Shown: positions 1-64,000 of the stretch, in pieces
Numbering within the stretch: position 1 is the stretch's first letter
Layout of the letters: the number at the start of each line of letters is the position of its first letter
Assembly: GCA_040902535.1 (NCBI GenBank)
Contig: JBBDXD010000022.1
Coordinates: 220,823-284,822 of the forward strand
Origin: Dehalococcoidia bacterium
GTDB lineage: Bacteria > Chloroflexota > Dehalococcoidia > DSTF01 > JACRBR01
Reading direction: 5' to 3'
DNA: 64,000 bases
The notes under the pieces: model-generated
Database searches by the model: none
Seen by the model: the letters and a program-made list of their open reading frames with translations, nothing else
Told to the model about the DNA's origin: nothing
Program-made: the position numbers and the translations under genes

Positions 1-486
1 CACCATGCCGGGCAGGACGAGCAGCGGAGCGGCCGCAGCAAGGATGGCCGGTAACCATGCAAGCGGCACGGCTAGCAGCAGTGCCGCAGCGGCGGTTGTG
101 AGCGCGATGACGTAAACGGAGAGGCCGCGCTCGAAGAGCACGAGCGCGGCACCGTCACGGGCTGCCACATTGGCCCGCGAACGTAAGAGGACGCCGCGCA
201 GGACCTCGCCGCTGGATGCCGGCGTGAGTGATCCGGCGACATTACCTACGATAGCGATAGGGAGCGCCGTTTGGATGCTAAGACGATATCCGAGCCTCGT
301 CAGCACGAAGGACGAACGCACGCCAAACAGTAGTGCCACCGGCACGGTGAGGAGCGCTGCGACAACAATCAACGATGCATTGGCGTTGGCGATCGCGTCG
401 CGCATTGCAGCGAGATCCGTGCGGACGACGAGGTACGCGAAGAACGCCAGCACTAGCGCGAGTTGCGCCGCGCGCCAGAATCTCAC
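1..486 (-). CDS. Flippase-like / lysylphosphatidylglycerol synthase TM-domain protein (UPF0104-like), partial, runs off left edge
   Basis: Manual translation from GTG at 486 (GTGA overlap with the upstream stop): MRFWRAAQLALVLAFFAYLVV...GNVAGSLTPASSGEVLR...LFERG. Hydrophobic, frame open to base 1. Absent from the ORF track. Confidence 0.7.
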   Translation of the reverse strand, partial: MRFWRAAQLALVLAFFAYLVVRTDLAAMRDAIANANASLIVVAALLTVPVALLFGVRSSFVLTRLGYRLSIQTALPIAIVGNVAGSLTPASSGEVLRGVLLRSRANVAARDGAALVLFERGLSVYVIALTTAAAALLLAVPLAWLPAILAAAAPLLVLPGMV

Positions 487-1517
487 GATCGTGCCAGCGG
501 TGCCACTTCGCGGCGGCGGCCGATGCCGTACAGGCGTCGCAGCAGCCAGTGCCGTTCGACACGCCGGGTGGTGAGGATGCGTCGCCGCCGGGAGGAAAGT
601 CTGGGCATCATGATAAGCGCGGTGAAGGGCGCGATCAGCGCCGGCGGGATGAGCAGCAGGAAATGTAACACGCGCCGTGGCGCCGGCGTGCCAAACTGCG
701 CTGCGTTGAACGGGGCGCCAATGACCGTAAGCGTCGCGAGCGGGATGAACTCGTCCCACGTGCTGCACTTCCACATCGCCAGCAATCGGTTGCGGATGAT
801 CCGCACGGTCTTCTGAAACGATCGCAGCGAGGGGCGCGCCTCGAGGGTGTGTCGATGATAGACGGTCGCGCGGGTCGCAGCGACGGTCCGGTAGCCAGCA
901 GCAATGACGCGAAGCGCAAGATCGAGATCTTCGGCATACGCGAACATGTCCGGATCGAAGGCGTACCCCGAATCCTCGATGAAGGACCGGCGAGCGATGA
1001 TGGAGACTCCGTGCAGGAATGTCGTGTCAACGATCCGGTCAGCCAGCGGAATGCCGCGATAACGGATGTAGCCGAGCGGTGACAGGTCGGCGGTGTACGC
1101 CGCATCGACTGGCTGTTGTCGTTCCATCGCCTCGAATTGGGGGTACCACGGCTGCAAGATGTTCGCGTGCGCGGCCTGGATCGAGGGATCACCTTCGATC
1201 GCCGCGAGCAACTCGCGCAGCCACGATCGGTGCAGCACGACGTCTTGATTCAGGAACACCACGTACTCGCCGCAGGCGTGCTCGAACCCGATGTTGTTGC
1301 CGATGCAGTAGCCGTAGTTCCGGTCGAGCCGGTGTACCTGCACATCGTCGTAGGTTGCGGCACGATCAGGCGTCCCGTCCGTCGAGCCGTTGTCGATGAA
1401 GAGCACTTCGTAGGGGCGGCCGATGTCTTGATCAAGCAGGGTCGTCAGGCATTCGTCGACGTACCCGACGCCGTTCCACCCAAGCACGATCACGCTTACG
1501 ACGGGCGGCTCATTCAA
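483..1517 (-). CDS. Glycosyltransferase family 2
   Basis: VSVIVLGWNG, IDNGSTDG, LDRNYGYCIGNN, FLNQD and YAEDLDL motifs. Start reassigned to TTG at 1517 (TTGA overlap with the upstream stop). Confidence 0.88.
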   Translation of the reverse strand: MNEPPVVSVIVLGWNGVGYVDECLTTLLDQDIGRPYEVLFIDNGSTDGTPDRAATYDDVQVHRLDRNYGYCIGNNIGFEHACGEYVVFLNQDVVLHRSWLRELLAAIEGDPSIQAAHANILQPWYPQFEAMERQQPVDAAYTADLSPLGYIRYRGIPLADRIVDTTFLHGVSIIARRSFIEDSGYAFDPDMFAYAEDLDLALRVIAAGYRTVAATRATVYHRHTLEARPSLRSFQKTVRIIRNRLLAMWKCSTWDEFIPLATLTVIGAPFNAAQFGTPAPRRVLHFLLLIPPALIAPFTALIMMPRLSSRRRRILTTRRVERHWLLRRLYGIGRRREVAPLARS

Positions 1518-2206
1518 GGCGATCCTCGTGAAGCTGCCGGGTCGGCGCGGCGGGCGATCACCCGGTAGGTGTGCGGAAGGACGCGCGCGAGCAGCTTGCC
1601 GGCCGCCCGTTCGAGCGGGCTGCGACCGGCCACGTAACCTTCGATCCGCAGGACCGCCAGGCCGCCATCGGCGAAGAGGCGTTCGAGGCCGGTGCGGCTG
1701 AATGGACGTACATGCGTGTAGTCGTCCCAGAAGTTCCCGATCGGAAAGAACTGAGAATAGACAGAAGGGACGTGGGCGATCAAGCAACCCCCGGGCGCGA
1801 TCAAACGCGCAGCTGCGCGGACTGTTGCCAGCGGATCGTCGAGGTGCTCGATGATTTCCTTCAGACGCACTACGTCGAACGACGCATCAGCAAACGGCAG
1901 TTCAGGTGCTCTCCCGAGCACTGACCAGACGCCGCGAGAGCGCCATAGTTCTGGCGCCGTCGGCTCCATGTCGACGCCGAGCGCATCGCAGCCAAGCGCG
2001 CGGGCGGCCATCACGAACCCTCCCCGACCTGCGCCAATATCGAGAATGCGAGGGTGTGCGGGGCTGACCTCCCGAATCGCGCGGAGATCCCACGCATCAA
2101 GCTCCGGATGCTCATGAATGTGCTGCAGGGGGCCGGCGATCGAGGAATCGATGGTCCGCGAGATCTTCCCGCCCTGCGAGGAGTGGGCGGCGAACAAGCT
2201 GATCAC
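1514..2206 (-). CDS. Class I SAM-dependent methyltransferase
   Basis: ILDIGAGRG motif I and LPFADASFDVV. Coupled on both sides by 4-nt overlaps. Confidence 0.88.
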   Translation of the reverse strand: MISLFAAHSSQGGKISRTIDSSIAGPLQHIHEHPELDAWDLRAIREVSPAHPRILDIGAGRGGFVMAARALGCDALGVDMEPTAPELWRSRGVWSVLGRAPELPFADASFDVVRLKEIIEHLDDPLATVRAAARLIAPGGCLIAHVPSVYSQFFPIGNFWDDYTHVRPFSRTGLERLFADGGLAVLRIEGYVAGRSPLERAAGKLLARVLPHTYRVIARRADPAASRGSP

Positions 2207-3387
2207 CGCTCGCCCTCGAGCATGCTGGAGAGCGCGCCCACCAGTCCCACGTTGGCGCCCACCACGATCAACGACTGGGCAACTCCGGCGACGCCGAGCC
2301 GGTTGAGCCCGGCGAGGTCATCGATGGCGAGTGCGACGTCCAGCCCGAGTCCGGCGAGGATCAACACGAATCCGCCGCCGACGAACGCCTCGAATCCCAG
2401 GTAGCGGTGATAGAAGCGCAGGACGCTATCCTCGTTCGTGATGCCCCGGGCCGTCGTATAGAGTCGCGATGCGAACCCGAGCAGCAGCGCGTTCACGCCG
2501 ACGACGAGAAAGATGCCGCCGGCGAAGATAGGTTGCCACGAGAGGTCGCCGATCTCGACCGTCTCATCGGGCAGCGCGAGCGCGAGGGTGAGCACGCCGA
2601 GCAGCGTCAGGAAGATGCCTGGCAGCGTGAACAGGTAGTTGGGGCTCGCGAGCAGCAAGAAGCGCAGATGCCGCCAGCCGTCGCGCACGGTGTTGAGCTT
2701 GGCCTCGCCGAGCCGCTCGCCGTAGGGCACCGGCACGTCCATGACGCGCAGCCCGCGGCGCGCCGACTTGAGGATCATTTCGGATGCCAGTTCCATGCCG
2801 TCGGTCTGCAGTTCGAGCCGGTTGAGCGCATCGCGGGTGAACGCCCGCAGGCCGCACTGGCTGTCGCCGACCTTGAGGCCGGTGAACACCTTGAGAAGCG
2901 CGGAGATCGCCGGCGTGCCGATGTAGCGATGACTCCAGGTCATGGCGCCCGGGGCGATACCGCCCGCGAACCTGTTACCGACGACCAGGTCGTAGCCGTC
3001 GGCCAGCGGCGAGACCAAGTCGTCCAACTGCGAGAAGTCGTACGTGTCATCACAGTCGCCCATGACGAGCCAGTTGCCGCGCGCTTCCGTGAACCCGCGT
3101 CGAAGGGCGGCGCCGTAGCCGCGCGTGGTCTCGTGTACGATGCGTGCGCCGGCCTCTTCGGCGAGTTCTGGTGACCCATCGGAGGAGCCATTGTCAACGA
3201 TGACCACTTCGCCGGCGTAGCCGCTCTGCCTGACCCAACCGAGCGCTTTCGTGACGCAGGCCGTCACGGTTTCACGCTCGTTGAGGCAGGGCATGACGAT
3301 GGAGACGAATGGCGCCCCAAGCTCGGCCGCACGCGGCTCCGCGGCTTGACGCTCGAACGCGTCCCCGGAAGAGTGAGCAATTGCCAT
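2203..3387 (-). CDS. GT2 glycosyltransferase (DPM1-like) with C-terminal TM helices
   Basis: VSIVMPCLNE, VDNGSSDG, RGYGAAL, MGDCDDTY and DSQCGLRA motifs. Start reassigned to ATG 3387. Confidence 0.9.
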   Translation of the reverse strand: MAIAHSSGDAFERQAAEPRAAELGAPFVSIVMPCLNERETVTACVTKALGWVRQSGYAGEVVIVDNGSSDGSPELAEEAGARIVHETTRGYGAALRRGFTEARGNWLVMGDCDDTYDFSQLDDLVSPLADGYDLVVGNRFAGGIAPGAMTWSHRYIGTPAISALLKVFTGLKVGDSQCGLRAFTRDALNRLELQTDGMELASEMILKSARRGLRVMDVPVPYGERLGEAKLNTVRDGWRHLRFLLLASPNYLFTLPGIFLTLLGVLTLALALPDETVEIGDLSWQPIFAGGIFLVVGVNALLLGFASRLYTTARGITNEDSVLRFYHRYLGFEAFVGGGFVLILAGLGLDVALAIDDLAGLNRLGVAGVAQSLIVVGANVGLVGALSSMLEGER

Positions 3388-3499
3388 GGTTGGCCACCCT
3401 GTATACGATGCGCCGACACCGGAGACACCCCGGCGCGGGCAAAGGCTTCGGGAGTGTACTACAGATGCAGCCACCGCCCGGTGAATTGTCGGTCCGTGC

Positions 3500-6355
3500 G
3501 TGGAGGGGATTAAGGGTGCCAGCCACGTGACGGACGCGCAACGCCCCTTCATGGAACGCATCAAGACCGGCTGGAGCCCGCGGCGCCTAGGGGAACTCCC
3601 TACCGCCGTGAAGGTCTCGATCGCTCTCGCTATCGCGGTCAATCTTCTCTTTGCATTCGCGTACCTCTGGAGCCGCGGCGGCCAGGAGACGAAAGTCCGC
3701 GTCGAAGTGCGCGGAGATGAAGTCACCGCGTGGCTCGACGGCAAGCAGATCATCTCCGAGACGCTGGGGTCGATGGCCGGACGCGGCGGCGTCATGATCC
3801 GTGTCGATCCGACGACGTTTATCCCCAGTTTCCCGACACCTCGCGGCCTCGACAGTCTGCGCGTGACGGATCTCGAGAGCGGCGAGGTCCTGTTGGAAGA
3901 TGACTTCTCGTCGCTGGATCCGCAATTGATTCAGCGTGGCGGCGCCGCCGTCGAGGATGGGCACGTCGGCAGCCGCGACCTCATGGTCATCGGCCCGTTC
4001 GGCGCCGGCTGGCGGGATGTCCGCGTCGAAGCCGAGTTCGACAATATCGTTGGCGGCGGCGTGATGGTGCGGTCGGACGGCCAGCTCAACGGCGCCTCGT
4101 TCAATTTCCGGCCGTACCGCCACCTGGATTCCAGCCTTCAACTGCTCAAGGACGGCGCCGTGGTCGAAGGCGCCGCCGGCCCCCGTCTCGAAGCGTCGCA
4201 GGGCGAGGTCATGCGCTCGCTCGTGGCGATGACTGTCCGTGGCTATCCGATGGTGCTGCTGGCATTCGCCGGACTTGTGGTGGTCGTGGGCGCGGTGCTC
4301 TTCGTGGAAGTCCCGTTCGATATGACATCACAACGGCAACGACTGCGCGACCGCTGGCGTGCGTTCGACCGCTGGTTGCCGCTGGCGCCGTGGATCTTCG
4401 TTTCGCTGATCGCGCTTGGCGCGGTCATCGTCACCGCGTACATCAACACCGTCTACAACGATCGTCTGCCGCATGTCCCGGACGAAGTCTCGTACATCTT
4501 CCAGGCGCGCACACTGGCTTCGGGCAGGCTTTCGGTTCCGCCGCCCCCCGTGGAGGAGTCGTTCAACTTCTTTCATCCGCCGCTGATCGCCGTGTCCGAT
4601 GGCAAATGGGCCAGCATCTACCCGCTCGGTCACCCGCTCGTGCTGGCGATCGGCGTGAAGCTGGGCATCCTGTGGCTGATGCCGCCGCTCGTCGGCGGCG
4701 CGACGCTGCTGTTGCTCTTCGGCGCGGCGAAGCAGATCTACAACGTGCGCGTCGGCCTGATCGCTGTGTTGTTTCTTGCGGCGTCGCCGTTTTTCCTCAT
4801 GACAGCCAGCAACTACATGTCGCACAACACCGCCGTGCTGTACGTCGTCGCGAGCCTCTTCTGCATTGCACACCGCGACAGGCATCCCCTGGCGATGCCA
4901 GTCCTTGCCGGCATCTTTTTCGGTCTGCTGCTCAACACGCGCCCGCTGACTGCGACGGCACTTGTCGTGCCGTTCGGGCTGATGCTTCTTGCCTGGCTGA
5001 TACCACCCGATAACCGCATCGCTGCGCTCAAGAGCATCGGGTTCTTCGTCCTCGGCGGAGCGGCGATGCTGCTGGCGTACGGTTTGTACAACCTTGGCAC
5101 GACCGGCGACCTGTTCCTGGCGGGCTACTCGACGGGAGCGGACCTGAACGAAGTCGTGGGTTTCGGCGGCGCGCATTCGGTCGGACTGGGCCTGCAAAAC
5201 GAACAGACGCAGATGGCGACGCTGCTGCTCGTATTCAACGGCTGGCCGCAAGTGCTGGGCATCATCATTGTGGCGACGCCGTTCATATTTGGCACGCGCG
5301 ACCGCTGGGACTGGATCCTGCTGGCCTGCGCGATCGCCGTCATGGGCGTCTACACGCTGTACGAAGCGCCGGGATTGATGCACGGTCCTCGTTACTGGTA
5401 CGAGGCCATGCCCTTCCTGGTGTTGCTCGCCGCACGCGGGATCGAAGTGCTCGCATCGGCTGGTGCGCGGGCCGCCGCGGGCATCCTCGCGTCCATCACG
5501 GGTGGGAGCCGGCGCGCGGACTGGGCGGGCTATGCCGTGGTCTACCCTCTGGTCGCGGCCCTCTCGCTGGTTGCCGCCAACGATTGGTTGCGGGGTGACG
5601 GACTGGACTTCGCCGTCGATGCCGTGCCGCGATCGGCGAACGAACTGCAGGGGTTCAACGGCGTCAACAATAATATGGTGAGCGCCATCGACGAACGCGA
5701 CCTGAGCAACGCCCTGGTGCTCGTCGAGACGTGCCCGAATTGGCAGTGCATCGGCAGCGTCTTCTGGCGAAATGCGCCGACGCTTGACGGCGATATTGTC
5801 TATGCGAAGGACCTGCCTCACCGAAACGGTCAACTCTTCGATCTGTATCCCGATCGGCTCGTGTACCAGGCGTTGTACGGCGCCGGCGAAGTATCGGTGT
5901 ATGGCGGGCTGCCCGAGGGCGATTCGCCGGATGCAGAACCGCCACGCGCCGGTGATATCCCCACCGCTACGCCGGAGCCGACGGCGACGCCAGATCCCGA
6001 TATCGCGCAGCGCAACGATACGCGCCGCATCGCCGATCTCGAACGTGTCCGCCAGGGGCTCGAGGAGTACCAGGGCGCGCACGGCGGGTATCCGTTGGCG
6101 GAGGGCGTGCAGACGCTGTGCGCCTACCCGTTCGACTCCGCGTGCCTGTTGGAAGAATTCATCGATCTGCCGCGCGATCCGAACCCGCAGGGCACCTACT
6201 GGTACCAGTCAGACGGCGTGACATTCGTCGTGTACACGTCGCTCGAGATGCCCGGGGACGGGTCGCAGTGCCCCGATCCGGTGCCCCCTCACCTGGCGCA
6301 GATACCGAATCTTTACTGCGTCAGGGGCGGCGACGCCCCGTTAGCCGAGCAGTGA
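3500..6355 (+). CDS. Large multi-TM GT-C-fold glycosyltransferase (PMT/ArnT-like) with extra N- and C-terminal domains
   Basis: HVPDEVSYIFQARTL (DE motif after a TM helix), YPLGHP, many TM segments, GPRYWYE. Start uncertain (3500, 3527 or 3551). Confidence 0.75.
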   Translation: MEGIKGASHVTDAQRPFMERIKTGWSPRRLGELPTAVKVSIALAIAVNLLFAFAYLWSRGGQETKVRVEVRGDEVTAWLDGKQIISETLGSMAGRGGVMIRVDPTTFIPSFPTPRGLDSLRVTDLESGEVLLEDDFSSLDPQLIQRGGAAVEDGHVGSRDLMVIGPFGAGWRDVRVEAEFDNIVGGGVMVRSDGQLNGASFNFRPYRHLDSSLQLLKDGAVVEGAAGPRLEASQGEVMRSLVAMTVRGYPMVLLAFAGLVVVVGAVLFVEVPFDMTSQRQRLRDRWRAFDRWLPLAPWIFVSLIALGAVIVTAYINTVYNDRLPHVPDEVSYIFQARTLASGRLSVPPPPVEESFNFFHPPLIAVSDGKWASIYPLGHPLVLAIGVKLGILWLMPPLVGGATLLLLFGAAKQIYNVRVGLIAVLFLAASPFFLMTASNYMSHNTAVLYVVASLFCIAHRDRHPLAMPVLAGIFFGLLLNTRPLTATALVVPFGLMLLAWLIPPDNRIAALKSIGFFVLGGAAMLLAYGLYNLGTTGDLFLAGYSTGADLNEVVGFGGAHSVGLGLQNEQTQMATLLLVFNGWPQVLGIIIVATPFIFGTRDRWDWILLACAIAVMGVYTLYEAPGLMHGPRYWYEAMPFLVLLAARGIEVLASAGARAAAGILASITGGSRRADWAGYAVVYPLVAALSLVAANDWLRGDGLDFAVDAVPRSANELQGFNGVNNNMVSAIDERDLSNALVLVETCPNWQCIGSVFWRNAPTLDGDIVYAKDLPHRNGQLFDLYPDRLVYQALYGAGEVSVYGGLPEGDSPDAEPPRAGDIPTATPEPTATPDPDIAQRNDTRRIADLERVRQGLEEYQGAHGGYPLAEGVQTLCAYPFDSACLLEEFIDLPRDPNPQGTYWYQSDGVTFVVYTSLEMPGDGSQCPDPVPPHLAQIPNLYCVRGGDAPLAEQ

Positions 6356-6607
6356 TCCGAGGCGCTGGCACAGCGCCTCGAGTTCGTACGTGCGTGATTG
6401 CAGTGCGGGCGCGATGCCCCGCGGCTCCCAGTTATTGAAGCGCCCGGGGTGTCCGTAGTCCGTCTGCTCGAAGCGGGCCTCGCCCTTCGGCGCGCGGATG
6501 ACGATGAGACGTCGCACCATGGGGTGGGGTGTGCCGTGCGCGGGGTCGTAGCCGGGGTATCGCTGCTCCGTCACGGTCAGTTCAAGGATCGCTGGTGCTT
6601 CGCTCAT
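6341..6607 (-). CDS. Small hypothetical protein
   Basis: 88-aa ORF with protein-like composition and a TACAGT -10-like hexamer 6 nt before the ATG. Confidence 0.6.
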   Translation of the reverse strand: MSEAPAILELTVTEQRYPGYDPAHGTPHPMVRRLIVIRAPKGEARFEQTDYGHPGRFNNWEPRGIAPALQSRTYELEALCQRLGSLLG

Positions 6608-6676
6608 GGGCGGACTGTAACCTGTCCGCCGCGGCGCCGTCTCTCCGTCTTTGGTCGGAGTCCGTGATGCGACGGC

Positions 6677-9067
6677 TCAGAACTTGAGCTCTTCCGGCTC
6701 ATCGCCCTCGCTGCGATCGGGCGGGTAGACGATGCGAGAGCCGCCGCCTTCGTTGGGGCCGACGACGCCCTGCTCCTCCAGCATGTCCACCAGACGAGCG
6801 GCTCGTGGATACCCGATGCGGAGGCGCCGCTGCAAAAGAGACGTTGACACGCGGTTGTGCTCGTACGCCAGTTCCTTCGCGCGATCGAACATGTCGTCGG
6901 TGGCGCCTTCCTGTTCGAGTTCCGCCTTCGCCTCGTCGAAGAGGTGGTCGAACGTCGGGCGGTCGATGTCGGCGAAGCGATCCTGCGTCCAGAACTCCAC
7001 CAGCTTCTCGATCTCCTCGTCGGAGACGAAGACGCCTTGCAGGCGCTTGGGCTTGGCGGCGTCCGGCGCCATGTAGAGCATGTCGCCGCGCCCGAGCAGC
7101 TTTTCGGCGCCCGCCATATCGAGGATCGTGCGCGAGTCCACTTGCGAGCTGACCGCGAAGGCGATGCGCGTGGGGAAATTCGCCTTGATCAGGCCCGTGA
7201 TGACATCGACAGAGGGGCGCTGCGTCGCGACGACCAGGTGGATGCCCGTGGCGCGTGCGAGCTGCGCAAGGCGGCAGATCTGGCGCTCGACCTCGAACGG
7301 CGCCGCCATCATCAGGTCCGCAAGCTCGTCGATGATGACGACCCAGTACGGCATCTTCTCAGCGGCGCGCGGGCTGCGGTTGTAACCGTCGATGTTGCGG
7401 ACGGCGATCGACGCGAACTTGCGGTAGCGCGACTCCATCTCGTGGATCACGGCCTGCAGCGTGCCCACGACCTTGTCCATATCGACGACGATGTTTGAGA
7501 ACGCGAGGTGCGGGATCGGCCGGAACGCCGATAGCTCGACGCGCTTCGGGTCGATCATGACGAACCGCACTTCAGAGGGTGATGCGTGCATGAGGATGCA
7601 CGAGATGATGGCGTTCATGCAGACGGACTTGCCGGAGCCGGTCGTACCGGCGATCAACAAGTGAGGCATCTTCGTCAGGTCGGCGACGATAGGTTCGCCG
7701 GATACGCTCTGGCCCAGCGCGAGCGTAAGCTTGCTCTTACCGGACGCCTTCTGGAAATGTTGCGCCTGCACGACGCTGCGCAACGTGACGAGCGACTTCG
7801 TCGCGTTTGGCACTTCGATGCCGAGGACGGGCTTACCCGGCACGGGGGCCTCGATGCGGATCGAAGGCGCGGCGAGCGCCAGCGCCATGTCGTTCGCGAG
7901 CGACGTGATCTGCTGCACGCGCACGCGCGTCCGCGAGACTTCTTCGGCGTGCGTCTTCGGCCGGCCGTCCTTGTCGAGGACCGTCTTGCCTTCCTTGTCC
8001 TTCTCGACGATGTTGCGCGTCTTGATCTCCCACCCCGGTTCGATGCCGAACTGCGTGACCGTCGGCCCTTCGTTGACCTGGACGACGCGTGCATCGACGC
8101 CAAAGCTCTTCAACGTTTCCTCGATGAGTTGCGCCCGCAGCGTGTTATCGGCGGTCTCATCATCCACGGGCTTCTTGTCGCTGAGGACATCCATCGAAGG
8201 AAGCTGCCAGCCGTCGCGTGAGCGGCGCTTGCCGAGTTCGTCGACCGTGACGCCGGGGCCATCGTCGTCTTCCTCGTCCCCCTCGTCGTAATCGAACATG
8301 TCGGCCTGGACGGCTTCCTCTTCGTCCTCCTCATCCTCTTCGACCTCGTCGGCGACCGCTCCGGAGGTGCGCGCCCACATCACGGAATCGATCGGCACCT
8401 TGACCGAGCCTGTGGGTGCGGGCTTCGTCGGGAAGATGAACTCGAACATCGAGCGGGCGCCTGCGCCCATGCGATGCGGCAACCGCCAGTCCCACGCCGC
8501 GCGCGCCATGATCGGCGCGTTTTGCATCGCGGTCTGGGCGCCGGCTGGCCAGATCAAGGCGAACGCGGCGACGCCGATGATCAGCCACGCGAGAATGCCG
8601 AGCGGGTTGCCGGCGAGCCGCTGGCCCAGGTCGCCGCCGAGCGTGTGATCGTGTACGGAAACATCGCCGAGGCTCCAGTCAGGGCGGAAGAATCCGAAGA
8701 AGCCCGTCAGGAACAGGCCCGCCGCGACGCCCATCGCCCAGGGCCGCCAGTCCGCCCACAGCTTGTGCTGTTCATCGCGGATGACGAGCCAGCCGGCGTA
8801 GAGCAGCAGTCCGATCCAGCCGAAGATCAGCAGCCCGAATGTCTCGACGAAGCCGTTGCGCGCATCGGCGAGGCCGGAGGTGAAGGGCACGAGCCACGGC
8901 ACGGCCAGCAGGGCCATCACGATCAGCGCGACGCCGATGCTCTCGCGGCGGATCAGCAGGTCATGCAGCGTCGACCAGGCGGACTGGCCACCGCGCCGCC
9001 TCCCGACGGCCTTCACCGGCGCCTTCTTTGCGCGTGTTCCGGGCTTCGCTCGCGTCCTTGCGGCCAA
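6677..9067 (-). CDS. ftsK: DNA translocase FtsK/SpoIIIE
   Basis: N-terminal TM helices, GTTGSGKS Walker A, IIDELADLM Walker B, C-terminal gamma domain (STSLLQRRLRIGYPRAARL). Confidence 0.97.
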   Translation of the reverse strand: MAARTRAKPGTRAKKAPVKAVGRRRGGQSAWSTLHDLLIRRESIGVALIVMALLAVPWLVPFTSGLADARNGFVETFGLLIFGWIGLLLYAGWLVIRDEQHKLWADWRPWAMGVAAGLFLTGFFGFFRPDWSLGDVSVHDHTLGGDLGQRLAGNPLGILAWLIIGVAAFALIWPAGAQTAMQNAPIMARAAWDWRLPHRMGAGARSMFEFIFPTKPAPTGSVKVPIDSVMWARTSGAVADEVEEDEEDEEEAVQADMFDYDEGDEEDDDGPGVTVDELGKRRSRDGWQLPSMDVLSDKKPVDDETADNTLRAQLIEETLKSFGVDARVVQVNEGPTVTQFGIEPGWEIKTRNIVEKDKEGKTVLDKDGRPKTHAEEVSRTRVRVQQITSLANDMALALAAPSIRIEAPVPGKPVLGIEVPNATKSLVTLRSVVQAQHFQKASGKSKLTLALGQSVSGEPIVADLTKMPHLLIAGTTGSGKSVCMNAIISCILMHASPSEVRFVMIDPKRVELSAFRPIPHLAFSNIVVDMDKVVGTLQAVIHEMESRYRKFASIAVRNIDGYNRSPRAAEKMPYWVVIIDELADLMMAAPFEVERQICRLAQLARATGIHLVVATQRPSVDVITGLIKANFPTRIAFAVSSQVDSRTILDMAGAEKLLGRGDMLYMAPDAAKPKRLQGVFVSDEEIEKLVEFWTQDRFADIDRPTFDHLFDEAKAELEQEGATDDMFDRAKELAYEHNRVSTSLLQRRLRIGYPRAARLVDMLEEQGVVGPNEGGGSRIVYPPDRSEGDEPEELKF

Positions 9068-9070
9068 GTG

Positions 9071-10723
9071 CTAGACCTCCACCGCTACGGGCAGCACCAT
9101 CGGTCTGCGACGCGTCTCGTCGTACAGGAACTTCGCGACGGCATCCTTTACGGACGTATGCACGGCGCCCCATTCAACAATGTGGTCGGCGCCTTCGAGC
9201 GACTTCAACACCGTGTTGCGCGTGCGTTCGATGAGATCGTCGCTTTCGTCCATGTCGACGAAGCCGCGCGAGACGACTTCGGGGCGTCCGGCGACGCGGC
9301 CCGTCTGCTTGTCCATGGCGAGAATGACCACGACCATGCCGTCGGACGCGAGATGCTTACGGTCGCGCAGCACGACGTGGTCAATGTCGCCGACGCCGAG
9401 GCCATCGACGTACACGTAATCCGCTTCGATGCGAGCGCCGAAGTCAGCGCCTTGCGTGCCGATCTCTAGCACGTCGCCGTCGGTGAGGATGAAGGTCTCC
9501 GTGCCCTGGTTCATCGCTTCGGCGAGCTGCGCGTGCAGCACCATGTGCCGGTACTCGCCGTGCACCGGCACGAAGTACTTCGGGCGCACAAGCGAGTGCA
9601 CGATCTTCAGCTCTTCCTGCGCGGCGTGCCCGCGCACGTGCACATCGGCGATGCGGTTGTACAGCACCTTCGCGCCGAGCTTGAACAGGTTGTCGACGGT
9701 GCGGTGTACGAGCGCTTCGTTGCCCGGCACGGCCGACGCCGACAGGATGACGGTATCTCCTTCGACGATCTTGATGTGCTGGTGATCCTGGTTCGCCATG
9801 CGCGTCAGCGCCGATGTCGGTTCGCCCTGGCTGCCCGTTGTGACGATCGCGAGCTTATCGTGCGGGATGTTCGGCAACTCGCGCACCGAGACGAGCATGC
9901 CCTCCGGCGCCCGCAGATAGCCGCGCTCGATGGCCATGTTCACGTTGTCGATCATGCTGCGGCCGGTGATGAACACGCGCCGCCCCGTCGCCTCCGCGGC
10001 ATCGAATACTTGCTGCACGCGCGCGATCAGCGACGCGAACGTCGTCACGACGACGCGCCCTTGCGCCTTCGCCATGAGCTTGAAGATCGACTCGCCCACG
10101 ATCTGCTCGGACGGCGTATAGCCGGGCACTTCGGCGTACGTGGAGTCGCCGAGCAGCAGCGTCACGCCTTCCTCGCCGTACTGCGCCAGCCGCGAGAGGT
10201 CGGTGGCCTGCCCCATGACCGGCGTGTGGTCGAGTTTGAAGTCGCCGGTGTGGATGCAGATGCCGACAGGCGTGCGGATCGCGTATCCGACGGAGTCGGG
10301 AATGCTGTGCGCGACCTGGAACGGCTCGATCGTGAACGGCCCTTCCTCGACGACATCGCCGAGGTGCATCTCCCGCAGGTCCGTGCTGGCGAGCAGCCGC
10401 GCTTCCTTGAGCTTTACGGTGATCAGCCCGTGCGCGAGCGGCGTCGCGTAGACGGGCACGTTTATCTGCTTGAGGATGTACGGCAGGGCGCCGGTGTGGT
10501 CCTCGTGCCCGTGCGTGATGAAGATCGCGCGCAGATTCTTGCGGTTCTCGATGATGTAGCTGACATCAGGGATCACCAGGTCGACGCCGAGCATGTCCTC
10601 GGCCGGGAACATCAGCCCGCAGTCGATGGCGATGACGTCGTCGCCGTACTCGAAGAGCATCATGTTCTTGCCGATCTCTCCGAGTCCGCCGAGCGGAATG
10701 ATGCGCAGTTTGGTCTCTGTCAT
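9071..10723 (-). CDS. rnj: Ribonuclease J
   Basis: IIPLGGLGEIGKNM, THGHEDHTG, HTGDFK, GSQGEP and HVRGHA motifs. Start reassigned to ATG 10723. Confidence 0.96.
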   Translation of the reverse strand: MTETKLRIIPLGGLGEIGKNMMLFEYGDDVIAIDCGLMFPAEDMLGVDLVIPDVSYIIENRKNLRAIFITHGHEDHTGALPYILKQINVPVYATPLAHGLITVKLKEARLLASTDLREMHLGDVVEEGPFTIEPFQVAHSIPDSVGYAIRTPVGICIHTGDFKLDHTPVMGQATDLSRLAQYGEEGVTLLLGDSTYAEVPGYTPSEQIVGESIFKLMAKAQGRVVVTTFASLIARVQQVFDAAEATGRRVFITGRSMIDNVNMAIERGYLRAPEGMLVSVRELPNIPHDKLAIVTTGSQGEPTSALTRMANQDHQHIKIVEGDTVILSASAVPGNEALVHRTVDNLFKLGAKVLYNRIADVHVRGHAAQEELKIVHSLVRPKYFVPVHGEYRHMVLHAQLAEAMNQGTETFILTDGDVLEIGTQGADFGARIEADYVYVDGLGVGDIDHVVLRDRKHLASDGMVVVILAMDKQTGRVAGRPEVVSRGFVDMDESDDLIERTRNTVLKSLEGADHIVEWGAVHTSVKDAVAKFLYDETRRRPMVLPVAVEV

Positions 10724-10731
10724 GGCGTCCT

Positions 10732-11445
10732 TTACAGCAACCGCATCTGCTGCGGGTCCGGGTCCGATGTCGTCGCGGCGGCCTCGACTGGCGGCGCGGG
10801 TTGCGGCTGTGGAGCTTCGGCGCGCATGTGCGCCGGCACTGGCGTGGCCGCCGCCGTCGCCGCGACGCCGCCGTTGAGGGCGCGCGCGAGAAAGTCCGGC
10901 AGCTTCGCGAAGTCCGCCTCGATGACCCGGCGCAGGTTGCCCTGGTGGAGCGCGGCGGCCGGGTGGTACATCGGCACGACGATCTGGTCGCTCTTGCGCC
11001 GCGGCTGCCCGTGCACGCGGCTGATCGCCTCGCCCGGGAAATAGCGCTGCATCGAGTGACGGCCGAGCGTCACGATCACCTTCGGGTTGATGATGTCGAT
11101 CTGTTCCTGCAGATACTTGCCGCAGGCTTCGATCTCGTCCGGCTGCGGGTCGCGGTTTTCGGGCGGCCGGCACTTGACGACGTTCGTGATGAAGACCTTG
11201 CGCCGGTCGTAACCGATCGATGCGATCAGGCTGTCGAGAAACTTGCCGGAGGCGCCGACGAACGGGCGCCCCTGCTGATCTTCGTAGAAGCCGGGGCCTT
11301 CGCCGATGAACATGATGTCGGCGTCTGCGTTGCCTTCGCCGGGGACGGCGTTCGTGCGGCTCTTACAGAGCCCGCAGTCGCGACATGCGGCGACGCTCTT
11401 CGCCACCTTTGCGAGCGCCCGGCGCTTGTCGTCTGCTGCGTCCAT
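10732..11445 (-). CDS. Uracil-DNA glycosylase family 4 (4Fe-4S)
   Basis: CRDCGLC, GEGPG..ED.QGRPFVG, NVVKCRPP.NRDP and MYHPAA motifs. Start ATG 11445. Confidence 0.93.
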   Translation of the reverse strand: MDAADDKRRALAKVAKSVAACRDCGLCKSRTNAVPGEGNADADIMFIGEGPGFYEDQQGRPFVGASGKFLDSLIASIGYDRRKVFITNVVKCRPPENRDPQPDEIEACGKYLQEQIDIINPKVIVTLGRHSMQRYFPGEAISRVHGQPRRKSDQIVVPMYHPAAALHQGNLRRVIEADFAKLPDFLARALNGGVAATAAATPVPAHMRAEAPQPQPAPPVEAAATTSDPDPQQMRLL

Positions 11446-11447
11446 GC

Positions 11448-12284
11448 TCAGACTCTCTCGACTTCCAACTCCGCCCGATCGTGGCGGCGGAGCGCTCGCA
11501 GCGTTGCATACACGATCTGACAGCCCAGGAAGAGCGCTATCAGACCGTAGACACGCTTCAACACCTCGGTGTCGAGCCGGTTCGCCACGAACGACGCTCC
11601 GATCGCCGCGAGCACCGCGGCCGGCACGACCCACGTCACCGCATTCTTGTCGATGGTGTCCTGCCGCAGGTTGGTGAGCGTCCCGATCGCCCCCGCGGCG
11701 ACGATCACCACGAGCGAGACGCCCTGTGCGACCTTCTGCGGGTCCTCGCCGCCGTCGACGTGCGCGAGGCCGACGATCACGATCGCTGGAACGAAGATCG
11801 CGCCTCCGCCCACGCCCAGCACGCCGGCGAGCACGCCGCCTGCGAAGCCGAACACCACCTCGATCAGCAGACCCTCGAGGCCCGAGCCAGGAGCGCCGGC
11901 TGATACTTCCCAGACCAACTGGCGGAACGCGACGAAGAAGAGAAACACCCCGAAGGCCAGCCGCAGCTGCAGGGCAGGCACTCTCACCATCGCCTTCGCG
12001 CCCGCGATCACACCGAGCACAGCGCCCGGGGCAAGGGCGAACACGAGTTGCCAGTCCACGTTCCCCGCCTGCCAGTACGCGAACGTGCCGGCGACAGCGA
12101 TGAACATGATGATGGCGAGGGACGTGCCGTGGGCGCGATGCTGGTTCAGCCCGAGCTGTCCAGTCAGGAGGGGCACCATGACAGCGCCGCCGCCTACACC
12201 CGAGAGACCGCTGAATGCGCCGCCCGCGAGTCCCGTCAGGGTGGAGCGTGTGCTTCGCGATCCCAGTGTCGTTCCCCTCGCCAC
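11448..12284 (-). CDS. TauE/SafE sulfite exporter family membrane protein
   Basis: Duplicated GLSGVGGG / GVLGVGGGAIFVP motifs and A.GTSL. Confidence 0.88.
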   Translation of the reverse strand: MARGTTLGSRSTRSTLTGLAGGAFSGLSGVGGGAVMVPLLTGQLGLNQHRAHGTSLAIIMFIAVAGTFAYWQAGNVDWQLVFALAPGAVLGVIAGAKAMVRVPALQLRLAFGVFLFFVAFRQLVWEVSAGAPGSGLEGLLIEVVFGFAGGVLAGVLGVGGGAIFVPAIVIVGLAHVDGGEDPQKVAQGVSLVVIVAAGAIGTLTNLRQDTIDKNAVTWVVPAAVLAAIGASFVANRLDTEVLKRVYGLIALFLGCQIVYATLRALRRHDRAELEVERV

Positions 12285-12338
12285 CGTTACGCGATCATAT
12301 CACAGGGGGCGGGCGGGTCGATACCGAAAGTGAAGAAG

Positions 12339-12356
12339 ATCGATCAGGTGATCGAT
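12339..12356. promoter_or_regulatory. Perfect palindrome ATCGATCA-GG-TGATCGAT, candidate operator
   Basis: 8-bp perfect arms in a lower-GC divergent intergenic region. Confidence 0.4.
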
Positions 12357-12419
12357 TAACTAGCAACTAGACATAAGACGTGCTCGATGGGAGGCAAGAG
12401 CTTCACAGGGAGTACGATC

Positions 12420-12456
<37 letters not shown>

Positions 12457-12473
12457 CTTACGGGAGGCTGGAG

Positions 12474-13156
12474 TGAGTGCTCCCATGTTTGAAGCGATCG
12501 CCAATGGTGACATCGAAGCCGTCAGGCGGCTCGTCGATGCAGATCATACTGTGGCGCGCGCACACAATGAGCAGGGCGTATCGGCGATCATGTTCGCGCT
12601 CTATCGCTGGCAGCACGACATCGTGGAAGTGCTGCGGCCCCACGCCGCGCCGCTCGACGCGTTCGAGGCGGCTGCGGCCGGCGATGCGGCGCGGCTGCGC
12701 GAGCTGCTCGCCGCCGATCCGGCCATTGCCAAAGCGTACGCGGCGGACGGCTTCACCGCGCTGCACCTCGCGGCGTTTTTCTCGCGCCAAGACGCCGCCC
12801 GGGCGCTGGTCGATTGCGGCGCCGATGTGTTGGCGGTGACGCGCAACGACATGGCGAACCAACCGCTGCACGCCGCGGCGGCCGGCGGTTCCGTCGCCAT
12901 CTGCGAGTTGCTGGTGAAGCGGGGCGCGGACGTGAACGCGAAGCAGCACGGCGGCTATACGCCGCTGCACGAGGCAGCGCATCGCGCGGACGTGGCGATG
13001 ATCGACCTCGTCCTGGCGGCCGGGGCCGACCGCAGCATCACGACCGACGACGGCAAGACGGCGCGCGATATGGCGCTGGAGGGGAGGTCGGCGAAGAGGC
13101 AGCGGCGGCGAAGCTGGCAGGGTGACCCGCAGCGATCGGAGCGCTCCCGGCCCTGA
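12474..13156 (+). CDS. Ankyrin repeat protein
   Basis: GFTALHLAA, QPLHAAAA and GYTPLHEAA repeats. Start GTG ~12474 or ATG 12486. C-terminus possibly frameshifted near 13080. Confidence 0.9.
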
Positions 13157-13221
13157 CGCCCGCCTCAAGCGTAGGGCTGCCGTCAGGCTGTGGTCCGGCG
13201 GCGGCGCCCATACTGTCCGCT

Positions 13222-14394
13222 ATGCGATGGTACGTCTGCTGGATTGTCTTGCTGTGCGCGGTCGGCCTGACGGGCTGCGATGATGACGGTGCTTCGGGAT
13301 CGCCCGAACCATCTCTCGCCGCAACCACGCCGACGCCGGACGTCGCGACCATCCGGGCGGCAGGAGCGGCGGCGCGCGATGCCGGCGGCGGCACGAGCGT
13401 CATGCTCTTCTCGATCGGCGATGCATCGGCGCGCCGCCTCGATGACGTGCCAGGCGTCGCGTTCGCGGAATGGTTCGACGGTGGCACCAAATTCGTCGGA
13501 TATGACTGGAACGAGAACGCGTACAAGATCATCGACCTCGACGGCACGACCGTCGCGACGTTCGGCCAGGAGGCGGCGGGGAACCGGCGGAACAGCTTCA
13601 TCACGGCGGCGAACGACGGGACGAGCGTGCTGCTGCACCGCGAAGACAGCGGCGCTGATGTCTTGCTCAGCGTCATGTCGGGCGAGGAGCGCGCGTTCGC
13701 GCCCGGCTCCCCGGCCGCTACGAATGGCGGATTCGAATTCTCGCCCAACGGCTCGCAGGTCGCGTTCAACCGGGTCGTGGACGATCGCGCGAGCGTCTAC
13801 CTGGCCGACAGCGCCGGCGAAAACGCGCGACCGCTCCTCTCGGCCCAGTATGCGAGCGTCGGCATCGCTGGTGGTCACGCGTGGTCGCCCGACGGCCGCC
13901 TGCTCCTGGTAGAGGAGCGGCACGTGGTCGATGCGTGCCTGTCCTGCTGGTCAAACGTCGTTATAGACCTCGAAGGCAACGCCGTCTGGACCATGCCGGG
14001 TCTGAGTGATGACGCGGTGCTCATCGATGTCCGGTGGGCGGGCGCCGGGCGGCTGCTCGTCACGAAGAACCAGATCGTCGATGACGGCAGCATCGTGGCG
14101 GAGTCTGTAACGCTCGTCGACCTAGCGTCGGGCGGCGAGCGCGAGGTGGATCCTGGCATCGCGCAACGATTTCTTTCGCTCTCGCCCGACGGCGATCACG
14201 CGATCACGCGGCTCGGCGACGGCGCACGTTGGGAAGAGTACTGTGCACTCGTGGCGATCGACTGGGACTCTGGCGAACTGACCGAGATCGCAAGCATCGA
14301 GCCGGCGGTGGCTGATTTCGAGACGGTCTTCTGTACGACCGTCGACTGGTCGTCCGACGGCACGAAGGCGATCGTGTCCGCGAGCGGAATCTGA
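13222..14394 (+). CDS. TolB-like/PD40 beta-propeller lipoprotein
   Basis: Lipobox LTGC, repeated FSPNG / WSPDG / LSPDG / WSSDG blades. Confidence 0.75.
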   Translation: MRWYVCWIVLLCAVGLTGCDDDGASGSPEPSLAATTPTPDVATIRAAGAAARDAGGGTSVMLFSIGDASARRLDDVPGVAFAEWFDGGTKFVGYDWNENAYKIIDLDGTTVATFGQEAAGNRRNSFITAANDGTSVLLHREDSGADVLLSVMSGEERAFAPGSPAATNGGFEFSPNGSQVAFNRVVDDRASVYLADSAGENARPLLSAQYASVGIAGGHAWSPDGRLLLVEERHVVDACLSCWSNVVIDLEGNAVWTMPGLSDDAVLIDVRWAGAGRLLVTKNQIVDDGSIVAESVTLVDLASGGEREVDPGIAQRFLSLSPDGDHAITRLGDGARWEEYCALVAIDWDSGELTEIASIEPAVADFETVFCTTVDWSSDGTKAIVSASGI

Positions 14395-14428
14395 CGGCAC
14401 GGCCTTGAACCGTGCGCGCGCGGCGACT

Positions 14429-15217
14429 TTACATCCGCCGCGAGCCGATGAAGGTGTTGCCTTCGACGAGTTTCGCCATGAGGGTGCCGGCTCCGTAGAG
14501 GACGACAATCGGCAGGGCGACAATCGTCTGCGTGATCGGGTCGATCGAAGGCGTGACGATGGCCGCCGCGACGACGGCGAGCAGGACGGCGTAGCGCCAG
14601 AAGCCAATGAGCTGCTTCGAGTTCACGACGCCGATCTTCGCGAGCGCCATGATGACGAACGGCAACTGAAACACGAGGCCCGTGATCAGCAACAGCCTGG
14701 TGACCGTGTCGATGTACGCCTTGATGCCGATCGTCGGCTCGACGTCGTCGGTAGCGGGGTTGAGCAGGAAGTCGAGCGCGGGGGGCAGCTCGACATAATA
14801 GGCGAACGCCATGCCGATGATGAACATCACCGAAGCGCCTGCGACGAGCGGGTACAGCCAGCGCTTCTCGTGCTTCGTCATTGCCGGCGAAACGAAGGCC
14901 AACAGCTGGTACATGATCATCGGCATCGCAATGGCGAGGCCAAGCAAGAGTGAGACGCGGAAGTACGTGCTCCAGTAATCAAGCAACTGGAACTGGTGCA
15001 GCTTGAAGTCCTCGACTTCGTCCTTGCCGGGCTGCATGAGGAACTCGATCGCGTAGCCGGTCAGCGGCCAGACGGACACGCCGATGCCAAGCACGAGCGC
15101 ACCCGCCGCCCACATGACGCGATTGCGCAATTCCTCCAGGTGCTCGATGACGCTGAGCACCTTCTCCGGGTTCTCGTTGCGGCCGCGGCCCTGGATCGGA
15201 GGAGCCTGGGTGGTCAA
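14429..15217 (-). CDS. tatC: Twin-arginine translocase subunit TatC
   Basis: HLEELRNR, YQLLAFVSPAM.K.EK, FQLP and A.IVTPSIDP motifs. Confidence 0.96.
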   Translation of the reverse strand: MTTQAPPIQGRGRNENPEKVLSVIEHLEELRNRVMWAAGALVLGIGVSVWPLTGYAIEFLMQPGKDEVEDFKLHQFQLLDYWSTYFRVSLLLGLAIAMPMIMYQLLAFVSPAMTKHEKRWLYPLVAGASVMFIIGMAFAYYVELPPALDFLLNPATDDVEPTIGIKAYIDTVTRLLLITGLVFQLPFVIMALAKIGVVNSKQLIGFWRYAVLLAVVAAAIVTPSIDPITQTIVALPIVVLYGAGTLMAKLVEGNTFIGSRRM

Positions 15218-15606
15218 GGGCGATCCTCGGTGGCGGGCGCCGGCTCGGGAGCGGCGCGGTTCTGCGGAGCCTGCGCGCTGGCGCCGTTCGCCGACGACTC
15301 GGCGGGCTTCGGAGCGCCGGCGGCGTCAGCCTGCACGCCCTGCGCGACCTCGTCGGCGGCCCGGGTCGCATCGCCGAGGCCCTGGCCGATCTCCTTCCAC
15401 TGCGTGCGCTCTGGCTCGGTGTCCTTCTCGAAGTCCTTGATCGCCTCGTTGAACTCGGCCGCAATGCCGCCTGTGTACCGGCGAATCTCCCGGATCATGC
15501 GGGCGAGGTCAGCCGCCAGCTTCGGCAGCCGCTGCGGACCGACAAAGATGAGCGCGACGACCAGGATGACGATCAGTTCCTGGGGTCCGATACCGACGAA
15601 ATTCAT
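15214..15606 (-). CDS. tatB: Twin-arginine translocase TatB (TatA/B family)
   Basis: GIGPQELIVILVVALIFVGPQRLP followed by an amphipathic helix. Adjacent to tatC. Confidence 0.85.
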   Translation of the reverse strand: MNFVGIGPQELIVILVVALIFVGPQRLPKLAADLARMIREIRRYTGGIAAEFNEAIKDFEKDTEPERTQWKEIGQGLGDATRAADEVAQGVQADAAGAPKPAESSANGASAQAPQNRAAPEPAPATEDRP

Positions 15607-15668
15607 CGCATTGAATTGTACGCGTCATGCGGAGGGGAACCCAATCGCGCCGCCGCGGGTACGAGAAA

Positions 15669-15691
15669 GCCGCCCTCGCAGCGAAGGCGGC
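15669..15691 (-). terminator. GC hairpin downstream of acpP
   Basis: GCCGCC/GGCGGC stem with a short U tract on the minus strand. Confidence 0.4.
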
Positions 15692-15713
15692 CCTTGCTCT
15701 TCGAAGCGCCGGT

Positions 15714-15974
15714 TTACTCGTCCTCGAGCCCCAGGTCCTTCAAGTAGTCGACCGCATCCTGGACGGTGGCGATCTTCTCGGCGTCCTCGTCGGAGATTTC
15801 GAGCGTCTTGCCGTCCTTGCTGAACTCTTCCTCCATGGACATGATCAGCTCGACGAGGTCGAGGGAGTCCGCATTGAGGTCGTCCACGAAGGAGGCACTG
15901 GGCACCACTTGATCCTCATCGACGCCGAGCTGGTCGACGATGATCTTGCGCACACGTTCAAACACCGTTGCCAC
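15714..15974 (-). CDS. acpP: Acyl carrier protein
   Basis: [14 protein letters not shown] phosphopantetheine motif. Confidence 0.97.
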
Positions 15975-16017
15975 TGTTCATCTCCCTCTTCTCCGCAGCA
16001 GCGGGCGTGTCTTCGCG

Positions 16018-16428
16018 TTAGCTGGCGAGTGACAGGCTGACTGACCCCAGGACCCCGTTGACGAACTTCGCCGAGCTGTCGCTTCCGAAGCTCTTGGCAA
16101 GTTCGACGGCCTCATTGATGGCCGCCCGAATGGGCGCCCCATTATTCATGAGGATCTCTCGTATCGCAAGACGCAGGATGTTCCGGTCAACGGCACTCAA
16201 CTGCTCGACGGGCCACTGCGGCGCCGCCTGCCGGATCACGTCATCGAGGCTTGCGCAGTGCTCGATCACGCCTTCGACCAACTCGCGCGCGAACGCCGCC
16301 TGCTGCTCGCTCAGGCTTTCCTCAACGGTCAGCCGTTCGAGTGTCAGAAGCGGGTCGTGGTGCGACACGTCGGATTCGTAGAGCGCCTGGAGCGCCGCGA
16401 TGCGTGCCTTGCGACGAGGATTGTGCAT
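16018..16428 (-). CDS. nusB: Transcription antitermination factor NusB
   Basis: RRKARIAALQALY, DRNILRLA and AINEAVELAK motifs. Confidence 0.96.
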   Translation of the reverse strand: MHNPRRKARIAALQALYESDVSHHDPLLTLERLTVEESLSEQQAAFARELVEGVIEHCASLDDVIRQAAPQWPVEQLSAVDRNILRLAIREILMNNGAPIRAAINEAVELAKSFGSDSSAKFVNGVLGSVSLSLAS

Positions 16429-16429
16429 G

Positions 16430-17182
16430 TCAGTACATCACCAGTCCGCCATCGACGGTCAGCACGTGGCCCGTGACGTATGCTGCTTCTTCTGAAGCGA
16501 GGAAGACTGCCGCCGGCGCGACATCGGCAGGCGTGCCGGTGCGCCCTACGGCCACCATCCGCGTGATCTCTTCGCGCTGCGCATCTGTCAGGTTCGCGGT
16601 CATCTCCGTATCGATGAATCCCGGCGCTATAACGTTCGCCGTAATGTTCCGGGAAGCGACCTCCTTGGCGATCGCTTTCGTCAGTCCAATCATACCTGCC
16701 TTGGCGGCGGAGTAGTTCGCCTGCCCAGCGTTTCCGACGATTCCCGCAACGCTGCTGATGGAGATGATGCGTCCCCACCGCTGACGCACCATGGGCCGCA
16801 ACGCCGCCTTCGTGAGCGCGAAGGCACCCTTGAGATTCGTGTCGATTACGCGGTCCCACGCGTCCTCCGACATCCGGAGGATCAGGTCGTCAGCCGTCAC
16901 GCCGGCGTTGTTGACCAGGATGTCGATGCGGCCGAACGCCGCGACGGTGCCTTCGATGAGCCGGGCCGCCGTCGCCGAGTCGGAGACGTCGCCGGCGAGC
17001 GTGATGGCGCGGCCCTCGCCGATCTCGCGGGCTGTCTCCTCGGCCGCCGCGGTGTTCAACGCGTAGTTGATCGCCACGTTCGCGCCGTGCGCTGCCAGCG
17101 CCAGCGAGACGGCCCGCCCGATGCCACGTGAGCCGCCCGTCACGAGCGCGGTCTTTCCGGTCAGGTCAAACAGTCTGTTCAT
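16430..17182 (-). CDS. fabG: 3-oxoacyl-ACP reductase
   Basis: TGGSRGIG, NNAG and YSAAK motifs. ATG 17182 overlaps the fabD stop. Confidence 0.94.
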   Translation of the reverse strand: MNRLFDLTGKTALVTGGSRGIGRAVSLALAAHGANVAINYALNTAAAEETAREIGEGRAITLAGDVSDSATAARLIEGTVAAFGRIDILVNNAGVTADDLILRMSEDAWDRVIDTNLKGAFALTKAALRPMVRQRWGRIISISSVAGIVGNAGQANYSAAKAGMIGLTKAIAKEVASRNITANVIAPGFIDTEMTANLTDAQREEITRMVAVGRTGTPADVAPAAVFLASEEAAYVTGHVLTVDGGLVMY

Positions 17183-18087
17183 GCGACCAGCGATGCTGCT
17201 CCGTTCACGTTGCGCGTCTCGACCCCGGGCGCGATGCGCTTGATGAGCCCCGTCAGCACGCGACCGGCTCCGATCTCGATGAATGCCGTCACGCCCTCCG
17301 CTGCCATGTACTCGACGCACTGGATCCAGCGCACCGGGTGCGTGAGCTGGAACACCAACTCATCGCCGATGGCCTCCGCGCTCGTCATGGCGTCGGCGGT
17401 CGCGTTCGCGACGAAGGGCACGCGCGCCTCGCGCAGACCGGCGCCAAGTACGGCTTGCCGCATCGGTTCGACGGCCGGTTGCATCAACGAGGTATGGAAG
17501 GCGCCGCCGACATCGAGCGGGATCGAGCGTTTGGCGCCCCGCGCGATCGCCAGGTCGCACGCCTTCGCAACGGCGTCCTTGAGCCCGCCGATGACGATCT
17601 GGCCGGGAGCGTTGATGTTGCAAAGCTCCGCGCCCGCCGTCGTGCAGACGTCGCGCGCGGCGTCTTCGTCGAGTCCGAGGATCGCCGCCATGCCGCCGGG
17701 CGTCGCATCGGCCGCGGCCTGCGTCACCTTGCCACGCGTCTCGACGAGTCGCAGTCCCGCGTCGAAGTCGAGCGCGCCCGCCGCGCAAAGCGCGCTGTAC
17801 TCGCCCAGACTATGCCCCGAAACGAAGGCAGGGTCTTCGGTGAGGAGGCCCTCCGCGCGCGCGACCGCGAGGAGCGCCATGCTGGTCAGGTAGATGGCCG
17901 GCTGTGCGTTGAACGTCTTCCCCAGCTCGTCATCCGGACCTTCGAAGCAGAGCCGCGAGATCGGGCGCTCGAGGACGTCGTCGGCGTGGTCGTACAGTTG
18001 GCGCGCGACGGGAAACTGTTCGTATAGGTCGCGCCCCATACCCGCCTCCTGGGAGCCCTGGCCCGGAAAGACCCATGCCTCAGACAT
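17179..18087 (-). CDS. fabD: ACP S-malonyltransferase
   Basis: FPGQGSQ, GHSLGEY and GAFHT motifs. Confidence 0.96.
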   Translation of the reverse strand: MSEAWVFPGQGSQEAGMGRDLYEQFPVARQLYDHADDVLERPISRLCFEGPDDELGKTFNAQPAIYLTSMALLAVARAEGLLTEDPAFVSGHSLGEYSALCAAGALDFDAGLRLVETRGKVTQAAADATPGGMAAILGLDEDAARDVCTTAGAELCNINAPGQIVIGGLKDAVAKACDLAIARGAKRSIPLDVGGAFHTSLMQPAVEPMRQAVLGAGLREARVPFVANATADAMTSAEAIGDELVFQLTHPVRWIQCVEYMAAEGVTAFIEIGAGRVLTGLIKRIAPGVETRNVNGAASLVA

Positions 18088-18132
18088 GGGCCGCTCGGAT
18101 GACGGGCGCAGGATCGGGCGTGGTTGGCAAGC

Positions 18133-18330
18133 TTACTCGGATTCCTTGGCCGCGCCGATCTCGACGGCGTTCGCGCGCTTGTAAAAGCCGCACGTCGGGC
18201 AGGCGGTGTGGGGCAGCCGGGCGGACCGGCACTGGGGGCAGCGCGTGAGGCCGGCCGGCTTCAGCGCCAGGTGGCTGCGGCGCTTGCCCTGGCGGGCTTT
18301 CGGGTATTTACGCTTTGGCAGTGGTGGCAA
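18133..18330 (-). CDS. rpmF: 50S ribosomal protein L32
   Basis: PKRK...RRSH, CPQC...H..C..CGFY. Confidence 0.96.
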   Translation of the reverse strand: MPPLPKRKYPKARQGKRRSHLALKPAGLTRCPQCRSARLPHTACPTCGFYKRANAVEIGAAKESE

Positions 18331-18448
18331 GAGACAGTCCTCTTCCTTCGTTCGAATCAGCGCGCAGTCTAGCAGGTCTGGTCGTTAGACGGCGTCGCCA
18401 TCGAAGGTGCAACGCCGGCGTCCCCCCTCAGCGCGAGCGGGGCGCCGC

Positions 18449-18961
18449 TCAGCCCAGCTTGAGGTCCTTCAGGGCCGCCCAACGGTCGTCGATTTGCTCG
18501 CGGGTACACCTGTGTTCGGACCCCGCGATCTCCTCGCCGCAGACCGGGCAGAGGCCGCGGCACGCATCCTCGCACAACGGCGCGATCGGCACAGACATCG
18601 CCCAGTACTGCGCGATCGGCTCGGCGAGATCGAGCATGTGGTGCGCATCGATGCGGTACGCATCCTCTACGCCCTCCGGCGCGTCGACGCGGCCGCCGCC
18701 ATCGACGTCGATCGTCGGGATGTACTCCTCTTCGAATCCGATGTTGACGGGATACCGCACGTCTTTCAGACAGCGGCTGCACTGCGCTGTTTGTTCGCCG
18801 GAGATCTGCGCGCGTACGAAAATGCCATCCGGCGTGCGGTCGAAGCGCGCGCGGCCGCTGACACGGTGACGCTCGCCTTCGACCACGACGTCGTCATCGA
18901 TGACGTATTCGCGCATCGCGCCGGTATGCTCTTTGAGCATGGAGGCGACATTAAATTGCAT
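18449..18961 (-). CDS. yceD: YceD/DUF177 family protein
   Basis: CSRCL and LCEDACRGLCPVCG...DDRWAAL. Directly upstream of rpmF. Confidence 0.92.
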   Translation of the reverse strand: MQFNVASMLKEHTGAMREYVIDDDVVVEGERHRVSGRARFDRTPDGIFVRAQISGEQTAQCSRCLKDVRYPVNIGFEEEYIPTIDVDGGGRVDAPEGVEDAYRIDAHHMLDLAEPIAQYWAMSVPIAPLCEDACRGLCPVCGEEIAGSEHRCTREQIDDRWAALKDLKLG

Positions 18962-19030
18962 CTGCGGGCCTCCTCAGGGGGTAGCTACAGCGTACCGAGC
19001 GGCCGACAAAGGCCGCAATTCTGCGGGCTA

Positions 19031-19061
19031 TTGCCCGCAAGGCGCGCCGGCGGGCTATAAT
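19031..19061 (+). promoter_or_regulatory. Candidate sigma-70 promoter
   Basis: Perfect TATAAT at 19056-19061, TTGCCC 19 nt upstream (long spacer). Confidence 0.5.
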
Positions 19062-19163
19062 CGCTGTCAACGTCCGCGGGATTCTGACAACAAAACTGCA
19101 ACTTCCTCGACTGCCGCTGACGGCCGCGTTTCGCGCCGCTCTCACGTGTTCGGGAAGGCAAGG

Positions 19164-19880
19164 ATGCACGCAACACTTTCGATGCCATCGTTAGCAGAAC
19201 TCTGGGGCCTGCAAGAAATCGACAGCGCGCTCGATACGCGCCGCGCGTCGCTCGATGATGCACGCGCGCGTATCGGCGACACGGAAGAGATCGTTGCACT
19301 GCGAGCGCGCGTCGAAGATCTGAAGGCGGCGTCGCGCAACGCGCAGTCGGCACAGAAGGACATTGAACTGGAAGCCGACGATCTCAAGTCGAAGATCGAG
19401 CCGGCAGAACAAAAGCTGTATGGCGGCACGGTCCGCAATCCACGCGAACTGAGCGACTTGCAGGCGGACATCGCGCAGCTCAAGCAGCATCTCTCCGCCG
19501 TCGAGGACCGCGACCTGGAGGCCCTCACGGCATCGGAGAAGGCGGACAACGAGTTGCGCGAAGCCACCGCCGAACTGGAATCCCTCGAAGCCGCCTGGCG
19601 GGAGGAACAGGCGGAGCTGCGCGAGCGCATCGACCGGCTATCGGCTGAGATCGCAATCTACGAGCGGCAGCGCAAAGAGCACGCCGCGGACATCGAGCCG
19701 GACCTGGTGAAGACCTACGAGCACGTACGCAGGGCGCACCAGGGGAGGGGAGTTGCCAGACTCGACCGGAATCTGTGCCTGGGATGCCGGATCTCGCTTC
19801 CGGTGAGCACCGTCAACCGCGCCCGCGCGGGCGCTGTGGTCGTGCAATGCCCGAACTGCGAACGCATTTTGTACGCGTGA
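19164..19880 (+). CDS. Coiled-coil C4 zinc-ribbon protein (DUF164/CT398-like)
   Basis: L..LQEID, long coiled coil, CLGC...CPNCERIL. Start 19164 or 19182. Confidence 0.92.
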   Translation: MHATLSMPSLAELWGLQEIDSALDTRRASLDDARARIGDTEEIVALRARVEDLKAASRNAQSAQKDIELEADDLKSKIEPAEQKLYGGTVRNPRELSDLQADIAQLKQHLSAVEDRDLEALTASEKADNELREATAELESLEAAWREEQAELRERIDRLSAEIAIYERQRKEHAADIEPDLVKTYEHVRRAHQGRGVARLDRNLCLGCRISLPVSTVNRARAGAVVVQCPNCERILYA

Positions 19881-19881
19881 C

Positions 19882-21288
19882 ATGAAGGCGGTCGGATACT
19901 TCCGAGAGGCGCCGGAGTGCGGCCAGACGCTTGCTCAGCAGAACAAGCTCTTCCTGGAGTTCTGCGATCGCGAAGGCTACGAGGTCGCGGGCACGTTCGC
20001 CGATGGCGCTTCGTCCAACGGGCGGGCGCCGGGGTTCCGCCAACTCGTCGCGTTCCTGCGCGAGCGCGAAGGCGCCTTCCACGTCGTCGTGGTGCCGAGC
20101 ATGGAGACGCTCGGCGGCGACGTGAGGGACGCGGCCGTGCGCTATTTCCAGATCGAAGGACTCGGCGCGCAACTCGCCTCGATGGACGGTACCGCCGATG
20201 CGTCGGCCGGACTGCTCTCGGCGTGGACCACGCACGACGACGGCAACAAGCTCAGCGACCGCGTGCGCGCGGCGATGCGACGCAAAGCCGTGAAGGGCGA
20301 AGTGCTCGGCCGGCCGCCGTACGGTTATAAGGTCGGCAACCGGCGGCGCCTGGAGCTGATCCCGGAAGAGGCAGTCGTCGTGCGTTACATTTACCGTCTC
20401 TACCTGCATGAGAGCATGGGCATCCGCCTGATCGCCCGGCGCCTGAACGAAGAAGGCCTGAAGACGCGGCGCGGCGGCAACTGGAGCATGGTGAGTATCC
20501 GCGACATCTTGCGGAACCGCGCCTATCTCGGCACGTACTCCCGGTTCGGCGTCCGCGTGCCCGGCAGCCATCCGTCGCTTGTCGCCAACGACGACTTCAA
20601 GCTCGTGCAGGACCGGCTCAACGCGCGTCGCACGAGTTATTCGCCGCGCGTGACGTCGCAGTTCCTGCTGTCCGGCATGGCGCACTGCGGCTACTGCGGC
20701 AACAAGCTGATCGGCGTCAGCCGCAAGCAGACCTGGAAGCGCAAGAGCGGCGAACGCGTCGAGAACTCGTACCGCTATTACCAGTGCGAGTCGCGCACGA
20801 ACCAGAGCGTCTGCAGCTACCACACGCGCCGCGCCGAAGATCTCGAGGCGGAGGTACGCGCGTCGATCGAGACGTCCGTCCGCGAGGGGCACGGCCTGCC
20901 GCCGGCCGCGAACGAGGCATCGCTTGTGGCGGATAAGGAGCACGAACGTGAGCGCCTGGCCTCCCGCGTCCGCGCCGTCGACAAGCGGCTGGAAGGCTAC
21001 GTGGAGGCAGCCGTCAAAGGACGTCTGACGAAGGAGAAGATGCACGAGTTGAGCGTTGCCGCCGCCTCGGACAGGCTCCGCCTCGAAGACGCGCTGGAAC
21101 TCGTAGAGCGTCGCATAACCGATCGCGAGCACGCGTCCGATCGCAAGCAGACGCGCGAGCGCGATGTAGCGCGCCTCGTGCGCGAGTGGAGCGACCTGCG
21201 CTTTGCGGAGCGCCAGAACGCCCTGCGCGAAGCGGTCTCCCGCGTGACGGTTTCCGACGATCGCATCGACGTCACGCTGCGCCCCTAA
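19882..21288 (+). CDS. Large serine recombinase-family protein with degenerate catalytic domain
   Basis: GRPPYGY, recombinase domain (IARRLN..G..T..G..WS..SIR.IL.N.AYLG), zinc ribbon (LLSG.AHCGYCG..YYQC..C) and coiled coil. N-terminal motif is YFREA instead of YxRxS. Confidence 0.88.
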   Translation: MKAVGYFREAPECGQTLAQQNKLFLEFCDREGYEVAGTFADGASSNGRAPGFRQLVAFLREREGAFHVVVVPSMETLGGDVRDAAVRYFQIEGLGAQLASMDGTADASAGLLSAWTTHDDGNKLSDRVRAAMRRKAVKGEVLGRPPYGYKVGNRRRLELIPEEAVVVRYIYRLYLHESMGIRLIARRLNEEGLKTRRGGNWSMVSIRDILRNRAYLGTYSRFGVRVPGSHPSLVANDDFKLVQDRLNARRTSYSPRVTSQFLLSGMAHCGYCGNKLIGVSRKQTWKRKSGERVENSYRYYQCESRTNQSVCSYHTRRAEDLEAEVRASIETSVREGHGLPPAANEASLVADKEHERERLASRVRAVDKRLEGYVEAAVKGRLTKEKMHELSVAAASDRLRLEDALELVERRITDREHASDRKQTRERDVARLVREWSDLRFAERQNALREAVSRVTVSDDRIDVTLRP

Positions 21289-21290
21289 CG

Positions 21291-22217
21291 GTGGCCGCCA
21301 AGAGCATCACCGTCGCCGCAACCGCGCCCGATGTGCTCACCCGGCTCGCCGCCGCTGCCGACAGCATGGAGCAGGCGCCCCTGCAGAACGGCACACGCGT
21401 CCGGCTGTCCATGAAGGGGGCCAGCGTCGGGCTCAACGTGTACCCATCGAAGGACGGCGGCGCCAAGGTCGTCTTCGACCGCGCCGACGCGCCGGAAGCT
21501 GATGCGATCGCGGCGCTGCTCGAAGGCGCGCCGTCGGCGGCGAAGACGCGCAAGCCGGCGGGGACGACGATCGAACCCGTGCTACCCGAGGCGCGGGCAT
21601 GGATCGGCAGCGACGAGAGCGGCAAGGGCGACTACTTCGGGCCGCTGGTCGTCGCGGCCGTGGCGCTGACGTTCGATAACTGGCGCGTGCTGCAGGCGCT
21701 CGGCGTGCAGGACAGTAAGAGCCTGTCCGACTCGCGGTCGGCTTCGCTCGCCGCGCAGATGCGCACGGCGTTCCCGAACAAGGTGGTCGTCGTCGGCAAC
21801 CGGCGCTACAACGAGTTGTGGGAAGAGATGGGCAGCGTCAACCGCCTGCTCGCCTGGGCGCACGCGCGCGCCATCGAAGACGTCATTGAGCTTGCACCGG
21901 CGTCGACGGTGGCCGTCGCCGACCAGTTCGGCGATGAGTCGCTGATCCGCAACGCGCTGATGCGGAAGGGGCGCGAACTGCAACTCGTGCAGATGCACCG
22001 GGCCGAGCGTGATCCTGCGGTGGCGGCGGCTTCGATCCTGGCGCGGGCGGAGTTCCTGCGCCGGCTCGACGCGCTATCGCGCGAGGCAGGCGTGCGACTC
22101 GCGAAAGGCGCATCTGCCGCGGTCGAGGCTACGGCGCGGGCGTTCGTGCAGCAGCGCGGCCGCGAAGCGCTGCGCGACGTGGCGAAGGTACACTTCCGCA
22201 CGACGTCAAAGCTGTGA
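21291..22217 (+). CDS. rnhC: Ribonuclease HIII
   Basis: IGSDESGKGDYFGP, GVQDSK, DQFG, AE.DPAVAAASILAR, plus an N-terminal extra domain. GTG 21291. Confidence 0.9.
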   Translation: MAAKSITVAATAPDVLTRLAAAADSMEQAPLQNGTRVRLSMKGASVGLNVYPSKDGGAKVVFDRADAPEADAIAALLEGAPSAAKTRKPAGTTIEPVLPEARAWIGSDESGKGDYFGPLVVAAVALTFDNWRVLQALGVQDSKSLSDSRSASLAAQMRTAFPNKVVVVGNRRYNELWEEMGSVNRLLAWAHARAIEDVIELAPASTVAVADQFGDESLIRNALMRKGRELQLVQMHRAERDPAVAAASILARAEFLRRLDALSREAGVRLAKGASAAVEATARAFVQQRGREALRDVAKVHFRTTSKL

Positions 22218-22226
22218 GCGCAGGGC

Positions 22227-22254
22227 TTCAGGCGTGATTCGCACACGATATAAT
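22227..22254 (+). promoter_or_regulatory. rnpB promoter
   Basis: TTCAGG-N16-TATAAT ending 5 nt before the RNA 5' stem. Confidence 0.7.
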
Positions 22255-22259
22255 GAGGG

Positions 22260-22628
22260 GCCAGCGGGCCGGGTGGCCGCTCCCGCAAGGGAGAGGAAAG
22301 TCCGAACTCCAAAGGGCAGGGTGCCCGCTAACGGCGGGGCGTCGCGAGGCGACGGAAAGTGCCACAGAAACATACCGGCCGTTTCGGCGGTCAAGGGTGA
22401 AATGGTGCGGTAAGAGCGCACCGGCGTCGCGGAGACGCGGCGGCCGGGCAAACCCCACCCGGAGCAAGGCTACATAGGGGACCGTGTCCTGACCGAAGGT
22501 CAGGCCTAAGGACGGCCCGTCCGAGCGTCCCGGGTCAGCCGCTTGAGCCGCGTGGCAACGCGCGGCCCAGATAGATGGTCACCGTCCGCTTTTGGCGGAC
22601 ACAGAATTCGGCTTACAGGCCCGCTGGC
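22260..22628 (+). ncRNA. rnpB: RNase P RNA (type A-like)
   Basis: GAGGAAAGTCC, AGTGCCACAGAAA, GGTAAGAG, GAGCAAG and ACAGAA..CGGCTTA signatures. Terminal GCCAGCGGGCC / GGCCCGCTGGC P1 pairing. Confidence 0.97.
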
Positions 22629-22715
22629 ATCTCCTCCCCCGCCCTTCGTCTGAGCCCGAACACCGTCGCACACCCGGCTTCGCTCCGTGCGCAGCAGAGA
22701 GTTATATTTCGCGGC

Positions 22716-23411
22716 ATGTCGCTCGATGAAGCTGACGCCCCGGCACGTTCGGCACCCGATCAAGGGCACGTCGCCGCGTCCGCCGACGACGCGAGCGTCG
22801 TCGCCGCGTTGCGGGCGCGGGACGAAGCCACCTTTGCGATGCTCCTCGAACGCTACAACAATTCGCTGCTGCGTCTCGCGATGACCTATCTGCATGACCA
22901 GGCGTCGGCGGAAGAGGTCGTGCAGGATGCGTGGATCGGGCTGCTCGAGAGTCTCGATCGGTTCGAGGGGCGGTCTTCGCTGAAGACGTGGCTCTTTCGC
23001 ATTCTGGTCAACTGCGCGCGTGCCCGGGCGCGCAAGGACGCCCGCACGATCCCCTTCTCCGCCGCCTTTCGTCCCGAGGAGTTGGACGCGGGAGAGCGCA
23101 CAGGCCGTTTCGTTCCCGACTGGGTGCCCGTCCTGGGCGGGCACTGGGTACGGCCGGTGGCGCAATGGCAGGACGATCCGGAGCACCGGGCGCTTGCCCA
23201 CGAGACGCGCGCGCACATCCAGCGCAGCATCGACGAACTGCCCCCGGTGCAGCGCGAAGTGATCATGCTGCGCGACGTGGCCGGCTTCGACGCGCACGAG
23301 GTCTGTAATGTCCTGGGACTCACGAACACTAACCAGCGGGTCATCCTGCATCGCGCCCGGACGAGCGTGAGGCGAGCGCTGGAGCGCCATTTCGCGGAGG
23401 CAAGGGCTTGA
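22716..23411 (+). CDS. ECF RNA polymerase sigma factor
   Basis: AEEVVQDAW, F.GRSSLKTWL.RI..N and LPP.QREVI.LRD motifs. ATG 22716. Confidence 0.93.
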   Translation: MSLDEADAPARSAPDQGHVAASADDASVVAALRARDEATFAMLLERYNNSLLRLAMTYLHDQASAEEVVQDAWIGLLESLDRFEGRSSLKTWLFRILVNCARARARKDARTIPFSAAFRPEELDAGERTGRFVPDWVPVLGGHWVRPVAQWQDDPEHRALAHETRAHIQRSIDELPPVQREVIMLRDVAGFDAHEVCNVLGLTNTNQRVILHRARTSVRRALERHFAEARA

Positions 23412-23662
23412 GGGATGCCGCGCCGATCAAGTGCCGCGAACTCGTCGAACTGGTCACGGACTACGTCGAGGGGGCGCTATCGCCAGGCGCGCGCGCGCAC
23501 TTCGAGGCGCATCTGCGGGGCTGCCCGTGGTGCACGCGATACCTGGAGCAGATGCGCAGGACGATCGAAATGACCGGCCGCCTGCGCGAGGAGGATCTCT
23601 CGCCCGCCATGCGCACGACGCTGCTCGCCGCGTTTCGCGCCTGGGGCGCCGGCGCATTGTAA
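23408..23662 (+). CDS. Soluble zf-HC2 (ZAS) anti-sigma factor
   Basis: C.ELVELVTDY.EG.L and HL.GCPWC (Hx3Cx2C). No TM helix. TTGA-coupled to the sigma gene. Confidence 0.92.
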   Translation: MRDAAPIKCRELVELVTDYVEGALSPGARAHFEAHLRGCPWCTRYLEQMRRTIEMTGRLREEDLSPAMRTTLLAAFRAWGAGAL

Positions 23663-23776
23663 AGCGTGTTCGCGAACGCGGAAGATGATCGCCCACGACT
23701 GTAACGCGCTGGCTCCGCGCAACACTATAGAATCACGTTTCGGTGCGGAACGTCAGCGTAACGCAGGAGGTGCAGG

Positions 23777-24847
23777 ATGACCGTACAGACCGTGGACCAG
23801 GCCAAGGCCGAACAATTCGCCGGCACCGTGGTCGGCGCGTTGAACAGCGCGTTCACCACGCTGATGATCAGCGTCGGACAGCGCACGGGGCTCTTCGACA
23901 CGATGGCGACCTTGCCGCCATCCACGAGTGAAGAGATCGCGAAAGCGGCCGGCCTCGACGAACGCTACGTGCGCGAGTGGCTCGGCAGCATGACGGTCAG
24001 CCGTTTCGTGCAGCACGATCCGGCGAAGGGCACGTACTTCTTCCCGCCGGAGCACGCCGCATCGCTCACGCACGCCGCCGGCCCCGGGAACCTCGCCAGC
24101 TTCGCGGAGTTCCTCGCGCAGATGGGCAAGGTCGAAGACGAGGTCGTTGAAGCGTTTCAGAAGGGCGGCGGCGTCCCGTACTCGAAATTCGACAGGTTCC
24201 AGGAGTTGATGCGGCAGGAAAGCGCACAGGTCTTCGACGCCACGCTTCTCGATGTCACGCTGCCGCTCGTCGAGGGGCTCCCCGACAAGCTCAAGTCAGG
24301 CATCGACGTCGCCGATGTCGGCTGCGGCGCCGGCCACGCGATCAACGTCATGGCGCGGGCCTTCCCGAACAGCCGCTTCACCGGCTACGACTTCTCGGAG
24401 GAAGGGGTCGCGTTCGGCCGCGCCGAGGCGAAGGAATGGGGCCTCGCCAACGCGAAGTTCGAAGTGAAGGACGTGGCGAACCTCGATGGATCGACGAAGT
24501 TCGATCTGATCACCGTCTTCGACGCGATCCACGATCAGGCGCAGCCTCGAAAAGTGCTCAAGGGCATCGCCGACTCGCTGAAGCCCGGCGGCACCTTCCT
24601 CTGCGCAGACATCGCGGGTGACAGCAACCATGCGGGCAACATGGAACACCCGATGGGGCCGGCGCTGTACGCCATCTCGACGTTCCACTGCATGACGGTG
24701 TCGCTGGCACTCAATGGCGAAGGACTGGGCACGATGTGGGGCCAGCAGAAGGCGCGCGAACTGTTCCGTGAAGCGGGCTTCACGTCTATCGAAGAGAAGA
24801 TGGTCGAAGGCGACATCCTCAACGTCTACTACGTGTGCAGGAAATAA
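23777..24847 (+). CDS. SAM-dependent methyltransferase with N-terminal wHTH (Rv2258c-like)
   Basis: LDERYVREWL, DVGCGAG and FDAIHD motifs. SD AGGAGG. Confidence 0.9.
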   Translation: MTVQTVDQAKAEQFAGTVVGALNSAFTTLMISVGQRTGLFDTMATLPPSTSEEIAKAAGLDERYVREWLGSMTVSRFVQHDPAKGTYFFPPEHAASLTHAAGPGNLASFAEFLAQMGKVEDEVVEAFQKGGGVPYSKFDRFQELMRQESAQVFDATLLDVTLPLVEGLPDKLKSGIDVADVGCGAGHAINVMARAFPNSRFTGYDFSEEGVAFGRAEAKEWGLANAKFEVKDVANLDGSTKFDLITVFDAIHDQAQPRKVLKGIADSLKPGGTFLCADIAGDSNHAGNMEHPMGPALYAISTFHCMTVSLALNGEGLGTMWGQQKARELFREAGFTSIEEKMVEGDILNVYYVCRK

Positions 24848-24888
24848 GCGCTCGCGGAGCGCCAGTCACTTCAATGGAGGCAACAACC

Positions 24889-25176
24889 ATGTTTGGCAGC
24901 GTATTCAAGATGCAGGCGAAGTCGGGAAAGAAGCAGGATCTCATGAGCCTGATGATGGACGACAGCCGGACGCCACCGGGCGCTCGCGCGTTCTACCTCT
25001 ATGACACCGGCGGCGACGAGGTGTGGGGCGTAGCGGTCTTTGACGACGAGAAGACGTACCGCGCCAACGCCGAATCGCCCGGCCAGGACGCCGAGTACCG
25101 GAAGATGCGTGACCTGCTCACCGCCGACCCGGAGTGGCACGACGGCACGATCCAGGCCTGGCCGGGTAACAAGTAG
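24889..25176 (+). CDS. ABM-like (dimeric alpha/beta barrel) small protein
   Basis: 95 aa, VAVF.DE..YRANAESP.Q pattern. SD GGAGG. Confidence 0.7.
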   Translation: MFGSVFKMQAKSGKKQDLMSLMMDDSRTPPGARAFYLYDTGGDEVWGVAVFDDEKTYRANAESPGQDAEYRKMRDLLTADPEWHDGTIQAWPGNK

Positions 25177-25271
25177 CTGACCGTCGCACGCCTCGGCAGC
25201 GCATGCGTTTGCGACGGCGCTCCTCCTCCCCCACAATGACGCGTTGGTTGGAGGAGGAGGGTCAGCTTTTC

Positions 25272-25838
25272 ATGCTCAAATTCATCATCATCTCGGCCAT
25301 CGTCATGGCTGCGCTCGCCCTCGGCGGTTGCGGCGACGACGACGGCAACGGCGACAACGGGAACGATCCGCAGGCCACCGGCGCCGACGCCGGAAACTCG
25401 TCCTCGCCGTCGGGGACGGGAGGCGAGAGCGTCGAAGGCATCAACGCGCACGCGCCTGCCGACGGCATACCGCCGCTCGATGACTCGCTCGAAGTGCAGA
25501 CCACCGACGGCGGCCTGCGCTACATCGACGAGGTTGTGGGCGACGGTGCGGAGATCGAAGACGGACAAGTTGCCACCGTCCACTACACCGGCTGGCTCAC
25601 GGACGGCACCATGTTCGACACTTCGCGGGATCCGGGAGGAGCGGCGTTCCAGTTCCCGGTCGGGGCCGGTCGGGTAATCGCCGGTTGGGACGAAGGCGTC
25701 GGATCGATGAACGTCGGCGGCAAACGGCGGCTCATCATACCCGCCGATCTCGGGTACGGAGATCGCGGTTCGACGAGCGGTTCCATTCCGCCTGGCGCCG
25801 TGCTCATCTTCGATGTCGAAGTCCTGGCGGCGCAGTAA
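25272..25838 (+). CDS. FKBP-type PPIase, lipoprotein
   Basis: Lipobox LGGC, VHYTG.L.DGT.FD.S and VIAGWDEG. Confidence 0.93.
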   Translation: MLKFIIISAIVMAALALGGCGDDDGNGDNGNDPQATGADAGNSSSPSGTGGESVEGINAHAPADGIPPLDDSLEVQTTDGGLRYIDEVVGDGAEIEDGQVATVHYTGWLTDGTMFDTSRDPGGAAFQFPVGAGRVIAGWDEGVGSMNVGGKRRLIIPADLGYGDRGSTSGSIPPGAVLIFDVEVLAAQ

Positions 25839-25841
25839 CGC

Positions 25842-26234
25842 GTGCCGTTCGGATTTGGGCGCAAGAAGACAAGGAGCAGCACCGGCATGGCAGATGCAGT
25901 GACGACGCCGAGCGGCCTCAAGTACGTCGACGAAGTCGTCGGTGGCGGCGATACCCCCGCGAAGGGCAAGAAGGTACGCGTGCATTACACCGGCCGCCTC
26001 ACCGACGGCAAGAAGTTCGACAGTTCCGTCGACCGCGGCGAGCCCTTCGAATTCACGATCGGCGTCGGGCAGGTGATCAAGGGTTGGGATGAAGGCGTCA
26101 TGAGCATGAAGGTCGGCGGCAAGCGCCAACTCATCATCCCGGCGGACCTGGGGTACGGCGCCCGTGGCGCTCCCGGCGCCATTCCGCCGGACGCCGAGCT
26201 GATCTTCGATGTCGAACTGCTGGGAGTCGCGTAG
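25842..26234 (+). CDS. FKBP-type PPIase, cytoplasmic
   Basis: [15 protein letters not shown] and VIKGWDEG. No signal peptide. Confidence 0.95.
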
Positions 26235-26237
26235 CGG

Positions 26238-27020
26238 CTAGAGCGTCGAATCCAGGAACGCCGATACCGCATCGTTGAAGGCTTGCGGCTGCTCGAAATA
26301 TGCCGAGTGGCCGCTTTCTTCGATCACGTGATAGCGCGATCCGGCGACGGCGCGATGGCACCGCTCGATGATGTCCGGCGGTGTGATCGCGTCGTAGCGC
26401 CCGACGAGGAACAGCACCGGGAAGTCCGCATCCGCCAGCCGCTCAGCCGAGCTGCCGCGATAGCCCGCAATCGGCGCCAGGAAGTCCTTCGGGCGCGGCG
26501 GATTCAGCCGCCCGATCGAGCGGTACAGGAAGTCGAGGTGCGCCGCGCGTTCCTTGAGCTGCGGCGAGACCGCGCGCTGCATCAGCGTCAGCCGCCCGGC
26601 GTCTGACTCGCGGTGCGCGTCCTGAAGCTCGCGCACCCCGTCGTCCACGGCGCCGCCCGTCGTGCCGGCCAGGACCAGGGCCCTGCAGCGGCCCGGATTG
26701 CGCAGCGAGAAACCGACGGCCGTCCGCCCGCCCATCGACTGGGCGACGATGCGGACTTCATCGATGCCGAGCAGGTCGAGGAGTTCGCGCAGGTCTTCGT
26801 GGAACATGCGCCGTCCCAGTTTTGCCTCGCCCTCGCCGTCCCGGGAGAGGCCGAAGGCCCGATGATCGAAGGTGATGCAGCGGAAGCGCTTCGAGAACAA
26901 GGGTATCTGCTGCCACCAGCTCAGATGATTGCCGCCGGCGCCATGCGCGAAGACCAGCGCCGGTCCGGAGCCGTGCGACTCGTAATAGAAGTCGATGCCG
27001 TTGATGAGGGCAAAGGGCAT
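26238..27020 (-). CDS. Alpha/beta hydrolase
   Basis: HGAGG, DHRAFG.S, AQSMGG nucleophile elbow, GHS. Confidence 0.9.
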   Translation of the reverse strand: MPFALINGIDFYYESHGSGPALVFAHGAGGNHLSWWQQIPLFSKRFRCITFDHRAFGLSRDGEGEAKLGRRMFHEDLRELLDLLGIDEVRIVAQSMGGRTAVGFSLRNPGRCRALVLAGTTGGAVDDGVRELQDAHRESDAGRLTLMQRAVSPQLKERAAHLDFLYRSIGRLNPPRPKDFLAPIAGYRGSSAERLADADFPVLFLVGRYDAITPPDIIERCHRAVAGSRYHVIEESGHSAYFEQPQAFNDAVSAFLDSTL

Positions 27021-27051
27021 GCAGGGATTCTAGGCAGGCCAGCGCGGAGGC

Positions 27052-27084
27052 AAAAGAAATCGCGAGCGGCGGGGCGCTCGCGAT
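27052..27084 (-). terminator. Intrinsic terminator
   Basis: 10-bp perfect stem ATCGCGAGCG/CGCTCGCGAT followed by TTCTTTTG on the minus strand. Confidence 0.75.
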
Positions 27085-27208
27085 GCCTACGGTGTTGGTG
27101 GAGGGCCGAGACGCTTTGTGTGCTGAATGTCTGAGCGTCCCGGCCCCGGAAGTCCCTAACGTGCAGGAGGTAACCACACGTTTGAAGCCCTACGCCGTCA
27201 TCATAGGC
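27085..27208. ncRNA. Candidate structured RNA (possibly a short 6S-like RNA)
   Basis: 27085-27106 pairs with 27187-27208 (19/22 including G-U on +). Internal hairpins GACGCT/AGCGTC and AACGTG/CACGTT. No ORF. Confidence 0.5.
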
Positions 27209-27279
27209 AGGCGGTATTAAACGGCTGTTAAAGAGGGCATAACATTACATTGCGGGTTCGTGTGATTTCTTGACAACGA

Positions 27280-27873
27280 TCACGCCGCCGGCGCCAACTC
27301 GTTTCGCTCGATCAGCCCTGCCAGCGCCGCGACGACGTGAGCGCTGTAGCGCGTGCCGGCGCCGTCCCGCAATTCGGCCATCGCGGCTTCGAGCGACATG
27401 GCGGGCCGGTAACTCTGCGGCGTCGTCAGCGAATCGAGCACGTCGGCGACCCGGCAGATCATTGCGGCGAGCGGGATCTGGGGCTCGCGCAGGCCGCGCG
27501 GGTAGCCGCCGCCGTCCGGCTGCTCGTGGTGCGCCGCCGCGCAGTCGACGATCGGCTGCGGCAGCACCCGCTCGAGGATGGCCGCGCCCATGCCGGGATG
27601 CAGGTGGACATGCTCGGCCTCGTGCTCGTCCAGGCGCCCCGGCTTCTTGAGCACGCCCAGGTCCACGCCCATCTTGCCGATGTCGTGCAGCAGTGCCCCG
27701 ATCCGCACCTGCTCCGCGGCCTCGCCTTCCATGCCGAGCGCCCGGGCGATCGCGGCTGCGTACTCCGCCGTGTTCACGCAGTGGCGGAAGCTCTCCTCGT
27801 CCCAGACGCGCATGGCGTGCGTGAGCGCCTCGACGGCATGGATCACCGGGATGCGCTGTGGCTGGTCACTCAT
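27280..27873 (-). CDS. Stand-alone HD-GYP domain phosphodiesterase
   Basis: LLHDIGK, HP..G..IL and HHE.PDG.GYP motifs. ATG 27873. Confidence 0.9.
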   Translation of the reverse strand: MSDQPQRIPVIHAVEALTHAMRVWDEESFRHCVNTAEYAAAIARALGMEGEAAEQVRIGALLHDIGKMGVDLGVLKKPGRLDEHEAEHVHLHPGMGAAILERVLPQPIVDCAAAHHEQPDGGGYPRGLREPQIPLAAMICRVADVLDSLTTPQSYRPAMSLEAAMAELRDGAGTRYSAHVVAALAGLIERNELAPAA

Positions 27874-28017
27874 CGGCACTCCCTGTTCTGCAGTTGGTAT
27901 CGGCCGCATGCGGTGCAGGGGGCAGGCCCGGTTCGAACTTAGGGAAAACGCGTACGGCGCTTCGACCGTGCGATGAGTGCGCGGTAAGCTCTCCGCGCAG
28001 CCACGAGGGAGCAGCAC

Positions 28018-29133
28018 GTGAAGATCACCGAAGTCAAAACGAGGCGCTTCGTCTTCAACCACGAAGACCATCCGTTCCACCCGACGTGGCGTCCCTTCGC
28101 GGAGCGTCACCAGGACGTGATGGTCGTCGAGGTCCACACCGACGAAGGCATCACGGGCATCGGCGCGGGTGGCGTGCTGACGCGGCTGAACACCGCCGCC
28201 GGCCTGTTCGTCGGTCGCGACCCGCTCGCGATCGAAGAGCACTGGCACCTGCTGCGTGGCATCGCGAACTTCATGGGCCGCCCGTGGCCGATCGAGATCG
28301 CGCTGTGGGACATCGCCGCGAAGAAGGCGGGCGTGCCGCTCTACAAGCTGCTGGGCGGCAAGAACGACAAGCTGCTGGCCTACTGCTCGACGGGCGAGAT
28401 CCACGGCCTGGAGCAGCGCGTCGAGGATGTGCTGCGGATCCGCGAGATGGGCTTCAAGGCCGTGAAGCTGCGCTTCCACAACCCCGACTGGCGTATCGAC
28501 CTGAAGACGCTCGACGCCGTGCGCAAGGCGGTCGGTGACAGCATGACGATCATGGTCGATGGCAATTGGGGCTGGTACCTGCCCGGCGACCGTCGCGTAG
28601 GCGCCTGGGACCGCAAGACCGCGCGCGCCGTCGTCAGGGCGCTGGAGGACTACGACGTCTTCTGGATCGAAGAGCCGTTGTACGCCTACGACTACGACGG
28701 CCTCGCCGAAGTGCGCGCGAACACGACGGTGCGCGTGGCCGGCGGCGAGTTGAACGCTGGACTGCACGAGTTCCAGGTGTACTTCGACAAGGGCTCGTTC
28801 GACGTGTACCAGCCGGACTGCACGTTCGCCGGCGGCATCACCGTAGCGAAGAAGGTCGCCGGCATGGCCGAGGCGGCGGGGCTCCTGTTCGCGCCGCACA
28901 CGTGGACGAACGGCCTGGGCCTGGCGGCGAACCTGCAGGTCGCCGCGTCCGTGTCGAATTGCCCGTTCATCGAGTTTCCGTACGACCCGCCGAACTGGAT
29001 ACCCGAGTACCGCGACTTCATGCTCACCGAGCCGATGACCATCGATACGGACGGCTACCTGCACGTGCCGGACAAGCCGGGTCTTGGCGTCGAACTGGAC
29101 GAAGAGCGGCTACGATCGATTGAGCGTGTCTAA
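28018..29133 (+). CDS. Mandelate racemase/muconate lactonizing enzyme family
   Basis: IEIALWDI..K..G.PLYKLLGG, K.K-like motif, MVDGN, WIEEP, GGE, HTW. Confidence 0.92.
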   Translation: MKITEVKTRRFVFNHEDHPFHPTWRPFAERHQDVMVVEVHTDEGITGIGAGGVLTRLNTAAGLFVGRDPLAIEEHWHLLRGIANFMGRPWPIEIALWDIAAKKAGVPLYKLLGGKNDKLLAYCSTGEIHGLEQRVEDVLRIREMGFKAVKLRFHNPDWRIDLKTLDAVRKAVGDSMTIMVDGNWGWYLPGDRRVGAWDRKTARAVVRALEDYDVFWIEEPLYAYDYDGLAEVRANTTVRVAGGELNAGLHEFQVYFDKGSFDVYQPDCTFAGGITVAKKVAGMAEAAGLLFAPHTWTNGLGLAANLQVAASVSNCPFIEFPYDPPNWIPEYRDFMLTEPMTIDTDGYLHVPDKPGLGVELDEERLRSIERV

Positions 29134-29533
29134 ACGCCGTTTTTCGAAACGCGTCATCTTCTTCATCGCCGGCGTTGCGGGGTTCCTGACGTTCGTGCTG
29201 TCGATCGCGGCATGGGCGGCGTTCAGCGGCGATGCCGGATCGCAGCGGGGCGTCGTGCTTCGCAACGTGACGGGCCTCACGACGGACGTCACGCTCGCTG
29301 ACGGCCGGACGGCGCGCATCGAGCGCGACGATGAAGCGACGTTCGTCGTGCGGCGCGAGGAGTTTCCTTCCGTGATCCGCGTGACGTCGGCCGCGGGCGC
29401 TCCGGTGCTCGAACGCGAGATCGCGTGGGAGTTCCTCGCGGCGGCGGAGTTCCGCGTCTCGTTCGACGAGAACGGCTTCTTCCCGACCACCATCGTGCGC
29501 TCGACGCCCGTGCGCACCAGCGCGTCGCCCTGA
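29126..29533 (+). CDS. Hypothetical membrane-anchored protein
   Basis: GTG 29126 overlapping the upstream stop. One N-terminal TM helix. Confidence 0.65.
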   Translation: MSKRRFSKRVIFFIAGVAGFLTFVLSIAAWAAFSGDAGSQRGVVLRNVTGLTTDVTLADGRTARIERDDEATFVVRREEFPSVIRVTSAAGAPVLEREIAWEFLAAAEFRVSFDENGFFPTTIVRSTPVRTSASP

Positions 29534-29545
29534 TCGGAGGCTCGT

Positions 29546-30763
29546 ATGCCCGCCCTGCTGTTTAACGACGCGGTCCTGCTCGACGGCACCGGCGCCGAGC
29601 CGCGCGGCCGCTCCAGCGCGCTCGTCGAGGATGGACGCATCGCCCGTATCGACGCCTCGGGGGCGATCGATGCGCCTGTGGGTGCGCGAGTCATCGACTG
29701 TGGCGGCCGCACGCTCATGCCCGGACTCACCGACGCGCACGTGCATTTCGGCCTGACCGACGATGGCACGCGCACGCCGGAAAGCCACGTCTCGTACGTG
29801 TTGAAGGTGGTCGAGAACATTCGCATCGCGCTCGATGAGGGGTTCACGACCGTGCGCGACGCCGGCGGCCTCGATCCCGCATACGCGCTGGCCGTCGAAC
29901 AGGGACAGATCCCGGGGCCGCGCATCCTGCCCTCAGGGTCATTCCTCTCGCAGACCGGCGGCCACGGCGACCAGCGCTTCCGCTTCGACGACGAGGCGCC
30001 GCCATCGATCCCCGGCCTGGTCGCCCATAGTGAGATCTGCGACAGCCCGGACGACGTGCGCCGCGCCGCGCGCAAGCAGATCCGCCGCGGCGCCACGCAG
30101 GTCAAGCTGATGGCGTCCGGCGGCATCATGTCGCCCAATGACCCGCTCGAAAGCCTCCAGTTCTCCGTCGAGGAGATGGCGGCGGCGGTCGCCGAGGCGC
30201 GGTCCTTCGGCACGTACGTCATGGCGCACACGCACACGTCCGGCGCGATGAATCGCGCGCTCGATGCCGGCGTGCGGTCATTGGAGCACGCAAGCATGCT
30301 CGATCAAGCGACGGCTCGGCGCATCGCGGAGCAGGACGCGTACATCGTCCCGACGCTGGTCATCTTCGAGATCCTTTCGCGGTCGGACCGGATCCCCGAG
30401 TTCAGCCGCAGCAAGCTCGAACTGGTGCGGCGCGAGGCGGCCGCGAGCGTACGCGTCGCGCTCGATGCGGGCGTGCGCATCGCGTCCGGGTCGGACCTGC
30501 TCGGGCCATCGCAGCGCCGGCGTGGGAACGAGATCGTCGAGAAGGCGAAGCACATGGGCGCCATGGCGGCGATCGTCAGCGCGACGAAGACGAACGCGGA
30601 ACTCTTCCGCATGGCGGACCGCATCGGTACGGTCGAAGCAGGCAGGGAAGCGGACCTGATCGTCGTAGACGGCGACGTCGGCGGAGACGTTGGCGCGCTG
30701 GTCGATGCGCGGAATGTCGTGCTGGTCGTGAAGTCGGGCGAGATCGTGAAGGACGCGCTCTAG
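29546..30763 (+). CDS. Amidohydrolase family (prolidase-like)
   Basis: PGLTDAHVH, GFTTVRDAG, QVKLMASGG, LEH and GSD motifs. Confidence 0.92.
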   Translation: MPALLFNDAVLLDGTGAEPRGRSSALVEDGRIARIDASGAIDAPVGARVIDCGGRTLMPGLTDAHVHFGLTDDGTRTPESHVSYVLKVVENIRIALDEGFTTVRDAGGLDPAYALAVEQGQIPGPRILPSGSFLSQTGGHGDQRFRFDDEAPPSIPGLVAHSEICDSPDDVRRAARKQIRRGATQVKLMASGGIMSPNDPLESLQFSVEEMAAAVAEARSFGTYVMAHTHTSGAMNRALDAGVRSLEHASMLDQATARRIAEQDAYIVPTLVIFEILSRSDRIPEFSRSKLELVRREAAASVRVALDAGVRIASGSDLLGPSQRRRGNEIVEKAKHMGAMAAIVSATKTNAELFRMADRIGTVEAGREADLIVVDGDVGGDVGALVDARNVVLVVKSGEIVKDAL

Positions 30764-31400
30764 AGGGCAGCCCCGCCTGTTCGAGCCGCTGGCGCATCTT
30801 CTCTTCACTCATGAAGCCGTAGTGCAGCGCCGCAAGATTGCCCTCGCGGTCGATGAAGAAGCTGTCGGGCAACCCCTGCAGCAGGTACTGGTTGTACACC
30901 GAGCCGCTGCGGTCGAGCAGCATGGGCACCGAGATGCCCAGGTCGTCGAAGAACGCCCGCGCGTCCTCCTGGTTGTCCTGGTAGTTGACGGCGAGCACCT
31001 CGAGGCCTTCGTCGCGCTTTTCATCGTAGAGTTTCTGGATGTCCGGCAGTTCGTCGCGGCACGGGCGGCACCACGTTGCCCAGAAATTCACGAAGACGAC
31101 CTTGCCCCGCAGATCGCTGAGCTTGACGATCTCGCCGTCTGCGTCACGCAGGGCGAAGTCGGGCGCCGGCGCGCCCAAGGTGGGGCTGCGGCCGTCGAGC
31201 GCGCCCAGCCCGGGGTCATCCGGCTCGCCCGTCGCCTCGCCGGTCGGCGGCGCGATGATTTCGGGGCTGTCGCCGTCATCGGCGCGGCCGGCGCGCACGG
31301 CCAGAAAGACGCCGCCCAGCACCGCCAGCAGCACGATGGCCAACGCGGCGCGCGCGACGGGACGCTCGGTGATCGGCGGCGATTCACGTCCGGATTGCAT
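30576..31400 (-). CDS. TlpA/ResA-like thiol-disulfide oxidoreductase
   Basis: TM anchor, APDF.L and NFWATWCRPC. ATG 31400. The expected stop near 30760 is out of frame (see findings). Confidence 0.9.
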   Translation of the reverse strand: MQSGRESPPITERPVARAALAIVLLAVLGGVFLAVRAGRADDGDSPEIIAPPTGEATGEPDDPGLGALDGRSPTLGAPAPDFALRDADGEIVKLSDLRGKVVFVNFWATWCRPCRDELPDIQKLYDEKRDEGLEVLAVNYQDNQEDARAFFDDLGISVPMLLDRSGSVYNQYLLQGLPDSFFIDREGNLAALHYGFMSEEKMRQRLEQAGLPSRARPSRSRPTSRPARHSAHRPARQRLRRRRRLRRSGPLPCLLRPYRCGPPCGRVPRSSSSR

Positions 31401-31571
31401 ACCTAACTCTAACGCTCGGCGTGTCGTGCGAGCAGAGCCCATCGACGTGATGCCCAGGCGCCCGGACAACGGGGCGTCGATCGAGCGCACCCGCGATCCG
31501 CGCCTTGACTTCGATCCGGCGGCGATTCAGGCTTCAGTGCGCATGAGCCACCGCGCTGGATGGGCCGCACT

Positions 31572-32435
31572 ATGACCGACCGTCGCCTGGAGCCGACCTG
31601 CAGGGAATGCGGCCGCCCGCTGTCGTTCCACGCCGGCGAGACGCGCCCCGCGCGCTGCGAGCAGTGCTTCGACGACTTCCTGCGCGCCCGCGACGTCGAA
31701 TTCCTGTCGAGCTATGCCGAGCTGGGGGTGACGAGCCGCCGCACGATCGCCGAGACGTGCTTCCGGGCGCTGGCGATGGACAATCCGCAGCACCGCAAAG
31801 TGCTGGCGATGAACATCATGGAGCAGTACGTCCACACGGCCGGCGACCTCATCGGGCTGTATGCCGCGCTCAAGCAACGCGGCCGCGAGCCGATCATGCG
31901 CGCGTTCCTCGACTTCAAGCTCGACCACGCAACGGCGATCGCGTTCTTCCGCGAGATCGCGAGCACGCCGGCGCCGGAGCTGCTCGCGTCGCTTGGCTTA
32001 CCGATGCCGGAAGGCGTGGCCGCGCGCTGCCCTTCGCTGTCGAAGAGCGACGTGAAGGACCTGAAGCGGGCGATGGATCAGATGCTCTACGACCTCGCCT
32101 ACACCGTGAATCCCGGCGAGAGCGCCGCGCTCGCGCTGGCGCAGATGGCCGGCGAGAGCCGCATCGGTCCGGCGCTCGCCAACCAGTCGATGTGGCTCGA
32201 CAACGTCGGATTGCGCAAGGACCAGGTCGCTTCGTTCTCGCTCGACGAGAGGCGTCGGACGATCAACATCACGGCGATCACGGTCGACGAGAAGAAACTC
32301 GAGAACGTGATCAGCACGATCAACGCGATGACGCGCGCGGCGCAGAATCTCATCTACGCAGTCCTCACCATGTACCAGGAGGACGACCGCGTGAAGGAGA
32401 AGCCGCGCGCCGCCAAACCGCCCGTCAAGCGCTGA
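31572..32435 (+). CDS. Hypothetical protein with N-terminal CxxC...CxxC
   Basis: CRECG...CEQC followed by a helical domain. Good coding-like codon usage. Confidence 0.75.
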   Translation: MTDRRLEPTCRECGRPLSFHAGETRPARCEQCFDDFLRARDVEFLSSYAELGVTSRRTIAETCFRALAMDNPQHRKVLAMNIMEQYVHTAGDLIGLYAALKQRGREPIMRAFLDFKLDHATAIAFFREIASTPAPELLASLGLPMPEGVAARCPSLSKSDVKDLKRAMDQMLYDLAYTVNPGESAALALAQMAGESRIGPALANQSMWLDNVGLRKDQVASFSLDERRRTINITAITVDEKKLENVISTINAMTRAAQNLIYAVLTMYQEDDRVKEKPRAAKPPVKR

Positions 32436-32474
32436 CATTCGCCCGCGCGCGGCGCCCCAAGTACACTCGCTGCC

Positions 32475-33449
32475 ATGGACGAAGGCTCGATTACCGACGT
32501 TCCCGGCATCCGCGTCGGGCACTGGACTGATCTCGACGCGATCACGGGATGCACCGTCGTGCTGCCGGACGCGCCCGCGATCGCTGGCGTCGATGTGCGC
32601 GGCGCCGCGCCCGGTACGCGTGAGACGGACGTGCTGCGTTCGGGCAACCTCGTGCAGCACGTGCACGGCATCGTGCTGGCGGGCGGCAGCGCCTTCGGCC
32701 TCGATGCCGCGACGGGCGTCGTGCGCTACCTCGTCGAGCGCGGCGTCGGCTTCGCATTCGGCGAGAGCGTGATCCCAATCGTGCCCGCGGCGATCCTCTT
32801 CGACCTGAGCATCGGACGCGCGGACCGGCGTGCCGACGCCGATGCCGGCTATGCTGCCGCCGAGAACGCCGGATATCAGTGCGATGAAGGCAGCGTGGGC
32901 GCCGGCACCGGCGCGACCGTCGGCAAGGCACACGGCCCTGCGCGCGCGATGAAGGGCGGCATCGGCACGGCGAGCGAGCAGAGCGCCTCCGGGCTCATCT
33001 GCGGCGCGCTGGCGGCGGTCAACGCGTCTGGCGAGGTCATCGAGCCGCGTGACGGTCGCGTGCTGGCCGGCGCACGTGGCGACGACGGTGCGATCGACGA
33101 GACGACGGAAGCGCTGCGGGAGGGCCGGTTCTGGCGGCCCGAGATGCCCGACGGCAACACGGTGCTCGTCGTGGTCGCCACGAACGCCGCGCTCACGAAG
33201 GAGCACGCGAACCGGCTCGCCACGGTCTGCCACGACGGCATCGCGCGCGCCGTGCGTCCCGCGCACACGCCCGGCGATGGTGACGTCGTGTTCACGCTCG
33301 CGACGGGCGAGCACGCGCTCGCGGACTACGACTACCGCGTCGTCGAAGCGCTTTCTACGCGCGCCGTCGAACGGGCGATTGTGCGCGGCGTCATGCAGGC
33401 CGCGACGCTTGGCGGCATCCCTTCGGCGCGCGATCTCGTCACCGAATAG
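32475..33449 (+). CDS. P1/DmpA family peptidase (S58)
   Basis: ITDVPGI.VGH, GAAPGTRET, GGSAFGL, GAGTGA and DGD motifs. Confidence 0.92.
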   Translation: MDEGSITDVPGIRVGHWTDLDAITGCTVVLPDAPAIAGVDVRGAAPGTRETDVLRSGNLVQHVHGIVLAGGSAFGLDAATGVVRYLVERGVGFAFGESVIPIVPAAILFDLSIGRADRRADADAGYAAAENAGYQCDEGSVGAGTGATVGKAHGPARAMKGGIGTASEQSASGLICGALAAVNASGEVIEPRDGRVLAGARGDDGAIDETTEALREGRFWRPEMPDGNTVLVVVATNAALTKEHANRLATVCHDGIARAVRPAHTPGDGDVVFTLATGEHALADYDYRVVEALSTRAVERAIVRGVMQAATLGGIPSARDLVTE

Positions 33450-33672
33450 CGCACACACTGCGCGCATCCCTCGGCCCGCCGATGCGTGCTTGCCTGGCGT
33501 TTCGCTACGCCGCTCGGCAGGCTCATTGGTTTGCGCACCGACGGCGCCAGACGTGCGCTGTTCCCGTTGCGATATCGCCGACATTCGCACGATCGCGGAT
33601 GTAACGGTGATCGCCGATCGCGGCCCGCACGCTGGGCGCGACGAATTGTTGGGAAGTCAGCCTGGAGGGAAC

Positions 33673-33975
33673 ATGGCACATTCACATGACTCACACGCTC
33701 ATCGTGATGTTGAGGTCGTCGAAGGATCGGGTTTTGGCGCCGGCATGATGATCGGCGCCGCGACGATCCTCGTCGTCGCAGTGCTTGCGATCGTCCTGCT
33801 CGTCGCACAGCCGTGGGACGACGACGCGAACGTGACGCCGAACGTCCCGGACGTGACCGACGACAGCGGCGGCGGTGGGGGTGGTACGGACGGCGGCACG
33901 AGCGACGGCGGCGGCACCGGCGGTAGCGACGCCGGCGGAGGCACGGACGGCGGTGTCGAACCGCCCGCGCCGTAG
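33673..33975 (+). CDS. Small single-TM protein with Gly/Asp-rich tail
   Basis: SD GGAGG before ATG 33673. Hydrophobic segment then a low-complexity tail. Confidence 0.7.
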   Translation: MAHSHDSHAHRDVEVVEGSGFGAGMMIGAATILVVAVLAIVLLVAQPWDDDANVTPNVPDVTDDSGGGGGGTDGGTSDGGGTGGSDAGGGTDGGVEPPAP

Positions 33976-33984
33976 AGCACCGAG

Positions 33985-34128
33985 ATGGCCGCGCTGCTGA
34001 TCCTCTTGCTGCTGGTCTTGCTCTTCGGCGGGCTCGGGGTGTTCGTCGCGAAGGCGTTCTTCATCGCGCTTGCGGTGGTGCTGATCGCCGGCATGCTGGC
34101 AGGAGGCACGCTCGCGCGGCGCGTATAA
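33985..34128 (+). CDS. 47-aa hydrophobic membrane protein
   Basis: Manual translation MAALLILLLLVLLFGGLGVFVAKAFFIALAVVLIAGMLAGGTLARRV*. Below the ORF-track size cutoff. Confidence 0.7.
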   Translation: MAALLILLLLVLLFGGLGVFVAKAFFIALAVVLIAGMLAGGTLARRV

Positions 34129-34155
34129 CAAGCCGGGTGGACGGCAGACCGGAAG

Positions 34156-34184
34156 GAAGAGGCTCGCGAAATGCGGGCCTCTTC
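34156..34184. terminator. Hairpin between convergent genes
   Basis: GAAGAGGCTCGC-gaaat-GCGGGCCTCTTC. Confidence 0.6.
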
Positions 34185-34189
34185 GGCGT

Positions 34190-35167
34190 CTAGGGACAGG
34201 ACGACGGCTGTTCGAACGCCCAATCGAAGAGGCGCTCCGCATCCGTATAGCGGTCGTCGCTGCTCATCAACGAAGCGATAATGCGCCGCCCGTCGCGTGT
34301 GGCCGAAGCGACGATCGTCTGCTTCGATTCCTCGGTGAAGCCGATCTTCACCCCGTCGGCGCCATCGTACTCCGTGAGGAAGGCGTTTCCGTTCCAGACT
34401 TCGGGCCCGTCCCAGCGCGGTTGCCACGATATCGTCGAGACGATGCGCCGCAGGTCGGCGTTCTGCATCACGTAGCGCGCCAGGATCGCCATGTCATAGG
34501 CGCTCGAGTGCAGTCCCTCTTCGTACAGCCCGTGCGCGTTCGTGAAGTTCGTGTCGTCGAGCGCGAGCGACTTCGCCTTTTCGTTCATCAGTTCGACGAA
34601 CGCTTCTTCGCTGCCGCTGATCCCCTTCGCGATCGCCATCGCCGCGTCGTTGCCGGACGGCAGCAAGAGTCCGTACAGCAGGTCGAGCAGCGAGAGTTGC
34701 ATGCCCGGCTCAAGCCCCATGATCGTCGATCCGGTCGCCTCGTGCAGCGCCAGCCCGTCGATGTCCGACGTGATCATCATGTCGACGCCGGCCTGGTCGG
34801 TCGCGACGGCGGCGGTCATGAGCTTGGTCAGGCTTGCCGGCGGAAAGCGGCCGTGGGCATCGCGCCCGAAGATCACGGCGCCGCACGCGCCTTCGATCGC
34901 GGCGATGTACCGCGCGCTGATGAACGGGAAGCCGTCGGGTTCCCGCGCCGACGCGGCCGGTCGCGGGTTCGGCGCCGCGCGGGCGATGCTCGGAGCGACG
35001 GATGCGCCGAGGGTGGACGAAGCACAATCCACGACGCAGGCCTCGGTCGCGAGGCGATCGGCGTAGATCGAACCGGAGACCCAGCCGGCCGACAGCGCGA
35101 ACACTGCAAGCACGACCCCGATCACCGCACCCACCCCGCCACGGGTTGCGCGGCTGAGTACACCCAT
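34190..35167 (-). CDS. D-alanyl-D-alanine carboxypeptidase family (S11)
   Basis: PASLTK (SxxK), SGNDA (SxN), third motif reads KIG. Confidence 0.88.
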   Translation of the reverse strand: MGVLSRATRGGVGAVIGVVLAVFALSAGWVSGSIYADRLATEACVVDCASSTLGASVAPSIARAAPNPRPAASAREPDGFPFISARYIAAIEGACGAVIFGRDAHGRFPPASLTKLMTAAVATDQAGVDMMITSDIDGLALHEATGSTIMGLEPGMQLSLLDLLYGLLLPSGNDAAMAIAKGISGSEEAFVELMNEKAKSLALDDTNFTNAHGLYEEGLHSSAYDMAILARYVMQNADLRRIVSTISWQPRWDGPEVWNGNAFLTEYDGADGVKIGFTEESKQTIVASATRDGRRIIASLMSSDDRYTDAERLFDWAFEQPSSCP

Positions 35168-35289
35168 ATTTCCGCCGAGTATAGCCGCGCCGGACGCCGC
35201 TGGCTACCCATCCCGATCATTTCGTTGATCAGATCTTTCAATCTTCGTCGCGCCTCGTGATCGAAGCGGTCGATCGTTTGACGAACGGA

Positions 35290-35319
35290 TTGACAACGCC
35301 AATTCGCCCCCGATACGCT
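35290..35319 (+). promoter_or_regulatory. Sigma-70 promoter of the pan operon
   Basis: TTGACA-N18-TACGCT. Confidence 0.7.
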
Positions 35320-35325
35320 GAATCG

Positions 35326-35472
35326 CGCAATCGATCCCGAATGGGACGGTGAGCGTGAAGCGGGAGAATCGACAACCAGGCTGCCTGGATCACATCCGAC
35401 CGGGACGGCACATACGGCGAGATCATCGCGCTGATGCGTGCCTGTCCCGGAATACCCGGCACAGGCATTTTC
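35326..35472 (+). promoter_or_regulatory. Structured 5' leader, pan RNA motif-like, with attenuator hairpin
   Basis: Two similar units (ATCCCGAATGGGACGG, ATCCGACCGGGACGG), then hairpin GCCTGT..ACAGGC-ATTTT before panD. Confidence 0.6.
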
Positions 35473-35500
35473 GTTGTCGCTGCATCACGAGGAGATTCGG

Positions 35501-35881
35501 GTGCGGACGGTACTGAAGAGCAAGATCCATCGCGCGACCGTCACACAGGCGGACCTGCATTACGAGGGTAGCATCACTCTCGATGTCGCGCTCATGGAAG
35601 CCGCCGACATCCTCCCGTTCGAGCAGGTCCACGTGCTCGATGTGAACAACGGCCATCGTCTGACGACCTACGCCATCGAAGGTGAGCGCGATTGCGGCCA
35701 GGTCTGCATCAACGGCGCCGCGGCGCACCTCGTCGACCCCGGCGACGTCGTCATCATCCTCACGTACAAGGGCGCGACCGATGCTGAAGCTCGCTCGCTG
35801 GAGCCCACCCTCGTCTACGTCGACGAACGGAATCGCATCGCACGCATCGGCCACGCGATAGCGGCGGCGTCCGTCGCTTAG
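35501..35881 (+). CDS. panD: Aspartate 1-decarboxylase
   Basis: [22 protein letters not shown] and NGAAA. GTG 35501 with SD GAGGAG. Confidence 0.97.
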
Positions 35882-35899
35882 TCTCCCGGAGGCACGCAT

Positions 35900-36781
35900 A
35901 TGGCGCGCATCACCATCAACGACATCCGCGACATGAAGCAGCACGGCGAGAAGGTCGCGATGATGACGGCCTACGACTATCCGTCGGCGCGACTGGTGGA
36001 AGACGGCGGCGCCGACGTGATTCTCGTCGGTGACACCCTCGGCATGGTGGTGCTCGGCTACGACTCGACCGTGCCTGTGACCATGGACGACATGATCCAC
36101 CACACGCGTGCCGTCGTGCGCGGCAGTCAGCGCGCTCTCGTCGTCGGCGACATGCCGTTCATGAGCTATCAGACAGGCTGGCAGGACGCGATGGTGAACG
36201 CGGCGCGCTTCATGAAGGATGCCGGCTGCGGCGCCGTCAAGCTGGAAGGCGGCGTGCGCTCCGCCGAGATCGTGAAGAAGCTTGTCGAAGCGGGCATTCC
36301 CGTCATGGGGCACATCGGCCTGACGCCGCAGTCGGTGAACCAGTTCGGAGGCTTCAAGGTGCAGGGCAAGACGCCTGCCGCCGCCGTGCAACTCATGCAC
36401 GACGCGCAGGCGCTCGAACAGGCGGGCGCGTTCGCGATCGTCCTGGAACTCGTGCCGGCGCAACTGGCGGAACTGCTCACCGAACGCCTCAGCGTCCCCA
36501 CGATCGGCATCGGCGCCGGCGTGCACTGCGACGGGCAGGTGCAGGTGTTCCACGACCTGCTCGGTCTGTACGACGCGTTCATACCGAAGCACGCGAAGCG
36601 CTACGCAGACGTCGGCACGGCGATCCGCGATGCCATCACGCAGTACGCCGCCGAGGTCAAGTCCGGCGCGTTCCCGACGCCGAAGCAAAGCTTCAACATG
36701 GATCCTGCCGCGCTCGCCGAACTGCGACCAAACAGCAGCGACGCGCTGCGCCGCCGGCACGCGGCCGGCCTCGACGCCTGA
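35900..36781 (+). CDS. panB: 3-methyl-2-oxobutanoate hydroxymethyltransferase
   Basis: TAYDY, LVGDTLG, VKLEGG and GHIGLTPQ motifs. Confidence 0.97.
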
Positions 36782-36790
36782 CCCGTCGCG

Positions 36791-37627
36791 TTGCACGTCT
36801 TCCGCACGATCGACGACCTGCAAGCGTGGCGCCGTCGCCTCGAAGGCGACGTCGGACTCGTGCCGACGATGGGCTACCTGCACGAAGGGCATCTTTCGCT
36901 CGTCCGTGAAGCGCGTCGGCAGAGCGCGCATGCCGTGGCTACGATCTTCGTCAATCCGGCGCAGTTTGCCCCGCACGAAGACCTCGGACGCTATCCGCGC
37001 GACGAAGACCGCGATCTCTCACTCCTGGAAGCGGAGCGCACTGATGCGGTATTTGTCCCGACCGTCGACGAGATGTACCCGGAGGGCTACGCCACGTACG
37101 TCGGCGTCGATGCGCTCACGCAGCGCCTCGAAGGTGCCAGCCGCCCGACGCACTTCCGCGGTGTCACGACCGTCGTGCTCAAGCTCTTTAACATCGTGCG
37201 GCCGGATCGCGCCTATTTCGGTCAGAAGGATGCGCAGCAACTCGCCGTCATCCGCCGCATGGTGCGCGACCTCGACGTTCCCGTGCACGTCGTCGGCCTG
37301 CCGATCGTGCGCGAACCGGACGGCCTGGCGATGAGCAGCCGCAACGCCTACCTCACGCCCGAACAGCGCGCGCAGGCGCCCGTGCTCGACCGCGCGCTCG
37401 CCCTCGCGGAGCGCCTGTTCGATGATGGCGTGCGCGATGCGTCGCAGATCCGCCGGCACGTCGAGGAGACGATACGCGCGCAGCCGCTCGCGGAGATCGA
37501 CTACGTCAGCGTCGCAGATGCGGAGACGCTGGACGAACTCGAGATCGTCGATGGCGCAGCGCTCGTATCGCTCGCTGTGCGCTTCGGCGCGACGCGTCTG
37601 ATCGATAACACGGTGTTGCAGCCGTAG
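36791..37627 (+). CDS. panC: Pantoate-beta-alanine ligase
   Basis: VPTMGYLHEGH, FGQKDAQQ, REPDGLAMSSRN and RLIDN. Confidence 0.97.
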   Translation: MHVFRTIDDLQAWRRRLEGDVGLVPTMGYLHEGHLSLVREARRQSAHAVATIFVNPAQFAPHEDLGRYPRDEDRDLSLLEAERTDAVFVPTVDEMYPEGYATYVGVDALTQRLEGASRPTHFRGVTTVVLKLFNIVRPDRAYFGQKDAQQLAVIRRMVRDLDVPVHVVGLPIVREPDGLAMSSRNAYLTPEQRAQAPVLDRALALAERLFDDGVRDASQIRRHVEETIRAQPLAEIDYVSVADAETLDELEIVDGAALVSLAVRFGATRLIDNTVLQP

Positions 37628-37699
37628 ACGGGCGGCGACCGTCGGAGTACCAGGCTTCCCGCCCGACTTCCGGAGTCTGACCTTCGGCCCACTCCTGTT

Positions 37700-37708
37700 T
37701 GCTAGAAT
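37700..37708 (+). promoter_or_regulatory. Extended -10 (TGcTAGAAT) upstream of yebC
   Basis: TGn-TAGAAT about 50 nt before the start codon. Confidence 0.5.
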
Positions 37709-37757
37709 GCGTTCGGCGGTCCACGTCCGTCCGATTCAGCGGGAGTCGCATTCAACA

Positions 37758-38510
37758 ATGTCCGGTCACTCAAAATGGTCCTCGATCAAGCGCGCCAAGG
37801 GCGTCGCCGATGCGCAGCGCGGCCAGCTCTTCACCAAGCTCTCCAAGGAGATCATCATTTCCGCGAAGCAGGGCGGCGGCGATCCGGCAGCGAACTTCCG
37901 GCTCCGCCTCGCCGTGCAGAAGGCCAAAGAAGCAAACATGCCGAACGAAAACATCGACCGCGCGATCAAGCGCGGCGCCGGCGGCGGTGATGGCGCCGAC
38001 AACATCGATGAGATCGTGTACGAAGGCTACGGGCCGCACGGCACAGCCGTCATCGTCGAAGCGGCGACCGACAACCGTAATCGCACCGTCGCGGAAGTGC
38101 GCAACGTCTTCACACGCGCCGGCGGCAGCCTCGGCGAGACGGGCTCGGTCGGCTGGAACTTCGAGATGCGCGGCGTCGTCAGCGTGTCGCCGAACGGCAA
38201 AGACGCCGACGACCTCGCACTGCTCGCGATCGACGCCGGCGCCGATGACGTGCAGGTCGCCGGCGACAGCATCGATGTCTACACGCAACCGGGCGACCTC
38301 GAGAGCGTACGAAGGGCACTCGAGGACAACGGCCTCGACGTGGCGTCCGCCGAGACGCAGCGGGTGCCGAAGACCACCGTCCAGCTCGATGAGTCAGCCG
38401 CCATCCAGACGATGCGCTTCATCGAACGGCTCGAATCGCTCGATGATGTGCAGAAGGTCTACTTCAACGCCGAGTTCAGCGACGCGGTCTTCGCCGCGCT
38501 CGCGAGCTGA
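37758..38510 (+). CDS. yebC: YebC/PmpR family protein
   Basis: MSGHSKW..IK..K, YEGYGP.G and TDNRNRT. Confidence 0.97.
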   Translation: MSGHSKWSSIKRAKGVADAQRGQLFTKLSKEIIISAKQGGGDPAANFRLRLAVQKAKEANMPNENIDRAIKRGAGGGDGADNIDEIVYEGYGPHGTAVIVEAATDNRNRTVAEVRNVFTRAGGSLGETGSVGWNFEMRGVVSVSPNGKDADDLALLAIDAGADDVQVAGDSIDVYTQPGDLESVRRALEDNGLDVASAETQRVPKTTVQLDESAAIQTMRFIERLESLDDVQKVYFNAEFSDAVFAALAS

Positions 38511-38515
38511 CGGCG

Positions 38516-39028
38516 GTGGCTGCCGCCGGCGTCCCGCAGGTCATCCTTGGCATCGATCCCGGCACGCGCGTCACGGGCTGGGGCGTCATCACGCTTGAAG
38601 GCGATGAGCCGCGCAGCGCCGAGTGCGGCGTCATCACCCCGAAGCAACGGCTGCCCATCGAGCAGCGCCTGCATCACATCTTCTCCGAACTCGGCGATGT
38701 CATCGCGCGCTTCCAGCCGCATGTCATGGCCGTCGAAGAGCCGTTCGTGGGTACGAACGTCCGCTCCGCGATGGCGATCGGCGAGGCGCGTACCGTCGCC
38801 ATGCTCGCGGCGACGCTGGCCGGGCTGCAGTTGCGCCATTACGCGCCGGCCCGCATCAAGCAGATGGTCGCCGGGTACGGGCAGGGCGACAAGGAGCAGG
38901 TACGCCACATGCTGCGCCTCCACCTGCGCCTCGACCATGCCCCGGATGACCTCAACGCCAGCGACGCCCTCGCCGTCGCGCTGTGCCACGCGATGTGCGC
39001 CCGTGAAGAGGCGCTGCTCGCCCGATAG
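38516..39028 (+). CDS. ruvC: Holliday junction resolvase RuvC
   Basis: ILGIDPG..VTGWG, AVEEPF, IK..V.GYG..DK.QV and DALAVALCH. Confidence 0.95.
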   Translation: MAAAGVPQVILGIDPGTRVTGWGVITLEGDEPRSAECGVITPKQRLPIEQRLHHIFSELGDVIARFQPHVMAVEEPFVGTNVRSAMAIGEARTVAMLAATLAGLQLRHYAPARIKQMVAGYGQGDKEQVRHMLRLHLRLDHAPDDLNASDALAVALCHAMCAREEALLAR

Positions 39029-39149
39029 CCCCTTGAAACGCCCGTTCCAGATTCGGACCTGACTTCTCGATGCCCGCTGGGTAATGCTTATCGGGGTCGG
39101 GCGTTCTATTCAGTGAACGGCCCGAAACACCCGAATCGAGGACTCACCG

Positions 39150-39656
39150 ATGGCTCTCCTTCCCGCACTGAACGGCACCCGCGCCCTCTCGACGCTGATG
39201 ATCGCGGCGTTCGCGGGCATGGCGCTGTGGATGTTCGTTCCCGCGCTCTCCAGCTCCAGCTTCGGCGGCGACGGGAGCGGCAGCGGTACGGACAACGGCG
39301 CGCTCCCGGCAGCGCTCAAAGTCGATGGTGAGGTGCAAGCGGCGAGCCACGACGACGTCGTGACGCGACTGATCGTGCCGCTGGCGGTGCGCGGAGACCA
39401 GGGCATCGACCTCGGCGCCGATTTCGATCTGCGCGCCGAGACCGTCATGGGCGTCGGCGCCTCGGCGGCCGTGCCGGCGGCCTACGCCATCGAATGGCTC
39501 GGCGGCAACGGCGACAGCATCCTTGACCCCGGCGAGAAGGCGGTCATGACTGTCGACCTGCCGGAACCGTCGAGCGTACATCCCGGCAACCCGCTGCGGC
39601 TGGTGCTGAAGCCGGCGCACGGCGTCAACCTCGTGATCGAGGACGTGTTGAACTAA
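39150..39656 (+). CDS. Archaellin (archaeal flagellin)-like protein
   Basis: GD.ILDPGEK..+TVDL....LRL.LKP..G..L.I C-terminus and L.V.G.V.A...+..+I+.L......IDL middle, after a short basic-hydrophobic N-terminus. Confidence 0.62.
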   Translation: MALLPALNGTRALSTLMIAAFAGMALWMFVPALSSSSFGGDGSGSGTDNGALPAALKVDGEVQAASHDDVVTRLIVPLAVRGDQGIDLGADFDLRAETVMGVGASAAVPAAYAIEWLGGNGDSILDPGEKAVMTVDLPEPSSVHPGNPLRLVLKPAHGVNLVIEDVLN

Positions 39657-39680
39657 GTAATCCCCCTGGCGGCACCTGGT

Positions 39681-39705
39681 GAAGGGGCGCGATAAGCGCC
39701 CCTTC
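39681..39705. terminator. Perfect hairpin between convergent genes
   Basis: GAAGGGGCGC-gataa-GCGCCCCTTC. Confidence 0.65.
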
Positions 39706-39736
39706 GTGCTGCCCTGTGCGTACCTGGTATGCCACG

Positions 39737-40297
39737 TCAGCGAGCGCGCCCGACATGTCGCAGATACATCAGCAACCCCGCGATGCTCTTCGCGTCGCAA
39801 ACATCGCCGCGGTCGATGAGGTCGAGCGCGTCAGCGAGCGGCACGCGTTCCAGGCGCAGGCCTTCGTCTTCATCGGCGTCCAGCGCGTCTTCGACGAGAT
39901 CCGTCGCGGCGAAGATGTGTTGATACTCCTCCGAGTAACCCGGCGCCAAAAACATGCCGCCGATGCGCGCGAGCGTGCCACGGTGCCCCGTCTCCTCGCG
40001 CAACTCGCGCTGAGCAGCGGCCTCCGGTGCCGCGTCGTCATCGTCCATGCCGCCGGCGGGTAACTCGAGCAACCAGGCGCCGGCGGCGTGCCGGTATTGT
40101 CGCACCATCAGCAGCTTTCCGTCGGCATCGACCGGTACGAGCACGACCGCCACACCGTACTCGACGATCTCGCGGCGATGCGTCGCGCCGTCCGGCAGCT
40201 CCAGCGTATCGACGCGCAGGCCGATCATGCGCCCGTCGAAGATCTTCTCGCTGGCCACCACGCGTGGAACGGCGAGGTCCTGGTGCGGCTGGTTCAC
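39737..40297 (-). CDS. NUDIX hydrolase (ADP-ribose pyrophosphatase-like)
   Basis: VRQYR, LELPAG and A.RELREETG. GTG 40297 overlaps the upstream stop. Confidence 0.92.
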   Translation of the reverse strand: MNQPHQDLAVPRVVASEKIFDGRMIGLRVDTLELPDGATHRREIVEYGVAVVLVPVDADGKLLMVRQYRHAAGAWLLELPAGGMDDDDAAPEAAAQRELREETGHRGTLARIGGMFLAPGYSEEYQHIFAATDLVEDALDADEDEGLRLERVPLADALDLIDRGDVCDAKSIAGLLMYLRHVGRAR

Positions 40298-40770
40298 GCG
40301 TTCACCGGCCGCACCATCGCGATCTCGTTGCAGCCGGGGAACTTGGGGCAGCGGTAGCATTCGCCCCACACCTTGCGCGGCAGCGTCATCACGTCGGCCT
40401 GGCTGAAGCCGAGTTTCTCGAAGAAGCCCGGGCGGTACGTCAGCGCGAACGCCGTCGTCAGCCCGAGTTGACGCGCTTCATCGACGCACGCTTCGACGAT
40501 GCGCTGCCCGAGGCCGAGCCCCTGCATGTCTTCCCGCACTGCGAGTGACTTGATCTCGCCCAGGTCCTCCCAGAGGATGTGCAGCCCGCCGCACGCCATC
40601 GTTTCGCCGGCATCGTCGCGCACGACGTAGAAGTCACGCAGGTTCTGGTAGACCTCGGCCATCGTACGGGGCAGCATCTCGCCACGCCTCGCGAATGTGT
40701 TCACCAGGTCGCAGATCGCTTTCGCATCGGCGATCGATGCGCGAACCAGTTGATGCGTGGAGGTCGCCAT
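40294..40770 (-). CDS. argA: Short-form N-acetylglutamate synthase (GNAT)
   Basis: MLPR, LHILWEDLGEI+SLAV and LP.KVW.EC..CPKF..CNE. Confidence 0.82.
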   Translation of the reverse strand: MATSTHQLVRASIADAKAICDLVNTFARRGEMLPRTMAEVYQNLRDFYVVRDDAGETMACGGLHILWEDLGEIKSLAVREDMQGLGLGQRIVEACVDEARQLGLTTAFALTYRPGFFEKLGFSQADVMTLPRKVWGECYRCPKFPGCNEIAMVRPVNA

Positions 40771-40849
40771 GGCATTGTCCCAAGATCGATGAAGCGGGCC
40801 TGCGCCCGCTCCGCCACTGTACCCGTTTTCGCGGCCGTCCGGCGAGCCG

Positions 40850-41707
40850 TTACTCGCTCAGCCAGTTCAATCGCCGCCCGACGCGCAGGTAGAAGTCGCC
40901 GGGCGGACCGAGCCGCAGGAATCGCGCTGCGTGCTCGCTCGTCCGTACCTTCACGACGTCGCCGCCCCCGAGATCCCAGTCGGGCTGCCCGTCGACGCTC
41001 AAGATGCCCATCTGGCCCTCCGCGATCTCGACTTCGACGAGCGACCCGCCGGGCAGGACGACGCTGTTCGCCGGCGCCAGGTGCGGCGCCACCGGCGTGA
41101 TCAGCAGTTCGCGCGACTCCGGGTGCAAGATCGGCCCGCCGACACTCAGCGTGTAGGCAGTGCTGCCCGTCGCCGTAGCGATGATGATGCCGTCGGCGCG
41201 ATAGTTGCCGATCGGCGTGTGGTCCGTGCGCACCGTCACCTGCACCGTGCGGCCGATCGTGCGCCGCCCGACGACGACGTCGTTGAGCGCGTGAAAGCCG
41301 CTTCGCACCTCCTCGCCGGCGCGAATCATCTCCGCCTCGAGCATCGCGCGGGTCTCGATGCGGCCGGCGCCGCCGACGATCTCCTCGAGCCGCGGCATCA
41401 ACGCCTCGAACGTCATCTCCGTCAGGAAGCCGATCCGCCCCAGGTTGACGCCGAGCAGCGTCACGGGATGGGGAATGACGGCGCGCGCCGCCCGCAGGAC
41501 GGTGCCGTCGCCGCCGCACGTGAGCAGCAGGCCGGTGCCGCGGACGTGCTTCTCGTGCGCTTCGTCGTCCCACGCCGAGGCCAGCCAGACTTCGCGCACC
41601 ATCGGTTCGAGGCGTGCGTGAATGTCACCGGCGCAGCGCCGCGCCAGGTCCGACTTCGGGTGATACGTGACGCCGATCTTGTCCATGTCGTGCCGCTCGG
41701 CGGTCAA
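40850..41707 (-). CDS. nadK: NAD kinase
   Basis: GGDGT, GVNLG.+GFL, NDV, ADG.IIAT.TGSTAY.LS.GGP. Confidence 0.96.
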   Translation of the reverse strand: MTAERHDMDKIGVTYHPKSDLARRCAGDIHARLEPMVREVWLASAWDDEAHEKHVRGTGLLLTCGGDGTVLRAARAVIPHPVTLLGVNLGRIGFLTEMTFEALMPRLEEIVGGAGRIETRAMLEAEMIRAGEEVRSGFHALNDVVVGRRTIGRTVQVTVRTDHTPIGNYRADGIIIATATGSTAYTLSVGGPILHPESRELLITPVAPHLAPANSVVLPGGSLVEVEIAEGQMGILSVDGQPDWDLGGGDVVKVRTSEHAARFLRLGPPGDFYLRVGRRLNWLSE

Positions 41708-41768
41708 GCTGCCGTCTGCCAGCGTTCATGTTCCGATGCACAACGATAGCACGCGGCAGAGGGCGCAC

Positions 41769-42455
41769 TCAGGGCTGCTTCCCTAGGCGTTCCGCGATCT
41801 CCAGGTAGTGCTCCCACGCGTGCTCGAGCATGCGGCGCACCGCCGCGCGGGCGCTCCACGGCGACTGCCCGCGCATGATCACCCCACGACGCTCGTCGGC
41901 ATCCATCGACCGCAGGCGCGCTAGTTCGAGCGCATGCAGACGGTCGAGCGCGTCGAGCGGGTCGATCTTGCCTTCGTCCGCCTCACGCTGAATGCGGGAT
42001 GCGCCTGTGACGCTGCGGAGGTAGCCGCCCTCGGAGCAGACATGAACGAGGATGCGGCGGATCGCGCGGCCTTTGGCGGGCGCGGCGTCGAGCTTGCGCC
42101 GGTCGACGCCGGACGTGATGCGGCGCAATTCGCCGTGCAGCGCATCCAGCCGCTGCATCAGCTTGTCGCTTTCGCGCGGCGGCAGCGGCTGCGCGTCCGT
42201 CGGCAGGAAGCGGCTGCCCAGGAAGCCGCCCTCCGTGGTGTGCTCAATGACCTTTGTGCGGATCTGGTCGCCTGGATCGACGGCCTCACCGGCTCGCGCC
42301 ATGAAGCGCAGGTAGGCGCGGATGACGTCCGGCGTGGCGTCGAGCGCCGCCTCGGTCGTCGCGGCGTTCAGCATGCACCCCATGAGTTCCGGGACGTGGA
42401 CGTACGTCGTCTTCATCTGCGGTCCGGACTCCAGGTAGAGTTTGTAGGTCTTCAT
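41769..42455 (-). CDS. HicB-like N-terminal domain fused to a DinB-like domain
   Basis: Y...LE...VPEL.GC...A.T.E.AL...I..YL, then IL.H...RR.LEH.WEH. ATG 42455 coupled to tlyA. Confidence 0.65.
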   Translation of the reverse strand: MKTYKLYLESGPQMKTTYVHVPELMGCMLNAATTEAALDATPDVIRAYLRFMARAGEAVDPGDQIRTKVIEHTTEGGFLGSRFLPTDAQPLPPRESDKLMQRLDALHGELRRITSGVDRRKLDAAPAKGRAIRRILVHVCSEGGYLRSVTGASRIQREADEGKIDPLDALDRLHALELARLRSMDADERRGVIMRGQSPWSARAAVRRMLEHAWEHYLEIAERLGKQP

Positions 42456-43192
42456 GCAGGGGTCTCCAGGTGCAGGAAGAACTCCCGGTTGCCCGCCGGC
42501 CCGAGCAGCGGCGACGTCGTCACGCCCCGCACGCGCAGCCCGTGATTCACCGCCCACCACGCCGCGCGGCCGATCACCGTCGCGTGCGTCAGCGGATCCC
42601 GCACGACGCCGTCACGGCCGACGTCGTCCTTGCCCGCTTCGAACTGCGGCTTCACAAGCGCGACGATCGGGGCGCCGCCCGCAAGCGCGGCGATCACCGG
42701 CGGCAGCGCCCGCGTCAGCGAGATGAAAGACACGTCGATGGTTGCCAACCGCGGCTGCTCCGGCAACGCCGGCAGGTCGCGCACGTGCGTGCGCTCCATC
42801 ACGACGACGCGAGCGTCGTCGCGCAGCCGCTGGTCGAGTTGCCCGTAGCCGACGTCGACGGCAAACACGCGCGATGCGCCGCGTTGGAGCAGCACATGGG
42901 TGAAGCCGCCGGTCGATGCGCCGACATCAAGCGCACAGACGCCATCGACGGCGATGCCGAACACGTCGAGGGCGTGGTCGAGCTTCTCACCGCCGCGGCT
43001 GACAAATCGCGGCGGCTGCGCCACTTCGATCGTCGCGTCCGCCGCCACCGCCACCGACGCCCGCTTCTCCGCCTGGCCGGCGACCCGCACGTCGCCGGCG
43101 AGGATCATCGCCTGCGCCTTCTCACGCGACACGGCCAGCCCCCGTTCGACGAGGGCCACGTCGAGCCGCTGCTTCCTGGGATTTGTCGCCAT
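42452..43192 (-). CDS. tlyA: TlyA family rRNA methyltransferase
   Basis: RLD..LVERGL, FVSRGGEKL, DVGASTGGFT, DVSFISL and LVKPQFE. ATG 43192. Confidence 0.96.
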   Translation of the reverse strand: MATNPRKQRLDVALVERGLAVSREKAQAMILAGDVRVAGQAEKRASVAVAADATIEVAQPPRFVSRGGEKLDHALDVFGIAVDGVCALDVGASTGGFTHVLLQRGASRVFAVDVGYGQLDQRLRDDARVVVMERTHVRDLPALPEQPRLATIDVSFISLTRALPPVIAALAGGAPIVALVKPQFEAGKDDVGRDGVVRDPLTHATVIGRAAWWAVNHGLRVRGVTTSPLLGPAGNREFFLHLETPA

Positions 43193-43309
43193 ACTGCGCA
43201 TTGTCCGCGAAATTCGCACCCTGCCGCGAACGCGCTCTGCCGTTCGCGAAACCTCGCTCGTTAACCTTTCTCCGCGCCGCGGCGTTCTTTACGTGGAGGC
43301 GCACCGCAT

Positions 43310-44545
43310 ATGTGGAGAATCGTCGTTGGTCTTGCATTCGTCATGGTGGCGCCGCTGCTCGGCGTCGCAGACACGGGTTCCGCTCACGAGTTCAACGCGC
43401 CCGAGGTGAGCGTACAGATCTCGGACCGTACGCCGGGCGGGCACCCCGATCTTCAGACGACTATCCGGCTCGATGAGGGCGCGACCTTCGACGAGGTGCG
43501 CGTCGTCGGGCCGCCCGGCGGGTCGATCGCCGCCGACCTCGACATCCCGGACGGCGCCATCGTCGGCCGGCTCGACGGCGTCGCGACGACGAACGCGATC
43601 ACGCTGCCCGACTGCGGCGTCACGTCGCCGTTCGCCGTGACGATCCGAGAGGCGACGACGGAGAGCAATTCACCGGACTACCCTCCGTACCTGAACGAAC
43701 TGGCGCCGGGCAAGCATCGCCTGCGACTCGTCGCCGATGTCTCGCCGTCGCCGGACGTGCCTGTCCTCATCAACTACCTCTTCGAGATCGACGAGGTCTC
43801 CGGCTCCGTCATCAGCCACACGATCGTCGGCAACCCGCTCGCGCCGCCGCCGCAGTTTCGCACGTGCACACCGTCGACGAGCACCGTGACGCTGTTCGGC
43901 GTCAGCCCGGTCGGATACGTGCTGCTCACGAACCCCGACCCGGCGCCCCAAACACCGTTGCCGTTCACGTACACATTCACGAGCCGCCCCGATGACGACG
44001 GCCACCGCCACGAAGAGACCGTCGAAGCCACGGCGGCAGTCGGTGCGATCGACCGTGGCGAGCCGCCGCCACCGCCGCGCGATCTGCGACTCTTGCTCTT
44101 CGGTGTCACCGGCCGCCTCGAGTGGGCTCATGATGGCCCTGTCGAGTCGTTTGTGGTCGAAGTGCTCACGACGAACCTCACCGGCGAAGGTCATCAGATC
44201 CTCGAGCCGTTCAGCGTGCCCGGCAGCGAGCGTTCGTTCTTCATCGACACGCCTCAACTGCCGTCCGGTTGCGATGAGTCGGTGTTCTACCGCGTGGCGG
44301 CCGTCTACGCAGGCGGTACGGGCACGTTCACCGCGACCGAACCGATCAGCGCCTGCGTCGAAGGGCCGGAGAACCCGTCGCCGCCCGTCACGCCGCCCCT
44401 CACGCCGCCTGATGCGGGCCTTACGCCGCCCGACGCCGGCAGCGGCCCCGCCCGCGCGGACCTCACGCCGGCGATCGTCGCGGCGCTGCTCGCGCTTGTC
44501 GGCAGCGGCGCGGCGCTGGCCGGACTGACGTCGAGACGGCGCTAG
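43310..44545 (+). CDS. Secreted/surface protein with C-terminal membrane anchor
   Basis: N-terminal signal peptide, beta-rich body, Pro-rich linker, hydrophobic helix and RRR tail. Confidence 0.75.
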   Translation: MWRIVVGLAFVMVAPLLGVADTGSAHEFNAPEVSVQISDRTPGGHPDLQTTIRLDEGATFDEVRVVGPPGGSIAADLDIPDGAIVGRLDGVATTNAITLPDCGVTSPFAVTIREATTESNSPDYPPYLNELAPGKHRLRLVADVSPSPDVPVLINYLFEIDEVSGSVISHTIVGNPLAPPPQFRTCTPSTSTVTLFGVSPVGYVLLTNPDPAPQTPLPFTYTFTSRPDDDGHRHEETVEATAAVGAIDRGEPPPPPRDLRLLLFGVTGRLEWAHDGPVESFVVEVLTTNLTGEGHQILEPFSVPGSERSFFIDTPQLPSGCDESVFYRVAAVYAGGTGTFTATEPISACVEGPENPSPPVTPPLTPPDAGLTPPDAGSGPARADLTPAIVAALLALVGSGAALAGLTSRRR

Positions 44546-44572
44546 CGGTACGCCGTTGGCCACGTCGATCAA

Positions 44573-45304
44573 TCAGCGACCGTAGACGGACACGACGGTG
44601 CTGCCCATGGCGGTGTACGGGCTTCGGCTCCAGTCGTCCCAACGCTCCTTCAGGCGCAGCCCGGCGATCCGCGCCATCAGGTCAAGCTCGGCGGGCCACG
44701 CGTACCGCTGGACGACAGGGTTCAGCCGTATCCCTTCGCGCGAGAGGGTCACGTGGCTCTCGTCGAGCATCTGCGTGGCCGGCTCGTGCCGCAGCACGTC
44801 CAGGCGCACCTCGCCGACCTCGATTGCTTCTGCTTCGACGTACTGATCGTTCTGCAATCGGTAGAGCATGGCGGGCGAACCAGCCTCGATGACGAACGAG
44901 CCGTCCTCGGTGAGATGTGCGGCAACGTTCTCGAAGCAGCGCACCTCGTCGTCCTGCGTCAGCAGGTTGAACAGCGAGTTCCACACGACGTAGATCAATC
45001 GGTACGTGCCCGCGACCGGAACATCGGCGAAGTCGCCGATCGTGACGGCGATCTCGTCGCCACCGGGCTTGGCGTGTAGCTGCGCGACCATCGCCGGTGA
45101 GATGTCGACGCCGTCGACGCGGACCCCGCGAGCGGCGAGCGGCAGCGCGATCCGGCCGGCGCCGATAGCGAGTTCCAGAGCGGGGCCTTCTCCCGCCAGC
45201 TTTTCCAGGAACGCGACGGCCGCAACCTCATCGCCGCGTTGCGCGTCGCCGTACATGCCGGCGACGTCCTCGCCGAAACTCATGACCGGCTCGTAGTCCT
45301 TCAT
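44573..45304 (-). CDS. Class I SAM-dependent methyltransferase
   Basis: LELAIGAGRIA and GVDISP.M motifs. Confidence 0.9.
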   Translation of the reverse strand: MKDYEPVMSFGEDVAGMYGDAQRGDEVAAVAFLEKLAGEGPALELAIGAGRIALPLAARGVRVDGVDISPAMVAQLHAKPGGDEIAVTIGDFADVPVAGTYRLIYVVWNSLFNLLTQDDEVRCFENVAAHLTEDGSFVIEAGSPAMLYRLQNDQYVEAEAIEVGEVRLDVLRHEPATQMLDESHVTLSREGIRLNPVVQRYAWPAELDLMARIAGLRLKERWDDWSRSPYTAMGSTVVSVYGR

Positions 45305-45320
45305 GGCATCCTCCAGTGCG

Positions 45321-47306
45321 TTAGACCCGCCGCAACACGTGCAGCAGGTACTCTTTGCGGTCGAGCGGACTGTGGTCCGTCCGCGGGCGCGTCGGGACCG
45401 TGCCGCTCACCGGTTCGTAGCGGTCGAAGACGCACTCCAGCGCTCCTTCGCCGCGCGTGAGTGTGCGCAGCTCTTGCTGCAACTCGTGGATGCGCGCTGC
45501 GGGAATATCGCCCTTCAGCACGTACGACGACCCTCGCTTCTCTTGTGATTGGGGGACGGCACGCAGCCGCGCCAGTACCGGCGCCGTGGCCCGAAACGTG
45601 TCCGCCGGAATCTCGAGATGGAAGCGCTGGACCGGCTCGTAGACCATGGTCCCCGCCTGTTGCAGCGCGTTGAGCAGCACCAGCGGCGTCAGTCCGCGGA
45701 AGTCAGCGCCGGTGCTCGACATGCTCTTGTTAAAGGGTTGATGGCCCAGGCTATGCCGCCCCGCGTAGCCGGAATGCGTCATGGTCACGGTGCAGTCAAC
45801 GACCTGCCATCCGTAGACCCCCTGGTGCAGCGTCGCCATCACGGTGTCCTCGACCGCCTTGAAGAACGCGAGCGGCATCGTCCCCAGCACCTCGGCTGCG
45901 AGCCTGAACTCGACGCCTGCGCCGACCGGGGCCGGCTCTACGCGCAGCCCGATGGTCGCGAGAAACGGATTGTGCCGCCCGCGCATGAATTCCGCCGCCG
46001 CACCGATTCCGGTCGGCCGTTCGATGCAGATCGTCGTCGTTTCGCGGAAGTCGACGTCGATGTTGAAGTCGGCCGCCAGCGTCTCCTGGATGACCTCTTT
46101 CTGCACCTCACCGTACAGGGAGACGTACGTTTCCTGCCTGACATCGTCCTGCCGCAGGTTGATCAGCGGATCCTGCTCAGCGAGCTGTTCGAGCGCGACG
46201 CGGAGCGCGCCCTTGTCGGCGGCGCGCTGCGGGACGATCACCGTTTCCAGCGTCGGCGGCGCGAAATGATGCCGCTCGGCGTTTCGCGATATGCCGATCG
46301 CGTCGCCGATCTGGATGTCGCCGAGCCCCCAGAGCTTGCCGATTTGGCCCGCGGCGATAGACGCGCGCGTGACGGCCGAGCCGCGGTCGAACACGCTGAT
46401 CGCGGTCACCTTTCGCTCGTCGTTCCCGGCGGCAGGCAGCCGATCGCGCGTCCGTACCGTTCCCGAGAACATCCGGACGTACGAGATCCGCTCGCCGGCC
46501 GGTCCGCGTTCGACCTTGAATACGGTGCCCGAGACTGGGCCATCGACATCGCACTCGGCGGCGGGCAGCAACTCCGTGATGCCGGCGATCAGCGAGTCCA
46601 CGCCTGCTCCGGTGATCGCCGAGCCGAAGAACACCGGATGCGCGAGCGCCTGCCTGGTCTGCTCCGCCAGCTCGTCGCGGAGCCGGCAATACGACACTGC
46701 CGTCTCGTCGTCGACGAACGCTGCCAGGAATGCATCGTTGTGGTCGGCGAGCAGGTCAGCCAGCGTCGCGGCAAACGTAACGTCGGCTGCGCCATACGGC
46801 GTGAAGCCAGCACTGCGTGTGCCGGCGTCGCTTACCGTTCCCATGGCGATGATCGCCGGCGTCAGCTTTTCGGCGATGTCCTGCAGCACGCGTTGATCGT
46901 GTGCGCCGCCGCGGTCGATCTTGTTCACGAAGATGATGGTGGGAATGTGCAGACGTTGCAGCGTCCGCATAAGCACGCGGGTCTGCGCCTGCACGCCCTC
47001 GACGGCGGAGATCACGAGCACGGCGCCGTCGAGCACGCCCAACACGCGTTCCACCTCGGCGATGAAGTCCGGGTGGCCGGGTGTGTCGATCAGGTTGACG
47101 GTGACGTCATTGATGACGAACGACACGACGGCGGACTTGATCGTGATGCCGCGTTGCCGTTCGAGCGCCAGGGAATCGGTCTGCGTACTTCCGTCATCGA
47201 CGCTGCCGATCTCGTCGATGACGCCGGCTGCGTAGAGCAGCCGCTCGGTGAGGGTTGTCTTACCGGCGTCTACATGCGCCAAAATCCCAAGGTTCAACGT
47301 TCGCAT
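45321..47306 (-). CDS. TetM/TetO/OtrA-family ribosomal protection GTPase
   Basis: LNLGILAHVDAGKTTLTE, ERQRGITI, DTPGHPDF, NKID and YGEVQ.E. C-terminus TRPRTD.SPLDRKEYL. Confidence 0.9.
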   Translation of the reverse strand: MRTLNLGILAHVDAGKTTLTERLLYAAGVIDEIGSVDDGSTQTDSLALERQRGITIKSAVVSFVINDVTVNLIDTPGHPDFIAEVERVLGVLDGAVLVISAVEGVQAQTRVLMRTLQRLHIPTIIFVNKIDRGGAHDQRVLQDIAEKLTPAIIAMGTVSDAGTRSAGFTPYGAADVTFAATLADLLADHNDAFLAAFVDDETAVSYCRLRDELAEQTRQALAHPVFFGSAITGAGVDSLIAGITELLPAAECDVDGPVSGTVFKVERGPAGERISYVRMFSGTVRTRDRLPAAGNDERKVTAISVFDRGSAVTRASIAAGQIGKLWGLGDIQIGDAIGISRNAERHHFAPPTLETVIVPQRAADKGALRVALEQLAEQDPLINLRQDDVRQETYVSLYGEVQKEVIQETLAADFNIDVDFRETTTICIERPTGIGAAAEFMRGRHNPFLATIGLRVEPAPVGAGVEFRLAAEVLGTMPLAFFKAVEDTVMATLHQGVYGWQVVDCTVTMTHSGYAGRHSLGHQPFNKSMSSTGADFRGLTPLVLLNALQQAGTMVYEPVQRFHLEIPADTFRATAPVLARLRAVPQSQEKRGSSYVLKGDIPAARIHELQQELRTLTRGEGALECVFDRYEPVSGTVPTRPRTDHSPLDRKEYLLHVLRRV

Positions 47307-47361
47307 TGAGCGTCATGTCCTCTGCTATTCCCCTCCGGATGGACATGTACGTTTGCCGCAT
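47260..47361 (-). promoter_or_regulatory. Putative leader ORF / translational attenuator
   Basis: SD AAGGAG, then MRQTYMSIRR... (33 aa, different frame, overlaps the GTPase start). CATGTCC/GGACATG stem covers the GAGGA SD of the GTPase. Confidence 0.5.
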
Positions 47362-47404
47362 TTCGCTTCTCCTTGGTCGAAGTTGGCCGTTGCCGGGAGT
47401 GTAG

Positions 47405-47433
47405 CAAAATGGCCGCCCTCGCAAGGCGGCCAT
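47405..47433 (-). terminator. Intrinsic terminator after the sdh operon
   Basis: ATGGCCGCC-ttgcgag-GGCGGCCAT followed by TTTG on the minus strand. Confidence 0.75.
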
Positions 47434-47457
47434 GTTGGACCGACGGGCAGGCCGGGA

Positions 47458-48357
47458 TTAGACGCTCGCGAGCTCCGGCAGCTTCTCGATCAGTCTCTTC
47501 GTCGACACGACGTGGTGGTTGAGGCGCAAGTCCTTCGGGTCGATGCCCATCGCCAGCCCCATCATCTGCGGCAGGTGCATGATCGGCAGGTCAATGTCGA
47601 ACTTGGTCACGGCCTTAGCTGCAGGCTGCTGCGCGTCGAGGTTCAGGTGGCAGAGCGGACACGGCGACACGAGCGCATCGGCGCCTTCGTCCTGCGCTTC
47701 GTGGATGTGATTGCCGGCCTGCTTCAGCGAGTTCTCGCGGTTGATCGTCAGCAGCGGGAAGCCGCAGCACTTCTTCTTGCCCTCGTAGTCGACGACTTCC
47801 GCGCCGACCGCCTCGATCACCATCTCCAGGTACTTGTCGCGGTCCGGGTGCTCGTCGAAGCCCAGGATCTCGCTCGGGCGCAGGATGTAGCAGCCGTAGA
47901 ACGGCCCGATCTTCAGCCCGCTGAGCGGCCGTTTCACCATCGACCTGATCTTGTCGAGCCCAATGTCCTCGACGAGGATCCACAGGAAGTTCTTGATCTC
48001 CAGCCCCGGCGTGTACTCCAGGCCTTCGTCGGCCAGCACGGTATTGACCTTCGCCAGGTACTCGGGGTTCTTCGCCAGCTTGTCCTGCACCATGCTCTCG
48101 ATGCCCTGGCACGTCGAGCAAATGTTCATCAGCGGCAGCCCCAGGCGCTGCGCCATCGCAAACGTGCGTGCGTTGAGCGCGTCGGCCATCTCGGGATTCT
48201 GCTCCTGGATGACGCCGGCGCCCGTGCACGTCGCCTGGTCCAGTTCGACCAACTCGATGCCCAGTTCCTGCGCCACCCGGATCGTCGAGACGTACAGCTC
48301 GGGCGCCGCCCCCTTCGAAACGCAGCCCGGCCAGAATGCATACTTCATCGCGCTCAT
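47458..48357 (-). CDS. HdrB-like CCG-domain subunit (SdhE-type membrane anchor)
   Basis: FWPGC, CTGAG, ICSTC, FYGC, CCGF and CPLCH. ATG 48357 coupled to sdhB. Confidence 0.88.
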   Translation of the reverse strand: MSAMKYAFWPGCVSKGAAPELYVSTIRVAQELGIELVELDQATCTGAGVIQEQNPEMADALNARTFAMAQRLGLPLMNICSTCQGIESMVQDKLAKNPEYLAKVNTVLADEGLEYTPGLEIKNFLWILVEDIGLDKIRSMVKRPLSGLKIGPFYGCYILRPSEILGFDEHPDRDKYLEMVIEAVGAEVVDYEGKKKCCGFPLLTINRENSLKQAGNHIHEAQDEGADALVSPCPLCHLNLDAQQPAAKAVTKFDIDLPIMHLPQMMGLAMGIDPKDLRLNHHVVSTKRLIEKLPELASV

Positions 48358-49361
48358 GATTCGACGACCTCCGGCTTCCGGGGCTTCAACGAAGCCGACT
48401 TGCGGATCAGGTTGCGCACCCGCTCCATCCCACTGATCTTGTGCGAACCCGGCAGCCCCGGCGGGATCGCCTGGCCGAGCGGCAGCTTGCCGACGCGCAT
48501 CATCCGAAGCGCGCCCGGCATCTCCTTCGTCATGCGCGGGATGTTGAACATGCCGACAGAGCCCGGCACCATCCACACTTCGTTGAGGCGCCCGCCATCC
48601 GTGATCGACTTGGTGAAGATCGCCGTGTGACGCGAGCCCGCGTTGTTCGTGATCCCCGCCTCGATCGCCATCTCGCGCAACTGCATGATGCGATTCATCG
48701 GCGCGACGCCCTTCGGGCACACCTCGACGCACATGTTGCAGCGCGTGCAGTCCCAGATACCGCCGTACTCGCTCAGTTTCTCCAACCGTTCATGCGCCTT
48801 GCCGTCGCGCGGGTCGGCTGTCACGCGATATGCCTTCGCGAGCGCTGCCGGCGCGATGAAGTTCTTATCCACTTCGAGCACCGTGCAGTCGCTGACGCAG
48901 GCGCCGCACATGATGCAGTTCATCGTGTGCGTCAGGTCGAGCATCGACTCGTTCGGCACGCGATATTCCTCGTCGGGCGGCGGCTCGACGTTCGGCTGAA
49001 TGTACGGATCGACCTGTCGCACCTTCGCCCAGAAGGACTCCATGTCGACGACGAGATCCTTGATCACGGGCATGTTGCCCATCGGCTCGACGGTCAGTTC
49101 CTGCTCTTCGTTGCCCCGCGTCAGCGCGATGATCTTCGCGCGGCAGGCGAGCCGCGCCTGGCCATCGACGCGCATCGAGCAGGAGCCGCAGATCGCGCTC
49201 CGGCAGGAGCAGCGCAGCGCCAGCGTGCCGTCTTCGTATTCCCGGATCTGGATTAGCGCGTCGAGCACGGTCGTATTTTCGGGCGCTTCGATTTCGTATT
49301 TGCTGTAGCCGGTCTTGCCGGACTCGGGGTCGGTGCGCTGTACGCTGAGTTTGACCTTCAT
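48354..49361 (-). CDS. sdhB: Succinate dehydrogenase/fumarate reductase Fe-S subunit
   Basis: SCR.AICGSC, CIMCGAC.S.C and CTRCNMC.EVCP. Confidence 0.94.
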   Translation of the reverse strand: MKVKLSVQRTDPESGKTGYSKYEIEAPENTTVLDALIQIREYEDGTLALRCSCRSAICGSCSMRVDGQARLACRAKIIALTRGNEEQELTVEPMGNMPVIKDLVVDMESFWAKVRQVDPYIQPNVEPPPDEEYRVPNESMLDLTHTMNCIMCGACVSDCTVLEVDKNFIAPAALAKAYRVTADPRDGKAHERLEKLSEYGGIWDCTRCNMCVEVCPKGVAPMNRIMQLREMAIEAGITNNAGSRHTAIFTKSITDGGRLNEVWMVPGSVGMFNIPRMTKEMPGALRMMRVGKLPLGQAIPPGLPGSHKISGMERVRNLIRKSASLKPRKPEVVES

Positions 49362-51062
49362 CTAGTACTTCCTTTCCTGTGGCTCCCACTTCGTGATCGT
49401 CACAGGGATGTAGGACATCTTCTCTGAACCGTCGGGTTGACGCGTCAGCGCGATGTGTTTCAGCCAGTTCTCGTCGTCGCGGTTCGGGAAGTCCAGTCGC
49501 GTATGCGCGCCGCGGCTCTCCTTCCGCTCGATCGCGCTCTTCGTGATCATCTCCGCGCAGTCCAGCATGTAGCCGAGTTCGATATGGAACAACAGGTCGG
49601 TATTGAACACCTTGCCCTTGTCCTCGACGCCGACCTTGTCGTAACGCGCGCGCAGGTCCTTCAGCACGCCGAGTTGCTCGTTGAGCTTGTCCGGGCTCCG
49701 GAACATGCCGACGTTCACGCTCATCGTCTCGCCCATGTCGCGCCTGATCTTCGCGATGCGGTCGCCGTTCGTCGGCCGGTCGATGACTGAGCGAATCATC
49801 TTGCGGTCTTCTTCGACGACGCTCTCCGGGATCGGCCGGAAGGTCTTGGTGCAGACCGTCTCGACGGCGTGCTCGGCGGCGCGACGACCGAAGACGATCG
49901 TGTCGAGCAGCGAATTCGCGCCGACGCGGTTGGCGCCGTGCACGCTCACGCACGCTGCTTCCCCCGCGGAATAGAGCCCCGGCAGCGAACAGAGGCCGTT
50001 GAAGTCCGTCTTGACGCCGCCCATGATGTAATGGACGCCCGGGCGAATCGGCAGCAGTTCGTTGACGATGTCGATGTTCACCAGGTCGCGTGCGATCTCG
50101 TAGATCTCCTCGAGGCGCTCTTTGATGAGTTTCTCGCCGAGATGGCGCATGTCCAGGTACACGGAGCCGTCGACGCCGCGGCCCTCGTCGATCTCCGTCT
50201 GCTCCGCGCGCGATACGACGTCCCGCGATGCCAGTTCCATCATGTTCGGCGCGTACTTCTCCATGAAGCGCTCGCCGTCCTTGTTCAGCAGGTACGCGCC
50301 TTCCCCACGCGCTCCCTCGGTGATCAGGACGCCCGAGCCCTGGAGCGTCGTCGGGTGGATCTGCACCATCTCCATGTCCATGATCGCGGCGCCCGCGCGG
50401 TAACCCAGCGAGATGCCGTCGCCGGTGCAGATCAGCGCGTTCGTCGAAGGCTCGTACACCCTCCCCAGCCCGCCCGTCGCGATGATCGTCGCCTTCGCCG
50501 TGATCGCGTGCAGTTCACCGGTGCGGATGTTCATCGCCACGCAGCCGCGACAGTAGCCGTCGTCGACGATCAGGCTGGTGACGAACCACTCCTCGTAGTT
50601 GCGCATCGCGTTGAAGATGCCGGGCTTCATGAGTTGTTCGTAGAGCACGTGCAGCATCGCCTGGCCGGTGATCGCCCCGACGAAAAACGTGCGCGCCTTG
50701 CCCATGCCGCCGAACCGCCGCGTCGCCATGCGGCCGTCCGCGCGGCGGCTGAAGACGACGCCCCAGTGCTCCATCTGGAGCACCTCGCCGCCGCCCTCCT
50801 GCGCCAGGATCTCGATCGCGTCCTGGTCGCCGAGGTAGTCCGACGCCTTGATGGTCTCGTAGGCGTGCTCCTCCCACGGCCCGCCGTCCTCGCCGATGCC
50901 GGGGCCGTTGACGCCCCCTTGCGCGGCGTTCGAGTGCGACCGCACCGGGTGCACCTTCGAGATCATCGCGACGTTGGCGCCTGCCTGCTGCGCCGCGATC
51001 GCCGCGCGCATGCCGGCGAGCCCGGCGCCGATGACGAGAATGTCGTGATCGTAGACAGCCAT
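49362..51062 (-). CDS. sdhA: Succinate dehydrogenase/fumarate reductase flavoprotein
   Basis: GAGLAG, RSHS.AAQGG (covalent FAD His), HPT, LASRD, HGANR and RKESRGAH. Confidence 0.96.
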
Positions 51063-51253
51063 GGGGCGCCTACCCCTCCCCTGGTGGATCCGCCCGTGCG
51101 GGCCGCTTCCGTTCGTTCGCGGTAAAGAGATCGATCGCCGCGCCGGCGCCGGTTGTCAGTGCGATCGTTGGCGGCCGGCCGGGGTGCGCATCCGGAGCGC
51201 GCAGGAGGCGGGAGTCAGGATGCGAAATCGTTCAATCCCCCTCTCGTACGGGC

Positions 51254-51271
51254 ATGTGAAGCCTATCACCA
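51254..51271. promoter_or_regulatory. Rex/CRP-like imperfect palindrome upstream of sdhA
   Basis: ATGTGAA-gcct-ATCACCA versus the Rex consensus TTGTGAA-N4-TTCACAA. Confidence 0.3.
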
Positions 51272-51358
51272 GCTTCAGATAGGGACAAGAATCGCACGGC
51301 CGCGCACTTTCGCGGCCCGCGATAGCGCGCGTTACGATGCCGCCGAAAGCGAGGACAC

Positions 51359-52270
51359 ATGCGCATCGGCCTGCAAGTACCGTACTTCACGTGGCTCAAC
51401 GGGCCTCCGGTCGGGGAGGCGTTCGGCGGTGTCGCCCAGCGCGCCGAGGCCGCCGGCTTCGATTCGCTCTGGGTCATGGACCACTTCTTCCAGATCCCCG
51501 GCGTCGGGCCGCCTGAGTTCGACATGCTCGAGAGTTACACGACGCTCGGGTTCGCCGCCGCGAAGACTTCGCGCATTAAGCTCGGCACCATGGTGACCGG
51601 CGTCACCTATCGGCATCCCGGCATCCTCGTGAAGACCGCGACGACCCTCGACGTGCTATCGGGCGGCCGTGCGTACTTCGGCATCGGCGCCGCATGGTTC
51701 GACCGCGAGCACGCGGGACTCGGCGTGCCGTTTCCGCCGCTCAAGCAACGCTTCGAGATGCTCGAAGAGACGCTGCAGATCGCCGGCCGGATGTGGAGCG
51801 ATAACAACGGCCCCTACGAGGGCGCCCACTACCAACTCGCGGAAACGCTCTCCGTGCCGCAGCCGGTATCGAAGCCGCACCCGCCGATCCTGATCGGTGG
51901 CCGCGGCGAGAAGAAGACGCTCCGTCTCGTCGCCAGGTACGCCGACGCCTGGAACATGGGCACGTCATTCAACGACGACGGCGTCGCCGAGTTCAAACGC
52001 CTTTCCGGCGTCCTGCGCGCGCACTGCGAGCGCGAGGGCCGCGCCTACGGCGACATCGAGAAGACGGTGCTCACGACGCTGATGGTGCGCCTCGATGGCG
52101 GCGGCCGCTGGCTGTCGCCGGCACAGGCGATTGCGCAGTTTCAGGACTTCGCCGAAGCAGGCGTCGACCAGGTGATCGTCAACATGCCTCACGTCGAGGT
52201 GCCGGAGACGCTCGACTTTTTGGCGGCGCGGGGCGTACCGGAGGTCCACAAGCTGCAGGTCCGCGCGTAG
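51359..52270 (+). CDS. LLM-class F420-dependent oxidoreductase
   Basis: GFDSLWVMDHF, LGTMVTG..YR.P, TLDVLSGGR and PPILIGG.GEK.TLRLVA. Confidence 0.92.
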   Translation: MRIGLQVPYFTWLNGPPVGEAFGGVAQRAEAAGFDSLWVMDHFFQIPGVGPPEFDMLESYTTLGFAAAKTSRIKLGTMVTGVTYRHPGILVKTATTLDVLSGGRAYFGIGAAWFDREHAGLGVPFPPLKQRFEMLEETLQIAGRMWSDNNGPYEGAHYQLAETLSVPQPVSKPHPPILIGGRGEKKTLRLVARYADAWNMGTSFNDDGVAEFKRLSGVLRAHCEREGRAYGDIEKTVLTTLMVRLDGGGRWLSPAQAIAQFQDFAEAGVDQVIVNMPHVEVPETLDFLAARGVPEVHKLQVRA

Positions 52271-52441
52271 CACGGCCGGTTGCGCGGCGCGTGGCCGCGG
52301 GACGTCGCCCGGGATGCCGCCAGCGTCACGCTGCGGACGGACGGCAAGTTGACCCGCGACGATCGGGATGCCGTCGATGAGGCGGTAGAGGCGTACGGCA
52401 GGTTCCTCGGCCTGTCGGTGGAAGTCTCGCTCGCGCATTAG
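52271..52441 (+). pseudogene. C-terminal remnant of a winged-helix / AlkZ-like DNA glycosylase gene
   Basis: Manual translation HGRLRGAW...DAVDEAVEAYGRFLGLSVEV resembles that family's C-terminal pattern (DG...G.W...E...Y..FLG). No start codon. Confidence 0.5.
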
Positions 52442-52558
52442 ATGGCGCCTGGCAGCGATGCGCGTTCACGAGCGATGATTTTGCGCGCATTTTGCACATC
52501 GGCCATCGCCGCCGGACGGCGACGCACGTAGACTGAACCTCGTTCAGCGAGGTGATCG

Positions 52559-54085
52559 ATGCGTGCGAAGAAGACCGACCGAGAGTTGCCCATCCTGCTG
52601 CCGTTCGTCCCCGGCCAGGCGAGCAACGGCGAATTCGTGCCGAAAGAGCGCACGCCGGCGCATCGCCGCGCGGAAGCGCTCGCGCACGGCATGGCCGAAG
52701 ACATCGCCAAGAAGCGCGGCCTTGACCGCCGTCGCTTCCTGATGAGCGCAGGCGGCATGGCCGTCACGCTCGCCGCGATCAATCTCGCAGGCTGCGACGA
52801 CGACGACACCCGCGATCTCCCCGAAGGCGTCGACTCCGGCGGCACGTTCAACACGCCCGCCGACGCCGATCCCGACGCCGTCTGCGAAGTGCTCGACGGC
52901 GACGAGTTCATCTTCGACGTGCAGACGCACCACGTCGACCCGGAAGGGCCGTGGGTGAACGAGAGCCCGGCGACGGCGGGCGCCTTCCGCCTCTTTCCCG
53001 GCGACCCTGCCTGTAACGAGACGGACCAACTCGACTGCTTGAGCCGCTACTACTACGCGCACGACATCTTCCTCGAAAGCGACACCACGATCGCCGTCCT
53101 TTCGGACACGCCCTCGGGCAACGACTCGACCGATCCCTTGAACTTCGACGAAATGAAGCGCACGCGCGACATCATGAACGAGCTGTCGCCCGCCAACACC
53201 GGCCGGCTGCGCCTGCACAGCGTCGTCGTGCCCAACGCGCCCGCCGGCCTCGATGCGGCGCTCGAACGCATGCAGGCTCGCGCCGAGACGCTCGATGTCG
53301 CGGCGTGGAAGATCTACACGCCATATGGCCCCGGCGGCCGCGGCTGGATGCTCGACGACGATATGGGCATTGCCGTCATCGAGCAGGCGCGTGCGCTGGG
53401 CGTGAAGACGATCTGCGCCCACAAGGGGCTGCCGCTCTTCGGCTTCGACCGCGCCGCCGCGTCGCCGCGCGATATCGGCGTCGTCGCGGCGGCGTATCCC
53501 GACATGAACTTCGTCGTGTATCACTCGGGCTGGTTTCCGGGGCATCGCGAAGCGGCGTACAACGCGGACCAGGCCGAAGGCGTCGACGTGCTCGTCAAGA
53601 GCCTCGTCGATAACGGCGTCCAACCGAACACGAACGTCTACGCCGAACTCGGCTCGACGTGGCGCAACATCATGAGCGACCGCACGCAGGCGGCGCATCT
53701 GCTCGGCAAGCTGATCAAGTACGTCGGCGAAGACAACGTGCTGTGGGGTACCGACTGCATCTGGACGGGATCGCCGCAACCGCAGATCGTCGCCTTTCGC
53801 GCGTTCCAGATCGAGCCGCAGTTCGCGCAGCAGTACGGCTATGGCGCGCTGACCGACGATGTGAAGCGCAAGATCTTCGGCATGAACGCCGCGCGGCTCT
53901 ACGGCGTCGATCCGGAGACGCAGCGATGCAAGATCGAACGCGATCAGGTCGAAGAGCTGCGCCAGACGTACATGGAGTTGGAGCCGGACACGCACGAGGT
54001 CCGCTGGGCGCCCAAGGGCCCGACGACGCGACGCGGCATGCTCCGCTGGTTCGCGGACCACGGCGGCAAGTGGCAGTTGGGCTGA
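52559..54085 (+). CDS. Amidohydrolase_2-family protein with Tat/lipoprotein signal
   Basis: DRRRFL...LAGC, D.QTH, HKG, YHSG, YAELG and WGTD.IW.GSP. Confidence 0.85.
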   Translation: MRAKKTDRELPILLPFVPGQASNGEFVPKERTPAHRRAEALAHGMAEDIAKKRGLDRRRFLMSAGGMAVTLAAINLAGCDDDDTRDLPEGVDSGGTFNTPADADPDAVCEVLDGDEFIFDVQTHHVDPEGPWVNESPATAGAFRLFPGDPACNETDQLDCLSRYYYAHDIFLESDTTIAVLSDTPSGNDSTDPLNFDEMKRTRDIMNELSPANTGRLRLHSVVVPNAPAGLDAALERMQARAETLDVAAWKIYTPYGPGGRGWMLDDDMGIAVIEQARALGVKTICAHKGLPLFGFDRAAASPRDIGVVAAAYPDMNFVVYHSGWFPGHREAAYNADQAEGVDVLVKSLVDNGVQPNTNVYAELGSTWRNIMSDRTQAAHLLGKLIKYVGEDNVLWGTDCIWTGSPQPQIVAFRAFQIEPQFAQQYGYGALTDDVKRKIFGMNAARLYGVDPETQRCKIERDQVEELRQTYMELEPDTHEVRWAPKGPTTRRGMLRWFADHGGKWQLG

Positions 54086-54175
54086 AGCCGGCGGCAGCAT
54101 CCGTCCGGGCCTGAACAGCGCCTGTCTGTTGACGTAACGTACTCTATAGGTGCTGTAGTTAGGCCGTCGGCACAA

Positions 54176-55036
54176 TTGACGCTAATTCCGGCCCTCCATT
54201 CCGCCGAAACTCTCTTCGTGAGCCCACTGCGAAGTCTTCGCGTCCGCAGGGCGGCGTTACTGTCGGCAGGCGGCCTGGCCGTCTTCCTGTCGTACGTCGC
54301 CGTCATGACGGGCACCGCGACCGACGCGACGATTGGTCCGGTCAGCATCGCAGCCGTCGCGTTTCCGGGATTGGTGACCGGCCTCGTGCTCGTCGCCTAC
54401 GTTGCGTGGGAGACCCGCAATGTACAGGCCGCAAGCCACCTCGCCCAAGAGTTGAGCACGCAGCTCGTCCGCAAGGAAATCGAGATCGGCCGCATCTCCA
54501 CGGTCGATGAGCTTACGCGCCTCTACGCGCGCCGCGAGTTCGAGAACAGCATGAAGGTCGAGTTCGAGCGGCGGCGCCGCTATGGCCGCGACCTCTCGCT
54601 GCTCCTGCTCGATGTGGCGTACGTGAGCGCCGCCGGCGAGGGAACGCTGCCGAAGACCTACCTGCTGTCCGAGATGGCGGCGATCTTTCGCGATGTGCTG
54701 CGCGCGAACGACATCGGCGGCCGCTACACGCCGGAGCGCCTCGGCCTGCTGCTGCCGGAGACGGACGAGATCCGCGCCCAGATCGTCGCCGACAAGATCC
54801 GCGCCGCCGTCGCGAGGCATCCGTTGTTCGGCGCGCTCCAGGACGGCAGCCCGCGCGCCACGGTTTCGATCGGCATCGTCATCGCCGACTACGCCTTCGC
54901 GACCTGCGAAGAGTTCGCCGTCGCTGCCGAAACGGCGCTCGCCGAAGCGATCGCCGCGGGCCCCAACCAGGTACGCATGTACACCCGCGCGCAGCCCGCC
55001 CACGACGAGAGCGGCCCCTTCCGCCTCGCGAGCTAA
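54176..55036 (+). CDS. Membrane protein with degenerate GGDEF domain
   Basis: D.LT.LY.RR, LSLLLLD and T.SIG retained. Signature reads RYTPERL. Start uncertain. Confidence 0.8.
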   Translation: MTLIPALHSAETLFVSPLRSLRVRRAALLSAGGLAVFLSYVAVMTGTATDATIGPVSIAAVAFPGLVTGLVLVAYVAWETRNVQAASHLAQELSTQLVRKEIEIGRISTVDELTRLYARREFENSMKVEFERRRRYGRDLSLLLLDVAYVSAAGEGTLPKTYLLSEMAAIFRDVLRANDIGGRYTPERLGLLLPETDEIRAQIVADKIRAAVARHPLFGALQDGSPRATVSIGIVIADYAFATCEEFAVAAETALAEAIAAGPNQVRMYTRAQPAHDESGPFRLAS

Positions 55037-55048
55037 CGCCGCGCTCCC

Positions 55049-55084
55049 AGGTTCAAGGTTCTCAGTTCAAGGTTCTGAGGTTCT
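55049..55084. repeat. Degenerate heptamer array AGGTTC(A/T), about 5 copies
   Basis: AGGTTCA AGGTTCT CAGTTCA AGGTTCT G AGGTTCT. Confidence 0.8.
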
Positions 55085-55154
55085 GGCATCTCCGTCCCCT
55101 CGTGCGCCATACTCGCCGCAATATGAACGCACTCATTGCGACCACACCGCCGCC

Positions 55155-55751
55155 ATGCCGCTAGCGCGCCTGCGCGGCATCGTCGAGGAGAAGGGCGCTG
55201 ACTGGGTGATCGTCGGCGTCGGCGGCATCGGCCTCGTCGCGTCCGTACCGTCGACGGCCGCCGACGATCTGGCGGTCGGCCGGCAGGCTGCGCTCTTCAC
55301 GTATCTTCACGTCCGCGAGGACGCGCTCACGCTGTACGGCTTCACGTCGCGCGACGAGCTACGTCTGTTCGAGCAGCTGATCGGCGTCAGCGGCGTCGGG
55401 CCGCGTGCCGCGTTAGGCCTCTTGTCCGCGCTCGATGGCCCGAGGCTCGCGACGGCGATCGCCTCCGGCCAGACCGACCTGCTGCGCAAGGTGCCCGGCG
55501 TCGGCCAGAAGACCGCCGAGCGGCTCGTGCTCGAGCTGCGCGACAAAGTCGCTGTACCCGACGACCTGCCGCCGCCATCGCTGACGAAGCAGGGCGAACG
55601 CCAGGCCGACGCCGATCTCGTCGCCGCGCTAATGGGTCTCGGCTACACGCAGATGGAAGCCCAAAACGCCGCCGAACGATTACCGGACGCCGGCGAGGCT
55701 TCGTTGGAGGAGCGCGTCAGGAGCGTCCTCCAGTCGTTGGCGCCGCGGTAA
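55155..55751 (+). CDS. ruvA: Holliday junction branch migration protein RuvA
   Basis: VREDALTLYGF, VSGVGPR.AL and VPGVG.KTAER..LEL. ATG 55155. Confidence 0.96.
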   Translation: MPLARLRGIVEEKGADWVIVGVGGIGLVASVPSTAADDLAVGRQAALFTYLHVREDALTLYGFTSRDELRLFEQLIGVSGVGPRAALGLLSALDGPRLATAIASGQTDLLRKVPGVGQKTAERLVLELRDKVAVPDDLPPPSLTKQGERQADADLVAALMGLGYTQMEAQNAAERLPDAGEASLEERVRSVLQSLAPR

Positions 55752-55808
55752 ATCGCCGAAACTGTGGCGCGGGCTTTCAGCCCGCGAACCGTCGCCAAGC
55801 GTGGCCCA

Positions 55809-56558
55809 TTACATGTACTGGCCGCCGTTGGGGTTGAACTGCTGCCCCGTGATCCAGTCGCCCTCCGTACACAGGAAGCGGACGAATGCGGCGACTTCCT
55901 CCGGCTTGCCGAAGCGGCCCAGCGGGATCTGCGACAGCAGGTTTTTCTTCACGTCGTCGCTCAGCGCGATCACCATGTCCGTCTCGACGAACCCCGGGCA
56001 CATCGCATTGACCGTGATGTTATTGCGCGCGAGTTCCTTCGCCGCCGACTTCGCGAACGCGATCAGCCCCGCCTTCGCAGCCGCGTAGTTCGACTGCCCG
56101 ACGTTCCCCATCTGCCCGATGATGCTCGACATGACGATGATGCGGCCGTAGTTGCGCTCCGTCATGTGCGGCACCGCCGCCGACGTACAGTAGAAGGCGC
56201 TGCTGAGGTCCGTGCTGATCACCTCGTCCCACTCGGCGACGGACAGCCGCTTCAACGTGCGGTCGCGGTTGACGCCGGCGTTGTTCACCAGGATGTCGAT
56301 CTGGCCGTACGTCTCGACCGCCTTGTCGACGAGCGCCTTCGCTTCGTCCGCATTCCCGACGTGCGCCTTGAAGGTCATCGCCTTGCCGCCGGCGTCGTTG
56401 ACCTGCTTCGCGAGCTGCTCGGCCGGTTCGGGGCTCTGGTTGTAATTGATGACGACCGTCGCACCCTCGCGCGCCAGTTCTTCCGCGCAGGCGCGACCGA
56501 TCCCGCGCGACGCACCCGTGACGACGGCCACCTGGCCTTCGAGACGCTTCTCCGACAT
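55809..56558 (-). CDS. SDR: acetoacetyl-CoA reductase (PhaB-like) or FabG paralog
   Basis: TGASRGIG, NNAG..RD and G..GQ.NYAAAKAG. Ends NPNGGQYM. Confidence 0.85.
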   Translation of the reverse strand: MSEKRLEGQVAVVTGASRGIGRACAEELAREGATVVINYNQSPEPAEQLAKQVNDAGGKAMTFKAHVGNADEAKALVDKAVETYGQIDILVNNAGVNRDRTLKRLSVAEWDEVISTDLSSAFYCTSAAVPHMTERNYGRIIVMSSIIGQMGNVGQSNYAAAKAGLIAFAKSAAKELARNNITVNAMCPGFVETDMVIALSDDVKKNLLSQIPLGRFGKPEEVAAFVRFLCTEGDWITGQQFNPNGGQYM

Positions 56559-56656
56559 GAGTCCTCCGGTGAGTGATTCGGGGGTGAGTTCGCTATCGGC
56601 GGTGAATGTAACGGATGCGGGGATGGGGGGCTAGAAGATGCCCGAGGAGTAGCTGA

Positions 56657-57004
56657 CTAAATCTCCAGCACGTTGCCGTCGATGTCCTCGATGCGCGCAA
56701 ACGGTACTTCCGGCGCGTGCTCGCCGCGCTCGATCACCTTGCCGCCCGCCGCTTCGACGTCCCGGATCGCCGCATCGAGGCCGACGGCGTGGTCGACGTG
56801 CATGCCGATGTTCTGCGGCCCGGCGCCGGCGTGCTCCGGATCGAGCAGCAGCCCCATCGACGTCTCCGTGCCCGGGATACCGACGAACGCGATGCCTTCG
56901 TTGCGGAAGATCACTTCCAGGTCGAAGGCATCCTTGTAGAAGCGCGCCGCCCGGTCGAGGTCGCGCACCGGCACGATGAACAGCAGAGACGTGATTCGTG
57001 CCAT
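56657..57004 (-). CDS. VOC/glyoxalase family protein
   Basis: V.DLDRA..FY...F and D.DGN.LEI. Confidence 0.88.
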   Translation of the reverse strand: MARITSLLFIVPVRDLDRAARFYKDAFDLEVIFRNEGIAFVGIPGTETSMGLLLDPEHAGAGPQNIGMHVDHAVGLDAAIRDVEAAGGKVIERGEHAPEVPFARIEDIDGNVLEI

Positions 57005-57008
57005 GCGC

Positions 57009-58694
<1,686 letters not shown>

Positions 58695-58800
58695 GCCGTC
58701 ACCTCGTCTCACTGTAGATGCGGTATGCGGGAATGGTAACTCAGGCGGCCGCCAAACGCGGCTGCGGGGAGGACCGAGCACGGAAATTGTTCTGGAATTT

Positions 58801-59651
58801 TCACCCGCCGGCGCTGATCTGAACCCTGGCGAGCGCTGTTGGTTGGCCGTTGCGGCGCGCCTGAAACGCTTCTAACTCATGCATGGCCTGGAAGAGCAGC
58901 CGGTTGAGGTGCGCGTCATACTTGGTGAGGTTGATCAGTGACTGTTCAGGCGGGAGCAGGCGCTCGCGCCGCATGCGGTCCTGCTCGTCGAGGACGAACG
59001 CGAGGTCGCGCCCGCGCTCATCGATCTGCATCGCGAGATGCGTAGCGACATCACGCAGGACGTCCTCGACCTTCGCGCCGAGCGATGAGGTGTGCGCCTG
59101 TACGACGGCCAGCATGAGGCCGGTCGTCCAGCCCGTGTCGTCGCCCCTGCATTCATCGCTTCTTCGTCAGCGCCGGCCGCCTCAAGCGCGGCGGTGAAGG
59201 CATCGCCCGCGATGGCGCTGACGGCGCGGAGAGGATCGCCGCGGACGCCCAATGCCGCGAGGGCTTCCTGGGCGCCGTCGAGCAATTCCTGAGCGTGCTC
59301 GACGGACGCGGGCCGCGACCAAGCGTAGCGCTTCTGGAAATCGAGCGACACCCGCTCGCGAGCGGCGGCGGCGAGGTCGGCCTCGTAGGGAGCGACGCGC
59401 CGCAGCCGCCAGAACAGTTCCGCGATGCGGCGGCAGAGTTCCGCTTCGACGGTGCCGACAGGCGCGTAGTCATCGATGACCCCCTGCTGGAAGGACTCCC
59501 AGCCGCCGGTATCTTCAGCAGGCAGCGGCACGACCGCCGACGCGATGCCGTGACGGACGGCGTTGAGGCGTGCCGCCGCCTTGCCTGCCTCAGTCTTTGG
59601 CCCGCAGCGGGTCTTGCCGTTCGCAGGGGTCTTCGCGCGCCGAGATTTCAC
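58801..59651 (-). pseudogene. Hypothetical protein (GPKT.EGK...NA..HG family), split by a frameshift near 59150
   Basis: N-part GPKTEAGKAAARLNAVRHG..E..RI....WRLRR. C-part in the other frame (..KYDAHLNR.L..AMHELEA.Q.RR) completes the family pattern. Confidence 0.65.
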
Positions 59652-59830
59652 AGCACTCCCTAGTCTCTGAGGAGGAACCGTCCCGCGGTCGCGCGCTGCG
59701 GAGTGCTACTGACGAGTTTCTCTCGCGCGGGCGCTCGGAGTCAAGCGCAGTTTTCCGCACAGGGACTGATCCGCGACGACGACCGTAGGCGATTCCGACG
59801 TTAGGTGGCGATAGGAACGAACATTGTGCG

Positions 59831-59860
59831 TTGACGCGACGAACCATTGCGGCTTATAGT
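59831..59860 (+). promoter_or_regulatory. Strong sigma-70-like promoter upstream of the RHS gene
   Basis: TTGACG-N18-TATAGT. Confidence 0.7.
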
Positions 59861-59922
59861 CGTCGCCCTATGGTCACCTTTCTTCGCTCGTCGAGGCTTG
59901 CCATCGGCTTTCGGGTACCCGC

Positions 59923-60276
59923 GTGGTGGCGAACATCGGACGGGCGGGCGGACGGATTAGTTCGCCGGATGGCCGCGTGACGATCGACTTCCCGAGCGAT
60001 GCCGTACTTGAAGAGGTCGATATCAGTATCACTAAGCGCAGCCCGCGCGAACTGGCGCCGCCGCCGTCTCCCGATTTCCCGTTCATTGCTGCCTGGTCGT
60101 TTGAAGCGGTGATACGATCGAGCGGCAAGGCGCGCCACACGTTCGCGAAGCCGTTGACGATCACGACACGCTTCACTAAGGGCGAGATGGTGCCGTACGA
60201 TCCAAGAAACCTCGCCTTCTGGACATTCGACGAAGCCATCAACCAGTGGCAACACGTCCCGGCGCAGGTCGACTAG
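59923..60276 (+). CDS. N-terminal (ZU5-like) segment of the RHS gene, ended by an in-frame TAG
   Basis: GG.+.SPDGRV.+.FP..AV and W..VP..VD. The next in-frame codons continue RKRTIVAHPDHFS. Confidence 0.6.
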   Translation: MVANIGRAGGRISSPDGRVTIDFPSDAVLEEVDISITKRSPRELAPPPSPDFPFIAAWSFEAVIRSSGKARHTFAKPLTITTRFTKGEMVPYDPRNLAFWTFDEAINQWQHVPAQVD

Positions 60277-63200
60277 CGAAAACGCACCATCGTAGCGCAT
60301 CCCGACCACTTCAGCGATGACGCTATTACCGCGACGAGGATCACTGACGTGGCGCCGTTGTTGGACGGGCGAAACGTCAACCTCCAGAGCGGCTCAGCAA
60401 GCTTCGGCGTCCCGATCACCGTACCAGCGGGCCAAGGCGGACTCACGCCCAATCTCACGCTCACGTACGATTCCGGCCGGCTCGGTGAAATGCGTGGGTG
60501 GGCTTCGGTCGGCAGCTGGGTTGGGATCGGATGGGATCTCGATGTCCCGCACATCAGCATCAGTCAGAACGAGGATAACCCCTCCACCGGAAACCACACT
60601 CATCGCGTATTCCTTGCGGTGGATGGGTTCGGCGGGGAAATCATGCAGGATTACCTGATGCGCCAGGACGGCGACGGATACCTCTGGCATGCGACGAACG
60701 AGCAGTACGTCAAGATCCGATCGAGCAGCCAGAGCATCAACGGGGCCGTATGGACCGTTTGGGACAAGAGCGGGACGAAGTATGTCTTTGGGGGTGGCAA
60801 TCTCGACAGCCAGTACCGCCGCTACTACCGGCAAGACATATGCGACGACGTGCGTGACTATCGCGCCGATGTGAAGTTCATCGAGGACGTGCACGGAAAT
60901 CGCATCGACTTTGAGTACTGGCAGCAGAAGTATAACTACTGTGGTCCGGGCTCGGAGTACGTGATGGCGGCATATCCGTGGAAGATCACGTATAACGACG
61001 GACAGGCACAACTAGAGTTCCATCGCGGAACCGACGAGTGCGTCGGCGCGCCGCTCATCTGTACGCGCTTCGACGTCCCTCGTGACGTCCACGATGGGGG
61101 CTGTCCGGAGGAGAGCGAGGACTATTTCGCACCACCGGTCATGGAAATCCGAAAGCTCAATCAGATCGAGGTGAAGGTTTCCGGCGCGCTCGTCCGACGA
61201 TATGACTTCAGCTACGACACCACGCCGTTCGGGAATTGGGGCGGCTGTCCACCCGTGCCGGCGGCGGGTGAGCACAAGCTGACCCAATTGATTATCCGCG
61301 ATCGTAATTTCGCGGCGTACCCATTCACGACGACCAAGTTCTTCTATGGCTCGGAACACTTCGCGTTTCACGAAGAGGGCACGCCTATTGAATCGATTTG
61401 GGACTACAACTGGAAGCACCTGCAGCGGATCGAGAATGGCATGGGCGGGGAGGTCCAGTTCGACTACGCGGAGGAGATCCAGGCGTACACGTTCCGGCAT
61501 TGGTCGATCAGCACGGTGAGCGAACAGCGCACCATCTACGGCGCGGGCCAACCCGATGTCGTCCGCTCAATCGAGTACAACAACGGACCCTATCAATACA
61601 ACTATCCTGATCCATACAAGAAACAGTCCGACCCCAACTACGTCGATGAGTTTCGTGCCGCCAAGCGGGGCTTCCAAGAGGTGACGGAGTTCGACCAAGG
61701 AGGGGAGCAAGGAAATTACGTCAAGCACCAGTATTTCGCCACGAGCAACAGCCCGAGCGGCTGGTCAGAGGAGGTGCTGACCGGACGAGAGCATACGACT
61801 ACGTCGTTTGATGCGAATGACGGCCAATGGAAGAAGGTTGAGACCGAGTGGCTCATCCGGCAGGTGGACAATCCATTCGGTTCTATTACCCTCACGAACT
61901 TCGTGGCGCCGGAGTCCACGACCACGACGTTGCGCGATGGCACCGAACTCATCACGCAGAACGCGTACGACGCGTACGGCAACCTCTCCGAGCAACTGAG
62001 CCTCGGAGCGCCCGGCGCTGGCGACGACGCGAAAACGCTGACGCCGTTCCACCACAACACGGCGGCATGGATCTTCGCGCCGAAGTACACCGAGGTGGTC
62101 GACCCGGCGACGTCGGCGCAGCTGCGTCGCACTAACTTGTACTACGACGGCGCCAACTCCGCCGCGACGTTGCCCACCAAGGGACTGGTGACGGCGACGT
62201 CGGCAAAGGTCGACAGCAACGCGACGAGCAACACGTACGTCGTCTACGACGCCTACGGTAATCCAATACAGGCGTCCAATCCCACGGCAAGCCAGCCGGA
62301 AGGTGAGACGCCCGGCGGCAGTCTCGGCTGGATGCCGGCCGGCACGCCCTACAGCACCACAAGCTATGACGCGACCCATCATGTCTTTCCGGTGTCGCAG
62401 ACAAACGCGCTCGGCCACGTCACGACGACGGACTATGACTTCGTGCTGGGGAAGCCGGTGGCCGTCCACGAACCCACCGGAAGGACCACGCAGATCCGAT
62501 ATGACCAGTTCGGACGCCCGTCGAAGGCGTGGGACAACTTCGATTCCGAGACCTATCCCACCGTACAGTTCACGTACACGTGGGGAACAATCCCGAACCG
62601 CACGCAGATCGACCGCCGCACCTTCTCAGGCACGAACTACACATTTCGTTCGCAGACATGCATGGACGGTTTCGGCAGGGAAGTGGAACGGGCGGCGAGT
62701 TACATCTCCGTTGATACGGCGTCAGTCCGGACCGACTACGACGCCCGCGGGCTGAAGTCTGTCGTCAGCGCTCGGACGCACATGGGGTCGGCCACCGTCA
62801 ACTGTCCCACCACTCCGAGCCCGATGGTGTCGCGCGACCGCGACGCGTACACGTATGACCCGCTCGGCAACGTTGTCGTCACCAAGCATCTTGCAGCGAA
62901 CCAGTCGACCGGCCCCCAGAGCACGGCGAACTACAACGGCCTTACCACGACCGTCACGGACGAGAAGGGGAACGCCACGACGCATGTGCGCGACCTCGAC
63001 GACCGCCGGCTCGCGGTGTACGAGCCGGGCGGCATTTCGTCCTCGACCGTCCTGCGCCCGAACGGGCAGGGAGCCTACGCGGAGTGGGACCAGGGGTTCC
63101 CCCTCGGCGTCCCGCATTACCAAACCGTCGATGACGTCGCGCCGGACGACGACGGCAGCTACGTCGCGCGGCTGGAGTGGTACAAGAAGGACACCTTCAC

Positions 63201-64000
63201 GTTCCCCGGTGCCAACCTGCCCACTGGAACGGTCATCGATTCCGTGAACCTGCGCTTCCGATGGAAGCACTGGGACGGCTACACACCGAACCCAGGCGCT
63301 CCGGTCATGTGGGCGCTCATGCGCCAATCGGGTGTGGACACGCAGGGCCCCACCTACCACAGCACGAACCAGGTCGACTGGCGCAACCATCACAGCTGGG
63401 AGATGACGACGAACCCCCGCACCGGGCAACCATGGACACTTGCCGAAGTCAATGCCGCGCGCGATTGCGGGTTCGAGGTCCATCCCACTGGCGGTGCCCG
63501 CCCCTATGTCACCGAGGTGTTCGTGGAGATCCGGTCGCATTCCACGGCGGCGCCCAACACGACGTATCAGCACGACCGGGTCGGCCAACTCACGGGCGTG
63601 ACCGACGCTGCGGGCAACGTCACCTCGCTTACCTACGACCTCGGTGGGCGCAAGAAGGCGATGACCGACCCAGACATGGGCCCATGGACGTATAGCTATA
63701 CCGTGGCGGGCGACCTCACGTCGCAGACCGACGCTCGCGGCGTGGTCACGAATTTGGGCTACGACGCCTTGAGGCGGCTCACTGCGAAGACCTACTCGAA
63801 CGGAGACGCTCCGGTTGCGTTCCTGTACGACTCGTATCCAGACACCTCCCTCTGTCCGCAGGGTGTGACCGCCATCGGGAAGATGACCCGGATGCGCGAC
63901 GGCGCCGGCGAAGCGTTGACCTGCTATGACGCGCGCGGCCGCAGCGTGAAGGATCGCAGGACGATTCTCGGCGCGTCCTACGAGACGTCGCGCGAGTACA
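60277..64000 (+). CDS. RHS/YD-repeat protein with SpvB/TcB-like N-terminus, partial (runs off right edge)
   Basis: Manually translated about 1241 codons without a stop. VNLQSGSASFGVPI.VP.G.GGLTP.L.L.YDS, G.GW.L, YDAYGN, YDQFGR, TDAAGN, YDLGGRK..MTDPDMG.W.Y.Y. First GTG 60349, first ATG 60490. Confidence 0.9.

What the first reader, a model, noticed from the sequence alone, without database searches (positions are those of the whole stretch)
6010..6352. GT-C glycosyltransferase fused to a pilin/GspG-like C-terminal domain
Seen: after a Pro/Thr linker (PTATPEPTATP) comes RNDTRRIADLERVRQGLEEYQGAHGGYP...LPRDP...YWYQSDG..FVVYTSLE, with Cys residues. This matches the globular part of GspG-like/CPR-type pilins (RD..R.ADL..+...L..Y......YP...LP.DP....Y.Y.S....F.+...LE) without the N-terminal hydrophobic helix. 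Inference: a tethered pilin-head domain that may target the enzyme to pili/archaella or act as a self-acceptor. I do not know this architecture as described.
Basis: partly seen in the sequence, partly recalled or inferred. Interest (0 to 1): 0.68.

Follow-up and report, generated by a model that had tools for sequence, protein, structure and literature searches.

The report
Tethered pilin-like head on a glycosyltransferase
A membrane sugar-transferring enzyme of an uncultured sediment bacterium (class Dehalococcoidia) really does end in a pilus-subunit "head" on a flexible tether. The same head is fused to, or encoded next to, several unrelated enzymes of this kind, so the pairing is functional, but what the head does has not been tested.

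Summary
ORF 3527-6355 (+) encodes a 942-aa protein. From N to C it has a TM helix, a jelly-roll ectodomain, a GT-C core (ArnT/PMT/OST-like, invariant Asp in the first outer loop), a small ectodomain, a Pro/Thr linker, and a 111-residue domain with four invariant Cys.

That last domain is a GspG/T2SSG-type pilin head. A family profile's eight best PDB hits are all GspG/EpsG. 21 of 29 members hit Pfam T2SSG, and relatives pass its threshold. The AlphaFold model is confident (pLDDT 93), and its best credible structural matches are pilins, though weakly.

The domain has no prepilin leader or hydrophobic helix, so it cannot polymerise the way pilins do.

The fusion is not a chimera. It occurs in about 68 of 120 homologues from independent assemblies, and a 48x contig spans the junction.

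New here:
- The same linker-plus-head cassette sits on at least three GT-C groups whose cores BLAST cannot link.
- It also exists as single-pass anchored proteins.
- In four loci such a protein is encoded directly upstream of a head-less PMT_2 gene, three with overlapping start and stop codons. This is a fused-versus-split ("Rosetta stone") relationship.

Function is inferred only. I favour an acceptor-side binding module. A cis or trans O-glycosylation acceptor is the main rival. Docking to pili is unsupported.

The parts
3527..6355 (+). Whole gene: 942-aa multidomain GT-C glycosyltransferase. The GTG start at 3527 is the one used by database protein P0001; the longest ORF starts at 3500.
   Evidence: ORF listing. 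100% match to P0001 and more than 120 homologues in Dehalococcoidia/Chloroflexota MAGs. Full-length AF2 model has pLDDT 88.5 and pTM 0.84.
3527..3685 (+). Short cytoplasmic N-terminus plus first transmembrane helix (residues 1-53).
   Evidence: Helix 26-48 in the model; hydrophobic stretch in the translation.
3686..4177 (+). All-beta jelly-roll (concanavalin/GH16-like) ectodomain, residues 54-217. It lies between TM1 and TM2. It is probably a glycan-binding module.
   Evidence: Strands 54-217 at pLDDT above 90. Foldseek hits to circularly permuted 1,3-1,4-beta-glucanase 1ajo, E 3e-3. No Pfam hit.
4199..5596 (+). GT-C transmembrane core, residues 225-690. The catalytic-loop motif H-V-P-D-E-V-S-Y is at 4472-4495, with Asp319 at 4481-4483.
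   Evidence: Foldseek: ArnT 5f15 E 7.7e-7, AglB, ALG12, PglB, Pmt4, AftB. Pfam PMT_2 24.9 bits, just below the gathering threshold of 26.1. H316, D319 and Y323 are invariant and E320 is present in 34 of 49 sequences.
5624..5899 (+). Small alpha/beta C-terminal ectodomain, residues 700-791, with a conserved Cys pair (C736/C741). Paralogues without the head end shortly after this domain.
   Evidence: Model secondary structure. Near-invariant C736 and C741. Head-less paralogues match the query only to about residues 784-812.
5900..5995 (+). Flexible Pro/Thr/Ala-rich linker, residues 792-823: YGGLPEGDSPDAEPPRAGDIPTATPEPTATPD.
   Evidence: Translation. pLDDT below 50 at residues 817-820. Across homologues the linker is 23-62 aa, variable in sequence, with 31-74% P+T+S+A.
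5996..6352 (+). Pilin-like (T2SSG/GspG-type) head, residues 824-934, plus an 8-residue tail. Its order is: long alpha1-C-like helix, alpha-beta loop with a short helix, then beta-strands. Four invariant Cys lie at 6119-6121, 6143-6145, 6269-6271 and 6317-6319, and probably form two disulfides.
   Evidence: Alignment A1 invariants: D, R, P, Cx7C, P, CP...C. Profile against PDB: the 8 best hits are all GspG/EpsG. T2SSG hit in 21 of 29 members. AF2 pLDDT 93.2 with H4-32, E38-43, H51-57, E72-75, E80-85, E109-114. Best credible Foldseek hits are pilins at TM about 0.5.
2203..3795 (-). Divergently transcribed GT2 with C-terminal TM helices. It belongs to the class of polyprenyl-phosphate sugar synthases and is the likely maker of the lipid-linked donor. 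Its true start is probably well inside this ORF, near 3387.
   Evidence: Pfam Glycos_transf_2 E 6e-27 at residues 165-326. NCBIfam best hits: AglJ 4.4e-47, dolichyl-phosphate hexose transferase 1.6e-35, PpgS, ArnC, all below the equivalog cut-offs. A homologue is adjacent in 4 related loci: L013, L014, L016, L021.
483..1787 (-). Second GT2 glycosyltransferase upstream.
   Evidence: Pfam Glycos_transf_2 E 1.7e-22. A homologue is near the GT-C in L016, L019, L022, L023, L051 and L057.

Best explanation
**What it is (shown).** The last roughly 120 residues are a pilin-derived, non-polymerising ectodomain. They keep the alpha1-C helix and the beta-sheet head of a GspG-type pseudopilin and appear to be stabilised by two disulfides. 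They lack the prepilin leader and the hydrophobic alpha1-N helix. The head hangs outside the membrane on a flexible linker of about 30 residues, rich in Pro and Thr, at the C-terminus of a GT-C glycosyltransferase.

**How it most likely works (inferred).** A polyprenyl-phosphate sugar is made by the neighbouring GT2. The GT-C core uses it on the outer face of the membrane through the invariant Asp319 in its first outer loop. The tethered head acts on the acceptor side as a mobile binding or recruitment module. This would resemble the catalytic domain - Pro/Thr linker - binding module layout of secreted glycoside hydrolases, and the C-terminal TPR, MIR or CBM domains of other GT-C enzymes.

**Likely targets (inferred).** These are envelope proteins or glycans. 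They may include the many single-pass 'TM anchor + Pro/Thr linker + head' proteins of the same lineage, whose linkers look like O-glycosylation acceptors.

**The coupling between head and enzyme is supported.** The nature of what the head binds is inference.
For: **Fold and homology.**
- Profile against PDB: the 8 best hits are all GspG/EpsG.
- T2SSG hits in 21 of 29 members; relatives retrieved by the profile pass the T2SSG threshold.
- AF2 pLDDT 93.2; pilins are the best credible Foldseek matches.

**Not a filament subunit.** No prepilin motif in 132 relatives or in the window.

**Extracytoplasmic location.** Four invariant Cys in the head plus a Cys pair in the preceding ectodomain.

**Flexible tether.** The linker is 23-62 aa, variable in sequence and of low confidence in the model.

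**GT-C identity and donor.** Foldseek to ArnT, AglB, PglB and Pmt4. D319 is invariant. The adjacent GT2 is of the AglJ / Dol-P-hexose / ArnC class.

**Functional coupling.**
- (i) The fusion is kept in about 68 of 120 homologues at 37-74% identity.
- (ii) The same head is fused to at least three GT-C groups whose cores BLAST does not link.
- (iii) The linker-plus-head of P0154 is 69% identical to that of P0008, while the remaining 550-800 residues give no alignment.
- (iv) In L063, L066, L068 and L069 a stand-alone anchored head gene lies directly upstream of a head-less PMT_2 GT-C. The gap is 14 bp in L063, and the start and stop codons overlap in the other three. In L063, L066 and L069 the GT-C core is 36-42% identical to fused relatives. 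In L068 the GT-C is cut after 89 residues; that fragment is 45% identical to the L063 GT-C.
- (v) Among the 150 best hits, 16 of the 17 large multi-TM partners outside the window's own family carry PMT_2/PMT-family cores. 14 were scanned directly against Pfam; P0199 and P0252 are assigned by 31-44% identity to scanned members. The seventeenth, P0213, has no Pfam hit.
Against: - No binding partner is identified and there are no experimental data.
- Foldseek E-values for the isolated head are weak (best 0.28).
- The window's own sequence is below the Pfam thresholds for both PMT_2 and T2SSG.
- I could not inspect model coordinates or the PAE, so I do not know whether the head docks on the enzyme.
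- Head-less paralogues coexist in the same MAGs: L011 versus L038, L014 versus L047. The head is therefore not needed for GT-C catalysis as such.
- Other stand-alone heads have no glycosyltransferase next door: L001, L002, L061, L064.
- The operon order 'pilin-like gene then GT-C' is, in its only characterised precedent, a substrate-enzyme pair rather than an adaptor-enzyme pair.
Confidence: 0.4

Rival explanations
1. **The linker-plus-head is the acceptor, not an adaptor.** The GT-C O-glycosylates Ser/Thr of the Pro/Thr linker, or of the head itself. It does so in cis on its own tail and in trans on the stand-alone anchored heads. The system would then be a domesticated pilin / pilin-glycosyltransferase pair that has lost filament assembly, and the fusion simply supplies the membrane anchor and proximity to the active site.
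For: - The gene order 'head gene immediately upstream of a PMT_2 GT-C' occurs in four loci. It copies pilA-tfpW and pilA-tfpO, where the pilin is glycosylated on Ser/Thr by the downstream enzyme.
- Pro/Thr-rich segments precede every head, both in fusions and in singles. From established knowledge of actinobacterial Pmt, such segments are typical acceptors.
- Several partner enzymes pass the Pfam thresholds for PMT and PMT_2.
- There are more singles than fusions among the best hits: 51 against about 37.
Against: - Enzyme-substrate fusions are rare, and a fused acceptor would be used only once.
- The only near-invariant Ser/Thr in the head is S75, within the YWYxSDG turn, which looks structural.
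- Linker sequences are not conserved.
- The head is as conserved as the catalytic core: 52% against 49% mean column identity. That is more than a passive cargo would seem to need.
- No glycoproteomic data exist.
Confidence: 0.27
2. **The first reader's main idea.** The head docks the enzyme onto type IV pili, pseudopili or archaella, or onto true pilin subunits in the membrane, so that those filaments are glycosylated.
For: - The head is homologous to pilin heads.
- Pilins are known glycosylation targets of GT-C and O-OTase enzymes.
Against: - The window has no prepilin-motif ORF and no second copy of the domain.
- No pilus, T2SS or prepilin-peptidase families were found among 34 scanned ORFs, or next to the related genes in the loci examined.
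- None of the 132 closest relatives of the head is a true prepilin.
- Without alpha1-N the head cannot be incorporated into a filament (established knowledge).
- I did not survey whole genomes for pilus machinery.
Confidence: 0.08
3. **The head is a structural or localisation element with no role in acceptor choice.** For example, it could act as a spacer, a stabiliser, or a homotypic contact that clusters these membrane proteins into a surface layer. Under this reading its association with GT-C enzymes reflects shared localisation only.
For: - The head occurs in many contexts. These include tandem arrays (P0143 with 6 copies, P0226 with 3) and simple anchored singles.
- Head-less paralogues exist in the same genomes.
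Against: - Among the best hits, 16 of the 17 large multi-TM fusion partners outside the window's own family are PMT_2/PMT-family GT-C enzymes, and the seventeenth (P0213) has no Pfam hit.
- Gene coupling recurs with the same enzyme family, with overlapping start and stop codons in three of four loci.
- The cassette has been exchanged between distinct GT-C genes.

Together these argue for a link to the glycosylation reaction itself.
Confidence: 0.15

Closest known systems
GspG/EpsG major pseudopilins of type II secretion (Pfam T2SSG, PF08334), and type IV pilins generally
   Same: - The alpha1-C helix is followed by 'G-x-YP', an alpha-beta loop, 'LP-x-DP' and a 'Y-x-Y' beta-hairpin.
- The profile alignment to EpsG covers residues 8-80 of the domain.
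- The predicted topology is a helix plus an antiparallel sheet.
- A C-terminal disulfide is reminiscent of the D-region of type IVa pilins (inference from the Cys positions).
   Different: - There is no prepilin leader, no N-methylated Phe or Glu5, and no hydrophobic alpha1-N.
- A Pro/Thr linker replaces the continuous alpha1 helix.
- The C-terminal third does not align to GspG, so its Ca-binding loop is not recognisably present.
- Four invariant Cys are present.
- There is no pilus or T2SS gene context.
- The domain is fused to, or anchored beside, an enzyme rather than assembled into a fibre.
PMT/PMT_2 (GT39) protein O-mannosyltransferases and ArnT (GT83): GT-C enzymes that use polyprenyl-phosphate monosaccharide donors
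   Same: - The core has the GT-C fold.
- An acidic D-E motif lies in the first outer loop.
- The neighbouring GT2 belongs to the polyprenyl-P-sugar synthase class.
- Other head-bearing relatives pass the PMT and PMT_2 thresholds.
   Different: - The window's protein is below the PMT_2 threshold: 24.9 against 26.1 bits.
- It has an extra N-terminal TM helix plus a jelly-roll ectodomain.
- It has no MIR domain.
- It carries the pilin-like head.
- Its donor and acceptor are unknown.
Pseudomonas aeruginosa pilA-tfpW and pilA-tfpO pilin glycosylation pairs
   Same: - A pilin(-like) gene lies immediately upstream of a multi-TM glycosyltransferase.
- TfpW is a GT-C enzyme with a large C-terminal periplasmic protein-interaction (TPR) domain.
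- The same gene order occurs in L063, L066, L068 and L069.
   Different: - Here the pilin-like partner is not a prepilin and cannot form a pilus.
- In many genomes it is covalently fused to the enzyme.
- I made no sequence comparison between the enzymes here and TfpW or TfpO.
Catalytic domain - Pro/Thr linker - carbohydrate-binding module layout of secreted glycoside hydrolases (for example in Cellulomonas), and the C-terminal CBMs of mycobacterial EmbA/B/C and AftD
   Same: - The enzyme is joined through a flexible Pro/Thr-rich tether to a small, disulfide-containing accessory domain.
- In GT-C enzymes the accessory ectodomains bind the acceptor (established knowledge; Emb and AftD appear among the Foldseek hits).
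   Different: - The accessory module has a pilin fold, not a CBM fold.
- No ligand is known.

Membership tests
Type IV pilin / T2SS pseudopilin (functional class: filament subunit) | Class III (prepilin) signal: short basic leader, Gly-1, then a hydrophobic alpha1-N of about 20 residues with Glu5, cleaved by a PilD-type peptidase. | tested here: not met
   The domain is preceded by a Pro/Thr linker inside a 942-aa protein. A regex for the motif finds none at the N-terminus of 132 relatives. In the window it matches only once, inside a 112-codon open frame at 3175-3510 that lies within the 5' extension of the opposite-strand GT2 ORF, and the motif is followed by charged rather than hydrophobic residues.
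Type IV pilin / T2SS pseudopilin (fold) | An alpha1-C helix packed on an antiparallel beta-sheet, with an alpha-beta loop between them. | tested here: met
   AF2 pLDDT 93.2: H4-32, E38-43, H51-57, E72-75, E80-85, E109-114. Foldseek's best credible hits are pilins: 3g20 GspG, 4tsm and 6t8s PilA1, 4bhr, 4d40, at TM 0.34-0.51. E-values are weak, 0.28 or higher.
Pfam T2SSG (PF08334) | Sequence score at or above the gathering threshold of 21 bits. | tested here: inconclusive
   The window's domain scores 15.8-16 bits, E 0.013-0.015. 21 of 29 family members hit at E up to 1, best 1.2e-5. Profile-linked relatives pass: P0226 67.9, P0143 61.1, P0205 33.9, P0184 25.4, P0169 23.4 bits.
T2SS / type IV filament system | Genomic association with an assembly ATPase, a platform protein and a prepilin peptidase. 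| tested here: not met
   No such families among 34 window ORFs scanned, nor among genes called in L001, L002, L061, L063, L064 and L069. About 30 smaller window ORFs and the rest of the genome were not scanned.
GspG | A calcium-binding loop in the C-terminal part of the head. | not tested
   The profile alignment to GspG/EpsG stops at about residue 80 of the domain. The remaining part carries a conserved Cys pair instead. No structural superposition of that region was possible.
GT-C glycosyltransferase superfamily | A multi-spanning GT-C fold with a catalytic acidic residue in the first extracytoplasmic loop. | tested here: met
   Foldseek: ArnT 7.7e-7, AglB 1.8e-6, ALG12 5e-6, PglB 1.4e-5, Pmt4 3.6e-5, all at probability 1.00. 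D319 is invariant and E320 is present in 34 of 49 sequences in the 'HVPDEVSY' motif after the third helix.
PMT_2 / GT39 protein O-mannosyltransferase | Pfam PMT_2 or PMT score at or above threshold, and a protein Ser/Thr acceptor. | tested here: inconclusive
   PMT_2 scores 24.9 bits against a threshold of 26.1 for the window protein. Most homologues are pre-annotated PF13231. The acceptor is not testable with these tools.
Polyprenyl-phosphate sugar-dependent pathway | A GT2 of the DPM1 / GtrB / ArnC / AglJ class encoded nearby to make the lipid-linked donor. | tested here: met
   ORF 2203-3795 (-): AglJ 4.4e-47, Dol-P-hexose transferase 1.6e-35, PpgS 2.7e-20, ArnC 1.4e-12. All are below the equivalog cut-offs, so the class is supported but not the exact enzyme. 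Adjacency recurs in only some related loci.

The most novel reading that the evidence does not exclude
A pilin and its dedicated glycosyltransferase have been domesticated together in Dehalococcoidia. The pilin lost its leader and polymerisation helix and became a membrane-tethered head on a Pro/Thr stalk. It remained the cognate acceptor of a PMT-type GT-C. It has repeatedly been fused to the enzyme, giving a self-glycosylating enzyme that displays its own glycosylated pilin-derived ectodomain on the cell surface. This would be a filament-independent afterlife of the pilin-glycosylation system.
Probability: 0.22. Interest if true: 0.72.

Novelty: new variant of a known kind. Interest (0 to 1): 0.55.

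Why it matters
GT-C enzymes choose their acceptors through accessory ectodomains such as TPR, MIR, CBM and the STT3 C-terminal domain. I found no description of a pilin-fold accessory domain. I also found none of a pilin head used outside a filament as a tethered module.

The recurrent fusion, the exchange of the cassette between GT-C genes BLAST cannot link, and the split-gene operons define a testable functional pair in an abundant but uncultured sediment lineage.

If the head recruits acceptors, it is a new acceptor-recognition solution for protein or envelope glycosylation. If it is the acceptor, it links pilin glycosylation to a filament-free surface-display system.

In either case about 6,000 database proteins match the head profile. 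Among the best hits, the prepilin-less forms, both fused and membrane-anchored, would be mis-described if labelled as secretion proteins or left as hypothetical.

Tried and rejected
- **Assembly chimera: rejected.** The junction is spanned by a 13,956-bp contig at depth 48 and is covered, with one short gap at 5897-5929, by three short contigs from a second sample. The fusion is conserved across many independent assemblies.
- **Chance motif resemblance: rejected** at family level.
- **True pilin or pseudopilin: rejected.** No leader or alpha1-N is present.
- **Pilus or T2SS neighbourhood: looked for and not found**.
- **Genome-collection scan with the head alignment:** failed because no stretch was conserved enough. 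A scan with the single protein found nothing. The full-length alignment worked.
- **Metagenome scan with stand-alone heads:** Contexts were therefore sampled one protein at a time. Several contigs were too short to be informative.
- **Literature:** four searches found no description of the architecture.
- **Conserved partner downstream of the window gene:** none found. The small ORF at 6341-6607 (-) has no family and recurs in only one related locus.


Full report
**1. The observation**

The longest ORF on the + strand runs 3500-6355 (951 aa). The database protein identical to it starts at the GTG at 3527 (942 aa, P0001), and I use that numbering. Translation of 5900-6355 reads: YGGLPEGDSPDAEPPRAGDIPTATPEPTATPDPDIAQRNDTRRIADLERVRQGLEEYQGAHGGYPLAEGVQTLCAYPFDSACLLEEFIDLPRDPNPQGTYWYQSDGVTFVVYTSLEMPGDGSQCPDPVPPHLAQIPNLYCVRGGDAPLAEQ*.

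The given start (6010) is one base before the Arg829 codon. The naive translation of 6010-6352 is therefore out of frame, but that is only a coordinate slip.

**2. Is the fusion real?**

A homology search with the whole protein gave more than 120 homologues. Where a source names them, the name is glycosyltransferase family 39 or ArnT-like glycosyltransferase, and the taxon is Dehalococcoidia or Chloroflexi.

- phmmer with the last 136 residues finds the C-terminal domain in about 68 of those 120, always at the extreme C-terminus.
- A scan of one genome per GTDB species returned 58 loci. Nearly all are Dehalococcoidia or Chloroflexota MAGs. Across the loci then held, 27 carry the head; 25 of these come from the GTDB scan and two are stand-alone-head loci fetched earlier.
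- Some MAGs hold both a head-bearing and a head-less paralogue: LejiaD_66_34 (L011 versus L038) and ND5_Bin_30 (L014 versus L047).
- The window comes from a sediment metagenome. One run has a 13,956-bp contig at depth 48 that crosses the linker and head without any difference. A second sample holds the same sequence as three short contigs that leave 5897-5929 uncovered.

An assembly chimera is excluded.

**3. What the C-terminal domain is**

An alignment of 29 domains (A1) shows ten invariant residues in A1 numbering: D11, R14, P36, C45, D50, C53, P62, C95, P96 and C111. Near-invariant residues include Y35, Q42, Y47, D64, P65, Y71, Y73, S75, G77 and Y110.

- The window's own sequence gives only a sub-threshold Pfam T2SSG hit (E 0.015).
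- 21 of the 29 members hit T2SSG, best E 1.2e-5.
- A profile of A1 searched against all PDB sequences returns GspG/EpsG pseudopilins as its eight best hits, E 0.0015-0.3. The alignment runs from the alpha1-C helix through 'YP', 'LPxDP' and 'YxY'.
- The same profile searched against 1.84 billion representative proteins finds 5,959 proteins at E up to 1e-3. Several strong hits themselves exceed the T2SSG gathering threshold: P0226 67.9 bits, P0143 61 bits, and P0205, P0227, P0229 and P0273 at 29-34 bits. The homology is therefore transitive and solid.
- AlphaFold2 on A1 gives pLDDT 93.2 and pTM 0.86, with a 29-residue helix, a strand, a short helix and three further strands.
- Foldseek against the PDB has no statistically strong hit (best E 0.28). 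Every credible match is a pilin or pseudopilin at TM about 0.5: EHEC GspG 3g20, C. difficile PilA1 4tsm and 6t8s, Thermus TTHA1221, a Shewanella pilin, and PilE.

The domain is a pilin head.

**4. What it is not**

It has no prepilin leader and no hydrophobic alpha1-N. The helix is preceded by a linker of 23-62 residues, variable in length and sequence and rich in Pro/Thr/Ser/Ala, which is of low confidence in the full-length model.

- None of the 132 newly retrieved proteins among the profile's 150 best hits (P0142-P0273) has a G-F/M-T-L-I-E type motif at its N-terminus.
- The window contains no second copy of the domain. The prepilin-motif regex matches only once, inside a 112-codon open frame at 3175-3510. 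That frame lies within the 5' extension of the opposite-strand GT2 ORF, and the motif is followed by charged rather than hydrophobic residues.
- 34 ORFs scanned with Pfam contain no pilus or T2SS component.

By established knowledge of pilus assembly, a head without alpha1-N cannot be a filament subunit.

**5. The rest of the protein**

The full-length model (49-sequence alignment A2; pLDDT 88.5, pTM 0.84) and its Foldseek search give the following layout.

| Residues | Element | Evidence |
|---|---|---|
| 1-53 | Short N-terminus and TM1 | |
| 54-217 | All-beta jelly roll | resembles GH16 glucanases, E 3e-3 |
| 225-690 | GT-C core | ArnT 7.7e-7; AglB, ALG12, PglB, Pmt4, AftB, EmbB all at probability 1.0 |
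| 700-791 | Small alpha/beta ectodomain with a conserved Cys pair | |
| 792-823 | Linker | |
| 824-934 | Head | |

- The motif H-V-P-D-E-V-S-Y follows the third helix. H316, D319 and Y323 are invariant, and E320 is present in 34 of 49 sequences. This is the position of the catalytic acidic residues of GT-C enzymes.
- The divergently transcribed neighbour at 2203-3795 is a GT2 with C-terminal TM helices. Its best NCBIfam matches are AglJ, dolichyl-phosphate hexose transferase, PpgS and ArnC. That is the class that makes polyprenyl-phosphate sugars. A second GT2 lies at 483-1787. Homologous GT2 genes are adjacent in some, but not all, related loci.
- Downstream lie a small unannotated ORF, then FtsK and RNase J.

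**6. The head is a mobile cassette coupled to GT-C enzymes**

I classified the 132 newly retrieved proteins among the best profile hits:

| Class | Count |
|---|---|
| Members or fragments of the window's own family | 20 |
| Other multi-TM proteins | 17 |
| Proteins of 300 aa or fewer with one (occasionally two or three) predicted TM helix ahead of a Pro/Thr linker and the head | 51 |
| Short fragments | 29 |
| Proteins with tandem heads (P0143 six, P0226 three) | 9 |
| Other (314-394 aa, 2-3 predicted TM helices) | 6 |

- Of the 17 other multi-TM proteins, 14 were scanned against Pfam and all hit PMT_2 or PMT. Two more, P0199 and P0252, were not scanned but are 31-44% identical to scanned members. 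P0213 has no Pfam hit.
- P0169 and P0184 pass the Pfam thresholds for both PMT_2 and T2SSG.
- The cores of these 16 form one loose BLAST network with two tight sub-groups: P0154, P0190, P0191, P0251, P0252 and relatives; and P0169, P0172, P0193, P0198 and P0201. Neither sub-group is linked to the window's family.
- Direct comparison of the window protein with P0154 and P0251 aligns only the last 130-140 residues, at 39% and 35% identity.
- P0154 and P0008 have cores that give no BLAST alignment, yet they share a linker-plus-head that is 69% identical (E 2e-64). The cassette has moved between GT-C genes.

The stand-alone heads of one subgroup (P0132, P0183, P0186, P0259) are each followed by a gene for a head-less PMT_2 enzyme. 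The gap is 14 bp in L063; in the other three loci the start codon overlaps the upstream stop (printed as ATGA for L066 and L069).

| Locus | Head gene | Following GT-C gene |
|---|---|---|
| L063 | 3567-4163 | 4177-5799 |
| L066 | 1109-1732 | 1729-3384 (runs to the contig end) |
| L069 | 6001-6600 | 6597-8417 |
| L068 | 132-713 | 710-976 (cut by the contig end) |

- In L063, L066 and L069 that enzyme is 36-42% identical over about 500 residues to the cores of P0251, P0190, P0252 and P0154, which carry the head as a C-terminal fusion.
- In L068 only 89 residues of the GT-C are present. They are 45% identical to the N-terminus of the L063 GT-C.
- This is a classical fused-versus-split relationship and is the strongest evidence here for a functional link.
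- It is not universal. Stand-alone heads in L001/L061, L002 and L064 have no glycosyltransferase next door.

**7. Mechanism**

*Shown:*
- A disulfide-containing, extracytoplasmic pilin-fold head is attached by a flexible tether to a GT-C enzyme.
- The enzyme has an intact catalytic loop, and a donor-making GT2 is encoded beside it.
- The association of head and enzyme is conserved, recurrent and exchangeable.

*Inferred:* I commit, at about 0.4, to the head being an acceptor-side binding or recruitment module. Three arguments support this:
- It sits where TPR (TfpW, TMTC), MIR (PMT) and CBM (Emb, AftD) domains sit in other GT-C enzymes.
- The 'catalytic unit - Pro/Thr linker - small disulfide-bonded module' layout is that of enzymes with tethered binding modules.
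- The head is conserved as strongly as the core: 52% against 49% mean column identity.

*Main rival (about 0.27):* the linker-plus-head is itself the acceptor.
- The operon order copies pilA-tfpW and pilA-tfpO in P. aeruginosa. There the pilin gene is immediately followed by the GT-C or O-OTase that glycosylates it on Ser/Thr (bioRxiv 10.1101/2020.04.19.049825).
- Pro/Thr stalks are typical O-mannosylation acceptors (established knowledge of actinobacterial Pmt).
- The two models are not exclusive. An enzyme-borne head could recognise the heads of substrate proteins.

*Other readings:* docking to real pili (about 0.08) has no support. A purely structural or clustering role (about 0.15) fits poorly with the specificity for GT-C partners.

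**8. Comparison with known systems, and novelty**

The head works like, and descends from, a pseudopilin head, but it fails the defining feature of pilins (the class III signal and alpha1-N). It should not be filed as a pilin or as a T2SS protein.

The enzyme is a GT-C of the PMT/ArnT kind. Membership of PMT_2 is borderline for the window protein and clear for other head-bearing enzymes.

Four literature searches found no description of a pilin-fold accessory domain on a GT-C enzyme, or of tethered leaderless pilin heads in Chloroflexota. The architecture is, however, detectable with existing Pfam models in some relatives.

I rate it a new variant of known kinds (accessory-domain GT-C; pilin fold) rather than categorically new. 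It is of moderate interest because it defines a clean, testable enzyme-partner pair and a filament-independent use of the pilin fold.

Noticed in passing
window 3686-4177 (+): The same protein has a second unusual accessory domain. An all-beta jelly roll (GH16/concanavalin-like by Foldseek, no Pfam hit) is inserted between an extra N-terminal TM helix and the GT-C core. It is conserved in the whole family, whether or not the head is present.
   Followed up: partly
window 6341-6607 (-): An 88-aa ORF with coding-like GC3 overlaps the 3' end of the GT-C gene by 15 bp on the opposite strand. It has no Pfam or NCBIfam family. A 53%-identical copy lies near a head-less paralogue in L044.
   Followed up: partly
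window 19882-21288 (+): A large serine recombinase (Resolvase + Recombinase + Zn_ribbon_recom) lies next to an RNase HII gene. It may mark an integrated element.
   Followed up: no
window 43310-44545 (+): A 411-aa secreted protein with no Pfam family. It has an N-terminal signal-like helix and a C-terminal Pro/Thr-rich stretch followed by a hydrophobic helix and 'RRR'. This resembles a C-terminal sorting or anchor signal and makes it a candidate envelope glycoprotein.
   Followed up: no
window 34190-35167 (-): A D-alanyl-D-alanine carboxypeptidase (Peptidase_S11, E 9e-53). This Dehalococcoidia-class organism probably makes peptidoglycan, unlike Dehalococcoides proper. That matters for what an envelope-binding head could bind.
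   Followed up: no
L063 5891-10569: In the split-gene locus, the PMT_2 gene is followed by a 1089-aa protein without any Pfam hit and by a DUF2298 membrane protein. The operon may be a larger envelope-glycosylation unit.
   Followed up: no
P0143, P0226, P0205 (proteins): Some proteins carry tandem leaderless T2SSG-like heads. P0143 has six near-identical repeats. P0226 and P0205 have Lys/Asn/Ser-rich sequences quite unlike the Ala/Pro/Arg-rich window protein, so they probably come from a different, low-GC lineage. The tethered-head idea therefore extends beyond Dehalococcoidia.
   Followed up: partly
L031 5950-8751 and L046 5656-8704: In two MAGs the GT-C and head lie in separate, adjacent or overlapping reading frames although tblastn matches run through. 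This indicates a frameshift or in-frame stop. It could be a sequencing error, a pseudogene or recent fission.
   Followed up: no
L028: A contig carrying the fused gene is deposited in a MAG labelled Candidatus Bathyarchaeia archaeon. It is most likely a mis-binned Chloroflexota contig.
   Followed up: no
window 30576-31490 (-): An AhpC/TSA-Redoxin/thioredoxin-like protein with an N-terminal extension of about 100 residues. It may be a membrane-anchored extracytoplasmic thiol-disulfide oxidoreductase, which would be relevant to the conserved disulfides of the ectodomains.
   Followed up: no

What the first reader, a model, noticed from the sequence alone, without database searches (positions are those of the whole stretch)
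19882..21288. Catalytically dead large serine recombinase embedded in a core operon
Seen: the catalytic motif YxRxS reads YFREA (Ser to Ala), the DRLxR motif reads ETLGG, and the RP after D.G.SG reads AP. The recombinase DNA-binding domain, zinc ribbon (CGYC..YYQC..C) and coiled coil look intact. The frame is full length (468 aa) and sits 1-2 nt from both neighbours. Established: the Ser and these Arg residues are required for serine recombinase chemistry. Inference: a domesticated, non-catalytic DNA-binding or synapsing protein rather than an integrase. No other mobile-element genes are nearby.
Basis: partly seen in the sequence, partly recalled or inferred. Interest (0 to 1): 0.75.

Follow-up and report, generated by a model that had tools for sequence, protein, structure and literature searches.

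The report
Dead serine recombinase turned housekeeping protein
A phage-type DNA-cutting enzyme that has lost its cutting residues is kept under strong selection in hundreds of Dehalococcoidia species, always right after the same partner gene and usually just upstream of the RNase P RNA gene, so it has evidently taken on a new, non-cutting job that is still unknown.

Summary
It has the resolvase-fold N-domain, recombinase domain, four-Cys zinc ribbon and coiled coil. Its catalytic pocket is broken: gamma-delta S10->A, R45->A, D67->E, R68->T, R71->G.

This is a family trait, not a private mutation.
- In 189 close relatives the Ser position varies (S 49%, A, P, T...).
- Arg68 survives in 3/189 and Arg71 in 12/189.
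- 93 of 99 full-length 50%-cluster representatives are equally dead.

The gene is under purifying selection (dN/dS median 0.12, every domain). It is as conserved as fabD and tatC, and it is inherited vertically.

The synteny is strict. A CT398/DUF164-type coiled-coil zinc-ribbon gene lies directly upstream in 79/79 loci, with a gap of 4 nt or less in 68. An RNase H gene follows (HI in 49 loci, HIII in 18), then rnpB (63/80). Four very distant members show the same pattern. The nearest catalytically intact relatives sit in mobile-element contexts without CT398.

Best reading: a domesticated, non-catalytic nucleic-acid-binding protein that works with the CT398-like protein, which has been predicted to bind RNA polymerase. 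That partnership and the target are inferred. No binding site was found and nothing was found in the literature.

The parts
19031..19061 (+). Sigma-70-type promoter of the CT398-like/recombinase operon (-35-like TTGCCC 19031-19036, -10 TATAAT 19056-19061)
   Evidence: cTTG-N(17-19)-cTATAATC is conserved in 66 of 68 orthologous intergenic regions. It is the only conserved non-coding block found near the operon. Promoter function is inferred.
19164..19880 (+). CT398/HP0958/DUF164-type coiled-coil hairpin plus C4 zinc-ribbon protein (238 aa), the invariant upstream partner gene
   Evidence: Pfam CT398_CC 57.9 bits and Zn_ribbon_9 40 bits. Directly upstream of the recombinase homologue in 79/79 loci. 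Stop-to-start gap is 4 nt or less in 68/79 loci. Also present in distant members L081, L082 and L084.
19882..21288 (+). Catalytically dead large serine recombinase homologue (468 aa)
19882..20226 (+). N-terminal resolvase-fold domain (aa 1-115) with a degraded active site: A10 (19909-19911), A49-P50 (20026-20031), E75-T76-L77-G78-G79 (20104-20118)
   Evidence: hhalign mapping to gamma-delta resolvase. Foldseek match to the TP901-1 catalytic domain 3bvp, TM 0.71 normalised to the target. dN/dS 0.14.
20227..20631 (+). Helix alpha-E, the GRPPYGY linker and the recombinase domain (aa 116-250). This is the most conserved part of the protein and is very basic (pI 10.9).
   Evidence: 55% of RD columns are at least 95% identical in 189 relatives. 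dN/dS 0.07. Pfam Recombinase 71 bits. pI.
20632..21285 (+). Zinc-ribbon domain (C269, C272, C302, C311) with the inserted coiled coil (aa ~331-440) and the C-terminal beta-hairpin
   Evidence: Pfam Zn_ribbon_recom 44 bits. The four Cys are invariant. AF2 helices 345-378 and 384-413 form a hairpin. Aligns to the A118 integrase C-terminal domain, 4kis.
21291..22217 (+). RNase HIII gene (GTG start 2 nt after the recombinase stop)
   Evidence: TIGR00716 rnhC 186 bits, cutoff 161. In relatives the same slot holds RNase HIII (18 loci) or RNase HI (49 loci).
22249..22631 (+). rnpB (RNase P RNA, class A, 22261-22631) with its own -10 element (TATAAT 22249-22254)
   Evidence: Rfam RF00010 282.8 bits. 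Lies downstream on the same strand in 63/80 loci and in four distant members. A -10 element sits 7-9 nt before the mature 5' end in nearly all 55 loci aligned.

Best explanation
The gene encodes a pseudo-recombinase. An ancestral phage or mobile-element large serine integrase was captured in an early Dehalococcoidia/Chloroflexota lineage. It sits between a CT398/DUF164-type gene and the RNase H and rnpB genes. It lost its cleavage chemistry and has since been kept as a vertically inherited core gene.

Shown:
- The catalytic pocket is gone throughout the clade.
- The whole LSR architecture is retained under purifying selection: dimerising N-domain and alpha-E helix, basic recombinase domain, zinc ribbon and coiled coil.
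- The gene is almost always packed within 4 nt behind the CT398-like gene.

Inferred:
- The protein still binds nucleic acid, most likely DNA, through RD and ZD as a dimer. It does not cut.
- It acts as a sequence- or structure-specific tether or bridge for the CT398-like protein made with it. Its coiled coil is the likely contact point.
- CT398-family proteins have been reported to act on sigma-54 and have been predicted to bind RNA polymerase beta'. The pair is therefore most likely a transcription- or RNA-metabolism-linked housekeeping module. That would fit its persistent linkage to RNase H and rnpB.
For: Dead active site in the window protein.

Close clade of 189 sequences:
- S10-equivalent: S 92, A 36, P 18, T 17, others.
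- R68-equivalent is Arg in 3.
- R71-equivalent is Arg in 12.
- R45-equivalent is Ala in 103.

Wider clade: 93 of 99 full-length 50%-identity representatives lack the S10+R68+R71 set.

Y6, R8, S10, D36, R68 and R71 are the residues whose mutation greatly reduces Tn3 resolvase catalysis. None of those mutations strongly inhibits DNA binding (PMC2794168).

Fold retained: AF2 pLDDT 79.6. Foldseek top hits are the SPbeta, Bxb1 and A118 integrases at E 1e-19 to 1e-14.

Selection:
- dN/dS median 0.12 over 65 pairs; NTD 0.14, RD 0.07, ZD 0.10, CC 0.16.
- Mean identity 61%, equal to fabD and tatC and above CT398-like at 51%.
- Pairwise distances track housekeeping genes, r 0.79-0.87.

Partner gene: CT398-like upstream in 79/79 loci, gap of 4 nt or less in 68/79. 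It is also upstream in distant members, each with rnpB downstream.

The closest intact LSRs lie in mobile-element-like contexts without CT398.

RD and alpha-E have pI 10.9, ZD 9.2, and the CT398-like protein 5.1.

Literature:
- DUF164 genes are linked to rpoD, dnaG, rnhA and rnpB in other phyla (PMC3372290).
- CT398-family proteins are predicted to bind RNAP beta', with the coiled coil reaching the sigma site (bioRxiv 10.64898/2026.07.15.738315).
- Rv2229c is essential in M. tuberculosis (PMC5947703).
Against: - No experiment exists on any member.
- No conserved palindromic or att-like site was found in or around the operon. Only promoter elements are conserved.
- A mirror-tree test showed no co-evolution between SR and CT398 beyond that seen with fabD (partial r 0.31 vs 0.35).
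- RNAP binding by CT398-family proteins is itself an AI prediction in a preprint.
- Adjacency could be a frozen accident of where the ancestral element landed, with the two proteins working independently.
- Half of the close orthologues keep Ser at the nucleophile position, and Y6, R8 and D36 are conserved. The N-domain pocket may therefore still do something, such as binding phosphate.
Confidence: 0.5

Rival explanations
1. A stand-alone non-catalytic DNA-binding protein, such as a transcription regulator, nucleoid-associated protein or DNA-bridging protein that uses the coiled coil to synapse sites. Its function would be independent of the CT398-like neighbour, and the adjacency would be only historical.
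For: The RD, ZD and CC domains are intact, basic and conserved. Serine recombinase subunits have known purely architectural roles at accessory sites; Sin site II (2r0q) and Tn3 site III (5cy1) are among the fold matches. There is no extra co-evolution signal with CT398.
Against: 79/79 adjacency and 0-4 nt spacing persist over a clade so divergent that members share only about 30% identity. That is hard to keep without functional coupling. No operator-like site was found near its own promoter.
Confidence: 0.25
2. An RNA- or hybrid-directed role. The protein would bind RNase P RNA, pre-tRNA or RNA:DNA hybrids and act with RNase H and rnpB, for example as a chaperone, assembly factor or R-loop sensor.
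For: rnpB is downstream on the same strand in 63/80 loci and in all four distant members tested. In several loci rnpB starts only 37-192 nt after the stop codon. An RNase H gene is kept in between even though its type is swapped between HI and HIII. HP0958 was recalled, not checked here, to bind flaA mRNA.
Against: rnpB has its own -10 element, so co-transcription is not required. DUF164-rnhA/rnpB linkage predates the recombinase and exists in phyla without it. RD and ZD are known as double-stranded-DNA-binding modules (4kis). Whether these genomes have rnpA could not be checked.
Confidence: 0.15
3. Still an active site-specific recombinase that uses a non-canonical active site or a nucleophile supplied elsewhere.
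For: Y6, R8 and D36 equivalents are conserved in the close clade, and 49% of members keep Ser at position 10.
Against: The nucleophile position drifts (A, P, T, G, V...). R68 and R71 are absent in 98% and 94% of close members. Even R8 is lost in over half of the wider clade. Mutations of R68 or R71 greatly reduce cleavage and recombination by resolvase (PMC2794168). There are no att-like repeats, no mobile-element genes, and the gene is inherited vertically.
Confidence: 0.03
4. A decaying integrase remnant, that is, a neutral pseudogene that happens to be still open.
For: Loss of catalytic residues.
Against: Full-length ORFs in 80 species-level genomes. dN/dS is 0.12 in all domains. Conservation equals fabD and tatC. 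There are 529 50%-identity clusters at E<=1e-30.
Confidence: 0.01

Closest known systems
Large serine integrases (Listeria A118/LI integrase 4kis, SPbeta SprA/YokA 9dxd/9y66, Bxb1 9iu2, phiC31 4bqq, TP901-1 3bvp)
   Same: Same four-part architecture and fold: resolvase-type N-domain with alpha-E helix, recombinase domain, zinc-ribbon domain with an inserted coiled coil. PHROG 95 'integrase' scores 251 bits.
   Different: Lacks the Ser nucleophile and Arg68, Arg71, Asp67 and Arg45. It is not in a mobile element, has no att sites, is vertically inherited as a core gene, and has a fixed partner gene that is not a known RDF.
Host-domesticated but active LSRs (SpoIVCA, XisF, staphylococcal CcrA/B/C)
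   Same: LSR-family proteins that serve a host or cassette function rather than phage integration.
   Different: By established knowledge, which I did not test here, those enzymes keep the catalytic residues and still excise or integrate DNA. Against the NCBIfam models the window protein scores 51-55 bits, where the cutoffs are 375-900. It is not a member of any of them.
Architectural, non-catalytic use of serine recombinase subunits at accessory sites (Tn3/gamma-delta res sites II and III, Sin site II)
   Same: Serine recombinase dimers that bind DNA and build a complex without cutting. This is a precedent for a purely structural role (5cy1 and 2r0q among the fold matches).
   Different: There the same catalytically competent protein is used. 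Here the protein is dead throughout the family and is not associated with a recombination site.
CT398 (CdsZ) / HP0958 (FlgZ) / MSMEG_4306-Rv2229c, the DUF164 (COG1579) family, which is the partner gene
   Same: The upstream gene has the CT398 coiled-coil hairpin and C4 zinc ribbon. Linkage of this family to rnhA and rnpB is known in other phyla.
   Different: No recombinase-like partner is mentioned in the DUF164 passages I read in four papers, and the other literature searches found none. The NCBIfam CdsZ model scores 51.8 bits against a cutoff of 275.
Pseudoenzymes in general (e.g. iRhom pseudoproteases)
   Same: A conserved enzyme fold with lost catalytic residues, kept under selection for binding or scaffolding.
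   Different: Different fold and biology. I found no described pseudo-serine-recombinase family.

Membership tests
Serine recombinase superfamily / large serine recombinase (as a fold family) | N-terminal resolvase-type catalytic-domain fold followed by the alpha-E helix | tested here: met
   Pfam Resolvase 42.5 bits, cutoff 23.3. hhalign to gamma-delta resolvase gives probability 77% over 161 columns. Foldseek to 3bvp gives TM 0.71 and rmsd 3.4 A.
Serine recombinase superfamily / large serine recombinase (as an enzyme) | Catalytic residues Y6, R8, S10, D36, R68, R71 (Tn3/gamma-delta numbering) | tested here: not met
   Window protein: Y, R, A, D, T, G. The clade-wide absence of R68 and R71 and the variable S10 position are shown. 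Their necessity is shown in PMC2794168.
Large serine recombinase | Recombinase domain (PF07508) plus zinc-ribbon domain (PF13408) with four Zn ligands and an inserted coiled coil | tested here: met
   71 and 44 bits. C269, C272, C302 and C311 are invariant. Coiled-coil hairpin in the model. Alignment to A118 integrase residues 25-315.
Large serine integrase of a phage or mobile element | Located in a mobile element with att sites; patchy, horizontally transferred distribution | tested here: not met
   Housekeeping neighbours. No repeats or att-like sites. No GC anomaly. Same locus in 80 species. Distances track housekeeping genes.
Large serine recombinase | Catalyses site-specific DNA cleavage and strand exchange | not testable with these tools
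   Needs an in vitro cleavage or recombination assay.
XisF / CcrA / CcrB / CcrC equivalogs (NCBIfam) | Score above the curated equivalog cutoff | tested here: not met
   51-55 bits against cutoffs of 375-900.
Domesticated pseudoenzyme (operational definition) | Catalytic residues lost across the clade, purifying selection, and stable vertical synteny | tested here: met
   loss; selection; synteny and vertical descent.
Known anti-phage defence systems (PADLOC) | Significant match of either protein to a defence-system model | tested here: not met
   Only weak coiled-coil matches to LmuB and JetC, 13-25 bits.

The most novel reading that the evidence does not exclude
A whole bacterial class has turned a phage integrase into an obligate, non-catalytic subunit of a conserved RNA-polymerase-associated module with the CT398/DUF164 protein. 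The former att-site-reading domains and coiled coil would position or bridge the transcription machinery, or RNase H, at specific DNA sites. That would make it a recombinase-derived housekeeping transcription or R-loop factor.
Probability: 0.3. Interest if true: 0.85.

Novelty: new variant of a known kind. Interest (0 to 1): 0.7.

Why it matters
Large serine recombinases are known as phage and mobile-element enzymes and as genome-engineering tools. A large, old, vertically inherited clade that has lost the chemistry but kept every DNA-recognition and protein-interaction module would be a clear prokaryotic case of recombinase domestication into a non-enzymatic core protein. The clade spans at least 275 species genomes and hundreds of 50%-identity clusters.

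It also gives a new handle on the CT398/DUF164 family. That family is widespread, is essential in M. tuberculosis, and its function is unresolved. Here it has an invariant partner with recognisable DNA-binding domains. It also keeps a linkage to RNase H and rnpB that persists even when the type of RNase H is swapped.

Practically, hundreds of natural catalytically dead LSR scaffolds could inform the design of DNA-binding-only LSR derivatives.

Tried and rejected
1. Search for a DNA target. I looked for inverted repeats around the operon, aligned 68 upstream intergenic regions, and counted k-mers in unmasked sequence of 81 loci. Only the promoter -35 and -10 elements are conserved. A GATCGCCTATAATCGC block with a short CGAT-N8-ATCG repeat exists in part of the close clade but not in the window. 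No att-like 40-50 bp palindrome was found.

2. Co-transcription as the reason for rnpB linkage. I rejected it as the sole reason because rnpB carries its own -10 element in nearly all loci.

3. Mirror-tree co-evolution of SR with CT398. The result was inconclusive.

4. Expression evidence. No RNA runs hold this sequence.

5. Defence-system hypothesis. There are no PADLOC matches beyond coiled-coil noise.

6. PDB sequence searches did not align the N-domain to any solved resolvase. Only profile-profile and fold comparison did.

7. Literature. Three searches for inactive or domesticated serine recombinases found nothing on this family. A profile search for cultured hosts returned only Dehalococcoidia and Chloroflexota MAG names.

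9. Whether these genomes encode rnpA, and whether sister classes have CT398-rnh-rnpB without the recombinase, could not be checked.

Full report
**1. The observation**

window:19882-21288(+) is an intact ORF of 468 aa. The upstream gene's TGA ends 1 nt before its ATG. A GTG at 21291 starts the next gene 2 nt after its TAA.

Pfam finds all three LSR modules: Resolvase at 42.5 bits, which is weak but above the 23.3 cutoff; Recombinase at 71 bits; Zn_ribbon_recom at 44 bits. PHROG 95 'integrase' scores 251 bits.

I then aligned it to a profile of 23 orthologues. The mapping is:
- Kept: Y6, R8, D36 (= D41).
- Changed: S10 -> A10, R45 -> A49, D67/R68/R71 -> E75/T76/G79.

According to Olorunniji & Stark (PMC2794168), Y6, R8, S10, D36, R68 and R71 are the six residues whose mutation greatly reduces catalysis, and none of those mutations strongly inhibits DNA binding.

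Contigs from two sediment-metagenome runs reproduce the locus with no differences.

**2. A family trait, not a private lesion**

A protein search returned 1376 relatives at E<=1e-5. The top 120 are full length, 61-82% identical, and labelled Dehalococcoidia or Chloroflexota. A scan of one genome per GTDB species found 275 genomes encoding a relative, and 80 loci were kept.

In 189 distinct close relatives:
- The Ser-10 position is S 92, A 36, P 18, T 17, plus G, V, D, R, L, M, Q, I and F.
- The R68 position is Arg in 3.
- The R71 position is Arg in 12.
- The D67 position is E 69, D 27, A 27 and others.
- The R45 position is Ala in 103.
- Y6 (182), R8 (180) and D36 (D 158, E 29) persist.

So the nucleophile position drifts, and the two essential arginines are gone throughout.

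An exhaustive profile search of 1.84 billion cluster representatives gave 529 clusters at E<=1e-30. Of 99 full-length representatives among the best 150, 93 lack the S10+R68+R71 set. In this wider set even R8 is often lost. The six with a canonical YxRVS...SG..RP...DRFGR pattern all score 184.5 bits or less, at the bottom of the list.

Two of these intact relatives sit in mobile-element-like contexts with no CT398-type gene. One lies beside an Xre-type HTH gene, and the other lies amid runs of small unannotated ORFs.

**3. The fold is kept**

An AF2 model built on 118 sequences has mean pLDDT 79.6. It shows a beta-alpha N-domain, a long alpha-E helix, a helical recombinase domain, a beta-rich zinc ribbon and a long helical hairpin.

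The best Foldseek matches in the PDB are the SPbeta integrase, Bxb1 and the A118 integrase (E 4e-19 to 1e-13). The N-domain superposes on the TP901-1 catalytic domain with TM 0.71. The four zinc ligands are invariant.

**4. Selection and inheritance**

Nei-Gojobori dN/dS over 65 orthologue pairs has a median of 0.12. By domain:
- N-domain 0.14.
- alpha-E plus RD 0.07.
- ZD 0.10.
- Coiled coil plus C-terminus 0.16.

In 41 loci that share all neighbours, mean identity to the window protein is 61%. That equals fabD (61%) and tatC (61%) and exceeds the CT398-like gene (51%) and yceD (48%).

Pairwise distances correlate with those of housekeeping genes at r 0.79-0.87, as expected for vertical descent.

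The recombinase domain is the most conserved part, with 55% of columns at least 95% identical. Together with alpha-E it is strongly basic (pI 10.9). ZD has pI 9.2.

**5. Synteny**

- A CT398_CC plus Zn_ribbon_9 gene lies directly upstream on the same strand in all 79 loci that have upstream sequence. The stop-to-start gap is -1 to 4 nt in 68 of them.
- Downstream, within about 200 nt, lies RNase HIII in 18 loci (as in the window) or RNase HI in 49 loci.
- rnpB follows on the same strand in 63 of 80 loci.
- Where no RNase H gene intervenes, rnpB starts as little as 37-192 nt after the stop codon.

I checked four very distant dead members that score only 187-361 bits against the profile. All have a CT398-like or equivalent ORF directly upstream and rnpB downstream.

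The rest of the neighbourhood is housekeeping: tatAC, acpP, nusB, fabG, fabD, rpmF and yceD on the opposite strand, and an ECF sigma/anti-sigma pair downstream. The window has no paralogue and no tRNA.

**6. Regulatory signals**

The divergent intergenic region carries a conserved cTTG-N17-19-cTATAATC promoter in 66/68 loci. rnpB has its own -10 element 7-9 nt before its mature 5' end in nearly all loci (window TATAAT 22249-22254). The rnpB linkage is therefore not simply co-transcription.

I found no further conserved non-coding element and no att-like palindrome.

**7. How it most likely works**

Shown: the protein cannot perform canonical serine-recombinase chemistry. It is nevertheless maintained as a complete LSR-shaped protein, tightly packed behind a CT398-type gene.

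Inferred: it binds nucleic acid through RD and ZD as a dimer and uses its coiled coil for protein contacts, as LSRs do. Its constant partner is the acidic (pI 5.1) coiled-coil zinc-ribbon protein encoded just upstream.

Literature bearing on this:
- DUF164 genes are linked to rpoD, dnaG, rnhA and rnpB in several phyla that have no such recombinase (PMC3372290).
- A 2026 preprint predicts that CT398-family proteins dock on RNAP beta', with the coiled coil reaching the sigma-binding region.
- The mycobacterial homologue Rv2229c is essential.

The most economical model has two steps. An integrase landed in an older CT398-RNase H-rnpB cluster. It was then recruited as a DNA-reading or bridging accessory of that transcription- or RNA-linked module.

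I put about 0.95 on 'dead and domesticated' and about 0.5 on the partner and tether mechanism. The rivals are a stand-alone DNA binder (0.25), an RNA- or hybrid-directed role (0.15), a cryptic active enzyme (0.03) and a neutral relic (0.01).

**8. Comparison with what is known**

The protein belongs to the LSR fold family but fails the enzymatic and mobile-element criteria. It is far below the cutoffs for XisF and CcrA/B/C.

Architectural, non-cutting roles of serine-recombinase subunits at res accessory sites are a mechanistic precedent. In those cases, however, the same active protein is used.

Searches for inactive or domesticated serine recombinases, and the DUF164 literature I read, turned up no description of this family or of a recombinase partner for DUF164. 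All named members are MAGs. No cultured host was seen.

**9. Verdict**

This is a real, robust and apparently undescribed family-level feature: a clade-wide pseudo-recombinase with an invariant partner gene.
- Ser loss is not consistent. The consistent loss is of the arginines.
- The RNase H slot is more often HI than HIII.
- The defining neighbour is the CT398-like gene.

The function and the target remain to be found.

Noticed in passing
window 21291-22217; L079 7410-7829; 80 loci: The gene slot between the dead recombinase and rnpB is filled by RNase HIII in 18 loci (as in the window) and by an unrelated RNase HI in 49 loci. This is a non-orthologous replacement at the same operon position, which suggests the RNase H activity itself is what the locus needs.
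   Followed up: partly
window 22249-22261 and 55 orthologous loci: rnpB has its own strong -10 element (TATAAT, TATACT or TACAAT) only 7-9 nt before the mature 5' end. The primary transcript therefore probably starts at or near the mature end, immediately after the stop codon of the upstream protein gene.
   Followed up: partly
L001-L046 upstream regions (aligned); window 19040-19065: In part of the close clade the -10 element of the CT398 operon sits in a longer conserved block, GATCGCCTATAATCGC, with a short CGAT-N8-ATCG inverted repeat. The block is absent from the window itself. It could be an operator or just promoter context.
   Followed up: partly
50%-cluster representatives P0137-P0255 (N-terminal alignment): The more distant dead subclade has a conserved 'xHLGxDLE' motif where active enzymes have 'DRLGR'. 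His occupies the Arg68 position in 44 of 93 representatives. This hints at a new conserved feature in the old active-site loop.
   Followed up: no
L007, L008, L031 (MAG MFD02416.bin.1.78): One MAG carries the whole tatC-to-rnpB locus on three different contigs at about 99% identity. This probably reflects strain mixture or assembly redundancy rather than true triplication.
   Followed up: no
L021 and L051: There are exceptions to the synteny. In L021 the yceD-rpmF-fab cluster lies downstream on the + strand and rnpB lies upstream on the opposite strand. In L051 rnpB is downstream but inverted.
   Followed up: no
window 22367-22487: Contig depth in the two metagenome runs jumps from about 45x to about 1400x over the conserved core of rnpB. 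Many short contigs break there. Conserved rnpB sequence from other community members is collapsing onto this stretch.
   Followed up: no
window 22575-23662: An ECF sigma factor (Sigma70_r2/r4_2) and a zf-HC2 anti-sigma gene follow rnpB. The longest ORF for the sigma gene (from 22575) would overlap the 3' end of rnpB (22631), so the true start is probably further downstream, around 22731.
   Followed up: partly

Follow-up and report, generated by a model that had tools for sequence, protein, structure and literature searches.

The stretch at positions 27085–27208, which a preliminary description had put forward as an unannotated structured RNA, is, as judged from comparative sequence analysis, a real, previously uncatalogued and conserved small RNA gene on the minus strand. 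In its general sense the earlier claim is borne out: the RNA is conserved, its stems covary, and no Rfam 15 family accounts for it at the gathering score or at E ≤ 10. From all 37 distinct copies, the sRNA appears to be confined to a single group within the Chloroflexota, made up of uncultured members of the class Dehalococcoidia from soil and sediment. With moderate confidence, we lean towards a stand-alone, trans-acting sRNA that occludes Shine–Dalgarno sequences, is switched on by an activator of the OmpR/PhoB type, and is followed by a hydrolase gene that forms a separate, leaderless unit.

In the window (the whole stretch of DNA that was analysed, 64,000 nt), the flagged positions lie in a gap of 259 nt between two minus-strand genes, encoding an HD-domain protein and a hydrolase; the preliminary description had given an ORF-free gap of ~260 bp. 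The features of the gap and its flanks are listed below in the order of transcription. Promoter counts refer to a matrix of 34 distinct upstream regions, aligned without gaps on GTAGGG, from which the variants L004 and L287 were excluded.

27280–29064, minus: gene for an HD/HD-GYP-type protein of 594 aa, the upstream neighbour
27238–27245, minus: distal upstream box ATGTTATG, 11 nt upstream of box 1 (T-49 in 30/34, T-48 in 31/34, A-47 in 27/34)
27226–27231, minus: promoter box 1, TTAACA, -38 to -33 (the four letters of TTAA in 34/34, 34/34, 33/34 and 34/34)
27215–27220, minus: promoter box 2, TTAATA, -27 to -22 (TTAA invariant at -27 to -24, A-22 in 33/34)
27200–27205, minus: -10 hexamer TATGAT (TAnnAT), -12 to -7 (T-12, A-11 and T-7 invariant, A-8 in 29/34)
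27193 to 27052, minus: predicted sRNA transcript of ~142 nt, matched over its full length by covariance model R1 (104.9 bits, E 1.4e-25)
27188–27193, minus: near-invariant 5' motif GUAGGG, +1 to +6 (G, T, A and G each in 34/34, the next Gs in 31/34 and 33/34)
27159–27181, minus: hairpin 1, a 7-bp stem ACGUGUG/UGCACGU with two G-U pairs and a 9-nt loop GUUACCUCC, supported by covariation
27166–27170, minus: CCUCC anti-Shine–Dalgarno sequence on the 3' side of the hairpin 1 loop, invariant in 39/39 aligned sequences
27102–27147, minus: hairpin 2, a 13-bp GC-rich stem (27134–27146 with 27103–27115) and an 18-nt loop, supported by covariation
27085–27101, minus: C/A-rich single-stranded linker CCACCAACACCGUAGGC, 0–40 nt long in homologues
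27052–27084, minus: Rho-independent terminator from the terminator scan, a 10-bp stem AUCGCGAGCG/CGCUCGCGAU with a 6-nt loop, then UUUCUUUU
27027–27032, minus: TAGAAT, the -10 hexamer of the hydrolase gene, outside the sRNA and 6 nt before the ATG (27020–27018)
26238–27020, minus: gene for an alpha/beta-fold hydrolase of 260 aa, the downstream neighbour

The ends of the predicted sRNA derive from the geometry of promoter and terminator and not from reads; it starts at the first G of GUAGGG and finishes with the U-tract of the terminator, and its homologues span 134–180 nt. The runs found to contain the sequence of the 64-kb window are DNA runs from sediment metagenomes, and the look-up returned no RNA-seq run with the window or with locus L269. 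For the homologue L251, two runs of unstated type (X4/X5) gave contigs of depth 2 that span the promoter too and provide no transcript boundaries.

All relatives of the hydrolase come from MAGs of Chloroflexota/Dehalococcoidia, sampled in soil, groundwater and sediment; within the set of species-level genomes, the best amino acid identity is 80%. The initial alignment covered the 20 closest genomes at species level. In 18 of them, blocks corresponding to the minus strand of the window precede the hydrolase gene, and in a nineteenth (L002) they lie further upstream. The covariance model R1 was built from 19 of the hydrolase-upstream sequences and returned 39 copies, 37 of them distinct, with scores of 67–153 bits. 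These include copies in 19 hydrolase-linked loci and a single one in the window (27052–27193, minus strand), while no copies were found in 60 loci with hydrolase homologues of at most 64% identity.

Genomes and metagenomes were also scanned with patterns free of gene context. A first pattern, ACCTCCT..GGRCGCTCA, was abandoned as too loose, its matches (at least 120, in unrelated phyla) being due to chance only. A tighter three-block pattern added five copies from 185,579 species genomes and 14 from JGI metagenomes; the genome loci are all Chloroflexota/Dehalococcoidia MAGs and the metagenome contigs carry no label. Pattern matches confirmed by the covariance model come only from genomes labelled Chloroflexota or from unlabelled metagenome contigs with the same hydrolase and HD-domain neighbours. 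Six Chloroflexota-labelled matches of the first, loose pattern (L098, L135, L160, L162, L171 and L188) gave no match to the model on recheck, and the scans of genomes and metagenomes found no copy away from the hydrolase context. One MAG, MFD02416.bin.1.78, carries the sRNA–hydrolase module on three contigs (L007, L011 and L239); two of the copies are nearly identical and one has diverged in the promoter and hairpin 1, so that the module is present either as true paralogues or as mixed strains in the bin.

The three helices of the predicted structure are well supported by covariation, a check that had been proposed at the outset. In the model-guided alignment A3, 98.0% of the helix cells are paired, and compensatory changes on both sides occur in 17 of the 28 modelled pairs, compared with 5.8 ± 1.5 in column shuffles, none of 500 of which reaches the observed number. 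When the partners in A3 are slid by 1–3 columns, pairing drops to 32–47%. By helix, the paired cells and the pairs with both-side changes in A3 amount to 94.7% and 4/6 for helix 1, 99.0% and 8/13 for helix 2 (for example A-U 18/G-C 15 at one pair and G-C 24/A-U 11 at another), and 98.8% and 5/9 for helix 3, the terminator. The same three helices are recovered independently by RNAalifold on A3. The two hairpins first noticed within the stretch are real, their pairing being kept by compensatory changes in the 37 distinct homologues. A further pairing, GUAGGG with UCCUGC, was suggested by RNAalifold on a MAFFT alignment and was dropped; its sides are nearly invariant, it competes with the covarying hairpin 1, and it breaks in L012, L013 and L017. 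Coding potential was likewise rejected, as the distances from one conserved block to the next fall into every class modulo 3 and the loops carry indels of 1–2 nt.

The orientation of the gene is settled by four lines of evidence. About 27 G-U cells in the helices would become C-A on the opposite strand, which identifies minus as the functional strand. R1 scores 104.9 bits on the minus strand, whereas on the plus strand it matches only in part and with no more than 20 bits. The conserved -10 and upstream boxes provide a third line, and the orientation of the terminator T-tract a fourth: the terminator scan found one terminator-like site in the gap, facing the minus strand (stem 27084–27059, then TTTCTTTT). 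The lean of that description towards the plus strand, drawn from G-U pairs in a closing stem, was mistaken. Folding of 27085–27208 yields -49.5 kcal/mol for the plus strand (z -2.2 against shuffles) and -51.2 kcal/mol for the minus strand (z -3.2, with 0/200 shuffles as good).

The closing stem itself, 22 nt long, had also given rise to the idea of a compact 6S-like RNA. Its arms do pair in the window, for which RNAduplex gives -23.7 kcal/mol in comparison to -11.6 ± 2.6 kcal/mol for shuffled arms (0/200), but the pairing is not a property of the family. The duplex energy stands out from controls only in the window, L018 and L256, and stays at the shuffled level in 33 of the 36 other homologues, including the nearest relatives L243 and L271, whose hydrolases are >90% identical to that of the window where the sequence is present on the contig. 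Of the 5' arm (27208–27187), 15 nt precede the predicted start and include the -10 hexamer at 27205–27200, and the other 7 nt are the first to be transcribed; the 3' arm (27085–27106) includes the linker and runs into hairpin 2. Being unconserved, and with promoter DNA as its 5' arm, the closing stem is best regarded as a local coincidence, and the resemblance to the closing stem of 6S RNA falls with it. The search of RF00013 and all of Rfam, which had been named as a check, found no 6S RNA and nothing credible in the gap: in the whole 64-kb window, cmscan at the Rfam 15 gathering score reported RNase P only, and within 26950–27350 (401 nt) at E ≤ 10 it gave three junk matches, with RF00013 absent. 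The rod-like fold of 6S RNA with its large central bubble was rejected as a model, since the structure supported by covariation consists of three independent hairpins joined by single strands.

Within this structure, hairpin 1 holds the invariant and mostly unpaired CCUCC. Its stem varies among homologues, with GACAG/CUGUC, GUACAA/UUGUAC and CGCACG/CGUGCG found by hand inspection. ACCUCCU occupies 27165–27171 in the loop, the context (G/A/U)ACCUCCU is present in 33/37, and the predicted median unpaired probability of CCUCC is ~0.8. UAGGGAC, after hairpin 1, repeats part of the 5' GUAGGG. The loop of hairpin 2 has ~27 nt in most homologues, and its conserved sides are CUCACAA and ACAGAAUCAGCG. 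In 27/37, C-rich motifs of the YUCC/CCACC type follow hairpin 2 at a distance of at most 18 nt, with AGAGCACCAAUC common to many, and the linker at 27085–27101 is a possible second seed. The base of the terminator stem, UCGCGAG...CUCGCGA with the palindrome TCGCGA inside it, is almost invariant in the 37 copies (A3 columns 171–201). The upper stem and loop of the terminator vary, and the base is constant even where an insertion separates the terminator from the hydrolase promoter.

The region upstream of the predicted start has the appearance of an activator-dependent promoter. Boxes 1 and 2 are 11 bp apart, corresponding to one helical turn, and box 2 ends 9–10 bp before the -10 hexamer. An invariant G-6 follows the hexamer, which stands 6 nt before the invariant GTAGGG, and this spacing is canonical for a start at the first G. 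The boxes are misplaced for a sigma-70 -35 hexamer. Readings with alternative sigma factors (a sigma-B-like GTTTAA, sigma-28 or ECF) were rejected on consensus spacing; the usual ECF -35/-10 types do not fit the boxes, though a gene for an ECF-type sigma factor lies nearby (22575–23411). TTAAY-N6-TTAAY does not occur elsewhere in the 64-kb window, so that the site formed by boxes 1 and 2 is unique there, and 383 kb of DNA from the clade yielded no second double box. The promoter of RNase P, also located in the window, has an ordinary TATAAT and is without TTAA boxes.

The RNase P RNA is of bacterial class A (22261–22631, plus strand, 282.8 bits), and its -10, a plain TATAAT, occupies 22250–22255. 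The ORF for the ECF-type sigma factor (Sigma70_r2 and r4_2; 22575–23411, plus strand) overlaps its 3' end, for which reason the true start of the sigma gene is probably further 3' than 22575. A large serine recombinase (Resolvase, Recombinase and Zn_ribbon_recom; 19882–21288, plus strand) is encoded ~1 kb before the RNase P gene and may mark an integrated element.

PHO boxes are described as two direct repeats of 11 nt that replace the -35 element, an arrangement general to sites of the OmpR/PhoB family (PMC4415409). The sRNA promoter has the same layout, with two 11-nt repeat units in the place of a -35 that adjoin the -10. The PhoP repeat of B. subtilis is TT(A/T/C)ACA with a 5-bp spacer, and TTAACA-N5-TTAA(C/T)A fits it. 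The exact pattern TTAAC-N6-TTAACA-N8-CTAnnATG has at least 120 genome matches in many phyla (L288–L396 among those listed), for which the chance expectation is estimated at ~70. Among the matches listed, related species of Kiritimatiellia and of Acidobacteriota keep the pattern together with the same downstream gene. For the listed Kiritimatiellia this gene encodes, in ~8 species, a lipoprotein-like protein of 286 aa with no Pfam or NCBIfam match; for the listed Acidobacteriota (Sulfotelmatobacter and relatives) it encodes a conserved protein of ~170 aa, and once the gene is pstS.

The first downstream ORFs of the matches listed from other phyla, 68 in number, comprise five OmpR-type response regulators, and also PstS (above the NCBIfam cut-off), a PhnD-like protein, a PhoD phosphatase and a PHO4/Pit transporter. 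The link to phosphate thus amounts to 4/68 of these listed downstream genes, all from other phyla. None of the response regulators found behind the boxes in other phyla was assigned specifically to PhoB by NCBIfam, all of them scoring below the equivalog cut-offs. These observations hint that the boxes are a site for the OmpR family and, in some lineages, a Pho site, a hint that falls short of proof for the present clade, and the TTAACA-type double box may be a box for response regulators (Pho?) that many lineages share. A response regulator of the OmpR/PhoB family, bound in tandem to the two boxes, would probably drive transcription of the sRNA. That the activator is specifically a phosphate-starvation regulator is a tentative suggestion and, on balance, a doubtful one.

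On the reading that we favour, the sRNA would be transcribed from ~27193 to ~27052 as its own minus-strand gene. The exposed ACCUCCU loop would then pair in trans with the GGAGG ribosome-binding sites of target mRNAs, perhaps assisted by the C-rich linker, and the pairing would block translation initiation in the manner of other anti-Shine–Dalgarno sRNAs. Such sRNAs are common, and the loop sequence presumably matches the 3' end of 16S rRNA. At the level of sequence, the gene has two features of a trans-acting sRNA, namely an intergenic position with its own promoter and Rho-independent terminator, and a conserved and accessible seed, CCUCC. Duplex energies computed over crude ORF starts gave no informative target prediction in this DNA of 65% GC. 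The sequence GCAGGAGGT at 23763–23771 on the plus strand is a perfect 9-nt complement of the sRNA loop ACCUCCUGC, a match that is within chance for a 9-mer. The plus-strand sequence makes up the ribosome-binding site of a gene with HTH_65 and methyltransferase domains (23777–24847), 6 nt ahead of the ATG; this gene could be a target or the match a coincidence.

A different role, which we regard as unlikely, would be to act in cis on the hydrolase gene, as a leader or insulator working by attenuation, in a riboswitch-like manner, or through promoter occlusion or control of read-through. Every copy with a readable downstream flank is found upstream of the same alpha/beta-hydrolase orthologue, and this genomic context allows for a cis relationship. 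In most loci, 15–21 nt separate the end of the sRNA terminator from the hydrolase -10 hexamer, so that the U-tract overlaps the expected position of the hydrolase -35. Regulatory interplay between the abutting terminator and hydrolase promoter is possible. At L015 the hydrolase is present (75% identical) and the sRNA is absent; there, L015:2880–3000 keeps CTCGCGATTTCTTTTG, representing the 3' half of the terminator and the T-tract, upstream of the hydrolase -10 and after the terminator of an unrelated gene. Its retention suggests that this segment also serves the hydrolase promoter.

The spacing of the two genes, however, speaks against an obligatory leader. A hexamer TA(G/C)A(A/C)T is located 5–7 nt before the ATG or GTG of the hydrolase in ~30 orthologous loci (e.g. 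L001–L026), whatever the distance to the sRNA, and the hydrolase gene has no Shine–Dalgarno sequence; its mRNA is for these reasons probably leaderless, and a read-through transcript would present a start codon with no ribosome-binding site. The distance from the terminator increases to 44 nt in L018, 75 nt in L010 and >120 nt in L209, L254 and L261, and to ~270 nt from the hydrolase start in L002, with no change in the RNA. As the hexamer stays fixed relative to the start codon while the terminator distance varies from 15 to >120 nt, the sRNA and the hydrolase are taken to be separate units. The HD-domain gene is upstream in 23/38 member loci, several of the others having too little upstream flank. 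Together, the variable gaps, the hydrolase of L015 and the incomplete linkage to the HD-domain gene argue that the RNA does not derive from the 3'-UTR of the HD-domain gene and is not an obligatory hydrolase leader. The alignment contains no conserved alternative pairing, and neither the constrained distance nor the mutually exclusive antiterminator of a riboswitch or attenuator was found; the terminator is strong, with 98.8% of its cells paired. On the trans-acting reading, the hydrolase promoter would simply abut the sRNA terminator in the common arrangement and serve a separate leaderless unit.

It is distinctly improbable, in our view, that the RNA acts by binding protein, either as a sponge or decoy or as a compact 6S-like RNA that engages the RNA polymerase holoenzyme. 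Such a role would account for conserved single-stranded motifs that are not needed for Shine–Dalgarno pairing (GUAGGG/UAGGGAC, the sides of the hairpin 2 loop and AGAGCACCAAUC), and the length of 134–180 nt overlaps that of 6S RNA. Against this, RF00013 and the other Rfam families are absent at E ≤ 10, the closing stem is unconserved, there is no central bubble, and the RNA has a single GGA-type motif, unlike sponges of the CsrB type. The non-seed motifs, along with the terminator stem and the linkage to the hydrolase, are nevertheless compatible with a protein partner or with action in cis.

Less probable again is a global action in which the RNA, induced for example by phosphate starvation, mimics the 3' end of 16S rRNA and competes for Shine–Dalgarno sequences throughout the cell, leaderless genes escaping. 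Were this so, translation would shift away from mRNAs led by a Shine–Dalgarno sequence, the hydrolase and other leaderless genes would escape, and the pairing of the sRNA with a leaderless gene would be a functional module beyond inherited gene order. Hardly credible is the absence of any functional RNA, with the conservation due to DNA-level sites for the flanking genes or to slow intergenic divergence: the clade is narrow (hydrolases 70–93% identical) and the near-invariant palindrome of the terminator stem, TCGCGAG...CTCGCGA, is a possible operator, but loops and linker are free in sequence and length while changes in the stems compensate one another, the G-U pairs are confined to one strand, and the 17 pairs with double changes contrast with 5.8 ± 1.5 in shuffles and with the pairing of 32–47% in slid controls.

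For uncultured soil and sediment Chloroflexota of the class Dehalococcoidia, no regulatory RNA was described in the literature searched. The trans-acting sRNA favoured here is a well-delimited candidate, with promoter, seed and terminator, 37 distinct sequences and strong covariation, and could seed an Rfam family. Its promoter points to a regulator site, TTAACA-N5-TTAACA, placed 9–10 bp from the -10, and among the matches listed the same site recurs across many phyla before genes for phosphate acquisition and OmpR-type regulators. The RNA is unsurprising in kind, and the 6S idea that lay behind the apparent oddity of the region fails.

In comparison to known systems, the sRNA resembles 6S RNA (RF00013) in size range, in intergenic position and, in the window alone, in the pairable ends of the flagged stretch; it differs in that the model does not match, the closing stem is not conserved and a central bubble is absent. 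With attenuation leaders and riboswitches it shares a structured RNA and a terminator directly 5' of a gene on the same strand, whereas here the distance to the gene varies, the gene starts leaderless from a -10 of its own, and no antiterminator is conserved. Its promoter is similar to the PHO-box promoters of PhoB/PhoP in that direct repeats with an 11-bp period stand in for the -35 some 10 bp before a normal -10 (PMC4415409); unlike those promoters, most of the matches in other phyla precede unrelated genes.

The closest likeness is to the cuckoo/alpha-r14 sRNAs of Alphaproteobacteria, which have adjacent hairpins with compensatory stems and an anti-Shine–Dalgarno motif in the loops as their one strongly conserved sequence, and for which pairing to ribosome-binding sites is predicted (NfeR1) or proposed (cuckoo family) (PMC4615179, PMC10746234). 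Members such as NfeR1 and CcsR/RSs0680 and the present sRNA are alike in being intergenic and terminator-ended, with covarying stems and an unpaired C/U-rich anti-Shine–Dalgarno loop. The cuckoo/alpha-r14 RNAs carry the nonamer CCUCCUCCC in each of two to four hairpins, whereas here a single hairpin displays ACCUCCU(G), the loop of the second hairpin, though conserved, is different, the host is a member of the Chloroflexota and no Rfam family is matched. Membership of cuckoo/alpha-r14 was therefore rejected, as only hairpin 1 bears the C/U motif and the Rfam match is lacking; the sRNA is an analogue of that group and not a member, and represents a new family among the already familiar anti-Shine–Dalgarno sRNAs. 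It is because its invariant exposed anti-Shine–Dalgarno sequence, covarying stem and terminator reproduce the cuckoo/alpha-r14 design that a trans-acting sRNA occluding ribosome-binding sites is favoured.
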